The position numbers and the translations under genes were made by a program. A stretch of DNA of 64,000 nucleotides. It comes from Macrostomum hystrix. Its lineage: Eukaryota > Animalia > Platyhelminthes. Of the stretch, positions 1-64,000 are shown piece after piece. The stretch's first letter is position 1. Each line of letters starts with the position of its first letter. The notes under the pieces were generated by a model. It searched no databases and was not told the origin of the DNA. It worked only from the letters and a program-made list of their open reading frames with translations. The stretch spans positions 2,418,001-2,482,000 of the forward strand of contig CATNEN010000007.1 in assembly GCA_950097015.1 (NCBI GenBank). The letters run 5' to 3'.

Positions 1-301
1 AGCTGCTCATTTAGTAGTCAGTTGTTAATTTCTCCTGTTAGCCTTGTCAGGATTCAATGCATTCTCAACCTGCAAGTACTTTGTTCTTGCTATGCGGACT
101 CATATTAGAAGTGATAGTTTTAGATTTGCCTCACATTATAGATTCATTCGACTCACTGAATGATCTATTTTTTAAACTAAATTCACGATATAATAAAATT
201 TTCAACAAAGTGAATGTTTCGCGTTTAAATTATCCTTTGCTGCTCATTCATAATCACGCTCACACACTAAGCATACTCACACACTCTAAAATTCAAACAT
301 G

Positions 302-2260
302 ACACACTCACCCACACGCACACCCATACACACACACACACACCCACACGCACACCCATACACACACACTCATAAACACACACACACACCCATAAACACA
401 CACACACACACCCACACGCACACCCTTACACACACACTCATAAACACACACACACACCCATAAACACACACACACACCTATAAACACACACACACACACC
501 CATAAACACACCCACACCCATAAACACACACACACACACACGCACACCCTTACACACACACACCCATAAACACACACACACACCCATAAACACACACACA
601 CACACCCATAAACACACACACACACACCCATAAACACACACACACACACACCCATAAACACACACACACACACCCATAAACACACACACACACACACTCA
701 TAAACACACACACACACACCCATTAACACACACACACACACCCATAAACACACACACACACTCATAAACACACACACACACCCATAAACACACACACACA
801 CCCATAAACACACATACACACACACCCACAAAACACACACACACACACCTATAAACACACACACACACACCCATAAACACACACACACACACCTATAAAC
901 ACACACACACACACCCATAAACCCACACACACACACCCATAAACACACACACACACACCCATAAACACACACACACACACACCCATAAACACACACACAC
1001 ACACCCATAAACACACACACACACCCATAAACACACACACACACCCATAAACACACACACACACACACCCATAAACACACACACACACCCATAAACACAC
1101 ACACACCCATAAACACACACACACACCCATAAACACACACACACACCCATAAACACACACACACACACCCATAAACACACACACACACCCATAAACACAC
1201 ACACACACACACCCATAAACACACCCACACCCATACACACACACACACACACACACACACCCAAAAACACACACACACCCATACACACACACACACACAC
1301 ACCCATAAACACACACACCCATAAACACACACACACACACATAAACACACCCACACCCATACACACACACACACACCCATAAACACACACACACACACAC
1401 ATAAACACACCCACACCCATACACACACACCCACACCCATAAACACACACACACACCCATAAACACACACACACACACCCATAAACACACACCCACACCC
1501 ATACACACACACACACACCCATAAACACACACACACACCCATAAACACACACACACACCCATAAACACACACACACACCCATAAACACACACACACACAC
1601 ACACATACACACACACACACCCATAAACACACACACACACACACATACACACACACACACCCATAAACACACACACACACACACCCATAAACACACACAC
1701 ACCCATAAACACACACACACCCATAAACACACACACACCCATAAACACACACACACACACACCCATAAACACACACACACACATAAACACACACACACCC
1801 ATACACACACACACACACACACCCATAAACACACACACACCCATAAACACACACACACACACACATAAACACACCCACACCCATACACACACACACACAC
1901 CCATAAACACACACACACACCCATAAACACACCCACACCCATACACACACACACACCCATAAACACACACACACACACACACACATAAACACACCCACAC
2001 CCATACACACACACCCACACCCATAAACACACACACACACCCATAAACACACACACACACCCATAAACACACACCCACACCCATACACACACACACACAC
2101 ACACCCATAAACACACACACACACGCATAAACACACACACACCCATAAACACACACACACACCCATAAACACACACACACCCATAAACACACCCACACCC
2201 ATAAACACACACACACACACCCATAAACACACACACACCCATAAACACACACACACACAC
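302..2260. repeat. Compound (CA)n / CCCATAAA(CA)n microsatellite-minisatellite array
   Basis: Continuous CA runs punctuated by CCCATAAA or CCCATA. It produces the spurious CVCV-rich minus-strand ORFs. Confidence 0.97.
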
Positions 2261-2879
2261 AGAAAAGAATTCGCACCAAAGTCCGCTCGCACCAGATCTG
2301 AAATGCCTGGCCAGGTGTGGCAGACAAAAATGTGGACATTGGCGGACACAAGGAAAGCCTTGTGGATGGTATTTCAGTGTTGATTCGCCAGCTTCAGGAA
2401 CCTGAAAACTGCGTCCCGCGTCGCTTTCCCATTTCGTCGCCTCCGAACCACAGAGGAATTCACGTGACTCCGAGGGACAAAAATGTTTTTTAAAACGGAC
2501 GTTAATGTCAAAGCATCATCGTTGCAAAAGCGTAGTAACCGAAGAATGAGGGCTGGAAGGTTTGTGCATTTCGAAGAGTCCTGCATTCTGATCTGAACTA
2601 CAACAAACTAATTCGCATTTTCTTTGCAGAATTGAATTTTTGGAACGCCAAATCACACGAGCGCCATTCTAAGAATGACCTGTCCTTCTCCACGGCCAAC
2701 TCTCACAATCTACTGCAACCATCTCTTACTTTCCCAACATGCTTTTCCTTCTTCCTCCTATCCTACCCCCTTACCTCCCTCTCATACGATTTATCCCTCG
2801 TACATATCCTTAAAATCGCCCTCTCTCACCCCTCATCCATTCACTCCTTTCTTCCCCTCTGCCTCTCATCACATCAAAT

Positions 2880-4010
2880 AACCTCTCATCAACTTCTCTC
2901 TCTCATCGTCTCTCGTCTCCTCTCATCCCATCTCATCCCATCTCATCCCCTCTCACCCCATCTCATTCCCTCTCAACCCCTCGCATCCCCTCGCAGCCCA
3001 TCTCATCCCTCTCATACCGTATCACCCCATCTCATCCCCTCTCATTCTCATCCCCTCTCATCTCCTCTCATCCCATATCATCCCCTCTCATACCGTATCA
3101 CTCCATCTCATCCCCTCTCATCTCCTCTCACCCCATCTCATCCCCTCTCATCCCTCTCATACTGTATCACCCCATCTCATCCCCTCTCATCCCCTCTCAT
3201 TCTCATCTCCTCTCATCCCATCTCATACCCTCTTATCCCCTCTCATACCGTAAACACACACACACACCCATAAACACACACACACACCCATAAACACACA
3301 CACACACACACCCATAAACACACACACACACCCATAAACACACACACACCCATAAACACACACACACACCCATAAACACACACACACACCCATAAACACA
3401 CACACACACACCCATAAACACACACACACACCCATAAACACACACACACACACACCCATAAACACACCCACACCCATACACACACACACACACACACACA
3501 CACCCAAAAACACACACACACCCATACACACACACACACACACACCCATAAACACACACACCCATAAACACACACACACACACATAAACACACCCACACC
3601 CATACACACACACACACACCCATAAACACACACACACACACACATAAACACACCCACACCCATACACACACACCCACACCCATAAACACACACACACACC
3701 CATAAACACACACACACACACCCATAAACACACACCCACACCCATACACACACACACACACCCATAAACACACACACACACCCATAAACACACCCACACC
3801 CATACACACACACACACCCATAAACACACACACACACACACACACATACCCCATCTCATCCTCTCTCATTCTCATCCCCTCTTATCCACTCTCATCCACT
3901 CTCACCCCTCTACCTCGCATCCTCTCTCCCTCTGATCCCTCTGGTTCTCACCCCTCTGCCTATTATCCCCTTTCCCCTTTCATCCCTTCTCCTTCTGACC
4001 CCTCACCTTT
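2880..4010. repeat. Pyrimidine-rich CATCTCATCCCCT-type degenerate repeat, interrupted at about 3250-3846 by a CCCATAAA(CA)n block
   Basis: Visible repeated catctcatcccct(ct) units on both sides of a CA-array segment. Confidence 0.9.
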
Positions 4011-4509
4011 CAAGAGGACTCCATTCCCAAACTTGCCTCTAAAAAGCGAACAATTCGGTAAGATTGGAGCGAGTGTAAGCAAGATGTGCATCGCCCGCAT
4101 TCCGCAGCAAATCTGAAGCTAAACAGCCGTCATCGATTTTTTCAGCGAAACGCGGAGTGGGATTCGGGGAAAAGACGCGGTGCAAAAGGGGATTGCAGCG
4201 GTTCGTAAACAAAGGCTTCGTGGATCTAGAGAGAGATTGGCAGGGGAGGTGGGGTGGGTGCCGCAGCAGCGACAGACGCATTGACATAGATTTTGCCATA
4301 GCCTCCAATGGCAGCAGTGCCAGCAAAGGATCCAAGCGGCAGTGCTAAAAATAGATTTGGCACTGGGGTGGGTGGGTGAATTCAGCCTGCTGACTAACCC
4401 AGCTGAAGCTTATAGGGGCCCAATTCTGTGTCTCGCTAACCATTCGATTCCACAAGTTCTGTAGCGACGATTTCAGCACATTTTTTGTCCAACATTTTTT
4501 TCACAAGCC

Positions 4510-6008
4510 ATGCCTTTTAAGGTAAGGAAACTATTGATAACTTTAGTGAAGTTCTAACAGAGCTTTCAAATCGAATAACACAGGTACTAATAGTAATTAT
4601 AGTTATTATTATGATAATGGCAGGAGGGCTGCGGGCAATGGCACATCATTTGGTGACACTTGACCCCCAGCCAGTGAGGAGGCAATTCTGCCCATTTCGC
4701 TGACTCCTGAGCACACACGCACACAGATACTGTACGCTCACACAGGTGTGTACATCTGCCCTGACTCTCTCATCGTCAGGCAGTGTACACTCTCACCGTG
4801 CACCCAAGCCTTCTCTCCGCAGCTGCAGCCCAAATAAATGTGGCCTCGCCGCGGAATCGAGCTTAGAGACCTTGGTGCGTGAGGCGAACGCGTTAGCCAC
4901 CGACCCCCAAAACAGAGGTGCCGACGTGTGTTTAAACTTGAATTTTCCTTAATACCTCTACGACGTCTCCCTTGAATTATCCGACGCACTCAGGCCCCGG
5001 AGACTGAGAAGTGCGTCCGTTGCACTAAGAGTGTCTACGCAGCCGAGAGAATGGAGGCAGGCGGCAGGATCTGGCACAAGATGTGCTTCCGCTGCAAGGA
5101 GTGCGACATGAAGCTCAAGTGAGCACAGAGCTGTTGGATGGCAGCATGACTGCCATGACTGCATGATTGCCAAGAACTAAACTTAGGTCTTGGGCCTAAA
5201 ATCTCCACTCCCTCACCTGCCCTCTCTTCCCTCCCTCACCTGCTCTCTCTCTTCCCTCCCTCACCTGCTCTCTCTTCCCTCCCTCACCTGCTCTCTCTTC
5301 CCTCCCTCACCTGCTCTCTCTTCCCTCCCTCACCTGCCCTCTCTTCCCTCCCTCACCTGCTCTCTCTTCCCTCCCTCACCTGCTCTCTCTTCCCTCCCTC
5401 ACCTGCTCTCTCTTCCCTCCCTCACCTGCTCTCTCTTCCCTCCCTCACCTGCCCTCTCTTCCCTGCCTCACCTGCCCTCTCTTCCCTCCCTCACCTGCTC
5501 TCTCTTCCCTCCCTCACCTGCTCTCTCTTCCCTCCCTCACCTGCTCTCTCTTCCCTCCCTCACCTGCTCTCTCTTCCATCCCTCACCTGCTCTCTCTTCC
5601 CTCCCTCACCTGCTCTCTCTTCCATCCCTCACCTGCTCTCTCTTCCCTCCCTCTCCTGCTCTCTCTTCCATCCCTCACCTGCTCTCTCTTCCCTCCCTCA
5701 CCTGCTCTCTCTTCCATCCGTCACCTCACCTCTCTTCGCTCTCTCTCCTGCCTCACCAGCCCAATCTTTCTCTGCAAGTCTCTCTTACCTTTCTGATCGT
5801 CCTCGGTCTACCTTGTCTTTCTCGCGCCACTCTTCCAATTGTTTCTTTTACGCTCGTAGCATCTTTTAACATGGGGAAATAAAAAATTGGCACCTGACAT
5901 CTCCGCAGCCTCAACAACTATGCCCAAAACGAGGGCACACTGTACTGCAAGACCCACTACAACAAGCTGGTTGTGGCGCCGAACACGCAGACCCCGAACT
6001 GCGCCTGA
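4510..6008 (+). CDS. Small single-LIM-domain protein, muscle LIM protein Mlp60A / cysteine-rich protein (CRP) type, 78 aa, 3 exons
   Basis: Exons 4510-4521 (ATGCCTTTTAAG|gtaagg), 4994-5118 (cag|GCC...CTCAA|gtgagc) and 5909-6008 (ctccgcag|C...TGA) have compatible phases. They give [78 protein letters not shown], with a full LIM pattern and the CRP-type KSVYAAE motif. Confidence 0.92.
4619..4910 (-). mobile_element. tRNA-derived SINE family A (tRNA-Val-like head), in LIM intron 1
   Basis: Closely similar to 12713-13065 and 26905-27285. The reverse complement begins tcggtggctaacgcgttcgcctcacgcaccaaggtctctaagctcgattccgcgg, with A-box- and B-box-like motifs. Confidence 0.8.
5208..5735. repeat. 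23-bp minisatellite CTCACCTGCTCTCTCTTCCCTCC in LIM intron 2
   Basis: Roughly 22 tandem units visible. Confidence 0.95.
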
Positions 6009-7039
6009 ACCCGGCGCCCAGGTGTCAGGGACTTGACAAATACTTTCTGACTGACTGGAGCTGGCTGCAATGCGTTAAATATTTATACAGTGACCCTTTG
6101 TTTGAAAAATTCATAATAACTGCATATTATCAATTTCAATGCGCTATTGAAAGTGGGCCCTCATTTAGCTTAGAGATCACATTTTAAAGATACTCGTAGT
6201 AATTTTATAGCAGCTTATTTCTACATCGGTGTCTTATTACAACTCAATTCACTTTTATTAAATAACAATGTGTAAATACAGTAAATACGGTAATGCTTTC
6301 TCTAGAAAAGCGAGTCTTACGAGTATATTATTACTATCACTGCTACGTGTCTTCACATTGGATGCAATTTTTCAGCTCCAGAAACATGTACAAGCTGCAG
6401 TGCTTCAATGATATGCATGCACTTCTCTGCGATCAGAAAGAAAGAAAAAATTACAAAAATATTAAATTGAAGATTTGCTAGACTTAGTGAGAAGCATTTT
6501 TGTCTGAGCTAAAGTCTAATACTAGCCTATTTATATGCGATTTTTGATCCACAATTCAACAGCTGAAATACTTTTTGGTATAGAAAATTAGACTTTCTAT
6601 CTAGCCCGCAGATAGAATATTCAACTAGTTTTCTGAAGCTATTTTGTGACCTTCTGCTGGGCTGTGGCACAACGGGCATTAATTAGAGGCTTACTTTGTG
6701 GCACAATATGCAACCAGAAACCAAATTTATGCAGTGAATGTCTGCGTCAGCCGGTAAAAGGTAAACTATTTCATATACAATGTGTCTAAACAGGTGCGAA
6801 CGACCTAGACGAGAAAATAAGTCATTTATTTGAACAAGCCTATACGAGCGTAATGAATAGAAACCACCCAATTCAGAGTCTATTCGTTAAAGCAACCCGA
6901 CCACTTCTGATTGATGTATAAACGAATACTGAGTGACATAGTCACATCCTTTTAGTGATTGGTTTTAACTTTCCGCTTTTGTGTTATAATTAATTTGTTT
7001 TAATCGTTTATTTACTAATGGTTCTTCTTTTACTTCCAT

Positions 7040-7240
7040 GGAGTTTTGTGGGCAGTGGCACACCATGAAGATACAGTCGACCCACAGCCGGTGAGGAGGC
7101 AGTTTTGTAAGGCCATCCTGCTGACACTGAACCAGCGGGTAAATCTATTAGAACGCACACATTCGTACAGGTGTGTACACCTGACCTGGACTTCGCAGCG
7201 TACACTCAAGCGGAGCCTCGGATGTTGGCCAAGCTTACGG
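7040..7240 (-). mobile_element. Degraded SINE family A body fragment
   Basis: Retains gtgaggaggca, caggtgtgtacacctg and gtacactc motifs in the same order as the 4619-4910 copy. Confidence 0.45.
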
Positions 7241-7753
7241 ACGCAAAACAAGACAGCAAAGTTTTGATAAAGGTAAATAAGCACTTGAAGCATGACAATA
7301 AGCACGTATTTTTTAGTTGTAACGAAACAATTGTAAACAATTAAGTTTATTTTGCGAAAACCAAATCAGCTTTGGCAACTGAAATAGACAAATAGGATAA
7401 AATTTCGAATAAAATCATCTTTACAATACAACTTGAAGTAAAATACTAATTCTCGTGATAAGGTCGAAAAATTTTAATTAAATCTGACTACAAAGAAAAT
7501 TGACTATGATTAACAATATATCTAAACATTGGCACTTAAATTAAGTGAGGCCTGCGTCAAAAGACACATCACTGTTACATTTTGAATAGGCTTGGGTGGT
7601 ATTTTGACTTTGGCTGACACCAAACTTTGGTAGTTGATGCATCCGAGCAAAGTCAAACACGGGCCTCACTGTATGGAGGACAGATTCCTCTTACAGAGAC
7701 AATGAAACTAATCTGTCTGGTCAAGGTCATTTGATTGCCATAAGTAATGTTTG

Positions 7754-8014
7754 TCACTGATCAGCCGAGATTGGCTTGAAGTCCAGCTGACAGACGCGAC
7801 AGTGCAAGACGGGACTGTCTGGCGAGAGGCAGCAGCCGCCCAGCCGCACGCGACCAGCTTCGGCTTTGTCCAACAGCTCCTGACTGGGCCGGCCATAGAC
7901 TATGGGCACAATGTCCGGCAGCGGAGAATCTATATCCTCCACATCGGCCGGCGTGAACTGGCGACTGCACTTTGGACAGCGCGAGTCAGGATGAGCTGAC
8001 GGCTGCTCACTCAT
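7754..8014 (-). CDS. Small Cys-rich putative metal-binding protein, PIVYG/LGGCC family, paralog C (86 aa from ATG 8014)
   Basis: Intronless ORF MSEQPSAHPDSRCPKC...PIVYGRP...LGGCC...HCRVCQLDF with GC-rich coding-like composition. The motif spacing is identical in two neighbouring ORFs. Confidence 0.85.
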   Translation of the reverse strand: MSEQPSAHPDSRCPKCSRQFTPADVEDIDSPLPDIVPIVYGRPSQELLDKAEAGRVRLGGCCLSPDSPVLHCRVCQLDFKPISADQ

Positions 8015-8370
8015 CACTGCTCAGCTGCGGAGGTAGGTAGTGTGACGTAGGTTAAGGTTCACTACACTACATCGCTGATAGACCCATTTGGCCCAGATGT
8101 AGAGCCAGTGGTACAGCCGCAGCTAATGCACGGCGCTTCCAGTGGCTGTGTACTGCCGTTCAGTCCGTGGACTGTTTGGTCGATAAGATTGACTTTTTAT
8201 ATTAAACAAAATACAAAAAACAAGATAAAAGTAACTTGTTTTAATCCTGAAATATCAAAATATATTTAGCTGAAAAGGCGGTATAAAAATAAATTTAACA
8301 ATAATTTTTATCACAGACAGTAGATTAAGGATAAGAGGCCAGGTCAGGGTAGAGCCAGTAGACTCAGAAG

Positions 8371-8598
8371 CTACTCAGTCGTCAATGGTCTGTAGTTGAG
8401 CTTGCAGGCTTTGCAGTGCCAAGTCGGTGAGTTCACAGACACGCAGCAGCCGCCGAGCTTGATGGCGCCCGAGTCGGCCTGGGATCTCATGTCGAAATCC
8501 GGATAGCCATAGACAATTGGCACCGCCTGGTCGGGGCTGCCGCACTGGGGGCACGGCTGTCTCCGCTCAGGCTTTGCAGCCGACTCCTTCTCGCTCAT
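8371..8598 (-). CDS. Small Cys-rich putative metal-binding protein, PIVYG/LGGCC family, paralog B (75 aa)
   Basis: Intronless ORF with CPQC...PIVYGYP...LGGCC...HCKACKLNY. Confidence 0.87.
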   Translation of the reverse strand: MSEKESAAKPERRQPCPQCGSPDQAVPIVYGYPDFDMRSQADSGAIKLGGCCVSVNSPTWHCKACKLNYRPLTTE

Positions 8599-8852
8599 AT
8601 CGTTTCTCTCTTAATCGCTAAAACATTTAGAGAGCGACTTTTATTGCTGCTTCAAGCTGAGATGAGACTTTTTTCAAGTTTGAGGTGACACCGTTCTCTA
8701 GGGTAATCTATACCCAACGATAATTTGGACTCTATCTAACAAATCTAGTGATAATTTTATTACGATATCCCTAAAATCAATGGGAAATTGGTAGTCTGGG
8801 CTTAGAATAATTCTAGGGATAATTTGCAATTAACAAAAGACCACGGTATTTC

Positions 8853-8910
8853 CCCCTGGCGGAAGACCATGGGGTTATTGAGATTTTCGTGAAGGTCCAC
8901 CATATGGATT
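8853..8910. mobile_element. Deleted derivative of the CCCCTGG-ended MITE-like family
   Basis: cccctggcggaagaccatggggttatt...ttttcgtgaaggtccaccat matches the terminus and an internal motif of the 59205-59752 element. Confidence 0.45.
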
Positions 8911-9265
8911 ATGGCCTAGGAACGGCTGAGGACGCGTTTCTTGGCCGAGGCGAAGCCGAAGCTGAATATTATAGAAGATACAGAAAAAATTAAAATGAGG
9001 GCATTTGAAACACCCCCATGGTATTTTAACTGTAAAGAGATTAAGAGATCCCAAAGTCGAGAGGTACATTTTTATTTGGACCGCTAAAATTGAGGAAAAT
9101 TAGAATGAGTCTAGAATCCGAAAAAACGAGGGATTTAGAAAACTTAGGAATACAGAGAACTGTAAAAAGCTGAGGTCGCAAAAAATTATGGGATAATATG
9201 TCATCTAAAATAGTATAAATATACTACTGCCTGGGGTAAAAATATATGCATAACTCACAAACATA

Positions 9266-9575
9266 ATAATAATTGAATAATAATTGATTACACCTGCCCC
9301 AATTGGGTCAGATGTGCAGCGACAGCACAGCCGCAGCTAATGCGCGGCGCATCTGAAGGCTGCGTACAGCTGTTCAGTCCATGGACTGGGGGGACGCCAC
9401 ACCCACCTTCAATTATCCCAGCTGATGCTGGTACCCATTTAACAGCTGGGTGAACTGAAGCAATGCAGAGTTAAGTGTCTTGCTAAAGGACACAAATTGT
9501 TCAGGGGAGTCGGGAATCGAACCCCCGACCTTCAAGTCGTGAGTCCGACGCCCTAACCACTAGGTTACAACCTCT
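9266..9575 (-). mobile_element. CORE-type SINE family B (tRNA-Met-like head, CORE-like domain, AT-rich tail)
   Basis: The reverse complement has tagtggttagggcgtcggactcacgacttgaaggtcgggggttcgattccc (A and B boxes), followed by tgtgtcctttagcaagacacttaactctgcattgcttcagttcacccagctgttaaatggg, which resembles the MIR CORE. Further copies at 15059-15358 and 55741-56005. Confidence 0.85.
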
Positions 9576-9759
9576 TCACAAACATATATTCACAAAAAAA
9601 TTGGGGATAATATGCGATCAGAAGAACAAAAAACTTGAGGTTGAGGAATGAGGTTTCAATAGCAAAATTTAAAATAAAAAAGCAAGCAATGGTAACAGAA
9701 ATATCTAGGACGCGGATAGTATATCACAGCAGAATAGAGAAGCTCAATTTTTTTGTCGC

Positions 9760-9960
9760 TTAAAAGTCCAATTTGCAAGCAGCGCAATGGCTCCCAGGAC
9801 TGTCATTGTCCACGCAACAGCCGCCAAGTTTCACTTCGCCAGCCTTGGCTTTAGCCATCAGCTTAGGAGCCGGTTTGCCATAGACGATGGGCAGCACGTG
9901 CTGGCTGGTCTTGCAGTTCGGGCACTCTGGCTTGTCAGATTTGCCAGCGGGATTGTTCAT
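9760..9960 (-). CDS. Small Cys-rich putative metal-binding protein, PIVYG/LGGCC family, paralog A (66 aa)
   Basis: Intronless ORF with CPNC...PIVYGKP...LGGCC...HCAACKLDF. Confidence 0.87.
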   Translation of the reverse strand: MNNPAGKSDKPECPNCKTSQHVLPIVYGKPAPKLMAKAKAGEVKLGGCCVDNDSPGSHCAACKLDF

Positions 9961-10015
9961 TGTGCTCGCTGGAGTTTTTATTATTAATTAGAGTAAGGTT
10001 CAGCCATAGAATCTA

Positions 10016-10256
10016 TTTTACACTCAGGGCTAACCATGGATGAAGGAATACACTGGATTGTTCATCTGAAATAGTCTATGGTTCTTCTTATATGCATCCT
10101 TCTCTCTGCAGCTCTGGATTATTTTTTACTTTCATCAGCCAATTGATTTCTAGGGGGGTAATTTCCAAGTTTGGAGGAAAGAACTCGACCATAGACTATT
10201 TCAGATGAGCAATCCAGTATATTGCTTCATCCATGGGGCTAACCATGAGTGTAAAA
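10016..10256. mobile_element. MITE-like element with ~68-bp inverted arms, TA|CACTCA...TGAGTG|TA
   Basis: 10016-10083 is an imperfect reverse complement of 10188-10256 (ccatggatgaag..ata.actggattg.tcatctgaaatagtctatgg). Confidence 0.75.
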
Positions 10257-10811
10257 ACTTTGAATTGGCTGTCAAAGTGGACCTACTGTCAGCATCGTTA
10301 ATTACCTCGATGATCTTTGGCACTCATTTCAGTTCTCAGCTGTTTCTCAGTTGTTGCTCATTTATCTACCATTCAACTGCTAGGCTAACAGAATGAAAAT
10401 TTTCTTTTCGAGTCGGATTTTCAATTCGAAAGCAATCATGAATCAATTAATAGATGTATTTCAAATAAAAAATAAATAATGAACTGCAGCACACTTGCAA
10501 AATTATACTACTATTAGTAGTATGAAAGTTCACAGGAAACGGGTACCATGAGTCCAAGGACATGAATCAGATAATCTGACTAAGCATTATTCAGCATTAG
10601 CTTGCTAGGCGTAGTTATGGGATAGGGGGAACGGATGACTCAATGGTTCAATAGAGGAAACTCAGGCAGTGCTAATCAGTAAACTGGACTGAGCAACTAT
10701 ATAGAGAAAATAATAGCTGGATAAGATTAGTACTAAAGTAGTAGATATTGCGTCAAATAATTATACGCATACTCTTCAAAACTACTCTCCTAATACTGTC
10801 TAACTTCTCAT

Positions 10812-11643
10812 TCTATCACTCCACCCCCTTTACATCCTCACTCTACCCCCTTTACATCCTCACTCTACCCCCTTTACATCCTCACTCTACCCCCTTTACA
10901 TCCTCACTCTACCCCCTTTACATCCTCACTCTACTCCCTTTACATCCTCACTCTACTCCCTTTACATCCTCACTCTACTCCCTTTACATCCTCACTCTAC
11001 CCCCTTTACATCCTCACTCTACCCCCTTTACATCCTCACTCTACCCCTTTACATCCTCACTCTACCCCCTTTACATCCTCACTCTACCCCCTTTACATCC
11101 TCACTCTACCCCCTTTACATCCTCACTCTACTCCCTTTACATCCTCACTATACTCCCTTTACATCCTCACTCTACCCCCTTTACATCCTCACTCTACCCC
11201 CTTTACATCCTCACTCTACTCCCTTTACATCCTCACTATACTCCCTTTACATCCTCACTCTACTCCCTTTACATCCTCACTCTACTCCCTTTACATCCTC
11301 ACTCTACTCCCTTTACATCCTCACTCTACTCCCTTTACATCCTCACTCTACTCCCTTTACATCCTCACTCTACCCCCTTTACATCCTCACTCTACCCCCT
11401 TTACATCCTCACTCTACTACCCCCTTTACATCCTCACTCTACCCCCTTTACATCCTCACTCTACCCCCTTTACATCCTCACTCTACCCCTTTACATCCTC
11501 ACTCTACCCCCTTTACATCCTCACTCTACCCCCTTTACATCCTCACTCTACCCCCTTTACATCCTCACTCTACTCCCTTTACATCCTCACTCTACTCCCT
11601 TTACATCCTCAATCTACCCCCTTTACATCCTCAATCTACCCCC
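10812..11643. repeat. 22-bp minisatellite TTTACATCCTCACTCTACCCCC just downstream of the APEH stop codon
   Basis: About 37 tandem units with C/T variants and occasional indels. Confidence 0.96.
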
Positions 11644-11653
11644 ATATCGGCTC

Positions 11654-14600
11654 TTAATGATTGTCTTCGACGCCAAGGGCGTACCGATTGAACCACATAA
11701 CGATGTCGACAAAGACATTCGACTGCACCGGCACAGTGCTCAGGGGATGGCAGTCCTCCGGGCACTCCAGCAGGCGGGTTGGCACGCCGCGCGCCCTCAG
11801 GGCCCGGTAGAACTCGCGGCCCTGCTGCGGTGGCACGCGCAGATCCTTGCGCCCGATGGCCACCAGAGTCGGCGTGGTCACCTTGGCCGCGTGAGACAAC
11901 GGCGACTTGGACCAGAGCAGGGCCAGCGACTCGGCATCGGGCAGGCGGTCGTGGCTGAACGGCAGGCCGCACTGCTCGTAGACCCAGTCGGGAATGTCGG
12001 AGCTGCCAATCATGGTGGTCAGGTTGATGACGGGGTTGCGCATCACCGCCGCTTTGAATAGGCCCGGCCGCTGGCCAATCAGGTGGCCGGTGAGGAAGCC
12101 GCCGTGAGAGCCGCCGAACACGGCCAGACAGCCGGGGTCCAGGCGGGGCCGACCTTCAGTTGACTTCTGCGAGAACTCGGCCAGGGTCTCCTCCACCGCC
12201 TGCAGGCAGTCGGACACGTCGCGTTCACCGATGCCGCCGAGTAGCGAGTCGACGGTGGACTTGCCGAAGCCCAGGGAGCCCCGGTAGTTGATGAGGAGAA
12301 CAGCGTAGCCGCACCTGGCCGGAGGGTGGGTGGGTGCGAGTGTCTGCGACCTCTCTGAGTTGTGCTGTAAGCGCAGATTGCTTTTCATACAACTTCAAGT
12401 GGCTGGCTCGAGTTTCTTTCTATTGTTCCACTGAGAGCAAGCTTGAGTGTCAGATAATCAACGTACAACTATTCAGTCCATGGACTGGGCCGGGAGCCGC
12501 CACACCCACTCGAATTTCTACCGCAGCAGATGCTCGTTCCTAAATAATTTTTTCGCTCAAGGATACGAATGGTTCGCCCAAGGTCTAAGATTCGAACTTC
12601 AGACCTCTCACCGACCACCGAGGCTCTGACTGTTGTGTCACTGTTCAATACCAGTACGCATTTGTGACTGCACACCGCACTATGGATCGCAATTCAATAT
12701 ACAAATATGAAAGTGGAGAGCGGGGTCGGTGGCAGAGCGGTCAACGCGTTTGCCTCTCGCGCCAATGTCCCGGAGCTCTATTCCGCGTAGAGACCACTTT
12801 CATTTAGTGCGTAGCCGCTGAAAGAAGGCCTGGAGGCTTGTCGCGTGGAATTTACGCCCCTGAGGGCCTCCAAGGCACATCAAGAGTGTACAGTTCCTGA
12901 TGATGAGAAAGTCAGGGCAGATGTACACACCTGTGTGAGTGTGTGCCTGCGTACATTATCTGTGTGAGTGTGTGCTCAGGAGTCAGCGAAATGGGCAGAA
13001 TTGCCTCCGCGCTGGCTGCGGGTCTAGTGTCACCAAACGATGTACCAATTCCCACAGCCCTCCTGAAAAAAGTATAATTATTAAGATGGATAGCCGACTC
13101 AACTTAGAGTTTAGTCTAACTACCTACGACTAGTATCTGCCTGGTCCTTGCTAAAGTATATTAAACCAGCAGGCTTAGCTATCTCTCATTTACATCAGCA
13201 ATCTATGGGCCGCAAGTTCACCTCTATCTACTCCGTAAGAAAGTATCATTTAAGACAAGTGGTCCCAGAGCCCGCTCGCCCACCTCACTAGCCCGCAGAC
13301 GTAGCGCATGTAGACGGTGGTGAATGCAGTATTTGGTCCGCCGTGCGGAAAAGCCACCAACGGCACTGCGGCGTCGTCTGCCTCGGCATTGGAGGCCGAC
13401 TCAGCCTTCTCATCGTCGCCCTTCTTGCTCTCCTTGGCCCTGCTGTCGGCTGCAGGCCAGACCAGAATGGACTCGAACAGCTGATTGCCGAACTCCGGGT
13501 GGGCCAGACTGGCCGTGTGCTGCTTCACTCGCCAGCCGATGTCGTCCAGCCTGGCGCACTCTGTCAGGCAGGTCCAGCGAATGTTGGAGGTCAGCGGTTT
13601 GGACGGGTCAACAAAGCCGGCGGTGATGAACGGCGGCACGTTTGGCGCGCTGGCTTCCACAATGAGCCAATCGCGGTGAAAGTCCAGCACACGGACGCTG
13701 CTGGCTCCCTGCGGCAGGGGCAGCATCTCGCCCAGCTTAGTCTTGACGTCGATGGCCAGCAGGCTGTCGTTGCTGCGGTTGTTGCTATCCAGAATCACCG
13801 TGCGACAGTTTGACGACCAGCAACGGGGCGGCAGGTTGCCGGAGTAGATTCCGGGAAATCCCGTGCTGCCCGCCTGAAACAGAATGAGGGCGAACATGAG
13901 AACATGCTTTCATGGGAGTGAAGACTGAAAGGAAGCCAGAACTGAGGCCTGAAATGAAGCCTGAACTGAGGCCTGAAATGAAGCCAGAGCTGAGGCCTGA
14001 AATGAAGCCAGAACTGAGGCCTGAAATGAAGCCAGAACTGAGGCCTGAAATGAAGCCAGAACTGAGGCCTGAAATGAAGCCAGAACTGAGGCCTGAAATG
14101 AAGCCTGAAATGAAGCCTGAACTGAGGCCTGAAATGAAGCCTGAACTGAGGCCTGAAATGAGGCCTGAACTGAGGCCTGAAATGAAGCCTGAACTGAGGC
14201 CTGAAATGAAGCCAGAACTGAGGCCTGAAATGAAGCCAGAACTGAGGCCTGAAATGAAGCCTGAACTGAGGCCTGAAATGAAGCCAGAACTGAGGCCTGA
14301 AATGAAGCCAGAACTGAGGCCTGAAATGAAGCCAGAACTGAGGCCTGAAATGAAGCCTTAACTGAGGCCTGAAATGAAGCCTGAGTTAAAGGCACAGAGG
14401 AATCCGATATTGTTCTGCAGTGAGTCCCGGTTCTGACATATGACAATGCATACCTGATGCACAAAGTCGATTATGACCCGGATGTCCTTAGTGGCCCAGT
14501 CACACCAAATCAGCCGCCGACACTGGGCGTGGGCGCCGGAAGGCTCGTTCTGCAGCCAGATAAGCTGCTTCTGGCAGGGGCTGAAGCGAGGCGCCGAGAC

Positions 14601-16131
14601 AGCGCGACAGTCGTGACCGACAATGATGCATTCGTTAGTTTGAAAGTGCAGATAATAGACAGAGGAGGGTCGCTGCTCGCAGTAGATTATGCCCAGCTGG
14701 TAAGGCAGTTTTCTATAGCCCACAAACACGATGCCAGTGTCATCCGGGGCCCAGTACGGCTGGGTGGGCAGGGCGTCCTCCGGGATGCCCTCGTCTAGCA
14801 CGGTAATCACCTCCGAGTCGATGTCCAGTGTGCACAGCACGGGCCGCTTGTACTCGGAGAGTTGCTCGCCAAAATTCTCCTCTGAGTCGTATTGCTGGCC
14901 GACAGACTTCGGGTCGCCGGATCTGGCGCTGGTTAGAGAAGGATAGATAATTGAGCATGTCGCGATGGGGATACAAAATAGAGCAGACGAAGACAAGGAA
15001 ACAAAGCCAAAGACAGGAAACATGCATGGAATAAGCTGGCAGAGAATATTTTAGACAGATAATAATAATTGATTACACCTGCCTCAATTAAGCCGGATGT
15101 GCAGCCCACAGCACAGCCGCAGCTATTGCGCAGTGCAATCTGAAGGCTGCGTACAGCTGTTCAGTCCATGGACTGGGGGGACGCCACACCCACCCTCAAT
15201 TACCCCAGCTGATGCTGGCACCCATTTTACAGCTGGGTGAACTGAAGCAATGCAGAGTTAAGTGTCTTGCTAAAGGACACAAATTGTTCCTGTGGAGTCG
15301 GGAATCGAACCACCGACCTTCAAGTCGTGAGTCCGACGCCCTAACCACTAGGCTACAGACAGTAGACAGATACTGTCTACATAGACAGATAGATAGACAG
15401 GCAAAGTGTGAGTTTGACAGACAGTGTGACAGTCGAAGAGAATAAGTGTGGCAGCATGACAGACAGCTTAGCAGACAAAAAATGTCTGACAGAAACACAA
15501 AGAAACACAAGAAACCACAAACAGCCACAAGAAAATTAGAGAAACCTACTCAGATAAAAAAAAATAAAGTAGTCACAAAGAAGTAGCAAGCACAAACTCA
15601 CTTGCCAGCATCCTCGTTAGCGGCGAAATAAGACAGCTTCTTTGGCTGCTTCTTCTCGGCAACGTACAGCAGGTGGCCCTCGTTGTAGGACCACTGGCAG
15701 GCGCCCAGATCGGGGCCGTACACAGCGCCGTGCTTGGCCTTCTCGCTCAGGTCGATGCTCTTCACAAAGCGTGACTCGTTGTAGATGTGCGCCACAAATT
15801 TTTCGGCGCTGTCGCCGCCATTCTCGGGCTTCAGCTTGAGGATCACGGCCCGGTGATCGCCGCCGCTGCAGTGGACATCCCAGAGGGTGGCCGGGTCGCG
15901 CAGGACGGGATCAGAGTCCACCAGATCGCCGCTAGGTAGAACTACAGCGGTCTTGACTAGAGTTCGATTCTTCTGGCTGGCCAGGTCCTGCACCTGATAG
16001 ACGCAGCGAGCCCTGATGGCGTCGCTGAACGGGCAGGGAGGCAGCAGCTGGGCTGACTGCGGCACGGGGTAGGCTGCCAGATCAGTGTACACCTTGGCCA
16101 CCTCACTGGCTGATTTGGCTGATGACTTCAT
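11654..16131 (-). CDS. APEH: Acylamino-acid-releasing enzyme (acylpeptide hydrolase, S9 family), 751 aa, 4 exons
   Basis: Exons 16131-15602, 14928-14454, 13873-13284 and 12314-11654 have GT-AG ends and matching phases (2256 nt in total). The protein is colinear with APEH: [24 protein letters not shown], catalytic GGSHGG Ser, DLRVP Asp and DCHPLS His. Confidence 0.96.
12455..12625 (-). mobile_element. Diverged relative of SINE family B in APEH intron 3
   Basis: Shares ttcagtccatggactggg...gccacacccac and a degenerate gattcgaac B-box with family B. Confidence 0.5.
12713..13065 (+). mobile_element. tRNA-derived SINE family A in APEH intron 3
   Basis: Head gtcggtggcagagcggtcaacgcgtttgcctctcgc...; the body matches the other two full copies in the opposite orientation. 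Confidence 0.8.
13935..14385. repeat. 24-bp minisatellite CTGAGGCCTGAAATGAAGCCAGAA in APEH intron 2
   Basis: About 18 units lying entirely between splice sites 14453 and 13874. Confidence 0.95.
15059..15358 (-). mobile_element. CORE-type SINE family B in APEH intron 1
   Basis: Near-identical to 9266-9575. Confidence 0.85.
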
Positions 16132-16250
16132 TGCGATCAGAGAGACAACTTGAGCTGGATTTGCTGATAGAAATTTTAGGCTTTGATTGGAGAGGCCAGA
16201 TGAACTCAATAGTATTCGACTGAAGAGTGCGGACAGCTGCAGCTGGAATT

Positions 16251-19200
16251 CAATGGTGTTCTGGTCACAGTCCAATTAAGGTCAATGGTGTTCTGGTCAC
16301 AGTCCAATTAAGGTCAATGGTGTTCTGGTCACAGTCCAATTAAGGTCAATGGTGTTCTGGTCACAGTCCAATTAAGGTCAATGGTGTTCTGGTCACAGTC
16401 CAATTAAGGTGAATGGTGTTCTGGTCACAGTCCAATTAAGGTGAATGGTTTTCTGGTCACAGTCCAATTAAGGTGAATGGTGTTCTGGTCACAGTCCAAT
16501 TAAGGTGAATGGTGTTCTGGTCACAGTCCAATTAAGGTGAATGGTTTTCTGGTCACAGTCCAATTAAGGTGAATGGTGTTCTCGTCACAGTCTAATACAG
16601 GTGAATGGTGTGCTGGTCAGTCTAATACAGATGAATGGTGTTCTCGTCACAGTCTAATACAGGTGAATGGTGTTCTGGTCAGTCTAATACAGTTGAATGG
16701 TGTGCTGGTCACAGTCTAATACAGGTGAATGGTGAGCTGGTCAGTCTAATACAGTTGAATGGTGTGCTGGTCACAGTCTAATACAGGTGAATGGTGTGCT
16801 GGTCACAGTCTAATACAGGTGAATGGTGAGCTGGTCAGTCTAATACAGGTGAATGGTGTGCTGGTCACAGTCTAATACAGGTGAATGGTGTGCTGGTCAC
16901 AGTCTAATACAGGTGAATGGTGAGCTGGTCACAGTCTAATACAGGTGAATGGTGTGCTGGTCAGTCTAATACAGGTGAATGGTGAGCTGGTCAGTCTAAT
17001 ACAGTTGAATGGTGTGCTGGTCACAGTCTAATACAGGTGAATGGTGTGCTGGTCACAGTCTAATACAGGTGAATGGTGAGCTGGTCAGTCTAATACAGGT
17101 GAATGGTGTGCTGGTCAGTCTAATACAGGTGAATGGTGTGCTGGTCAGTCTAATACAGGTGAATGGTGTGCTGGTCAGTCTAATGCAGGTGAATGGTGTG
17201 CTGGTCAGTCTAATACAGGTGAATCGTGTTCTGGTCACAGTCTAATACAGGTGAATGGTGTGCTGGTCAGTCTAATACAGGTGAATCGTGTTCTGGTCAC
17301 AGTCTAATACAGGTGAATGGTGTGCTGGTCAGTCTAATACAGGTGAATGGTGTGCTGGTCAGTCTAATACAGGTGAATGGTGTGCTGGTCAGTCTAATAC
17401 AGGTGAATGGTGTGCTGGTCACAGTCTAATACAGGTGAATGGTGTGCTGGTCAGTCTAATACAGGTGAATGGTGTGCTGGTCAGTCTAATACAGGTGAAT
17501 GGTGTGCTGGTCAGTCTAATACAGGTGAATGGTGAGCTGGTCAGTCTAATACAGGTGAATCGTGTTCTGGTCACAGTCTAATACAGGTGAATCGTGTGCT
17601 GGTCACAGTCTAATACAGGTGAATCGTGTTCTGGTCACAGTCTAATACAGGTGAATGGTGTGCTGGTCAGTCTAATACAGGTGAATGGTGTGCTGGTCAG
17701 TCTAATACAGGTGAATGGTGTGCTGGTCAGTCTAATACAGGTGAATGGTGTGCTGGTCAGTCTAATACAGGTGAATGGTGTGCTGGTCAGTCTAATACAG
17801 GTGAATCGTGTTCTGGTCACAGTCTAATACAGGTGAATCGTGTTCTGGTCACAGTCTAATACAGGTGAATCGTGTTCTGGTCACAGTCTAATACAGGTGA
17901 ATGGTGTGCTGGTCAGTCTAATACAGGTGAATGGTGTGCTGGTCAGTCTAATACAGGTGAATGGTGTTCTGGTCAGTCTAATACAGGTGAATGGTGTGCT
18001 GGTCAGTCTAATACAGGTGAATGGTGTGCTGGTCAGTCTAATACAGGTGAATGGTGTTCTGGTCAGTCTAATACAGGTGAATGGTGTGCTGGTCAGTCTA
18101 ATACAGGTGAATGGTGTGCTGGTCAGTCTAATACAGGTGAATGGTGAGCTGGTCAGTCTAATACAGGTGAATCGTGTTCTGGTCACAGTCTAATACAGGT
18201 GAATCGTGTTCTGGTCACATTCTAATACAGGTGAATGGTGTGCTGGTCAGTCTAATACAGGTGAATCGTGTTCTGGTCACATTCTAATACAGGTGAATCG
18301 TGTTCTGGTCACAGTCTAATACAGGTGAATCGTGTTCTGGTCAGTCTAATACAGGTGAATCGTGTTCTGGTCACAGTCTAATACAGGTGAATCGTGTTCT
18401 GGTCACAGTCTAATACAGGTGAATCGTGTTCTGGTCACAGTCTAATACAGGTGAATGGTGTGCTGGTCAGTCTAATACAGGTGAATGGTGTGCTGGTCAG
18501 TCTAATACAGGTGAATGGTGAGCTGGTCACAGTCTAATACAGGTGAATCGTGTTCTGGTCACAGTCTAATACAGTTGAATCGTGTTCTGGTCACAGTCTA
18601 ATACAGGTGAATCGTGTTCTGGTCAGTCTAATACAGGTGAATCGTGTTCTGGTCACAGTCTAATACAGGTGAATCGTGTTCTGGTCACAGTCTAATACAG
18701 GTGAATCGTGTTCTGGTCACAGTCTAATACAGGTGAATGGTGTGCTGGTCAGTCTAATACAGGTGAATGGTGTGCTGGTCAGTCTAATACAGGTGAATGG
18801 TGTGCTGGTCAGTCTAATACAGGTGAATGGTGAGCTGGTCAGTCTAATACAGGTGAATCGTGTTCTGGTCACAGTCTAATACAGGTGAATCGTGTTCTGG
18901 TCAGTCTAATACAGGTGAATCGTGTTCTGGTCACAGTCTAATACAGGTGAATGGTGTGCTGGTCAGTCTAATACAGGTGAATGGTGTGCTGGTCAGTCTA
19001 ATACAGGTGAATGGTGTGCTGGTCAGTCTAATACAGGTGAATCGTGTTCTGGTCACAGTCTAATACAGGTGAATCGTGTTCTGGTCACATTCTAATACAG
19101 GTGAATGGTGTGCTGGTCAGTCTAATACAGGTGAATGGTGTGCTGGTCAGTCTAATACAGGTGAATGGTGAGCTGGTCAGTCTAATACAGGTGAATGGTG

Positions 19201-22200
19201 AGCTGGTCAGTCTAATACAGGTGAATCGTGTTCTGGTCACAGTCTAATACAGGTGAATCGTGTTCTGGTCAGTCTAATACAGGTGAATCGTGTTCTGGTC
19301 ACAGTCTAATACAGGTGAATGGTGTGCTGGTCAGTCTAATACAGGTGAATGGTGTGCTGGTCAGTCTAATACAGGTGAATGGTGTGCTGGTCAGTCTAAT
19401 ACAGGTGAATCGTGTTCTGGTCACAGTCTAATACAGGTGAATCGTGTTCTGGTCACATTCTAATACAGGTGAATGGTGTGCTGGTCAGTCTAATACAGGT
19501 GAATGGTGTGCTGGTCAGTCTAATACAGGTGAATGGTGTGCTGGTCAGTCTAATACAGGTGAATCGTGTTCTGGTCACAGTCTAATACAGGTGAATCGTG
19601 TTCTGGTCACAGTCTAATACAGGTGAATCGTGTTCTGGTCACATTCTAATACAGGTGAATGGTGTGCTGGTCAGTCTAATACAGGTGAATCGTGTTCTGG
19701 TCACATTCTAATACAGGTGAATCGTGTTCTGGTCACAGTCTAATACAGGTGAATCGTGTTCTGGTCACAGTCTAATACAGGTGAATCGTGTTCTGGTCAC
19801 ATTCTAATACAGGTGAATGGTGTGCTGGTCAGTCTAATACAGGTGAATGGTGTGCTGGTCAGTCTAATACAGGTGAATCGTGTTCTGGTCACAGTCTAAT
19901 ACAGGTGAATGGTGTGCTGGTCAGTCTAATACAGGTGAATGGTGTGCTGGTCACAGTCTAATACAGGTGAATGGTGTGCTGGTCAGTCTAATACAGGTGA
20001 ATGGTGTGCTGGTCAGTCTAATACAGGTGAATCGTGTTCTGGTCACAGTCTAATACAGGTGAATGGTGTGCTGGTCAGTCTAATACAGGTGAATCGTGTT
20101 CTGGTCACAGTCTAATACAGGTGAATGGTGTGCTGGTCAGTCTAATACAGGTGAATGGTGTTCTGGTCACATTCTAATACAGGTGAATGGTGTGCTGGTC
20201 AGTCTAATACAGGTGAATCGTGTTCTGGTCACATTCTAATACAGGTGAATCGTGTGCTGGTCACAGTCTAATACAGGTGAATCGTGTTCTGGTCACAGTC
20301 TAATACAGGTGAATCGTGTTCTGGTCACAGTCTAATACAGGTGAATGGTGTGCTGGTCAGTCTAATACAGGTGAATGGTGTGCTGGTCAGTCTAATACAG
20401 GTGAATCGTGTTCTGGTCACAGTCTAATACAGGTGAATCGTGTTCTGGTCACAGTCTAATACAGGTGAATCGTGTTCTGGTCACAGTCTAATACAGGTGA
20501 ATGGTGTGCTGGTCAGTCTAATACAGGTGAATGGTGTGCTGGTCAGTCTAATACAGGTGAATCGTGTTCTGGTCACAGTCTAATACAGGTGAATGGTGTG
20601 CTGGTCAGTCTAATACAGGTGAATGGTGTGCTGGTCAGTCTAATACAGGTGAATGGTGTGCTGGTCAGTCTAATACAGGTGAATGGTGTGCTGGTCACAG
20701 TCTAATACAGGTGAATCGTGTGCTGGTCACAGTCTAATACAGGTGAATGGTGTGCTGGTCAGTCTAATACAGGTGAATGGTGTGCTGGTCAGTCTAATAC
20801 AGGTGAATGGTGTGCTGGTCAGTCTAATACAGGTGAATGGTGTTCTGGTCAGTCCAATACAGGTGAATGGTGTGCTGGTCAGTCTAATACAGGTGAATGG
20901 TGTGCTGGTCAGTCTAATACAGGTGAATGGTGTGCTGGTCACAGTCTAATACAGGTGAATGGTGTGCTGGTCAGTCTAATACAGGTGAATCGTGTTCTGG
21001 TCAGTCTAATACAGGTGAATGGTGTGCTGGTCAGTCTAATACAGGTGAATGGTGTGCTGGTCAGTCTAATACAGGTGAATGGTGTGCTGGTCAGTCTAAT
21101 ACAGGTGAATGGTGTGCTGGTCAGTCTAATACAGGTGAATCGGTGTGCTGGTCAGTCTAATACAGGTGAATCGTGTTCTGGTCACAGTCTAATACAGGTG
21201 AATCGTGTTCTGGTCACAGTCTAATACAGGTGAATGGTGTGCTGGTCAGTCTAATACAGGTGAATCGTGTGCTGGTCAGTCTAATACAGGTGAATGGTGT
21301 GCTGGTCAGTCTAATACAGGTGAATCGTGTTCTGGTCACAGTCTAATACAGGTGAATCGTGTTCTGGTCACATTCTAATACAGGTGAATGGTGTTCTGGT
21401 CAGTCTAATACAGGTGAATGGTGTGCTGGTCAGTCTAATACAGGTGAATGGTGTGCTGGTCAGTCTAATACAGGTGAATCGGTGAGCTGGTCAGTCTAAT
21501 ACAGGTGAATCGTGTTCTGGTCACAGTCTAATACAGGTGAATCGTGTTCTGGTCACAGTCTAATACAGGTGAATGGTGTGCTGGTCAGTCTAATACAGGT
21601 GAATCGTGTTCTGGTCACATTCTAATACAGGTGAATGGTGTGCTGGTCAGTCTAATACAGGTGAATCGTGTGCTGGTCAGTCTAATACAGGTGAATCGTG
21701 TGCTGGTCACAGTCTAATACAGGTGAATCGTGTTCTGGTCACAGTCTAATACAGGTGAATCGTGTTCTGGTCACATTCTAATACAGGTGAATGGTGTGCT
21801 GGTCAGTCTAATACAGGTGAATGGTGTTCTGGTCACAGTCTAATACAGGTGAATGGTGAGCTGGTCAGTCTAATACAGGTGAATGGTGAGCTGGTCTCTA
21901 CAGGTGATCTTCTGGTCACAGTCTAATACAGGTGAATCGTGTTCTGGTCAGTCTAATACAGGTGAATCGTGTTCTGGTCACAGTCTAATACAGGTGAATG
22001 GTGTGCTGGTCAGTCTAATACAGGTGAATGGTGTGCTGGTCAGTCTAATACAGGTGAATGGTGTGCTGGTCAGTCTAATACAGGTGAATCGTGTTCTGGT
22101 CACAGTCTAATACAGGTGAATCGGTGTTCTGGTCACATTCTAATACAGGTGAATGGTGTGCTGGTCAGTCTAATACAGGTGAATGGTGTGCTGGTCAAGT

Positions 22201-25200
22201 CTAATACAGGTGAATGGTGTGCTGGTCCAGTCTAATACAGGGTGAATCGTGTTCTGGTCACAGTCTAATACAGGTGAATCGTGTTCTGGTCACAGTCTAA
22301 TACAGGTGAATCGTGTTCTGGTCACAGTCTAATACAGGTGAATGGTGTGCTGGTCAGTCTAATTACAGGTGAATGGTGTGCTGGTCACAGTCTAATACAG
22401 GTGAATGGTGTGCTGGTCACAGTCTAATACAGGTGAATCGTGTGCTGGTCACAGTCTAATACAGGTGAATCGGTGTGCTGGTCAGTCTAATACAGGTGAA
22501 TGGTGTGCTGGTCAGTCTAATACAGGTGAATGGTGTTCTGGTCAGTCTAATACAGGTGAATGGTGTGCTGGTCAGTCTAATACAGGTGAATGGTGTGCTG
22601 GTCAGTCTAATACAGGTGAATGGTGTAGCTGGTCAGTCTAATACAGGTGAATGGTGTGCTGGTCAGTCTAATACAGGTGAATCGTGTTCTGGTCACAGTC
22701 TAATACAGGTGAATGGTGTGCTGGTCAGTCTAATACAGGTGAATCGGTGTTCTGGTCAGTCTAATACAGGTGAATGGTGTGCTGGTCAGTCTAATACAGG
22801 TGAATCGTGTGCTGGTCAGTCTAATACAGGTGAATCGTGTGCTGGTCACAGTCTAATACAGGTGAATCGTGTTCTGGTCACAGTCTAATACAGGTGAATG
22901 GTGTTCTGGTCAGTCTAATACAGGTGAATGGTGTGCTGGTCACAGTCTAATACAGGTGAATCGTGTTCTGGTCACATTCTAATACAGGTGAATGGTGTGC
23001 TGGTCAGTCTAATACAGGTGAATCGTGTGCTGGTCAGTCTAATACAGGTGAATCGTGTTATGGTCACATTCTAATACAGGTGAATGGTGTGCTGGTCAGT
23101 CTAATACAGGTGAATCGTGTTCTGGTCACAGTCTAATACAGGTGAATGGTGTGCTGGTCAGTCTAATACAGGTGAATGGTGTGCTGGTCAGTCTAATACA
23201 GGTGAATCGTGTTCTGGTCACATTCTAATACAGGTGAATGGTGTGCTGGTCAGTCTAATACAGGTGAATCGTGTTCTGGTCACAGTCTAATACAGGTGAA
23301 TGGTGTGCTGGTCACAGTCTAATACAGGTGAATGGTGTGCTGGTCAGTCTAATACAGGTGAATCGTGTTCTGGTCACAGTCTAATACAGGTGAATGGTGT
23401 GCTGGTCAGTCTAATACAGGTGAATGGTGTGCTGGTCAGTCTAATACAGGTGAATGGTGTGCTGGTCAGTCTAATACAGGTGAATGGTGTGCTGGTCAGT
23501 CTAATACAGGTGAATGGTGTGCTGGTCAGTCTAATACAGGTGAATGGTGTGCTGGTCAGTCTAATACAGGTGAATCGTGTTCTGGTCACAGTCTAATACA
23601 GGTGAATGGTGTGCTGGTCACAGTCTAATACAGGTGAATGGTGTGCTGGTCAGTCTAATACAGGTGAATCGTGTTCTGGTCACAGTCTAATACAGGTGAA
23701 TGGTGTGCTGGTCAGTCTAATACAGGTGAATGGTGTGCTGGTCAGTCTAATACAGGTGAATGGTGTGCTGGTCAGTCTAATACAGGTGAATGGTGTGCTG
23801 GTCAGTCTAATACAGGTGAATCGTGTTCTGGTCACAGTCTAATACAGGTGAATGGTGAGCTGGTCAGTCTAATACAGGTGAATGGTGTGCTGGTCAGTCT
23901 AATACAGGTGAATGGTGTGCTGGTCAGTCTAATACAGGTGAATCGTGTTCTGGTCACAGTCTAATACAGGTGAATGGTGAGCTGGTCAGTCTAATACAGG
24001 TGAATCGTGTTCTGGTCACAGTCTAATACAGGTGAATGGTGTGCTGGTCAGTCTAATACAGGTGAATGGTGAGCTGGTCAGTCTAATACAGGTGAATCGT
24101 GTTCTGGTCACAGTCTAATACAGGTGAATCGTGTTCTGGTCACAGTCTAATACAGGTGAATCGTGTTCTGGTCACAGTCTAATACAGGTGAATGGTGTGC
24201 TGGTCAGTCTAATACAGGTGAATGGTGTGCTGGTCAGTCTAATACAGGTGAATGGTGTGCTGGTCACAGTCTAATACAGGTGAATCGTGTTCTGGTCACA
24301 GTCTAATACAGGTGAATCGTGTTCTGGTCACAGTCTAATACAGGTGAATGGTGAGCTGGTCAGTCTAATACAGGTGAATGGTGTGCTGGTCACATTCTAA
24401 TACAGGTGAATGGTGAGCTGGTCAGTCTAATACAGGTGAATGGTGTGCTGATCAGTCTAATACAGGTGAATCGTGTTCTGGTCAGTCTAATACAGGTGAA
24501 TGGTGAGCTGGTCAGTCTAATACAGGTGAATGGTGAGCTGGTCAGTCTAATACAGGTGAATGGTGTGCTGGTCAGTCTAATACAGGTGAATGGTGTGCTG
24601 GTCAGTCTAATACAGGTGAATGGTGTGCTGGTCAGTCTAATACAGGTGAATCGTGTTCTGGTCAGTCTAATACAGGTGAATGGTGAGCTGGTCAGTCTAA
24701 TACAGGTGAATGGTGAGCTGGTCAGTCTAATACAGGTGAATGGTGTGCTGGTCAGTCTAATACAGGTGAATGGTGTGCTGGTCAGTCTAATACAGGTGAA
24801 TGGTGAGCTGGTCAGTCTAATACAGGTGAATCGTGTTCTGGTCACAGTCTAATACAGGTGAATGGTGAGCTGGTCAGTCTAATACAGGTGAATGGTGAGC
24901 TGGTCAGTCTAATACAGGTGAATGGTGTGCTGGTCAGTCTAATACAGGTGAATGGTGTGCTGGTCAGTCTAATACAGGTGAATGGTGTGCTGGTCAGTCT
25001 AATACAGGTGAATCGTGTTCTGGTCAGTCTAATACAGGTGAATGGTGAGCTGGTCAGTCTAATACAGGTGAATGGTGAGCTGGTCAGTCTAATACAGGTG
25101 AATGGTGTGCTGGTCAGTCTAATACAGGTGAATGGTGTGCTGGTCAGTCTAATACAGGTGAATGGTGAGCTGGTCAGTCTAATACAGGTGAATCGTGTTC

Positions 25201-25715
25201 TGGTCACAGTCTAATACAGGTGAATGGTGAGCTGGTCAGTCTAATACAGGTGAATGGTGAGCTGGTCAGTCTAATACAGGTGAATGGTGTGCTGGTCAGT
25301 CTAATACAGGTGAATGGTGTGCTGGTCAGTCTAATACAGGTGAATGGTGAGCTGGTCAGTCTAATACAGGTGAATGGTGTGCTGGTCACAGTCTAATACA
25401 GGTGAATGGTGAGCTGGTCACAGTCTAATACAGGTGAATGGTGTGCTGGTCAGTCTAATACAGGTGAATGGTGAGCTGGTCAGTCTAATACAGGTGAATG
25501 GTGAGCTGGTCAGTCTAATACAGGTGAATCGTGTTCTGGTCACAGTCTAATACAGGTGAATGGTGAGCTGGTCAGTCTAATACAGGTGAATGGTGTGCTG
25601 GTCAGTCTAATACAGGTGAATGGTGTGCTGGTCAGTCTAATACAGGTGAATCGTGTTCTGGTCACAGTCTAATACAGGTGAATGGTGAGCTGGTCACAGT
25701 CTAATGCAGGTGAAT
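16251..25715. repeat. 9.5-kb tandem satellite of 30/32-bp units, consensus TCTAATACAGGTGAATGGTGTGCTGGTCA(CA)G
   Basis: About 300 units with a few recurring variants and no unique spacers. Confidence 0.98.
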
Positions 25716-26288
25716 AAATAAAAAGTGACCAAATATCTGGTGACAATATAGGCTGGTGACTATCGTGGTAGCCTTAAAACGGTAGCTGCAAATAAACGCT
25801 TGAAAAGTCAAGAAAACTGCATTGATAAAAACGCGGACTTTCAGTCGTTGTTGAAATATCAACCTATTGTAATTCAACTAACAGACTTACGGTTTATTAA
25901 TCAATTAGTCAATCAATTGGTTTTTAACAAATCGACACATCACAATAGTTTATCTAATATTTCACTATTCATTGAAAGCACATCGAAAATTTGAGATTAA
26001 ACATTTTTATAAAGTAACCTAAAAGTGCAAACAAAAGTACTTATATAGATCTAGAGCTGTTAATTGATTAGAGATAATTAATTAACTTATAGCATTTAAA
26101 ATTTACATTAAAATTTCATATTAAACAAAAAAAAATTCTTCATTGTAATATTTAAACACCAGTTTCAAAATTGGGTTGGGAAATGCCCAAAAAACATTGG
26201 ATACCGTTTAAATAATAATATAGCAAATAAAATACAAATTATTAGGCTGAAATCAAAAAATATTTTACAGTAAAAAGACCATACTTTT

Positions 26289-26820
26289 TACCCCTGGAGT
26301 AATACAACGGGGATATTTTGAATACCCACTGCAGACTTCACGATCCCGCCTGGACTTTGGTCCGGTTCTTTCGTCCGCTCACTTATCCGATAGTTCGTCC
26401 GGTTGATAATGTATTTTTTCCATAAGGAAAAATCGGACGAAGCGGACGAAAAGTTCACCTCACGTGACGTTCGTCCGCTCGTTAGTCCGGTGTTTGATCC
26501 GTTTATCTGCCGATGCTTCGTCCGTTTCACTTTAGCACTGACTAAACAAATCGGACCAGCAGGCGGATTAAAAGCGGGTGAAATGCGGACCAAATCGCTT
26601 CATTTGGAGCTATCGATAGCTCCCAAACCGAATTACCGATTCTCGTGAAAGCCCACAATATACGCACGTAGATCTAAATTTTACGCCCTTCACAATGAAC
26701 TTTCAAAGCGTCGGACGACAGCATCGTCGAGATATTCAGCGATGGTTGTCGAAGACCCTGTTGACGAGGACAACTAACATTGCTCTGTATTTAAGCCTCT
26801 ATGGTGAATCCATGTTGGTT
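26289..26820. mobile_element. CCCCTGG-ended MITE-like element carrying a ~270-bp palindrome-rich insertion (about 26345-26616)
   Basis: The flanking parts align with 59205-59450 (aatacccactgc...cttcacga / agctcccaaacc...aactttcaaagc...gatattcagcgat...ggacaact.acattgctctg). Confidence 0.65.
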
Positions 26821-26904
26821 TGAAAGATAAACTAATTAGCAATATAATTAATACAATATAATCAATACAGTTTTAGTCCACTAAAATATCCGACATTATA
26901 ACAA

Positions 26905-27285
26905 CAATTGCAGGACGGCTGCGGGCAATGGCACATCATTTGGTGACATCGCACATTTGGCCGCAGCCAGCGAGGAGGCAATTCTGACTATTTCGCTGAC
27001 TACTGAGCACACACAAACATACACACACACACACACACACACAGATGCCGTACACAGGCACACGCTCATGCAGGTGTGAACATCTGCCCTGACTTTCTCA
27101 TTGCCAGGCAGTGTACACTCTCACTGTGCCTTGGAGGTTGGCCCTCAAGGGCGTAATTTGCACGACAAGCCAGCAAGCTTTTTCTCCGCGGCTGCGCCCC
27201 AAATGAATGTGGCCTCGCCGCGGAATCGAGCTCAGGGACCTTGGTGCGAGAGGCAAACGCGTTAACCGCTCTGCCACCGATACCT
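26905..27285 (-). mobile_element. tRNA-derived SINE family A
   Basis: Matches 4619-4910 and 12713-13065. Confidence 0.8.
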
Positions 27286-27753
27286 TAATATCCGACAACA
27301 AGAAGGCTAAGTAAAAGTTTAAAAGTCGTTTAAAATTTACGTAAAATAGCTAACAAATTCAAATACAACTAGGGCTGTTAGTGAACTGAAGATGATTGGC
27401 TAACTAAATGGATTAATAATTGACACATTTTCAATTTTTGGCTTGGACGTTGTCAAGTAATAACGAGAAAGACGAGGAGGAGTCTTTAAAATAATAAATA
27501 TCTTGCACAATATAATAAACTTACACAATTCATTAGGACCAAAAACTAGAATATGAAGTGTGTACAAACAGCAAAAAAGAAACAAAACAGAATCTCAATT
27601 ATTATCTACGAAAAATAATGAAAGAGTCAAGAATAGCCATATCTTTTCAGAAAAATAACTAGAAAAAATGCTTTTCATGAGCAACGCAGAGAATGAGTAA
27701 ACCTGACAAAAATAGATAAGAACTTTATGCGAATCGCTAGTGATAAAAAAAAT

Positions 27754-28759
27754 TCAATGGCGTCTCTGGCAGCAGTTAGTTGGGCCCGGCTGCTTCAATT
27801 GGTTAGCAAATCTCGTTCTATAAGAACGGCGAGCAGCATTATGATTGGCTGCCTTCGACAGGGGCGCAGACGTGCGCCTAAGCAACCAATTTGGCACAGC
27901 TCCAGGCAGCTGATTGGCTCCAGGCGGCTGAATGGCTCCAGGCGGCTGAATGGCCCCAGGCGGCTGAATGGCCCCAGGCGGCTGAATGGCTCCAGGCGGC
28001 TGAATGGCTCCAGGCAGCTGAATGGCCCCAGGCGGCTGAATGGCCCCAGGCAGCTGAATGGCTCCAGGCAGCTGAATGGCCCCAGGCGGCTGAATGGCCC
28101 CAGGCAGCTGAATGGCTCCAGGCAGCTGAATGGCTCCAGGCAGCTGAATGGCTCCAGGCGGCTGATTGGCTCCAGGCAGCTGATTAGCTCCAGGCAGCTG
28201 AATGGCTCCAGGCAGCTGAATGGCTCCAGGCGGCTGATTGGCTCCAGGCAGCTGATTAGCTCCAGGCAGCTGAATGGCCCCAGGCAGCTGAATGGCCCCA
28301 GGCGGCTGAATGGCTCCAGGCGGCTGAATGGCTCCAGGCGGCTGAATGGCTCCAGGCGGCTGATTAGCTCCAGGCAGCTGAATGGCTCCAGGCGGCTGAA
28401 TGGCTCCAGGCGGCTGAATGGCTCCAGGCAGCTGAATGGCTCCAGGCGGCTGAATGGCTCCAGGCGGCTGAATGGCTCCAGGCGGCTGAATGGCTCCAGG
28501 CAGCTCTATGGCCACGGGCAGCTGCAGTAGAGCTTCAACGGGCTGCAGTATCTCAAACGTAGAGAGCTCGGCTGGTGAAGCATCGTCAGGCTGGAACGCC
28601 CGCGATAGAATCGGATCAGCAAAGTCTGCTGCCTCCACTGGCAGGTGAAGGAGCAGATTATCGATCAATCCTAGTGCAGCCTCAAGCGGCAAGATGGGTT
28701 GTCCAGCGAGTTCCAGTAGAATCGGCTGACCAAGTGGACTTGGCTGCTGCTGATGATAA
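27754..28759 (-). CDS. Possible exon or ORF of a Pro-rich protein with (L/P)PGAIQ hexapeptide repeats
   Basis: Stop-free for over 330 codons. The 18-bp repeat has no frameshifting indels, two of its four variant types are synonymous in this frame, and the unique flanks are GC-rich. No recognisable domain. Confidence 0.4.
27895..28505. repeat. 18-bp minisatellite GGCTCCAGGCGGCTGAAT
   Basis: About 33 tandem units. Confidence 0.95.
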
Positions 28760-28924
28760 CTGTTTCAAGCCATTGACTTAAGCAGCTAGCGAGCCATAAA
28801 TAGTGTTCTACAAGCATGCAATGTTAGTCCAGTTTGTATTATTTGTAAAAAATTTACTCATGGCTTTAAATTTTGCTAATATGTTAATAACTTTATACAT
28901 AAAATCTTGTGGGAGGTAGATGTG

Positions 28925-29325
28925 GCGACAGCCCAAACCGAAACACACCTGTGTGGGGTTTATGCTGTGACAGCCCACACCGAAACACACCTGTGTGGGG
29001 TTGATGCTGTGACAGCCCATACAGAAACACACCTATGTGGGTTTTGATGCTGTGACAGCCCATACAGAAACACACCTGTGTGGGGTTGATGTAGTGACAG
29101 CCCACACTGAAACACACCTGTGTGGGGTTGATGCTGTGACAGCCCAAACCGAAACACACCTGTGTGGGGTTTATGCTGTGACAGCCCACACCGAAACACA
29201 CCTGTGTGGGGTTGATGCTGTGACAGCCCACACCGAAACACACCTATGTGGGTTTTGATGCTGTGACAGCCCATACAGAAACACACCTGTGTGGGGTTGA
29301 TGTAGTGACATCCCACACCAAAATA
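28925..29325. repeat. 42-bp minisatellite GCTGTGACAGCCCACACCGAAACACACCTGTGTGGGGTTGAT
   Basis: About 9-10 units, each with an internal CCCACAC/GTGTGGG inverted pair. Confidence 0.93.
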
Positions 29326-29629
29326 CACGGCGAAATATAGAATTTATATCCTAACACAATGTAATGTATATAATCCTATACAGTGCAATATATTCAGATG
29401 TTTTTATGAATGAAAACGGAACACATACGCTTGAACAATGGATATGTTGAAAATTAAGCTACGCAAATTAAGGCTAAGCATTTATTCCGTTTTATTTTTG
29501 ATTATAACAAGAAACGAGTTGAAAAGCAGTCATAAATCATCGTTCGTAATCAGCTCTGTGCAAAACGAACATGGCGCATAATTTGATGAATTCACCGTTT
29601 AAAAAAGTCAGTCCTGAGGCCTTTACCCT

Positions 29630-30680
29630 CAGGTGCAACATTCCAAAAATACAATCTTCAGGTGAGAGATTCCAAAAATACAATCTCCAGGTGGGACATT
29701 CCAATAATACAATCTTCAGGTGAGACATTCCAATAATACAATCTTCAGGTGAGACATTCCAATAATACAATCTTCAGGTGGGACATTCGAAAAATACAAT
29801 CTTCAGGTGAGACATTCCAATAATACAATCTTTAGGTGGGACATTCCAAAAATACAATCTCCAGGTGGGACATTTCAATAATACAATCTTCAGGTGAGAC
29901 ATTCCAATAATACAATCTTCAGGTGGGACATTCGAAAAATACAATCTTCAGGTGAGACATTCCAATAATACAATCTTCAGGTGGGACATTCCAAAAATAC
30001 AATCTTCAGGTGAGACATTCCAATAATACAATCTTCAGGTGGGACATTCCAAAAATACAATCTTCAGGTGGGACATTCCAATAATACAATCTTCAGGTGG
30101 GACATTCCAATAATACAATCTTCAGGTGGGACATTCCAATAATACAATCTTCAGGTGCGACATTCCAAAAATACAATCTTCAGGTGGGACATTCCAAAAA
30201 TACAATCTTCAGGTGGGACATTCCAAAAATACAATCTTCAGGTGAGACATTCGAAAAATACAATCTTCAGGTGGGACATTCCAATAATACAATCTTCAGG
30301 TGGGACATTCCAATAATACAATCTTCAGGTGGGACATTCCAATAATACAATCTTCAGGTGCGACATTCCAAAAATACAATCTTCAGGTGGGACATTCCAA
30401 AAATACAATCTTCAGGTGGGACATTCGAAAAATACAATCTTCAGGTGAGACATTCGAAAAATACAATCTTCAGGTGGGACATTCCAAAAATACAATCTTC
30501 AGGTGGGACATTCCAAAAATACAATCTTCAGGTGAGACATTCGAAAAATACAATCTTCAGGTGGGACATTCCAATAATACAATCTTCAGGTGGGACATTC
30601 CAATAATACAATCTTCAGGTGGGACATTCGAAAAATACAATCTTCAGGTGGGACATTCCAAAATAAACAATCTTCATCAG
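29630..30680. repeat. 29-bp minisatellite CAGGTGGGACATTCCAAAAATACAATCTT
   Basis: About 36 tandem units. Confidence 0.96.
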
Positions 30681-31189
30681 GTGTAACATTCCAAAAATAC
30701 TGTCTTCATTAAGAGTGGGGCATTTTAACAAAACTATAGCTTCTTGTAGAATAAAAAACACAGATATAATATAAAGAACTAATTTATGTTCTGTAAAAAG
30801 GCACAATCCGCACACAGGAAAAAACTTTTATTAATGAAAAAACTAGGAATGTCATTGGAGCTTCTCATGGATGACTCTGAACATAAATTTTTTATTTTTG
30901 ATAAGCAAACAGCAATCGTGCATTAGCTTAGAAAAAAACTGCACCTCAATTTTGGGATACCGGAAGTCGTTAGCAAAAAGGCAAAATACAAGGTTGTGTA
31001 GTGTAGTGTACACCAACAGAAAAACTGATGCTCCTACAGCAGTACACACACAAAACTTTAATTTAAAAAGTCGATAGTAAAATAACAAGCCAAAGAAGCA
31101 TTAAAATAGTTAGTTTAAAATCACTAGAATTGCTACCACCAGTAAATGTGTGGTTTCGAAGACTAGAAACTGTGCAGGAATGACTCTGA

Positions 31190-32239
31190 TCAGCCTTGTA
31201 GCCCAGGCCGTTGCAGAACACGCCGAAACTGCCTACCGTGACCAGCGGGTTTGAAACTAGGCCGCCAAATTCGCTTAGGCAAGGCGGCTTTGTGGCCTCC
31301 GTTTGGTAGTGGATTGAAGGCAGCAGAATGACAGCGAATCACATGCTGCCAGAGCCAATCGGATGCGTCCTCATTGGCCGGCTGAATTAGCTGATGATTA
31401 CCACCAATGCCGTGACGCCGCATCTCTTCAGACTGCTGTAGGCTAGATACGGCGCAGCCTGTGGAAATGCTGCCAGACTCCTGTGTGCATACAGTGTAGG
31501 CGCTGTCGCTTGGCACAGCTTCGGCCAGCTCCAAAGCCTCATGTACGGCGAATTCAGGTGATCGCATAATCTCAGGCTCGGGTGGTGGCACAGCTGCAGG
31601 CTCGGGTGGTGGCACAGCTGCAGGCCCGGGTGGTGGCACAGCTGCAGGCCCGGGTGGTGGCACAGCTGCAGGCCCGGGTGGTGGCACAGCTGCAGGCCCG
31701 GGTGGTGGCACAGCTGCAGGCTCGGGTGGTGGCACAGCTGCAGGCTCGGGTGGTGGCACAGCTGCAGGCTCGGGTGGTGGCACAGCTGCAGGCCCGGGTG
31801 GTGGCACAGCTGCAGGCTCGGGTGGTGGCACAGCTGCAGGCCCGGGTGGTGGCACAGCTGCAGGCTCGGGTGGTGGCACAGCTGCAGGCTCGGGTGGTGG
31901 CACAGCTGCAGGCCCGGGTGGTGGCACAGCTGCAGGCTCGGGTGGTGGCACAGCTGCAGGCTCGGGTGGTGGCACAGCTGCAGGCCCGGGTGGTGGCACA
32001 GCTGCAGGCTCGGGTGGTGGCACAGCTGCAGGCTCGGGTGGTGGCACAGCTGCAGGCCCGGGTGGCTCCAGGATCACAGGTGAATTTGTAACAAAAGGCG
32101 AATCACAGACTTCACAAGACTGTTGACAAATAATTTCAATAATTGGGCTGAATGTAACGATAGCGCTAAAATCATGATCATGCAGTTCCAGTAGAACTGG
32201 CAGATCATACTCATGAGGCTGTGTGAGGTTTTGACCCAT
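31190..32239 (-). CDS. Possible Pro-rich protein (349 aa) with (E/G)PAAVPPP octapeptide repeats
   Basis: ATG preceded by aaatttcag|gc. About 60 aa of unique N-terminus, about 20 in-frame 24-bp repeats and about 125 aa of unique C-terminus, all stop-free. No recognisable domain. Confidence 0.45.
   Translation of the reverse strand: MGQNLTQPHEYDLPVLLELHDHDFSAIVTFSPIIEIICQQSCEVCDSPFVTNSPVILEPPGPAAVPPPEPAAVPPPEPAAVPPPGPAAVPPPEPAAVPPPEPAAVPPPGPAAVPPPEPAAVPPPEPAAVPPPGPAAVPPPEPAAVPPPGPAAVPPPEPAAVPPPEPAAVPPPEPAAVPPPGPAAVPPPGPAAVPPPGPAAVPPPGPAAVPPPEPAAVPPPEPEIMRSPEFAVHEALELAEAVPSDSAYTVCTQESGSISTGCAVSSLQQSEEMRRHGIGGNHQLIQPANEDASDWLWQHVIRCHSAAFNPLPNGGHKAALPKRIWRPSFKPAGHGRQFRRVLQRPGLQG
31577..32062. repeat. 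24-bp minisatellite GGTGGTGGCACAGCTGCAGGCYCG
   Basis: About 20 near-perfect units with a single C/T variant. Confidence 0.96.
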
Positions 32240-32402
32240 GCCTGAAATTTTTAATGACCTGATGTACTCGAAAATACAATAAAAATGAAGTCATTTAGAT
32301 ATTGTAAACTAGCAAGTTTTGCCCCCCTTCGGGGAGCAGAAATACTTTTAATTCGTCTATAATATACTTTTTAGCAGCTGAATTTACAGCTTTTTAATTC
32401 TA

Positions 32403-34005
32403 CATTGATCCCCCAGTTGACAATGATCCCCCAGTTGACAATGATCCCCCAGTTGACAACGATCACCCAGTTGACAATGATCCCCCATTTGACAATGATC
32501 CCCCAGTTGACAATGATCCCACAGTTGACAATGATCCCCCAGTTCACAATGATCACCCAGTTGATGATGATCCCCCAGTTGATGATGATCCCCCAGTTGA
32601 AAATGATCCCCCAGTTGACAATGATCCCCCAGTTGACAATGATCCCCCAGTTGACAATGATCCCCCAGTTAACAAAGATCCCCCAGTTGACAATGATCCC
32701 CCAGTTGACAATGATCCCCCAGTTGACAATGATCCCCCAGTTGATGATGATCCCCCAATTGAAAATGATCCCCCAGTTGACAATGATCCCCCAGTTGAGA
32801 ATGATCCCCCAGTTGACAATGATCCCCCAGTTGATGAAGTCTCCCCATTGATGATGATCCCTAGTTAACAATGTTCCTCCAGTTGACAATGTTCCCCCAG
32901 TTGACAATGATCCCCCAGTTGACAATGATCCCCCAGTTGACAATGATCCCGCCGGTTGACAATGATCCCACAGTTGACAACGATCCCCCAGTTGACAATG
33001 ATCCCCCAGTTGACAATGATCCCACAGTGGACAATGATCCCCCAGTTGACAAAGATCCCCCAGTTCCCAATGATCACCCAGTTGATGATGATCCCCCAGT
33101 TGATGATGATCCCCCAGTTGAAAATGATCTCCCAGTTGACAATGATCCCCCAGTTGACAAAGATCCCCCAGTTCACAATTATCACCCAGTTGATGATGAT
33201 CCCCCAGTTGACAATGATCCCCCAGTTGACAATGATCCCCCAGTTGACAATGATCCCCCAGTTAACAAAGATCCCCCAGTTCACAATGATCCCCCAGTTG
33301 ATGAAGTCTCCCCATTGATGATGATCCCCAGTTAACAATGTTCCTCCAGTTGACAATGTTCCCCCAGTTGACAACGATCCCCCAGTTGATGATGATCACC
33401 CAGTTGACAATGATCCCCCAGTTGACAATGATCCCCCAGTTGACAATGATCCCCCAGTTGACAATGATCCCCCATTTGACAATGATCACCCAGTTGACAA
33501 TGATCCCCCAGTTGACAATGATCCCCCAGTTGACAATGATCCCCCAGTTGACAATGATCCCGCCGGTTGACAATGATCCCACAGTTGACAATGAACCCCC
33601 AGTTGACAATGATCCCCCAGTTGATGATGATCCCCCAGTTGACAATGATCCCCCAGTTGACAATGATCCCCCAGTTGACAATGAACCCCCAGTTGACAAC
33701 GATCCCCCAGTTGACAATGATCCCCCAGTTGACAATGATCCCACAGTATACAATGATCCCCCAGTTGACAAAGATCCCCCAGTTCACAATGATCCCCCAT
33801 TTGACAATGATCCCCCAGTTGACAATGATCCCCCAGTTGACAATGATCCCCCAGTTGACAATGATCCCCCAGTTGACAATGATCCCCCAGTTGACAATGA
33901 TCCCCCAGTTGACAATGATCCCCCAGTCGACAATTATCCCCCAGTTTACCATGATCCCCCAGTTCACCATGATCCCCATTTTGATGATGACTCCCCAGTT
34001 GACGT
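32403..34005. repeat. 18-bp minisatellite AGTTGACAATGATCCCCC with a ~467-bp higher-order duplication
   Basis: The landmark gatgaagtctccccattgatgatgatccc...aatgttcctcc occurs near 32833 and again near 33300. Confidence 0.95.
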
Positions 34006-34014
34006 TGATTTTTC

Positions 34015-35030
34015 AAACGCTGGGTTAGCCAAGATTCAAACTCAGGTTTCGCCATGTTTTAAACCCTGGTGGGCTATGATTCAAACTCTCGTTTTGCCAT
34101 GATTCAAACTCTGGTTTAGCCAAGATTCAAACTCTGGTTGGCTATGATTCAAACTCTGGTTTAGCCATGATTCAAACGCTGGGTTAGCCATGATTGAAAC
34201 TCGGTTTTTGCCATGATTCAAACTCTGGTTTAGCCAAGATTCAAACTCTGGTTGGCTATGATTCAAACTCTGGTTTAGCCATGATTCAGACTCTGGTTTA
34301 GCCATGATTCAGACTCTGGTTTAGCCATGATTCAAACTCTGGTGTAGCCATTATTCAAACTCTGGTTTAGCCATGATTCAAACTCTAGTTTAGCCATGCT
34401 GATGATGATGGTTTAGCCATGATTCAAACTCTGGTTTAGCCATGATTTAGTCTCTGGTTTAGCCATGATTCAAACTCTAGTTTAGCCATGCTGATGATGA
34501 TGGTTTAGCCATGATTCAAACGCTGGTTCAGCCATGATTTAGTCTCTGGTTTAGCCATGATTCAAACTCTGGTTTAGCCATGATTCAGACGCTGGTTTAG
34601 CCATGATTCAAACTCTGGTTTAGCCATGATTCAGACGCTGGTTTAGCCATGATTGAAACTCTGGTTTAGCCATGATTCAGACTCTGGTTTAGCCATGATT
34701 CAGACGCTGGTTTAGCCATGATTCGGACGCTGGTTTAGCCATGATTGAAACTCTGGTTTTGCCATGATTCAGACTCTGGTTTAGCCATGATTCACACTCT
34801 GGTTTAGCCATGGTTCAAACTCTGGTTTAGCCATGATTCAGACTCTAGTTTAGCCATGATTCAGACTCTGGTTTAGCCATGATTCAGACTCTAGTTTAGC
34901 CATGATTCAGACTCTGGTTTAGCCATGATTCAGACTCTATTTTAGCCATGATTCAGACTCTAGTTTAGCCACGATTCAGACTCTAGTTTAGCCATGATTC
35001 AAACTCTATTTTTGCAATGATTCAAACTCA
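34015..35030. repeat. 23-bp minisatellite ATGATTCAAACTCTGGTTTAGCC
   Basis: About 43 tandem units directly abutting the 18-bp array. Confidence 0.95.
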
Positions 35031-35479
35031 GGTGTGCTATGATTTATGATATTTTATTTACGAAATGAAAAAAATAAATTAAAATAGTCTTCAATCACTA
35101 CTGGCTGAAAATTAGTCTAAAATGATTTGACGCAGTGCAGAATCGAACCCTAGCCTAGCCTATAACCTATTCCTAGTGCCTACACATCGGCTATTCCGAC
35201 TGTTGGTTAGTGGGTGCAAAAATCAGCCTTATAAAATGAATTCTCAAAGTTCTGGCTTTGTACAATGAAGTGAGAAAATAGAGTACACTCAGTCTCGCGG
35301 TTGGTTGTGTACATTTATTTCCAATTTGTCTAATTCAATTATAATTCAATTCTATGCAATTCTATGCAACGATGCAATTCTAATTCAGTGGCAGTGAGTG
35401 AAATTCTCAATAGTCTAAGATGGTTTGACCTTTGAAAAAATCATGTTTTTCGAATATTTAATCCTCTTAGCAATAAAGT

Positions 35480-35640
35480 TCAGCTTAATAAAAATACGTG
35501 TAAAATTGTCCCCATATTTGGCATCTTTTGGTGATGGTGAAGAAATGGTGAAAATCGGTTGAGCCGTTCGGGAGAAAATCAATTACAAGCAAGCAACCAA
35601 CCAACCAACCAACCATTTCATTTTTAGTATAGTGGATGGC
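35480..35640 (+). mobile_element. Possible non-autonomous Helitron-like fragment
   Basis: aaaatcggttgagccgtt...(CAAC)n...tttttagtatag resembles, from recall, the layout of short invertebrate Helitron derivatives. Only one copy is present here. Confidence 0.3.
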
Positions 35641-37719
35641 ATTTAAATCTAATGCTAAGCCTCGCAAATTTGCAAAAATAAATAAATAAATTGTGAGATT
35701 GTAGAAATGGATTTCCAAAATGAAATCGAAATTTTATAATTCTATAGACCAATAGCTCTTTAATTTATTTTAAGTACTTTACAGTAAAACAGATACTAAG
35801 GGTCTTGACTGTGACTCTAAGTGAGTTGTTTAGTAGCATGTCTTTATGACCATTGATGATTTAAGTGAAAAATTATGGATATGTTGTTTTGAAGAGTTAT
35901 ACCCAAAGTATTATAATTTTTTCATTGAGAACAGAAAAAATTCTTGCCACAGTTTTTGCTGTTTTAGTACCATACATGCGCAACACCTGGCCGACCCAGC
36001 CAAACCGGCCGGGTGAAATGAGGGCCAAGCAAGGTAAGTTGCAAAAACCAATAGACCAAGCGCAAAAAAATCAAAGGGGGGACCAAGGGACAAAAAAGGA
36101 AGGCGTGAAGAAAAGGAAAAAGGGAAGAGAAAAAGAGAGCAAATGAGAGCAAACTAAGTCGTAAATAGAGCAATGAAATAAACTAAGTCGCAAATGAGAG
36201 CAAAAACTAAGTCGCACGGCTGGCTAAGGTTTGGGAGGTTGCGCATGTATGTTTAGTACAATGTGGTTCTGTATTAATAAGTGATTTTTTACACAAGGGC
36301 AAAGCTATCTTCATATTGATGCAGCAAAAAAGAAAAAAAAATACAGAAACTGTATTTGAGATCATTGTTACAATAGCCTACAAACATATGCTGCCTAAAG
36401 TCTTATTAGTGACAAAAAGAAAATTCCATAGCTTTGGTTTTTATTCAACCCCTTTTACTTTCATTGAGGATATTTAATTCTCAATACTTTTATTTTATTT
36501 TCAGTTTTTTCATTTAAATATAACAATAGATTATCTAAATCTGTTTTAAAAGTAAAATATATATAATCCCAACTAGCTAGCACCTTAATAGTGTTTACAG
36601 AAGGTACAAAAAATAACAATAATAGCTATTTACACGACTAATCTCAAAAAAATATTTAATTTTACTCATTACAACCAAAATAAATGAATGGTCACTTAAC
36701 TTTAATTATTTATATGCATTTATCTCTATATAAATATACACATTTTATGTGCTGTTTGTCTGTCTAGATAAGTGTCATTCAAATATCTCCTTCTAGAGTT
36801 CTGGAAACTCAATATTGAAACATGGATGGTTATAGGCTAGCTGTTTTAATTAATATTTCTAATTTTAAAATCCTTAAAAAAGTTGAAATAGGATTTTTTG
36901 TATAAAAGGCTAATATACTTCCCACTAAAATGAAATTGCTTAGACTAAATGAGTTGCAGTAAACATTTTGTACCCATACATGTAGTGTATTTTCTCTCCA
37001 GTGGAGCCTTAGTTGTGGGTTTTTTAATGGGGTGGAGGGGAGGCCATTTGCACATTATAACTGCCTCTGTGTATTGATGGGGGAGAGTGCATGAGTCAGT
37101 TGCTATTGAGGGGTCTGATAACAACTATGTACAATGGGGCAGTCTGGTGTACTCAAAATTCAGTTGATAACATTGGCAGGCCTCTTAGCTAAGGCAGAGA
37201 AGAATGTACTCATTGAGACAGCTGGATTATTGGGACAAGTAAACAGCTAAATTTCAACTGTGAATGGTGTTCTTGTTTTTCAAGATTAGGCTAGTGAACA
37301 AGTATTATATGGCTGGAAGAGCATGAAGTGCTGAATTCAGGGATATAGGGTTTTTCATTTTTCATTTTTGGGATGCTATAGTGGAATAAAGCTTGGCAAG
37401 TTTTGCTACTGTCAAAGTGTATTGGGGTTGGAGATTGTTGCTGTCATATTGGATGGTCTGATTTTATTAATGGAAATGATGGAATTAGCATAAATTGGCA
37501 TTCAAATCTAGATCCCCTCAATCTTCTCCAAAGGGGAAGCTCCACAATGTCCACTTGTATATATATTAGGCCTAGATATATTTATAAATTATAACTAATA
37601 TATTGCATTTGCATATTACTTTATATTAGCAATTCCATATATACTTCCCTTGTAACAGTTAGGCCTTTAAACAAATTAAAAATAATAGCATCTTCCATCC
37701 AATATACTAAAATTCTAAA

Positions 37720-37905
37720 TCTGCTGCTGGGGGCGGAATTAGTTCTCTGCTGCTGGGGTGCAATTAGTTTTCTGCTACTAGTGGGGAAATTAGTTCTTTG
37801 CTGCTGGGGGCATTATTTCTCTACTGCTGGGGGGGATTAGTTCTCTGCTGCTGTGGGGATTAGTTCTCTGCTGCTGTGGGGATTAGTTCTTTGCTGCTGG
37901 GGGGA
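37720..37905. repeat. Degenerate ~22-bp repeat TTAGTTCTCTGCTGCTGGGGG
   Basis: About 7 imperfect units. Confidence 0.85.
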
Positions 37906-39594
37906 CATTAAAACAAAAGGTAAAACATAATAAATGTCTAAATAATGTAAAAATATTGAAGCTGAATGATCAAGTAGAAGGACTGAATAAGTAGTCTTTA
38001 CACTCTGGTCTTGAAATGGTGTTGTTTTGATATTTGACCTGCAAACTTACGCTTTTACTTTGAATGTGTAGTACACCCCAGTTTTTCAAATATATTTGCA
38101 AATGTGCGAAAGTTAAATTAATAAAAAGCTGCAGTATTCTTTAGCAATAGATAAAAGCCTCTTTAGTTCAACAAATTATTGGCTTCTGGGATTTGAACCA
38201 AGTCCACTTGATTGCATAGAAAGTCTCTTATCTATTTTGGCCTGAATGAAGCTAGAAATCAAAAGAAAAAATGTGGTTAAAAATACTCTTTTAAAATACA
38301 AATATCGACCCTTGCTCCAATTGAACTTTGAGAGCTGTAATTGAAGTCATTTGATGCAAAATTAAAAGATGAATCCAGTGAGTTATATTTTTTAGTATTT
38401 AGATAGAAACGTTTAATTTTTATAGAAACATTCTTTTTTAAATCATTTTTACTTTTTACTTTTTTGCTTTTTACTTGTTTCTCTACACGAACGCACCCTA
38501 AAAGTAATTTACTGGAACTCAATCTGAATGCCTTCTTTGGCTTGTTTTTGGTTCTATTTTTTGTTTATGCATTCAAAGATTACAATCTCAAAAATGTATA
38601 CTGCTTTCTGAACATACTTTCCTGCACTTCCCTGGATCACATACAAAGTGTTTCAATGGATGGATTATCACCCGTATATTCCCGTTAGGTGGTATAGATC
38701 AAGGCAAAAACCGCCTAAAAGGCAGTCCATATCATGCTATAAGTCAAGATATGGTAGCATGATATAGACCGCCTTTTTAAGCGCATAAAGCCCTTTTATG
38801 GCACAAAGTTGAACAGCTGTTTCTGCTAATTTTTTAATTTACTAATGCAAAATATAGAGTTTACTACTTTTTAGTAACAATAATTTTAGTGCCATTAGAA
38901 AAATATTTGAATGGCTTAGTACAAGTGCTAATAGGTTATATTAATTTATGTAAGCCTAGGGCCTAGCTGTTTATTATTATTAATTTCCAAATCATTGAAA
39001 TATTAGAAAGTCACGTCATTATGGTATTTTACAGATTAGTCCATTAGAACTTGAGAACAATAAGACTAAACTTTAAAAGCATGACAGGAATAGGATGGCG
39101 CTCAGTTTGTAGCTAGGCCTATGCCCTAGTTTAAGATAGAAATAATCTAGTAAAGCTTAAAACCTATGTTAGCTATATATTGAGCAGGCATAATAATTAG
39201 CTATTCTAGTATACTATAGCCTAGCTACTAGCTTTAGCTAGCTAAATTGTATAACTAGTTGCTGGCATAAATAGGTGTATTGTTTGTAATTATAGGCCTA
39301 AGTTTATAATTCTAGCTATTCTACTATGTTGTGTTGTAGGTTAAAGCCAATTGTTGCTTCTTTAGTATTTAGAGGCTTTATTTGTTACTTTTAGACCTAA
39401 TATTTGACATTTAAGCTTGGGTAGTATAGGTAGCTTTTGAATAAGTTATTTTAATTGAATAAATAGTAGGTGACCTTCCCTATACCCTACTGGCCAATGG
39501 TCTTCTGCATACCTTCCAAGATTTCATTATACCCTGCTAGCCTTCACCACACCTTACTGTTCTTATCCACTCCTTTGTGGATTTTGCCACACTT

Positions 39595-39840
39595 TGATGG
39601 CCTTCTCCATACCCTACTTGCCTTCACCATACCCTACTGGCCTTCACCATACCCTACTTGCCTTCACCATACCCTACTGGCCTTCACCATACCCTACTGG
39701 CCTTCACCATACCCTACTGGCCTTCACCATACCCTACTGGCCTTCACCATACCCTACTGGCCTTCACCATACCCTACTGGCCTTCACCATACCATTCCGG
39801 CCTTCACCATACCCTACTGGCCTTCACCATACCCTACTGG
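39595..39840. repeat. 20-bp minisatellite CCTTCACCATACCCTACTGG, decaying into related units to about 40130
   Basis: About 12 clear tandem units. Confidence 0.93.
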
Positions 39841-42069
39841 CCTTCATTCCTATGTGGGCTTCCCCATATTGATGGCCTTTCCCACACCCAGGTGGACTTC
39901 CCCATACCATGCTTCCCCATATTGATGGCCTTTCCCACACCTCTGTGGCCTTCCCCACACCTTGCTGCCATATCCTAATGGCCTTCACCACACTACGCTG
40001 GCCTTCACCACACTATGCTGACCTTCCCCACACTATGCTGGCCTTTCCCACACTATGCTGGCCTTCCCGACACTACGCTGGCCTTCCCAACACTACGCTG
40101 GCCTTCCCCTCACTACACTGGCCTTTTCCACATTCTGCTACATTTTCTTTCACTTTTGTGCCTTCCTGCCCTCAGATTCTCTTCTCTACATACCCGTTGC
40201 TTGAGGCAATAGATGCTACACCCTGGTGTATCTCTGACGCTTTTCTTTTATTTTGTTAACGCAATTTTGGCTTCGACCTTCTCTATCAATATGTTTTGTT
40301 TTGATTCTTTCATTGTCTTTGAAAATTAGTAATCATCAAATGTTTATCTGATTATCCGACACTATTTGCTTATCAATTTCAGCTACATGGGAGACGAAAG
40401 CATTCTATTGCCAAGACGTCAATAAAGTATTGTACTACTGCGCGTCGTAAGCGAGCACGTATCGTTCGAACTCCATTGACATCGAAATGTTGCATCCCGT
40501 GAGTATAATGGTTCAAATGATTCACAACTTTTCTTGACTACTCTTTCTTTCTCTGCAGTGACACCCAGCCTGTATTAAACAACTCAGAAGAAGAATGGTT
40601 GGACATCCAAGACGACCCTATTGTTGCTGAAGAAGTCGAGACTCATGACAATCATGCTCAATCTAAGTCAGCAAAGCCAAGCCATTTAAAGACCTTTTGC
40701 AGCGAAGAAAGCGACATTTGGAATGAGTTATTTCAGTCAGGGGTCTTGACAGTCAGTTAAGCGGGTCACTACAACAAGCGCCCATGTGTCTTTAGCGGCT
40801 GCAAGACTGAAATATTCCAGTGCCTCAAGTGTCACTTACTATTGGTCTGCTCTACTTGCTTAGATGCCTGCCATGCCATATTGCGGAAGGTTTTCTGTGT
40901 ACGCCGGACACATTTTCATTGAATTTTCAATTGTACGCCAACGTCGCCAACAAATTTTAAATGTACGCCAACTTTCTTAGGCCTAATGTGCGCCAACAAA
41001 AACTATGTGCTAATGGCCTATCGCAAGTTTATTATGATTAAGCCACAAAAATAAAGTAAGTGAAAGAAAAAACATCCTTAAAATTACAAAGAAATAAACA
41101 CGGAGTATTATTATTATTAAGCCACAATTCAACTAATATGAAAATATGATATTTTTTAATTTAAAACTGAGATAGATAGAATTTTATTAGTATCGTTTCA
41201 AACCTTTTTGATGTAAATAAATTTTGTTAACGAATTATATTACAAAATGTATTCTATTATTATACTTGGCGCTTTTATTTTTCATATGGTAAATAGTATT
41301 TTCCTTTAAAAAAGAAATTAATTACAACATTTGTTTTACTTTTTCCCGCCACCTCAAATATTTCATATAAATAGGAGTGATTTTTATGTCATCAAAATAT
41401 ACGCTCGTCTTTGGCGATCAAACTAGAAAGCTATATTACCTAGTGTTCTCTAAAATTAAATAACTTCGTGTTGATTATTTAAGATTAGAACTGTGTTAGT
41501 TCTGGTCAACGTTACGCTGTATAATAGTATCGAGCTGTATTAGTTCTATACTATTAACAGGGAGTAAACGTATTGTTGGTCTAACTAAAGACGTATTGTC
41601 TTTATTACTTAGGTTAAATCAACGTATTGTTGATCTAAATAAGACGTATTGTCTTATTATTTAGGTTAAATCAACGTATTGTTGATCTAAATAAGACGTA
41701 TTGTCTTATTATTTAGGTTAAATCAACGTATTGTTGATCTAAATAAGATGTATTGTCTTATTAGTTAGGATATATCGACGTATTGTTGATAAAATTAAGA
41801 CGTATTGCCTTACTGTTTAGGGTGTGTTATCCTGGACAGATAAATATAGTGAGATCATACGTAGTGTATGGTCAGTCCTGATCGTGACTACCGGGCAACT
41901 TCAATCCACCGCGTAAAGCCCCGGAAGACTGGAAATAGGATTTTAGGGAGTGCCTTACCGCTCGGGCACATTCAGCTACCATAGTAACACGTCATTCACG
42001 TGATAATAATAGACAAATATTAGAAACTAGGATAAATAAAACCGCACACCCAAAACGGCTGCTACAACT

Positions 42070-42082
42070 TGGTGACAGCGGT
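42070..42082 (+). promoter_or_regulatory. Primer-binding site TGGTGACAGCGGT, tRNA-Leu-like
   Basis: Starts 3 nt after the LTR end. One mismatch to the recalled complement of the tRNA-Leu(AAG/UAG) 3' end, TGGTGGCAGCGGT. Confidence 0.7.
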
Positions 42083-42132
42083 AAAGGATTGAAATCCGGT
42101 AAAACGCACGATCAGACTGGTAACAAATCAAA

Positions 42133-43059
42133 ATGGCTGGAATCAACGACGCCATCGGTCTATTAGCCGAAGAACTGCGAAACAGATTAGAACTAGGACC
42201 ACTAAGACATGTAAAAATACAGAAATTCACACCCAGCCAAGACATAAGGATCTGGCTGACAGCTTTCGACCAAAGGTGCGACACGGAAGGAATCGATGAG
42301 GACCACCGAAAGCAAGAGTTACTGGCCAATCTAGACCTATCAACTGCTTTCGCCGCCGTCCAAAGACTGAACCTACCGGAAGAACTCACTTATGACGAGT
42401 TTAAGGAAAGTTTAATTGAGAGATTTGGAAGACTGGGAAACTCCAGCGAATTCAGGGAAGAGTTCAGAGGTCGGATGCAAGGTCGTAATGAACCTACCGA
42501 CGCGTTTGCCGACGTCCTGATTGAACTTGCAACCCGAGCCTTTCCGAATATGAATGGTGAACAGAGAGAAGAGGAGGTAGTGGAGCAATTTATCAAGGGA
42601 GTCAGAATTCCAGCGGACACCCGTGAAAAGCTGATATTTGCCCAGCCCGCCAACTTCCAGGAAGCTCGTCGTATGTTGCGCAGGATCGAAGCAGCCTGGC
42701 ATATGTCTCACAAGTCAAGCGGTGTCCGAGCTGTTAAGAATGAGGAGGATCGCCAGCTTGATAAATTTGATCTCATCATGAGAGAACAACAAATCGAGAT
42801 TGAGAGACAAAAGCAGGTTATTCAAGAGCTGAAACAGCGGATTGAAGAACAACAACAGTCACAGCCACAACCGCTGATGAGTCAGCAATTTCAGCCCAGA
42901 TATCCTGGAAACTCACAGTACCGACCCATGCAGGGACCGCATAACTATGCCAACAGCAGGGGCAGAGGTTGTGGTCAGCCTGGGCCAATGAGAGCTGGAC
43001 ATCAGTACAGTGTGAGCCGTCCACCCCAGTCCCACCGGAACCCGGCCTCGGGAAACTGA
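42133..43059 (+). CDS. gag: Retrotransposon Gag (capsid-like), 308 aa
   Basis: First ORF after the primer-binding site. Gag-like motifs WLTAFDQRC, QGRNEPTDAFADVLIELATRAFP and EQFIKG, followed by a coiled-coil, Q-rich tail. Confidence 0.9.
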   Translation: MAGINDAIGLLAEELRNRLELGPLRHVKIQKFTPSQDIRIWLTAFDQRCDTEGIDEDHRKQELLANLDLSTAFAAVQRLNLPEELTYDEFKESLIERFGRLGNSSEFREEFRGRMQGRNEPTDAFADVLIELATRAFPNMNGEQREEEVVEQFIKGVRIPADTREKLIFAQPANFQEARRMLRRIEAAWHMSHKSSGVRAVKNEEDRQLDKFDLIMREQQIEIERQKQVIQELKQRIEEQQQSQPQPLMSQQFQPRYPGNSQYRPMQGPHNYANSRGRGCGQPGPMRAGHQYSVSRPPQSHRNPASGN

Positions 43060-46000
43060 GTGCCGAGGTGCGGATGAGGCCACGCCCCTCCAGTCAAGTC
43101 CCAGCGAACGTTCAGGCCTCCCAGTTTCGAATTCCGTCCCAGTACAAATTTTGCTATCCTCGCAAAACGGTACCTGTCTGGAAGGCATGTAAAAACAATG
43201 CGATCACACATCATGTGATTCCAACATCACCAAATGCGTTTGCGTTACTAGCACCCAATGCGTCAGCACCCAATGCGTCAGCACCCAATGCGTCAGTACC
43301 CAATGCGTCAGCACCCAATGCGTCAGCACCCAATGCGTCAGTACCCAATGCGTCAGCACCCAATGCGTCAGCACCCAATGCGTCAGTACCCAATGCGTCA
43401 GCACCCAATGCGTCAGCACCCAATGCGTCAGCACCCAATGCGTCAGCACCCAATGCGTCAGCACCCATTTCTTCAGCCCCCAATGCATGCGTTTTTCCCA
43501 AGAATAAGAGAGAGCCCCGCAAAGCAAAGATGGCGGCAACAGCCAAGAAGTCTGCCCCCACAGCCAAAGTGGAGCTGACCAAGCTGAATGGCTATGAAGC
43601 AGTTATCACTGGAAGTGTCAAGAACCAGTCCGTAGACTTCCTACTAGACACTGGAGCTAGGAACAATTTCCTCAGCAAATCGACATGGTCAACAATCTTC
43701 AAACCAGACCAAATTCAAGAGACAAACAAGAGAGTGTCCACATTTGATGGTACTCAGGTACAACTAGAAGGAGAAGTAACAACTAAAATGAGATGTGGCG
43801 ACATCGAGTTGGAAGTGGAATTCTTGCTTTGTCAGCATGACTGTGACGACATTTTGGGAATGGAGTTCTTTCTTAGTCACTGTGAAAGCATCCACCTTGC
43901 TAAGGGCATGTTGGTACTGAAGAGAGGTACCTGTGTTCCTATGAAGTACACTCGCCTGCCAGTTCGAGTTTGCCGGGTATATACCCAAGAGAGAGTTGTA
44001 ATTCCGGCTAATAGTGCACTCAGAATTCCAGTGAAACTCGCCAGAAATAGTGAAGCCAACTATGGCACTCCTATGACCATCGAGACTATTGGAGATGGAG
44101 TGAGAACTAAAGAAGTAACTCTGGAAATGGCACCGACTCTGGTCACGATGCAAGAAGGTGTTGGAATCATTGAGATCGTGAATCAACATGCAGTCGATGT
44201 CACCCTGTCGAAGTCAGCACTAGTAGGACTGGCGAAACCCATGAAAGCGCAAGAACTTACTTACTGGCAGCAGTCTATAGAATCAGAAAGTCAACCTACC
44301 GGACGTGTGAATCAGACTCTAACAACAGAGGACGAGTGGATCAATGAAATAAACATTGGCCCTGAATTGAATGAAGAACAGCGGAAAGCTGTGATTGATT
44401 TAGTAAAAGAACACCGAGAAGCATTTTCACAGGATGAATTGGACATGGGTTTGACTAATCTTGTTACCCATGAGATTTTACTTAATGATAAGACGCCAGT
44501 AAGAATCCCGACTCGCCGGATTCCGCCTCATCTGCAAAAGCAAGTAGACGCGCAACTGGACGACATGTTAGCTAAAAACTTAATTAGGCCGTGTTATTCG
44601 CCATATTCAACACCTTTAGTGATCGTACCAAAGAAGGATGGGACAATTAGAATCGTGAGTGACTTCCGAGTGCTCAATTCTCGAGTCAACTACGTGCCAT
44701 ACCCGTTGCCAAACATTCAGGAAACATTCTCACATCTGACAGGCAGCGAGTACTTCAGCAGCCTGGATCTAAACTCAGGATACTGGCAGGTGCCAATCAA
44801 AGAAGAACATAAATACATGACAGTATTTTCAACACTAAATAGAGGACAATTTGAGTACGAAGTAATGGCGCAAGGGCTATCGAATGCCCCAGGGACATTT
44901 CAAAGATTAATGAATTTAGTACTATTAGGAATTCAACATAAGTTCGCTATGTCTTATATAGACGATATAATAACCTATTCCAAACAGTTTGAAGAACACC
45001 TAGAACATCTGAAAGAAGTATTCAAAAGATTAATTACAGCAGGATTAAAACTGAGGGCAAAGAAGTGCAACTTATTTCACCATGAGTTAAAGTACTTAGG
45101 GCACGTTATCGGAAGAAATGGCCTTCGTACTGATGAGGCCAAGATAGAAGCAATTAGAACATGGCCGAAGCCCAAAGATGTGAAAGAACTGCGTAGCTTT
45201 CTTGGCCTATGCAACTACTATTGCCGCTTTGTAAAGAATTACGCTGAAGCAGCTCATCCACTTTTCCAGCTGACCCGAAAAGGTGTCCAGCAATTCCAGT
45301 CTAAATGGAATGAAGTGCATGACCAAGCGTTTGAGTCTCTGAAACAACGAATGATGTCCACAGAAGTCCTAGCATACCCTGAATTTGTCGACGATGAAAA
45401 AGTAAGAATGGTCTTAGACACTGATGCCAGCGATGGACGCATTGGAGCCTGCCTTGGCCAAATCCAATCAGACGGCATAGAAAGACCAATTGCTTATTTT
45501 AGTCGTGCAATGAAAGAGTCAGAGAAACGTTACCCCATTACCCGGAAAGAACTGTTAGCCCTTGTCGATGCAATGAAGCACTTCAGGTTTTACCTGATTG
45601 GAAAACGATTTTTGGCCCGAACAGACCATAAAGCGATCCTTTGGCTATTGAAACAGACGGAAGCAACAGGGATTCTTGGTCGTTGGGTGGAGCGCCTAAG
45701 TGAATTCCAGTTCGATCTTGAACATAGAAGCGGCGCAAAGCACTCCAACGCGGACAGTCTGTCCAGAAGACCAGCTGAAACTGTGGAAATAGGCCAAGAG
45801 GAAAGTCAAGGAGAGACCCCAGCTACAACCCCACCGTCAGTCGAAAAAGAGAACCCAGCCCAAGCTGTCAAGAGTGAAAGTGTGGAACAGCCTAGCAAAG
45901 ATGGAGAGACCCAGGCTCCGCATCCCATTGCAAGGATCGAGTCAATTGTCTCCGGTGATGAAGGTGAAATGAGCGATCAGGAGGCCTCGAACGACTCATG

Positions 46001-47192
46001 TGTACTACAGCCGAGTCTGCCAAACGATCAATCAAATCACAAACCAGCCACGCCTAACTCAGAGAATTTCAAATGTGAAGCCCTATTGACCGATTTTCTA
46101 CCCGTCCCCCTGAAGCGAGAACAGATTCTGGAAGCCCAAGGAGCTGACCCAGTAATCTCTAAGCTGATTGAGTGGAAGACTGAAGGTCTGACACACCTCC
46201 CCATCACACGTAATGTGTCCCCCGAGTTAAAGAAAATGAGTAAGAAGTTCGACGCCATGAAGATTGACCGTGATATATTGCTCATCGAGGAAGATGAAAA
46301 GTGGAAAGTAGTATTGCCATCATCGCTGGATAAGCAAGTACTAAGTGATTTACACAGCAGCCCATTAGCTGGACATCTCGGAAGAGATAAGACAACCCAG
46401 AGAGTCCGTGAAAGATTCTGGAGACCAGGCTTAAGTACCGCTGTCGAAAAGTACATTGCCGAATGCATTCCGTGTCTGGAAAGCAAAACCAGCAATTACA
46501 TCCAGGCACCGATTCAATCTTTTCCCATCAGCGAGCCCTTCTATCGCTGCCATATAGACATTATTGGTCCTTTGTCAAAAGAAAGTAAAAGAGGACATAA
46601 GTATGTACTGACTGTGGTAGACAGTACAACACGTTACCCCTTTGCTTTTCCGATCAGGAATCAGAAATCGGACACCGTAATCAAAATATTGCAAGAACGA
46701 ATATTCTCCGAGTATGGCCAATGCCATTGGATACATACTGATAACGGAAAGACTTTTACCAGCAAACAATTCAAGGCATTCTGCAACCTTTACAACTTGA
46801 AACACACATGCACCACGCCGTATCATGCGCAGAGCAATGGTCTTGTGGAAAGGTTTAATAAGCAGATCAAGTCCATTATTACTTGTTTGATCGAGAAAGA
46901 TCACAGTAACTGGGATTTGATGATTCCTGCCGCCCTAGTTGCTGTCCGCACTAGCATTAACAAAACAACTGGTTTTACACCCCACTTCCTGTTGTTTGGC
47001 AGAGAAGCTGTAATGCCGTTAGACAGCCAAATCAAAGAAGCAGTCGAACATGCCGATTATCCATCGTACATTGCCAAACATGCTGAAAGGTTAGTCGAAG
47101 CTCAGGAGATTGTGAAAAGAAAACTAGAGGGAGTAGTCAGCAAAAGGCAGATAGCAGCCGAAGTTATCTGCTGCTATTGTCTTATTAGTTAG
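42969..47192 (+). CDS. pol: Pol polyprotein: aspartic protease, reverse transcriptase, RNase H, integrase (C-terminus truncated)
   Basis: FLLDTGA; YIDD; DTDAS; H-x6-H...CxxC (HSSPLAGH...CIPC) and a D-D-E core (HIDIIG, TDNG, LVERFN). The ORF runs into the second LTR. The translated part probably starts at the 43050 frameshift. Confidence 0.95.
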   Translation: MWSAWANESWTSVQCEPSTPVPPEPGLGKLSAEVRMRPRPSSQVPANVQASQFRIPSQYKFCYPRKTVPVWKACKNNAITHHVIPTSPNAFALLAPNASAPNASAPNASVPNASAPNASAPNASVPNASAPNASAPNASVPNASAPNASAPNASAPNASAPNASAPISSAPNACVFPKNKREPRKAKMAATAKKSAPTAKVELTKLNGYEAVITGSVKNQSVDFLLDTGARNNFLSKSTWSTIFKPDQIQETNKRVSTFDGTQVQLEGEVTTKMRCGDIELEVEFLLCQHDCDDILGMEFFLSHCESIHLAKGMLVLKRGTCVPMKYTRLPVRVCRVYTQERVVIPANSALRIPVKLARNSEANYGTPMTIETIGDGVRTKEVTLEMAPTLVTMQEGVGIIEIVNQHAVDVTLSKSALVGLAKPMKAQELTYWQQSIESESQPTGRVNQTLTTEDEWINEINIGPELNEEQRKAVIDLVKEHREAFSQDELDMGLTNLVTHEILLNDKTPVRIPTRRIPPHLQKQVDAQLDDMLAKNLIRPCYSPYSTPLVIVPKKDGTIRIVSDFRVLNSRVNYVPYPLPNIQETFSHLTGSEYFSSLDLNSGYWQVPIKEEHKYMTVFSTLNRGQFEYEVMAQGLSNAPGTFQRLMNLVLLGIQHKFAMSYIDDIITYSKQFEEHLEHLKEVFKRLITAGLKLRAKKCNLFHHELKYLGHVIGRNGLRTDEAKIEAIRTWPKPKDVKELRSFLGLCNYYCRFVKNYAEAAHPLFQLTRKGVQQFQSKWNEVHDQAFESLKQRMMSTEVLAYPEFVDDEKVRMVLDTDASDGRIGACLGQIQSDGIERPIAYFSRAMKESEKRYPITRKELLALVDAMKHFRFYLIGKRFLARTDHKAILWLLKQTEATGILGRWVERLSEFQFDLEHRSGAKHSNADSLSRRPAETVEIGQEESQGETPATTPPSVEKENPAQAVKSESVEQPSKDGETQAPHPIARIESIVSGDEGEMSDQEASNDSCVLQPSLPNDQSNHKPATPNSENFKCEALLTDFLPVPLKREQILEAQGADPVISKLIEWKTEGLTHLPITRNVSPELKKMSKKFDAMKIDRDILLIEEDEKWKVVLPSSLDKQVLSDLHSSPLAGHLGRDKTTQRVRERFWRPGLSTAVEKYIAECIPCLESKTSNYIQAPIQSFPISEPFYRCHIDIIGPLSKESKRGHKYVLTVVDSTTRYPFAFPIRNQKSDTVIKILQERIFSEYGQCHWIHTDNGKTFTSKQFKAFCNLYNLKHTCTTPYHAQSNGLVERFNKQIKSIITCLIEKDHSNWDLMIPAALVAVRTSINKTTGFTPHFLLFGREAVMPLDSQIKEAVEHADYPSYIAKHAERLVEAQEIVKRKLEGVVSKRQIAAEVICCYCLIS
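43050..43056 (+). promoter_or_regulatory. -1 ribosomal frameshift slippery heptamer G GGA AAC
   Basis: Canonical X XXY YYZ phasing in the gag frame, immediately before the gag TGA. Pol is in the -1 frame. Confidence 0.8.
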
Positions 47193-49170
47193 GATATATC
47201 GACGTATTGTTGATAAAATTAAGACGTATTGCCTTACTGTTTAGGGTGTGTTATCCTGGACAGATAAATATAGTGAGATCATACGTAGTGTATGGTCAGT
47301 CCTGATCGTGACTACCGGGCAACTTCAATCCACCGCGTAAAGCCCCGGAAGACTGGAAATAGGATTTTAGGGAGTGCCTTACCGCTCGGGCACATTCAGC
47401 TACCATAGTAACACGTCATTCACGTGATACTAATAGACAAATATTAGAAACTAGGATAAATAAAACCGCACACCCAAAACGGCTGCTACAAAACATGAAA
47501 ACACAGTAAATAGTTGTCACGCAGTGACGCAAGTTAAAGTAGTGAAGTAGCGATCCGTTTATTGGCGAGTCACTTGTACGTTACATGCAGTTAATTGATG
47601 CAGTGTGAGAGTGTCAGACGTGAGCGAAGAAATTAAACATAAATTAGACATTAAACAGAAATTAAACATAACCAGAACCAGAAGTCCGATCAGAACAGTA
47701 TATTATAATTATCAACGGTTGAACTTGAACGGTAAAAAAATCGACGAATATTTAAATTTAAATTTAAATTATAAAAAATTGATAACGACATGACGATTGT
47801 CGTGACGATTCCGGTAATTAAAATGATTAGTAAATGAGAAAATAGTAGCAGAAAAAAATGTTTTTTTAAATAACTTAACACAAAATGCATGAAAAAATTC
47901 ATTATATTAATTTGTACGCCAGTCGTGTACGCCACACTGTACACAGCCAAGAAATGTACGCCGGTGTACGCCATAGAACTCAAGTGTACGCCGGAAAATT
48001 CCGGCGTACACCCCTCCTTCCGCAATATGGCTGCCATGCCCATATGCCACCCCATGCTGTTCAACGATGGAATGTAAGTTCAATAGTACTATGCAGATCT
48101 GGTTTATAATTATGGTGTTTATATTGTATTATAATATATATTCTCTATATTGTATTGAATGCCTTTTTATATGAATTGGGTATTTTCTTATATATGATTC
48201 TTAGCCACAGTGCTTTTTTTACCCACTCATCAGGATGACTTCTATGAGGCCGTTTTATCACAAGTGCGGCTTTCTCGGCTGTGCAGCTGTCTTCTCTACA
48301 GCGTACTTCCGGTCACTATTGTGACTGAAGATGGTGATTCTTGGCTGAATACTGAATTTTTTCTGTTTGCAGTAGCTTACTTTGTTACTACAAAGTAATA
48401 GTAAAATAGTTACTACTATTTTTTACTTTTATATTTATATTTTAATAGAAATGTTTTAATACAAGTATAGAAAAGATATACAGCAGTAGAGCCCCCACAA
48501 AGGGCTGACCTGCAGTACAGATTGGACGAGGCCGTTTAACAACAAATAAGAAATTCATTTATTCAAAATTATTTATTTGTCAGACAGAAAATACTTTCAG
48601 GCAGAGTTTAATTAAAATATTTTCTTTGCTTCTAAAAAAATAACAGGTATACTTTATCCTCTGTTTTACGCTTAACAAAAACTTTGTTATACTTTTAAAA
48701 ATTTACGCAAAATTTATGTCTTTTGAAAATGAATAGTAAAATGACAAAAATGTACGCTGTTTTGCTTCTGCTTTTTAAGCAGAAACGGCTGTTCAAATTT
48801 GTGCCATAATAGGCCTTTATGCGCTTAAAAAGGCGGTCTATATCATGCTACGATATCACATTTAGCATGATATGGACCGCCTTTTAGGCGGCTTTCGCCG
48901 TGATCTATACCGCCTAACGTGCGTATCCGGGTGGGATTATATATTTTAAATGCTCACGAGTCACGACCGTCGTTAATGTTCTCATGGCGAATTGGGTACA
49001 ACTTTTCGAATCGCAGATCCGAGGCGCAAAAATAAATGAATGCTTGTTGTATTTGTTACATTTGTTTCTAAACGCAATTAATAAAAATATAGTTGACTTA
49101 AAGCTGGAGGCACTAAAATACAGAAAGATGCGCATCAAATTACTCGAAATTAAATAAACTCGAGTATCCG

Positions 49171-50790
49171 ATGCAAATGGAACCAGTTGGCTCCAGTAAA
49201 ACACCAGAGACAACATCACTGAGATGCATAGCTGCATTCCATATTTTCTGGCGTGGTGAAGACATCAATGCGACCGATGCCGAAGGCTGGTCGCAGCTGC
49301 ACCATACAGTTCAACATGGGAACTACCAAGAGGCCAAGCGCCTCATCCAGTCGTCTGCTGATGTGGACCTGCAGATCAGCACTGGCTTCACGAGTTCACT
49401 CCACTTGTTGGTTCAGCGTGATGACCTTAAAATGGCGGAGCTGCTGCTCAGAGCGCAGGCGGCTCTGAATCTGCTGACTGCAGACGGCCAGTCAGCCTTT
49501 CAGCTGGCCGTTCGAGCTGCCTCGGACGACATGCTGCGGCTGCTGCTGGCGGCCGGGGCTGACGCGAACTGCAAGCCTTCAGGTGAGCCGCCGCTGTTCA
49601 TTGCCGTCTGTTTGGGACGGACCGAGGCCGCTGGTCTCAGCTGCAGGGCTGATCTCAGCATCCGAGTGCAGACTCTGACCGAGGTCACTGCAAGAACGCT
49701 CCAGTCAGGAACCAAGGAGCGGCTGGTGTAAGGCCTTCCTATGCCGGTAACACTGGCCGCTGCGACTACGGGACAGCTAGAGATTCTGATGGACCTGCTG
49801 AGGTCAGGAGCTGATTGCGACGTGACCGATGGAATTGGAGCCACAGTATTGCACCATGCCGCCTGCGGAGGCGAAGGGACTCTGGATGCTGCCTTAAAGA
49901 TCATGTCAAATGTCAACTTGCTAGACAATAATGGCTCCTCTGCCCTGCACTATGCATCTCGCAGTGGATGCTTGAAAGCTGTTTGCAGGTTTATTAATTG
50001 CGGTATCGCCATTGATCATCGAAACAATTGGTCGGCGTTGCATTTCGCTGCAGTAGCTGGACACTTAAAAATTGTCATGGGCCCAGATTAAATTTGGAGC
50101 TTCCATCACTCTCAAGGAAAATGACTATATATGACGCCACTGCATATGGCAGCAAGAAGCGGACACGTGGAAGTAGTTGCGGCGTTGATCGGTCTAGGAG
50201 AAAACGCTGATCTAAATAATAAGTATGGACACTCGCCAGTCTCCATCCCAGCTGGGAACAGCCACTCGGAGGTGGTTAGAGAGTTGATCAGTAACAAAGG
50301 AGCAATAGATCAAAGGAATGATGATGGCTTTTCTCCGCTGAATATTGCGGCGCAGATTGGTCGCTTGAAAGTAGTCGGAGAGCTGATCGAGTACGGAGCC
50401 AAGCTAGATCTACAGGACAATGACGGCTGCACATAGCAACAATCAATGGGCACTTGGAAGTGGTCGGAAAGTTGATAGACTGCAGAGCTAACATTGACTT
50501 ACAAAATGGCTATGGCTGGTCGGCATTGCACATTGCGGCACAAGATGGATTGTCGGAAACTTAACACTGCAGATTGTAATTTAACACTCAAATCTGTCGC
50601 TGATTGCATCATGACTATTTGACTTATTCTGCAGCCAAGCCTGCGCCAGAAATGCGTGGCAATAACGTGGCAGAAGGTGGAGGCTCTGATTGGCCAGCAG
50701 CAGCGATTACCATCGCCTGAGGAGCGAGATCGAGTCTCCCTGGTGGTGGAGAGCGCCAGGGAATTTCTGAGGGAGAATGAGCTGGAATAG
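49171..50790 (+). pseudogene. Ankyrin-repeat gene with premature stops and frameshifts; possible terminal exon 50635-50790 with a SOCS-box-like start
   Basis: Successive ankyrin repeats (TVLHHAA, SALHYAS, SALHFAA, TPLHMAARSGHVEVV, SPLNIAA, SALHIAA) are broken by stops at 49731, 50091 and 50436 and by frame changes. cag|PSLRQKCVAI...ELE* follows. Confidence 0.8.
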
Positions 50791-52707
50791 TATGACTACT
50801 GAGAATGACGAGTGTCCTGGTACACTAACAACTGGCTTGATACTTTAGTACCTAAGATTCAATCAATACTTCCAGATGACAATCTAGGCAACCGGCAAAA
50901 TAAAAAAAGCTTTCTTCGAGGCTATATTTCGTCGGCCCTTTCCTTTAACGTTTGGGAACAAAAGATGAAGCCACAAAAATGCCTTGCTTGACTAGATCCT
51001 CGAATTAACTTGACTCTGCTGTTCACCAGTCGGGTCTGGATTACCCTCTGACAGTTTAAATTTCAGCGCATGTGTCGCTTTATCTTGATCGAAAAATGTA
51101 CATAGGTATCATACTCGTACATTATAGGCTTCGAGTTTCAATATAATAGCAACAGCTTGTTTTAACACATGTATTAGTGAAACATCTAATCAGTCGCTCG
51201 CCTTGTTTTCGGTTGCTCCGCCCGTAGTTGGCAGTGTTGATCTTATCAGGTCGCTTAACCTGACCTGTGTGACAGGTCGTCGTAACACTGGGCTGTTAGC
51301 GGGAAGCCCTGAAAGAATATTGTGCGGATTCTCTGATGTCAATGCCGTTGTTGCTACATTTCGATGTCGCCTTCGAATTATCATGTATTTCCACTCGTGC
51401 CTTTCCCATTCCCCATTCTGCCGACAGTGTGTCCGGATGCTGTCATTGTGATTAGGTAAATTTCTCCGTTGTAGTCTCAGCAGGTATTCGATGTGAGGGT
51501 CAATATGGAGCAATCGTAGTTTAACTGTTGTATTCTTCTCGGAATTATCTCGGTAGTGGGATTCTAGCTAGCGCACTGCGGCTTTGCAGTCACTCCTCTT
51601 CCGGTAGTGAAGCTGGACTTAGCTCGTATTTGCCAGACACTAACATGTATATCTGTTATAACATGTACAACAGGTAAGTCTGCATGAAGCTAATTCTTAG
51701 ACACTTCACTGTGTGCGAATAAGGAATCGAACCCGAGAGCGCACGAGTCGAATATTTCGAGTCTACAGGGAGTCGAACCCCGTAACGCAAGACCTGTCGG
51801 GTTAGTACTTTCCGGATACGTTCTCCAATAAACAGATGTGAGACCGCGTCCGGTCCTCTCAACAATGACAATTACTAGCAAGATAGCTGGCAAGCTCCCC
51901 TGACTCAACAGGAATGAGTATTAGGAGGCCTACCCGTAGGTTCCTCTTATTGCGACTTTTTGTTCCTTTTGGAGTCGTGCTCTATCGACTTACCTCTCGA
52001 GGAGGGCGTTGTGAAAAGTCGATAGTCCAAAGGCCACTTGTATTTTTAGCTATCTGTGGAAACCAACGTAAAAATTTAATTGATTTGACGAGTTTGTCCA
52101 GGTTTTCAAGGTTCTCACTTGTACTTAGTGACCCTTTATTGTAGCATTAATGGAATAATACTTTTAACACGCCGGTTGGTATCTATCATGTCAGTAATTG
52201 TAACTTGTAACTTATAACTTTCTTTGATCTTTGACTGTCTGAGTCACATGTTTTTCCAAAGTTAATGGATGATTGACAGCTAGTTAGAACTTGCTTTGTA
52301 CTAATTTTCTGTTACATTACTGATTTTTTTCTTTTCTTGTGCATGATGTGCTACTACGAGCTATGTACTCTTATGAGTAGTATGCTTTGGAGTTTTTGCT
52401 ATTTTGCTATTTACTCTATAAGTAGTCACAGTATTACAACAATCACAATGCCATCGATCTCTGCTTGTCTGCACAATTGCAAGCCTTTTTATTCCATGGA
52501 AACGTCTTTTAGTATTCGACACGTAACACCAGACACTCTTTAGTGGCGTGTCAGGCATTTCTGATATGCTTATACCGCAATTTTCAGTGATTTCTCCTTT
52601 TTATTTTCCGTTTTTTAGTGTCATTGTTATTAATTCCATTCTATTTTTCTTAATCGAATGGAAGTATAGAAAAATATAGAAAAAATGGAGAAAAATGGAC
52701 ATACCCG

Positions 52708-53173
52708 AGAGAATCCTTCCCTCACACGCATGAGAATCCTTCCCTCACACGCATGAGAATCCTTCCCTCACACGCATGAGAATCCTTCCCTCACACGCAT
52801 GAGATTCCTTCCCTCACACCCATGAGAATCCTTCCCTCACACGCATGAGAATCCTTCCCTCACACGCATGAGAATCCTTCCCTCACACGCATGAGAATCC
52901 TTCCCTCACACGCATGAGAATCCTTCCCTCACACCCATGAGAATCCTTCCCTCACACGCATGAGAATCCTTCCCTCACACCCATGAGAATCCTTCCCTCA
53001 CACCCATGAGAATCCTTCCCTCACACCCATGAGAATCCTTCCCTCACATGCATGAGAATCCTTCCCTCACACCCATGAGAATCCTTCCCTCACATGCATG
53101 AGAATCCTTCCCTCACACCCATGAGAATCCTTCCCTCACACCCATGAGAATCCTTCCCTCACATGCATGAGAA
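52708..53173. repeat. 23-bp minisatellite CATGAGAATCCTTCCCTCACACG
   Basis: About 20 tandem units. Confidence 0.96.
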
Positions 53174-54207
53174 TACATAGCTCGCACTGTTAAAGTCTCT
53201 TTGAGCACTTTTAGCAAACTACTATGAGTAGACGTGAAGTATCTAGCCGTTTGCCATCCGACAATAATAAGTACCGAAATCTTGCTTATGATGATTTGAT
53301 TGTAAATCAGAAATATAGGCTTCAGTGGTAATAAATCATTGTTGGAACACAGCACAAGGGTTAGGAAGATCGCATTTATACACAGCCTTCAGTTTTTTAG
53401 CTAAATTTGCGCCAAAATGCATATATTTAAAAATAAAACTTTTTTCCTTAAAAAGCATTGTTGCTAAGGCAACAAGCAGCTATTCATTCATGTTTAGGGA
53501 TTGCAGGGGATATTTTGCTGAGATAAGCACACAGGTTCAACACAGCTGCCAGCGCCAATCACAAGCCGACATTCTCATACCTGCTGCTGCTGCTGCTGCT
53601 GCTCCTGCTCTGACAGGGCCTGTAGTATCTTCGCATCTCTTCTCTCTCCCACCCCATTCATTGAGGGGCCTGAATCCGCAGAGATAGGTGCTCAGGAGTG
53701 ATACTGTTTGGGAGGGGGGAATTCTCAGCGAGACATGTTTTCACGCTCCCAGATCTATCAATGCGATGCATTTATGGATATTTATGCGCCCAAGCCTATA
53801 GGAGCATTTGCCATCGCGGCAAAATGAGGGATGCAGGTCCTCATAGGATCCCACGCAGGTAAAAAGGTAAAAAATCGACTCAGTAGGTGAGAGGGGAGAA
53901 GGGAGAGGCGAGATCCAATAAATAGTGTTCGATCGAGCCAGAAAATACTCAGACTCTCTGCCAAGCCCCTCAAACAGGTGAATTCTGGCTGGGACAAAAG
54001 GAATTTTATTTCTCCTATGCAGCCAGCAACACCAGGGCGCCAGGCCGCATAGCGAAGTACTTGAGCCCTTTTTCACCTGAAGCTTGCCTTGTGCTGATTG
54101 GTTAATCTCGTTCAGCCTCCATAGGCTAGAAGGAAGTTTTTTAATCCCAGAATTATTTATCCTCTCCGGGCTTTGGTAGAACCGAAATTATCGTCAATTT
54201 CACGGTC

Positions 54208-57200
54208 ATGTCGGCAGCTGTTGGCAGCGGCAAGATTGTGGGCAGCTCGAAGCCGTTCCTACAGCTTCCCCAGCAGCAGCAGCAGCAGAAAGAAGGCAAT
54301 CTGCTTCAGCGACGCTGTGTCTCGGCTTATCGGTTGTTATCGATTGATTTGTACGACACAGACAGCGGCTTGCGAGAGGACCCTGACAGGGACCGGCTGG
54401 TGCTGCTGGCCCGGAAATTCGCTGCAGGAGCCAGCGACGAAGATGACGACGGATTGTCCGACGGTGAGACTCAGTGCCTAGCTGTAAACAGCCTTGTCTT
54501 ACAGACAACACAGCCCTGCCTAACAAAGAACACAGCCCTGCCTAACAGAAAACACAGCCCTGTCTAACAGGACTTGACATACTTGACTTGGCTGCAGGGG
54601 CATCCTTCGGATGCAGCGGGGAGGCGTGGCCGCCCATCCCGCTAGCCCCTGGCGACCACGGGCAACTAAAGCTGCGGTGTCGCGCAGGGGATCCGGTGAT
54701 GCCGGCGTCCACAGCGCGGTCCTCCTCCGAAGAGTCCAGGAGGTGGAGAGTCGCTCGCCCGGTGGCCATTAGGTAACGGACAAGCTGGCAGACGTCTCAC
54801 AGGACACACAGCCCTGTCAGGAAAGCTCTGAGCACACTGTATAATGACCAGTGATTCTATCAGATCGCATGTGTTAATCTACTGTCACTCTTGAAACATG
54901 CCAAACAAGGCACTGCTGGCTGGGACATTGCATAGCTGCATAGACAGATAATTTTGCATTCCTCACATGGGTCAATGTGTCAAACTGTCAAAGTTCTGCA
55001 TCTCTACTTCATTAGTGTGTTGCAGTGAGGCTGCTTCAGCATATGCGTGGGCAAAAAAGCAACAGCGCGAGAACTCACTGCCAGAACTCTAACACAAGCG
55101 AAGTTGCAGATGAAAGCCCGTTTATTATTATTTCATATAGCAGCTTAATATGCTTTCCCAAACCTTGGATCAAGAAAATTGTTGACTGCAGAATAGGTAT
55201 TGTGTGTCCACTGTGGTTTTACATTACACGCGCACCGGCTGTTACCCGCCAGGCGGTCAAGAGTTCGATCTCGGCAGGTCGGCAGATCTGCGCTCAGGAG
55301 GCAGCTGGCTGCCCCGCTCACAGTCCCTTCTGTCACGGCCACGGCTGCAGACGCGACAGTCGTTCAGCCTGCTGACGCCGCCGCGACCTTCGGCTGCGGG
55401 GGGCTCAGCCTCGGACAATTCCTATGATTGGAATCGAACTCGCTACCTCGCTGCCTGCGTTCAGCTGGGCGCCAAGCCGTCGCAGAAGTTTGTCAACTGT
55501 CTGACGAAACGGTCAGCCATTGCTGAACTGCGGAGGCAGCACCTGGGCATCAGCGGCGCCGCCGCCTGTGCAGCCGCTCTCAGGGTGAGTCCGGACGGGT
55601 CCGGCCTGTGACCATCGACTGTCTCCGGGTGTCAGGAGAACTGTCTGCGCCGTCACACTGTTTCAGACTTAGCCTAGGCTAGAAAACTTCCTCCTCTTCT
55701 CGTGCACTTTTTGCCGGCGAAGGCGAAACCAGCTGGGCTAGGGTTTGTAGCTTAGGGGCTAGAGCGTCGGACTCATGACTTGAAGAAGGTCGGGGGTTCG
55801 ATTCCCGACTCAAATGGAAATAAAATGGTATCCTTTAGCAAGAATCTGCATTGGCTCAGTTCATCCAACTGTTAAATAGGCGCCATAATTAGCTGGGGAA
55901 ATTGAGGGTGGGTGTGGCGTCTCCGCAGTCCATGGACCGAAGAGCTGTGGTTGTATTGTCGGCTGCACATCGGACCCAATCGGGGGAGGTATTATTATAG
56001 TTATTAATTATAGTATTTTCCTTTTAAGAGTCTTAAATCAATGTTTGAGGACTAAACTCTCTCTCTTTTCCAATTCAATTTGCGATTACTTAAAAATAAT
56101 TTTAAATGTCAATCAATTTCCATACGATTAACACGTGTCACACAATCCTCTTTTCCTGATTTTAATTACTTTGCGTGTCAGCACTGCCTGAGATTCAGCC
56201 CTTCAATTATATTGCCGTCATTGTCGGCACGTCTGTCAAATCAATCACCTCTTATTTCTTGACTTTCTCTTCCGCTACACCTAATTGTTGTCTGCCTGCG
56301 CTCAATGCGGCCCAGAGCCGAGTTTGGGCGTCCCCAAAAATATACGGGGTGAAAAAATAGACAGCTAAATAAATATTGCCTCAGGGAAGGACTTTAAGAA
56401 ACGGAAAAGAACTGAAAACCTACTTGAGATTAGCAAGCTCATGAATTAGATAAAAACATTGGTTCTCTGATTGGACGTTCTATCTTTATAGCCTAGCCGT
56501 CATTCCGGCACTTATTTCCCAGAGAATGATCCCCATTCTTGTCATGGCGATATATTCCCGTTCCGGTCATTTCCGATTTTTTGCCATTATTCATCATTGA
56601 GGTCGTTATTTCCTAGAAACTGAATTTAAACCAGCAAAAACTTGCAGAATAATGCCGACCTTCGCTCGCTCATCCTGGAAGCTAACGAGCTCGGCTGCCT
56701 CGGCTGCCAGCAGCTGGTGCCCGTTGTGGCGGACAATCCTTTCTTGACTGAGCTGGTGAGTCGACTCAAACTGCAAGGCATACTTAGGATGTTAATATTT
56801 TTATAGTTCTAATTCTTTGCATGCTTTTTCACTCAAACACTGCTTTTAATTTTTATTGGCCAAGGCTAGTTTACTTTGCCGCTATTTTTAGAATATGACA
56901 ATCCTTCATATTCATATTCGCATCTATTAGTTAGTTAGTGACACTGCCACTCTAGTTCCTGGCTCTCTAATCCCTGACACTCTAGTCCCTGACTACTCCC
57001 TGACAACTGACTTGCACATTTCGCAAGCTTCTGAGGACAACCACCCCTTTACAATATCACGTGACAGAGCATCGACCAATCAAATTTGAAAGGAATGAAA
57101 AGTTGTACACAACCTTTAGGATACTTTGTACACAGCAGTGATGCATCGCCGAACAATGTACTTTTCCACAAAGTTGTCACGCTCATGTGTTCTCCGCAGC

Positions 57201-57824
57201 GTCTGATTGACAATGCCATCAGCTTGAAGGGCCTGACCAAGCTCACGGAAGCTCTCAGACGAAATTGCAGCTTGAAGATTCTGGATCTGTCGGGTGAGAT
57301 GGACAGGGGAGGGTACATTCTCTATTGCACATGCTTGCCTGCTGAGTCTGAGCTAACAAAAGAAACAATGGCACAAGTTTAACTAGACTCAAATTGTCAC
57401 TATCCAAAAGGGGAAAGTGTTTATTTAAAGGCTTTCTAAAATCCTTCGCCACGCTTGTGTTTGCAGGCAACCGCTTCGAGGAGAAGTGCGGCCAGCTGCT
57501 CAGAAGACTTCTGGAGGTGAGAAAAATTCTTGCCAGGTGGAAAAAAGAACTAAAGGCTCAAGCTGGGGGATAATTAGCACAAAAGTACATCTCGACTGAT
57601 AAAGAAAGCTGGCATATAATAAAAAGCTAATTTTTCAATTAGGAGCGTTCCAAGTTGACCCCATGGCAACAAGAAGTGTTTTTCTTTGCAACCGATTATT
57701 ATCTGTTTTTATTCGCATCTATTAGGAAAACAATTCGATCGAGGAGTTGTACGTGGCACACAATAACTTCAGAGAGGATGGCACCATTGCCATCGCCTAC
57801 GGGCTGGGTGAGTACTGCGAGCCT

Positions 57825-57868
<44 letters not shown>

Positions 57869-60115
57869 TAATTGCATCGAATCATTTGCAAAGCCGCGAA
57901 CCGAACGCTGACGCTGCTGGACATGTCGTGGAACCACATCCGCCTCAGTGGAGCGGTCTGCCTCTGCGACTCACTGAGGGTGAACCGCAGTCTGCGGACG
58001 GCCCTTCTAGGATGGAACGGTCTCCATATTCAGGGCTGCAGGTCGTTGGCAAAGTCGCTGGCAGTGAACGAGACTCTGCAACAGTTGGACCTCTCCTGCA
58101 ACCGCATCGACATCAAATGCCTGGAGTTCCTGTTCAAAGGCCTGAAAGCGAACAAGTCGCTGAAGCGTCTTCGAATTAGCCAAAATCCGCTGACGGCGCA
58201 GAACATCAAGGTGTTCCTCACCAAGGTGGAGGAGCAGCGGTTCAACCTTGAGGAGTTGGACGTGACGGTAAGTCAGTCTTTTCTGATTCTTGTCTTTTCA
58301 CATAAGCCTTCTCTCCTTTGCTGCTCCCCAAAATCGCAGCGGAATCTAGCTCAGAGACCTTGATAGCAAAGGCAAGCGTGCAAGCCGCTTTGCAACTCAC
58401 CCACTCAATGCTACTCATAGTGGATGATAGTAGCTACGCTCGTACATTGGAATTTAGATTTGTTCAAACTGCAAATTTTAAATCCATAGACAATAGGTCA
58501 AGGACACTATTTGCTTTCATTTCGCAAAGAATCGAACTCGTGATCTCTCAGCCAGAAGTATAAAGCTTTAATCGCAGGACAACAACCATCCGCTAGAGAA
58601 ATGATAAAAAATGCCATCTAACCCGCTGGTTATCCAGCTATTTTGTGCAAGAGCTCAACTCTGTTCCCTCCATTTCTCCGAACTTCTCCAGGGTCTGACG
58701 GTGGATCCACAGAGTGTCGCCATCGCTGAAAGGATCGGACAGTCAAGGAAGTTTGCCATCATCTACGGTGTCCTGCTGAAGCAGGAGACTCGGGCTGAAG
58801 ATGACGACCTGTTCCTGAATGACGATCCGATGATGGTGAGTTTCCCAACGTTGCATCACATCCTTGATGTTGTACATCCCCGATGTTTCACATCCCAAAT
58901 TCACTAATATTGCCTTGCCATTGTCATGTCAGGTTCTGATGGAGTTCATGAAGCTGAAAAACATGCGCCTAGTCGATCTCTTCCTTAGTCTGGACGCCGA
59001 CGGCAGCAAGTCTTTGTCGCACAAAGAGTTTAAAGAGGGCCTGGAGGTAAGGAAGCATGCAAGGAATTTGATTAACCAATGATTTTCTATCCTTTTTGCA
59101 ACGAGTAATGGATTTTTTTTATATCTTCCAAAGAAAATGCAGATTGGTTTTAAACATGATACCTTTCTTAGAGGTTTTGAAGGTTAAAGACCACTCTAAT
59201 CTTTCCCCTGGGGAAATTCCACGCGGGTATTTCAAATACCCACTGCCTACTTCACGACAGCTCCCAAACCCATGACCGATTTTAGTGAAAGTCCACCATC
59301 TGAATTACAACTTTCCGCCATTTACGATGAACCAACTTTCAAAGCCGTCCGACGTCAGTATCGTCAAGATATTCAGCGATTCTTGCCAGAGTCCCTGGTG
59401 ACAAGGACAACTGACATTGCTCTGCATGAACCTCTATGGCGAATCACTACCGGTTCAAAAATGAAAAATAAACAATTTAATCAATCCAAAATAGTTAACA
59501 ACAATAGCCGACATGGTTCCATGAGGAAATTTAGTGAGCAGAAAAATTGTCCCTATATTGGTGGTTTTTGCCACCAGACATCCCGACGAGAATCGTTGAA
59601 TATCCCGACGATGCAGATGTTTTGTGATTCTGAAAGTTGGAAACTTTTAGCTCGAGTTCAGAATTTTCCTGGTGATTGGGTGAATATTTTGAGAGACAGA
59701 AAAAAAAGCTGAAAATGTTGGGTATTTGCAATAGCCCGTGGTCTTTCCACTGTTCAACGTCTGAACCAGTTCGACTTCTCTCCAAAAACTCGCCGACTGA
59801 CAGGTAGTCGGTGTGCCAATGTCGCCGCTGTGCGTCCAACGCCTTGTCCGCGTGCTGGACCGCGACGGCGACGGCGAGATCGACTACTCGGAGCTGATCG
59901 GCGGCCAGCGCGAGCACCGGCGGCGCCTGATGAAGATTCAGGCCATGGAGCGCAATGTGCCGTACGAGGAGACCGAGCTGGGCTCCATCAACCTCAAGCT
60001 GCGAAGACTGCTGGCCAAGCGGGAGCGGGCAGTCAAGGAAGCCCGAGCCGCTGAAACCGCTGCCGCCGCTGCTGCGGGAACCTTCGGATCTGCCAGCGTC
60101 ACCACGGCAGCAACT

Positions 60116-60147
<32 letters not shown>

Positions 60148-60247
60148 TGCCGGCAGCATCCGCAGACAGGCGCCGCAGTCCTCAGGACCGCGCATCCTTG
60201 ATGTGGCTTTGAAGGCTTTCACCGACTCGCACCAGGCTGAGGCTTAG
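54208..60247 (+). CDS. Leucine-rich-repeat (ribonuclease-inhibitor-like) protein with two C-terminal EF-hands, LRRC74-like, about 665 aa, 10 exons
   Basis: Exons 54208-54463, 55253-55584, 56648-56755, 57200-57293, 57467-57516, 57726-57807, 57894-58267, 58692-58835, 58933-59046 and 59804-60247 are all GT-AG and phase-compatible (1998 nt). LxxLxLxxNxI repeats (LTLLDMSWNHI, LQQLDLSCNRI); EF loops DADGSKSLSHKEF and DRDGDGEIDYSEL. The 5' exons are less certain. Confidence 0.87.
55741..56005 (+). mobile_element. CORE-type SINE family B, diverged copy in LRR-gene intron 2
   Basis: gcgtcggactcatgacttgaagaaggtcgggggttcgattcccgactc head (CAT anticodon-like), then ccttta-gcaag...tcagttcatccaactgttaaatagg and an ATT-rich tail. 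Confidence 0.8.
57826..57868. repeat. (GACA)n microsatellite in an LRR-gene intron
   Basis: Directly visible. Confidence 0.95.
59205..59752. mobile_element. MITE-like element with imperfect ~35-bp TIRs in LRR-gene intron 9
   Basis: ctggggaaattccacgcgggtatttcaaataccca versus the reverse complement of the right end, cagtggaaagaccacgggctattgcaaataccca. Relatives at 26289 and 8853. Confidence 0.65.
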
Positions 60248-60589
60248 AGCTTCAGAAGCCATCGATCGAGTTGACTATTATCGGTTTTCAACTGATTTCC
60301 CTCTGATTTGTGACGAATTTTCCTATCCAAATAACAGCGATACAATCATAGCTCGTATATTTGGCTGCGGGAATTGGAGATGAATTTAAGAATTAGTTTC
60401 ATCCAAGGATTGTATTCCTTACAGCGAGTTTTTTAACTGACTGACAAACTGACTGCGAGTACTTTTAGACAGTTATTAGAACTCGTATCTAGCAAAAATG
60501 CATAGCTAAAGAAAAATCGGAGTCATCCTTTTTGTAGATTTAGAATGTCCGAAAAACTGTGTGAGTTACTTGTCCCTGACACTCTTCTT

Positions 60590-61862
60590 TGACACTCTAG
60601 TCCCAAACACTCTAGCCCCTGACACTCTAGTCCCTGACACTCTAGCCCCTGACACTCTAGTCCCTGCCACTCTAGTCCCTGACACTCTAGTCCCTGGCTC
60701 TCTAGTCCCAGCCACTCTAGTCACTGACTCTCTAGTCCCTGACACTCTAGTCCCTGAAACTCTAATCCTTGCCACTCTAGTTCCTGGCTCTCTAATCCCT
60801 GACACTCTAGTTCCTGGCTCTCTAATCCCTGACACTCTAGTCCCTGACACTCTAGTCCCTGACTCTCTAGTCCCTGACACTCTAGTCACTGACACTCTAG
60901 TCCCTGGCTCTCTAATCCCTGACACTCTAGTCCCTGGCTCTCTAATCCCTGACCCTCTAGTCCCTGACACTCTAGTCACAGACACTCTAGTCCCTGACTC
61001 TCTAGTCACTGACACTCTAGTCACTGATACTCTAGTCCCTGACACTCTAGTCCCTGACACTCTAATCCCTGCCACTCTAGTCCCTGACTCTCTAGTCCCT
61101 GACACTCTAGTCCCTGACTCTCTAGTCCCTGGCTCTCTAATCCCTGACACTCTAGTCCCTGACACTCTAGTCCCTGACACTCTAGTCCCTGCCACTCTAG
61201 TCACTGACACTCTAGTTCCTGGCTCTCTAATCCCTGACACTCTAGTCCCTGACTCTCTAGTCCCTGACACTCTAGTCACTGACACTCTAGTCCTTGACTT
61301 TCTAGTCACTGACACTCTAGTCACTGACACTCTAGTCGCTGACACTCTAGTCCCTGGCTCTCTAGTCCCTGACACTCTAGTCACAGACACTCTAGTCCCT
61401 GACTCTCTAGTCACTGACACTCTAGTCACTGATACTCTAGTCCCTGACACTCTAGTCCCTGACACTCTAATCCCTGCCACTCTAGTCCCTGACTCTCTAG
61501 TCCCTGACACTCTAGTCCCTGACTCTCTAGTCCCTGACTCTCTAATCCCTGACACTCTAGTCCCTGAAACTCTAATCCCTGCCACTCTAGTTCCTGGCTC
61601 TCTAATCCCTGACACTCTAGTTCCTGGCTCTCTAATCCCTGACTCTCTAGTCCCTGACACTCTAGTCACTGACACTCTAGTCCTTGACTTTCTAGTCACT
61701 GACACTCTAGTCACTGACACTCTAGTCCCTGGCTCTCTTGTCCTTGACACTCTAGTCGCTGACACTCTAGTCCCTGACTCTCTAGTCCCTGACTCTCTAG
61801 TCCCTGACTCTCTAGTCCCTGACTCTCTAGTCCCTGACTCTCTAGTCCCTGACTCTCTAGTC
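60590..61862. repeat. 15-bp minisatellite GACACTCTAGTCCCT
   Basis: About 85 units; source of the 476-aa and 436-aa low-complexity ORFs. Confidence 0.96.
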
Positions 61863-62679
61863 GCTTCAAACTTCATAATGAAAATGCACTCCGCCCTTAT
61901 ATTTGTAATGCAGCATGTAATGCAGTTTGCCTTCTATTGTCATACCTCCCCTCGGAAGCTGCTTTTCCGCGTCAATAGGCATTGCGGATAAGACATTCTG
62001 GCTGTAGGCTGCGGGCAGGTGTTTCAGAGCCTACCTTGCACCCCGACTCACTTCACAAATAGATTTTTTTGATATACGCATCGAAACACTACACTCAACT
62101 CAAGTTGGTGTCATTGTCTGAATTCACGCCCGAGCAGTTCTGAGTCCCTGTGAGTACGCGTCAAACAATGGGAGAATTGAGAGGTGTTGGCGACACATTG
62201 AGCGCAACCCACGCACCATTGAAGCCATGTGAGTTCAAGACTCAAATATTGAAACTGTCTGTTTGCTGCATTTCATAAATTGACACTGGCCCCCATAACT
62301 GGATGAAGCTGGGAATAGAGTCTGTATTTTTCCATTATTTTTTACCTCTGGCTGCTGATATCAATTTGAGAGATGGGGACAGAAAAACAGCCACCCATTA
62401 TGGGCCTCTGTAAACGGCTGCCATTCTCTCATTTCAGAACGAGGCCTTCCAGAACTATTAGCGAGTGATAAGCGAAATAACTGAGAAAGGCTTTTAGCGA
62501 TATTTCGCATACCTGAGTAATCAACACAGCGTTTCTGAGCTCCAAGCAGTTCTAATTTAGCTGCCATTGCTGCTCGATATTTACAGGACGACAAGCTCAA
62601 CTCAGACCCCCGCGAGGGATACTTAAGCGACAGGATGGCAGGTTTTTAGAACGTCTGGGCTATTTTTAGAACGGCCTGA

Positions 62680-62880
62680 CAGGGAGTTGCAGGGATCGGG
62701 CAGGGAGTTGCAGGGATCGGGAAGGGAGTTGCAGGGATCGGGCAGGGAGTTGCAGGGATCGGGCAGGGAGTTGCAAGTATTGGGCAGTGATTTGCAGGGA
62801 TAGGGCAGGGAGTTGCAGGGATCTGGCAGGGAGTTGCAGGGATCCGGCAGGGAGTTGCAGGCACATGACAGGAACCGGCA
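62680..62880. repeat. 21-bp minisatellite GCAGGGAGTTGCAGGGATCGG
   Basis: About 9 imperfect units. Confidence 0.9.
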
Positions 62881-63354
62881 GGGTTCGGGCAGGGAGTTGG
62901 AGCGTACTCAAAGTACTAAACCTACGTTTGTCTGACTATTTTATATGAATTTTTATTGCTGAAGGGCTTGTTGTAAAACTTAAATGCGGTGTCAAATTAA
63001 AAGCAAAATATCAATTCGTTTGAAACAGATTTCACCCTAGCTTAATCTCATGCAGATTGCGAGAAAAGCGAAACAAAATGTACAGGGCGTCTCCAAAATG
63101 CAGGCTTTTGAATTGCCTCTCCTCAAAAAGGCCGATTTTTCTAAGAATCGAGCCGAGAATTCTAATAAAATTAGGCTGCTGGGTGACAAGCCAACAATAA
63201 TTTCTGAAAAGGCATTTTAGCACCTCAGCCTGCATCAGGGTCGAGCACTTTAACAAATTCCATCCACCAATCATGGAATCTGCAAAATCCGACTTAAAAT
63301 TTGACATTTGGCGCTTTGTGGGACACAATTTTGTCCCTGCACTTTTAGGGTTTA

Positions 63355-63521
63355 ATGGATGACGCACTGAAGGATCTCAGGGTTATTGCTGATGCACTGA
63401 AGAAACACAGTTCAAAGGACTCCGAAACGGATGGCCAAATTTGTGAGCAGTTTACTCAGCACCAAATGACGTGCTGGAAAGCGACAAGAAAAAAGTTTAC
63501 TGGCCCAGATACCAACCGTCG
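63355..63521 (+). CDS. Possible coding exon of an unidentified gene continuing beyond the window
   Basis: cttttag acceptor, open frame MDDALKDLRVIADALKKH...GPDTNR, then a gtaaga donor. No recognisable motif. Confidence 0.3.
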
Positions 63522-63574
63522 GTAAGAATTGAAACAAAGAATACAATCGTGAGACTTTATAAAAACATAAATCT

Positions 63575-63735
<161 letters not shown>

Positions 63736-64000
63736 GCACTTTTATTAATCTGCTGTCCTGACATGTTAATTAGTGCGTATGGCAGCTTTGACAGCTGGTT
63801 AATTGAAAAGTTATTGGTGCAGCAATGACCTATAGAATGGAATGGACAATCGGAATGGACAGCTTCAGGGTATTGTGAGCCAAATAAAGGGAAATAGTTG
63901 TATTTTATTATAATGAACTTTTAGTAATGAGCTAGAAACAGACTCCGATTGTTTGACAGTTGTCGAAATAACAAAACATAGTCTCATTGTGATGAAAATG

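Follow-up and report, generated by a model that had tools for sequence, protein, structure and literature searches.

Small metal-binding domains built on zinc-ribbon or rubredoxin-type knuckle pairs carry CPxC(G) and CxxC(G) at their two ends, as in Zn_Ribbon_YjdM/PhnA, Zn_ribbon_PaaD, FmdB (CxxC_CxxC_SSSS), the HypA zinc domain, L37ae, TFS and Dof. The PIVYG/LGGC family, to which we assign three genes of the flatworm Macrostomum hystrix, is arranged likewise. However, it has an insert of ~35 residues between the knuckles that holds (I/V)YGxP and, with a fifth near-invariant Cys, LGGC, and is absent from those families. Zinc-ribbon-type models of Pfam or NCBIfam match some bacterial members below threshold; for the flatworm proteins, the curated Pfam zinc-ribbon models reach 10–17 bits at best, against cut-offs of 22–34. 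Rubredoxin differs from them in both knuckle order and insert, with no Pfam match and an E value of 0.5 for the RCKP-type rubredoxin-like model of NCBIfam. Glutaredoxin/NrdH proteins also present CPxC, a V-P-(I/V) strand and GG(C) in a similar order. We regard this likeness as chance: the gap from CPxC to VP is 5–8 and not ~40, the gap from strand to GG is 16 and not ~5, and there is no thioredoxin-fold or Pfam match.

The second point of comparison is the domestication of bacterial genes by animals. To our knowledge, well-supported bacterial-to-animal transfers are still few, and within a limited library of literature we found no transfer reported for the PIVYG/LGGC family or for macrostomid flatworms, nor anything on the motif or the M. 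lignano gene identifiers used below. With such domesticated genes, the three M. hystrix genes share a probable bacterial origin, surroundings of host repeats, mRNA processing of the host type and purifying selection; they differ in being still intronless, very small and tandemly expanded. We put the probability at about 0.8 that they represent a functional, old, domesticated and tandemly duplicated bacterial gene in a macrostomid flatworm, encoding a predicted metal-binding domain.

The window that we analysed is a stretch of 64,000 nucleotides, and the three genes lie on its minus strand. Each consists of a short coding sequence and a stop codon: g66 (66 aa, 9760–9960; motif at 9817–9891), g75 (75 aa, 8371–8598; motif at 8446–8520) and g86 (86 aa, 7754–8014; motif at 7832–7906), termed paralogs A, B and C in the original prediction. 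The length of g86 is counted from its ATG; the open frame reaches one codon further, to a GTG at 8017. Pairwise identity is 40–49%, and an alignment of the three proteins has 24 invariant columns, made up of CP-x-C, PIVYG-x-P, A, G, LGGCC, SP and HC-x2-C-x-L. A degenerate DNA pattern for PIVYGxP-x10-G-x3-LGGC matched the window at these three sites only and matched none of 100 shuffled windows (0 expected by chance). Alignment, pattern scan and shuffles thus uphold the initial observation of three same-strand ORFs with a common motif. All three frames are uninterrupted and hold the complete family motif set, CPxC, (I/V)YGxP, G-x3-LGGC and P-x2-x-C-x2-(C/D/H). The acidic insert noticed after the CxxC of g86 is likewise real and is 13 residues long; in M. 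lignano, the orthologous protein carries a shorter one there.

Upstream of g66 lies an APEH-like S9 peptidase gene (minus strand, 11654–16275, the upper limit being approximate) with Pfam Peptidase_S9 at 11654–12388 and APEH_N at 14358–15023. Its coding sequence falls into separate ORFs within the window, in keeping with the earlier remark that host neighbours carry introns, and its M. lignano counterparts are gene models of 599–775 aa coded over 4.2–4.7 kb. Between this gene and g66 is a 22-bp tandem array of 37.6 copies (10816–11643). Between g66 and g75 is a host interspersed repeat (9284–9575) with a summed contig depth of 3,000–4,500 and hundreds of variant contigs; by eye it looks tRNA-derived and SINE-like, and ARAGORN called no tRNA gene there. 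A partial copy sits upstream of g86 at 8113–8174, joined to 9327–9388 by a direct repeat, D2, at 84% identity. The window also holds a Ty3/gypsy element.

The same gene order is found in M. lignano. Two loci of that species (L003 and L004) have an APEH-like gene upstream of the flatworm-type copies, and in Mlig_3_7 the APEH-like gene is followed by a g66-type and then a g86-type gene, in the order and orientation of the window. This arrangement is carried on two contigs, of 83 and 749 kb; we saw no counterpart of g75 in the M. lignano syntenic loci. With host repeats between the copies and synteny across two species, the three genes are physically integrated in host DNA.

We followed transcription using public assembled contigs, rather than raw reads, aligned to positions 7400–10700, for which the run type is a guess ('?' or 'RNA?'). 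Contigs match each gene at 99.8–100% identity, end at an AG 8–20 nt upstream of the ATG and continue into 20–23 non-genomic letters. For g66, the transcript-like contig spans 9547–9969 on the minus strand, from the acceptor AG at 9970–9969 to the 3' end; the X4 and X5 contigs each differ from the genome by one letter and have 23 extra letters beyond 9969. The g75 contig (8266–8618, minus strand; acceptor AG at 8619–8618) is covered by X5 over 8266–8618 and by X4 over 8322–8618, both at 100% identity and with 23 extra letters beyond 8618. For g86 (7480–8025, minus strand; acceptor AG at 8026–8025), the X4 and X5 contigs are 566 nt long, 100% identical and extended by 20 letters at the 8025 end. 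Further coverage comes from an X1 contig (7699–7968, g86) and an X3 contig (9793–9969, g66).

The loose end of this X3 contig, read in reverse complement, equals the final 20 nt of the published Macrostomum spliced leader. Leader letters are read at this one junction (9969); the g75 (8618) and g86 (8025) junctions are probably of the same kind, given their identical geometry. Coverage is confined to the three gene bodies, and 8621–8842, between g75 and g66, is uncovered. From acceptor to 3' end, the contigs are colinear with the genome and have no joints inside the genes, which bears out the original prediction that the ORFs lack introns. The three genes are thus transcribed, with at least one spliced-leader junction, and their mRNA processing is of the host type. 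The spliced leader ends in an ATG whose reading frame differs from that of each of the three ORFs, so translation would need leaky scanning or reinitiation.

Comparison with M. lignano revealed purifying selection. g66 and its orthologue BOX15_Mlig010596g1 are 56–60% identical in amino acids (pN 0.278, pS 0.645), and g86 and its orthologue BOX15_Mlig009883g3 are 63–66% identical (pN 0.256, pS 0.717). The resulting pN/pS values are 0.43 for g66 and 0.36 for g86 with pS saturated, equivalent to a dN/dS of roughly 0.13–0.24, rough values because synonymous sites are saturated. ORFs are intact in five of five flatworm genes (three in the window and two in M. lignano), and all family-defining residues are kept. 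The g66 and g86 types have thus been under purifying selection since the presumed transfer; together with transcripts and trans-splicing, a dN/dS well below 1 between orthologues agrees with the earlier view of these as functional genes.

Profile searches place the three proteins in a family that, judging from its members' sources, is large, unnamed and overwhelmingly prokaryotic. A profile including the window proteins retrieved 5,661 clusters, formed at 50% identity, with a threshold of E ≤ 1e-3; tightening this to 1e-10 left 1,290. Scanning genomes with the DNA pattern revealed no fewer than 120 species of bacteria or archaea from ~18 phyla, including Actinomycetota, Bacteroidota, Chloroflexota, Planctomycetota, Bacillota and Methanobacteriota. 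Membership of g66, g75 and g86 is evident from an end-to-end profile match, the motif set and the predicted fold. Pfam, NCBIfam, PHROGs and PADLOC hold no model that scores above cut-off, and a sequence profile found no relative in the PDB. Among the best 120–150 matches per search, the animal relatives are two M. lignano genes only. On both counts, a motif found mainly in prokaryotes and the lack of a characterised animal family, the original prediction agrees with these searches.

With a flatworm-only profile, the two M. lignano proteins and P0118, a sequence from the MERC/Tara marine eukaryote metatranscriptome that groups with the flatworm sequences, are followed by metagenome, MAG or unnamed-source proteins at 1e-20 to 1e-15. 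The nearest bacterial proteins are 59–65% identical to g66 in the core. Among these matches, P0162 is lipoprotein-like and lies on a myxobacteria-like contig, and P0163/P0169 are signal-peptide-like on a Bacteroidota-like contig; the P0162 and P0169 contigs, both of which we examined, have bacterial gene content. A word-indexed search for relatives of P0118 returned two proteins: one of 70 aa from an ENA metagenome, and one with a signal peptide, encoded on a MAG contig whose gene content is bacterial. Many bacterial members have export signals (by eye) or fusions to CarboxypepD_reg, UDG, EEP or TPR domains. The domain itself is alike end to end in prokaryotes and flatworms, but the flatworm copies differ in having no signal peptide, short charged N-terminal tails, trans-splicing and a place in an animal chromosome.

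Genomic context in prokaryotes is varied. Across 120 prokaryotic loci there is no universal partner among conserved neighbours; the commonest is an ADP-ribosylglycohydrolase gene (7 of 120 loci), which overlaps the family gene in Candidatus Limnocylindrus, where the two are probably co-translated, and lies close to it in one Aminicenantes and one Planctomycetales MAG. Microbacteriaceae have the family gene behind an HTH gene and close to recA. All these links are tied too closely to particular lineages for us to assign a function from them. Searching GenBank phages and PLSDB plasmids with tblastn returned no family member. Elsewhere, we found one match in 2.9 million IMG/VR contigs, one BFVD phage protein and two prophage-like contigs, and given so few viral matches, phage carriage is occasional.

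What the domain might do can be approached from conservation among 279 family members, of which 120 were chosen by the PIVYG/LGGC motif itself. The knuckle residues C16, C19 and C62 are Cys in 97%, 93% and 98% of members, and position 65 is Cys in 81% and Asp or His in Bacteroidota-type members. This pattern, including the alternation of Cys, Asp and His at the fourth ligand, agrees with the four-ligand Zn-ribbon or rubredoxin-like site proposed initially. A second proposal, that the GGCC pair forms another metal or redox site, is not supported in that form. The first Cys, C51, is conserved in 98% of the 279 members, a figure that, like those for the other PIVYG/LGGC columns, is inflated by the motif-based picking of 120, whereas the second position is Cys in 32%; because of this low share, GGCC contains no conserved Cys pair.

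An AF2 model (mean pLDDT 82) has a strand-helix-strand insert. Compared with ESM Atlas members, it gives TM scores of 0.75–0.78 by query and 0.70–0.96 by match, with an rmsd of 0.5–1.4, and one phage family member in BFVD matches structurally at E 1.8e-6; all ESM Atlas and BFVD matches are the family's own unnamed members. Foldseek found nothing in the PDB at E ≤ 0.001. The best VIA-align Z score is 2.8, and the neighbours are the zinc modules Dof, L37ae and TFS4 (Z 2.1–2.8). From the family alignment, we surmise that the domain, of ~60 residues, most likely binds one metal ion (Zn, possibly Fe) through an N-terminal CPxC and a C-terminal C-x2-(C/D/H) knuckle. The knuckles would clamp a beta-alpha-beta insert with the near-invariant motifs (I/V)YGxP and LGGC. 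The LGGC Cys adds a fifth conserved thiol, away from the knuckles, and probably marks a functional surface, which may bind a ligand or partner or act as a redox site.

We examined ancestry using trees of 66 alignment columns, which are unrooted and poorly resolved and support no specific donor clade. g66 pairs with its M. lignano copy at support 99/86 and g86 with its own at 100/86; these four sequences and P0118 form a clade at 97/84, the one eukaryote clade among the bacterial sequences of this poorly resolved tree. Because P0118 nests inside the Macrostomum clade, beside the g86 type, it adds no second eukaryote lineage. g75 has a long branch outside the clade of the other flatworm copies in both free trees. 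It may accordingly be asked whether g75 was acquired apart from the g66 and g86 types, through two or more independent transfers, a reading to which the missing g75 orthologue in the M. lignano syntenic loci would also lend itself. We consider this unlikely: g75 is the middle gene of one same-strand tandem cluster, flanked by g66 and g86, its best identity to any sequence is with a flatworm copy (50–52%), and forcing it into the flatworm clade raised the likelihood by 15 and 9 lnL units in two tests (p-AU 0.85 and 0.63). Neither the tree nor the AU test speaks against a single origin of the flatworm copies. An ancient eukaryote or animal family, inherited vertically and lost nearly everywhere but in macrostomids, could account for the further eukaryote-catalogue sequence, P0118, and for weak matches beyond the best 150 that have no taxon assignment. 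This is quite improbable, as it requires massive loss across eukaryotes, P0118 falls within the Macrostomum clade, and the matches that follow come from metagenome, MAG or unnamed sources, with P0162 and P0169 in bacterial context.

Bacterial contamination or chimeric assembly would explain a family so overwhelmingly prokaryotic, the intronless ORFs and their GC of 0.55–0.61, above flanks of ~0.40–0.44. It is effectively refuted by the flatworm spliced leader joined to the g66 transcript, the host repeats and satellites between and around the copies, and the same order beside an intron-bearing gene on long M. lignano contigs; moreover, host coding DNA nearby has a similar GC (0.56 at 12–14 kb), and the nearest bacterial proteins share only 59–65% identity. 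The genes might instead be transcribed but non-functional relics, passengers of a polycistronic or read-through transcript. The out-of-frame leader ATG and the position of the cluster downstream of a same-strand gene, operons being common in M. lignano, would fit. Nevertheless, a separate trans-splice acceptor lies a short way before the ATG of each gene, and five flatworm ORFs have stayed intact, with family residues kept and pN/pS at 0.36–0.43, despite saturated synonymous sites, making this very improbable.

Domestication of a bacterial gene is the reading we prefer. A bacterial source is most likely because the family is otherwise almost entirely bacterial, and the proposal of a horizontally acquired, locally expanded system gains from a eukaryote set that can form one clade among bacterial sequences and from two-species synteny with host repeats between copies. 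A small gene from bacteria would have reached the macrostomid lineage in one old transfer. Tandem duplication would have followed, with the g66 and g86 types predating the split from M. lignano and g75 being either a later, fast-evolving copy or one lost in M. lignano. Each of the three intronless genes would be transcribed independently, its mRNA receiving a cap through spliced-leader trans-splicing. Since the family has no known function, no adaptive story can be read from annotation.

What makes this a clean transfer case is the combination of host integration and tandem expansion with trans-splicing, purifying selection and a synteny kept between deeply diverged species. It also points to a very large family of small Cys-rich prokaryotic proteins, with thousands of clusters and no Pfam, NCBIfam or PDB entry. 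We tentatively raise the possibility, itself doubtful, that PIVYG/LGGC is an undescribed, widespread prokaryotic metallo-thiol module, with a catalytic, redox or binding activity centred on the LGGC Cys, which macrostomids captured and expanded for a new role in the animal. RNAi and transgenesis are possible in M. lignano, a genetic model that therefore offers a direct experimental route to the function of the family. If the metallo-thiol reading is true, this flatworm would be the most tractable system for uncovering the role of thousands of bacterial homologues.

Three small genes, named here for the lengths of their products, lie on the minus strand of the window: g66 (9760-9960, 66 aa), g75 (8371-8598, 75 aa) and g86 (7754-8014, 86 aa counted from the ATG at 8014, one codon after the GTG placed by the ORF caller). 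In this order they correspond to the original paralogs A, B and C. Aligned, their proteins share 24 invariant columns and are 40-49% identical, and an acidic insert of 13 residues follows the CxxC of g86, as originally described. A degenerate DNA pattern for PIVYGxP-x10-G-x3-LGGC matched the window at exactly these three sites and in 0 of 100 shuffles. ORF calls, alignment and pattern scan agree on three same-strand ORFs with a common motif, and the observation is real rather than chance. The coding GC of the small genes (0.55-0.61) resembles that of adjacent host coding DNA (0.56) more closely than it does a recent import.

We compared positions 7400-10700 with contigs, which do not report expression levels, from four public sequencing runs of guessed kind. 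Transcript-like contigs span all three genes, giving the RNA support called for by the original prediction. In two runs of one study, X4 and X5, they cover 7480-8025 and 8266/8322-8618 with zero mismatches and 9547-9969 with one differing letter each; none of the contigs from these runs covers intergenic 8621-8842 or 10064-10396. The contigs end at the G of an AG (8026-8025, 8619-8618 and 9970-9969) that lies 8-20 nt ahead of the ATG; beyond it, every contig has 20-23 extra non-genomic letters. In X3, a run from a separate study, the unmatched end at 9969 reads ATGCAATAAATTGAGTCTTC. Reverse-complemented, these letters equal the 20 nt that precede the final G of the M. lignano spliced leader. 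This leader is 35 nt long (PMC8629364) and is reported to be highly conserved in M. cliftonense and M. hystrix (PMC10468722). The match shows that g66 is spliced-leader trans-spliced, at the single junction whose letters were read; from identical contig geometry, we infer the same for g75 and g86. No joint was found inside any of the three genes in the contig-to-genome comparison, and they therefore lack introns, as had been claimed. Read from the sequence, the terminal ATG of the leader is out of frame with all three genes. After trans-splicing it would start short upstream ORFs on the minus strand (8007-8024, 8566-8617 and 9957-9968); the stop of the one at g66 overlaps the main start as ATGA.

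The surrounding DNA is eukaryotic, with large satellites, an APEH-like S9 peptidase gene in several separate ORF pieces (11654-16275, minus strand) and a Ty3/gypsy-type pol ORF (42969-47192, plus strand). The latter, an uninterrupted and apparently intact 1,407 aa, encodes aspartyl protease, RVT_1, RNase H, integrase zinc-binding (H2C2) and rve domains. The best non-self match is M. lignano BOX15_Mlig010596g1 (assembly GCA_002269645.1, Mlig_3_7). Two M. lignano contigs of 83 kb and 749 kb carry, on one strand, an intron-bearing APEH-like gene, a 69-aa copy and an 80-aa copy bearing an insert after its CxxC, identical in order and orientation to APEH-like, g66, (g75), g86 in the window. The DNA separating the window copies contains a highly repeated SINE-like element (9284-9575), for which the summed contig depth reaches the thousands, together with a partial copy at 8113-8174. 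Because the window is eukaryotic, gene order is conserved in M. lignano and host repeats sit between the copies, bacterial contamination is excluded.

Other repeats surround the cluster. The SINE-like element looks tRNA-derived by eye, and ARAGORN calls no tRNA in it; it is flanked by 30-nt direct repeats (9176-9205 and 9590-9619) that are 80% identical and separated by 414 nt; their length would be unusual in a target-site duplication. Each species has an intergenic tandem array in the small-gene cluster, and the two are unrelated: a 22-bp array (x37.6) at 10816-11643, between the APEH-like gene and g66, and a different repeat of ~1.2 kb between the two small genes of M. lignano (locus L003, 8665-9870). 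Adjoining the APEH-like gene, just upstream, is a 9.5-kb satellite of 30-bp units (16252-25715; ~307 copies, 93% matches, GC skew +0.3). CA-rich 20-bp arrays (CACACACACACACACCCATAA-like) at 309-2260 and 3251-3848, with GC skew down to -0.9, give rise to long spurious ORFs. Just upstream of g66, at 10033-10237, a palindromic MITE-like hairpin resembles the Rfam plant MIR2646 model below threshold (39.6 bits; gathering score 245), surely by chance or structure.

A flatworm-built profile ranked two M. lignano proteins highest (123 and 120 bits), followed by P0118 (104 bits), a protein from the MERC catalogue of Tara Oceans eukaryote metatranscriptomes. Below it, scores fall to 89 bits or less, for metagenome, MAG or unnamed-source proteins 59-65% identical to g66; the two whose contigs were examined, P0162 and P0169, have bacterial gene context. 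A careful IQ-TREE tree of 66 columns joined g66 to its M. lignano orthologue (99/86) and g86 to its own (100/86), placed P0118 beside the g86 pair (98/77) and united all five (97/84), a grouping unchanged on adding P0261 and P0262, the closest non-flatworm relatives of P0118. In free trees g75 was a long, unplaced branch. Trees forcing all flatworm copies together, with or without P0118, had higher likelihood than the free trees, and the AU test did not reject them (p-AU 0.85 and 0.63). The most economical interpretation is a single transfer from bacteria to the macrostomid lineage, with tandem duplication preceding the divergence of the two species; the tree names no donor phylum. The original prediction of a horizontally acquired, locally expanded system fits both these trees, which are compatible with a single origin, and the same-order copies in M. 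lignano. All five flatworm ORFs are intact and keep every family-defining residue. The proposed dN/dS check, by Nei-Gojobori counts on codon alignments of orthologue pairs, gave approximately 0.13 for g86 (pN 0.256, pS 0.717) and 0.24 for g66 (pN 0.278, pS 0.645), ratios that are rough because synonymous sites are saturated.

The motif had been taken to be mainly prokaryotic and foreign to any characterised animal family, and both points held in the databases searched. Exhaustive profile searching at E <= 1e-3 recovered 5,661 clusters (50% identity), 1,290 of them passing E <= 1e-10, and the DNA pattern matched at least 120 species among GTDB representative genomes, including Actinomycetota, Bacteroidota, Chloroflexota, Planctomycetota, Bacillota, Gemmatimonadota and Methanobrevibacter. 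The window proteins and their bacterial relatives had nothing above cut-off in Pfam or NCBIfam and no match in PHROGs or PADLOC. Members mostly stand alone at 60-100 aa. By eye, the N-termini of some resemble a signal peptide or lipobox; in others the domain is joined to a CarboxypepD_reg, UDG, endonuclease/exonuclease/phosphatase or TPR domain, and tandem doubles occur. Across 120 loci we found no family-wide conserved neighbour, the commonest being ADP-ribosylglycohydrolase (7 of 120, mostly one genus). In Candidatus Limnocylindrus and related Chloroflexota (L038, L042, L068, L090, L093), the small gene overlaps the start of the ADP-ribosylglycohydrolase gene by 11 nt, which suggests an operon, and an ORF in a Bifidobacteriaceae MAG (L011) joins an ARH-like N-terminal motif to the family domain. 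Phage or plasmid carriage is rare. Two loci (L001, L002) hold Actinobacterial-type members inside a prophage-like block with terminase, capsid, DnaG-type zinc ribbon and HTH repressor.

Structure prediction, another suggested check, gave an AF2 model (98-sequence alignment) with mean pLDDT 82, in which residues 25-29 (PIVY) form a strand and residues 35-43 a helix; another short strand precedes LGGC, and the C-terminal part folds as a hairpin around the second knuckle. Outside the family, its structural matches are limited to weak zinc modules (Dof, Z 2.8; L37ae, 2.3; TFS4, 2.1). Across 279 members (g75 numbering), Cys occupies position 16 in 97%, 19 in 93%, 62 in 98% and 65 in 81%; members without C65 mostly have Asp or His, such as the Bacteroidota-type ending C-K-(K/R)-(D/H)-x3-F. 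Alternation of Cys, Asp and His at one position is metal-ligand behaviour and supports a predicted metal site at C16/C19/C62/(C,D,H)65, in keeping with the Zn-ribbon or rubredoxin-like site first envisaged. The second metal or redox site imagined at GGCC is not supported, its pair not being conserved: C51 (LGGC) is Cys in 98% and C52 in only 32%. The PIVYG and LGGC columns are inflated because 120 of the 279 members were chosen by the PIVYG/LGGC pattern, outside which the knuckle columns lie. His occurs at position 61 in 34%. Since C51 is conserved with the YGxP and GG glycines, the alignment favours a putative functional surface with a specific role over a finger that is purely structural.

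We put the probability that the mini-domain binds metal at about 0.6. Metal would stabilise it, and it may display a loop with a conserved thiol that serves in binding or redox chemistry; the flatworm proteins, which have no signal peptide, would therefore act in the cytosol or nucleus. The flatworm cluster is the same in kind as domesticated bacterial genes in animals, a known phenomenon. Our literature search found no paper on the family or on its macrostomid presence, expansion or expression. What is new is the family itself, which is large, prokaryotic and unannotated, and the finding that macrostomid flatworms carry it, have expanded it and express it as trans-spliced transcripts.
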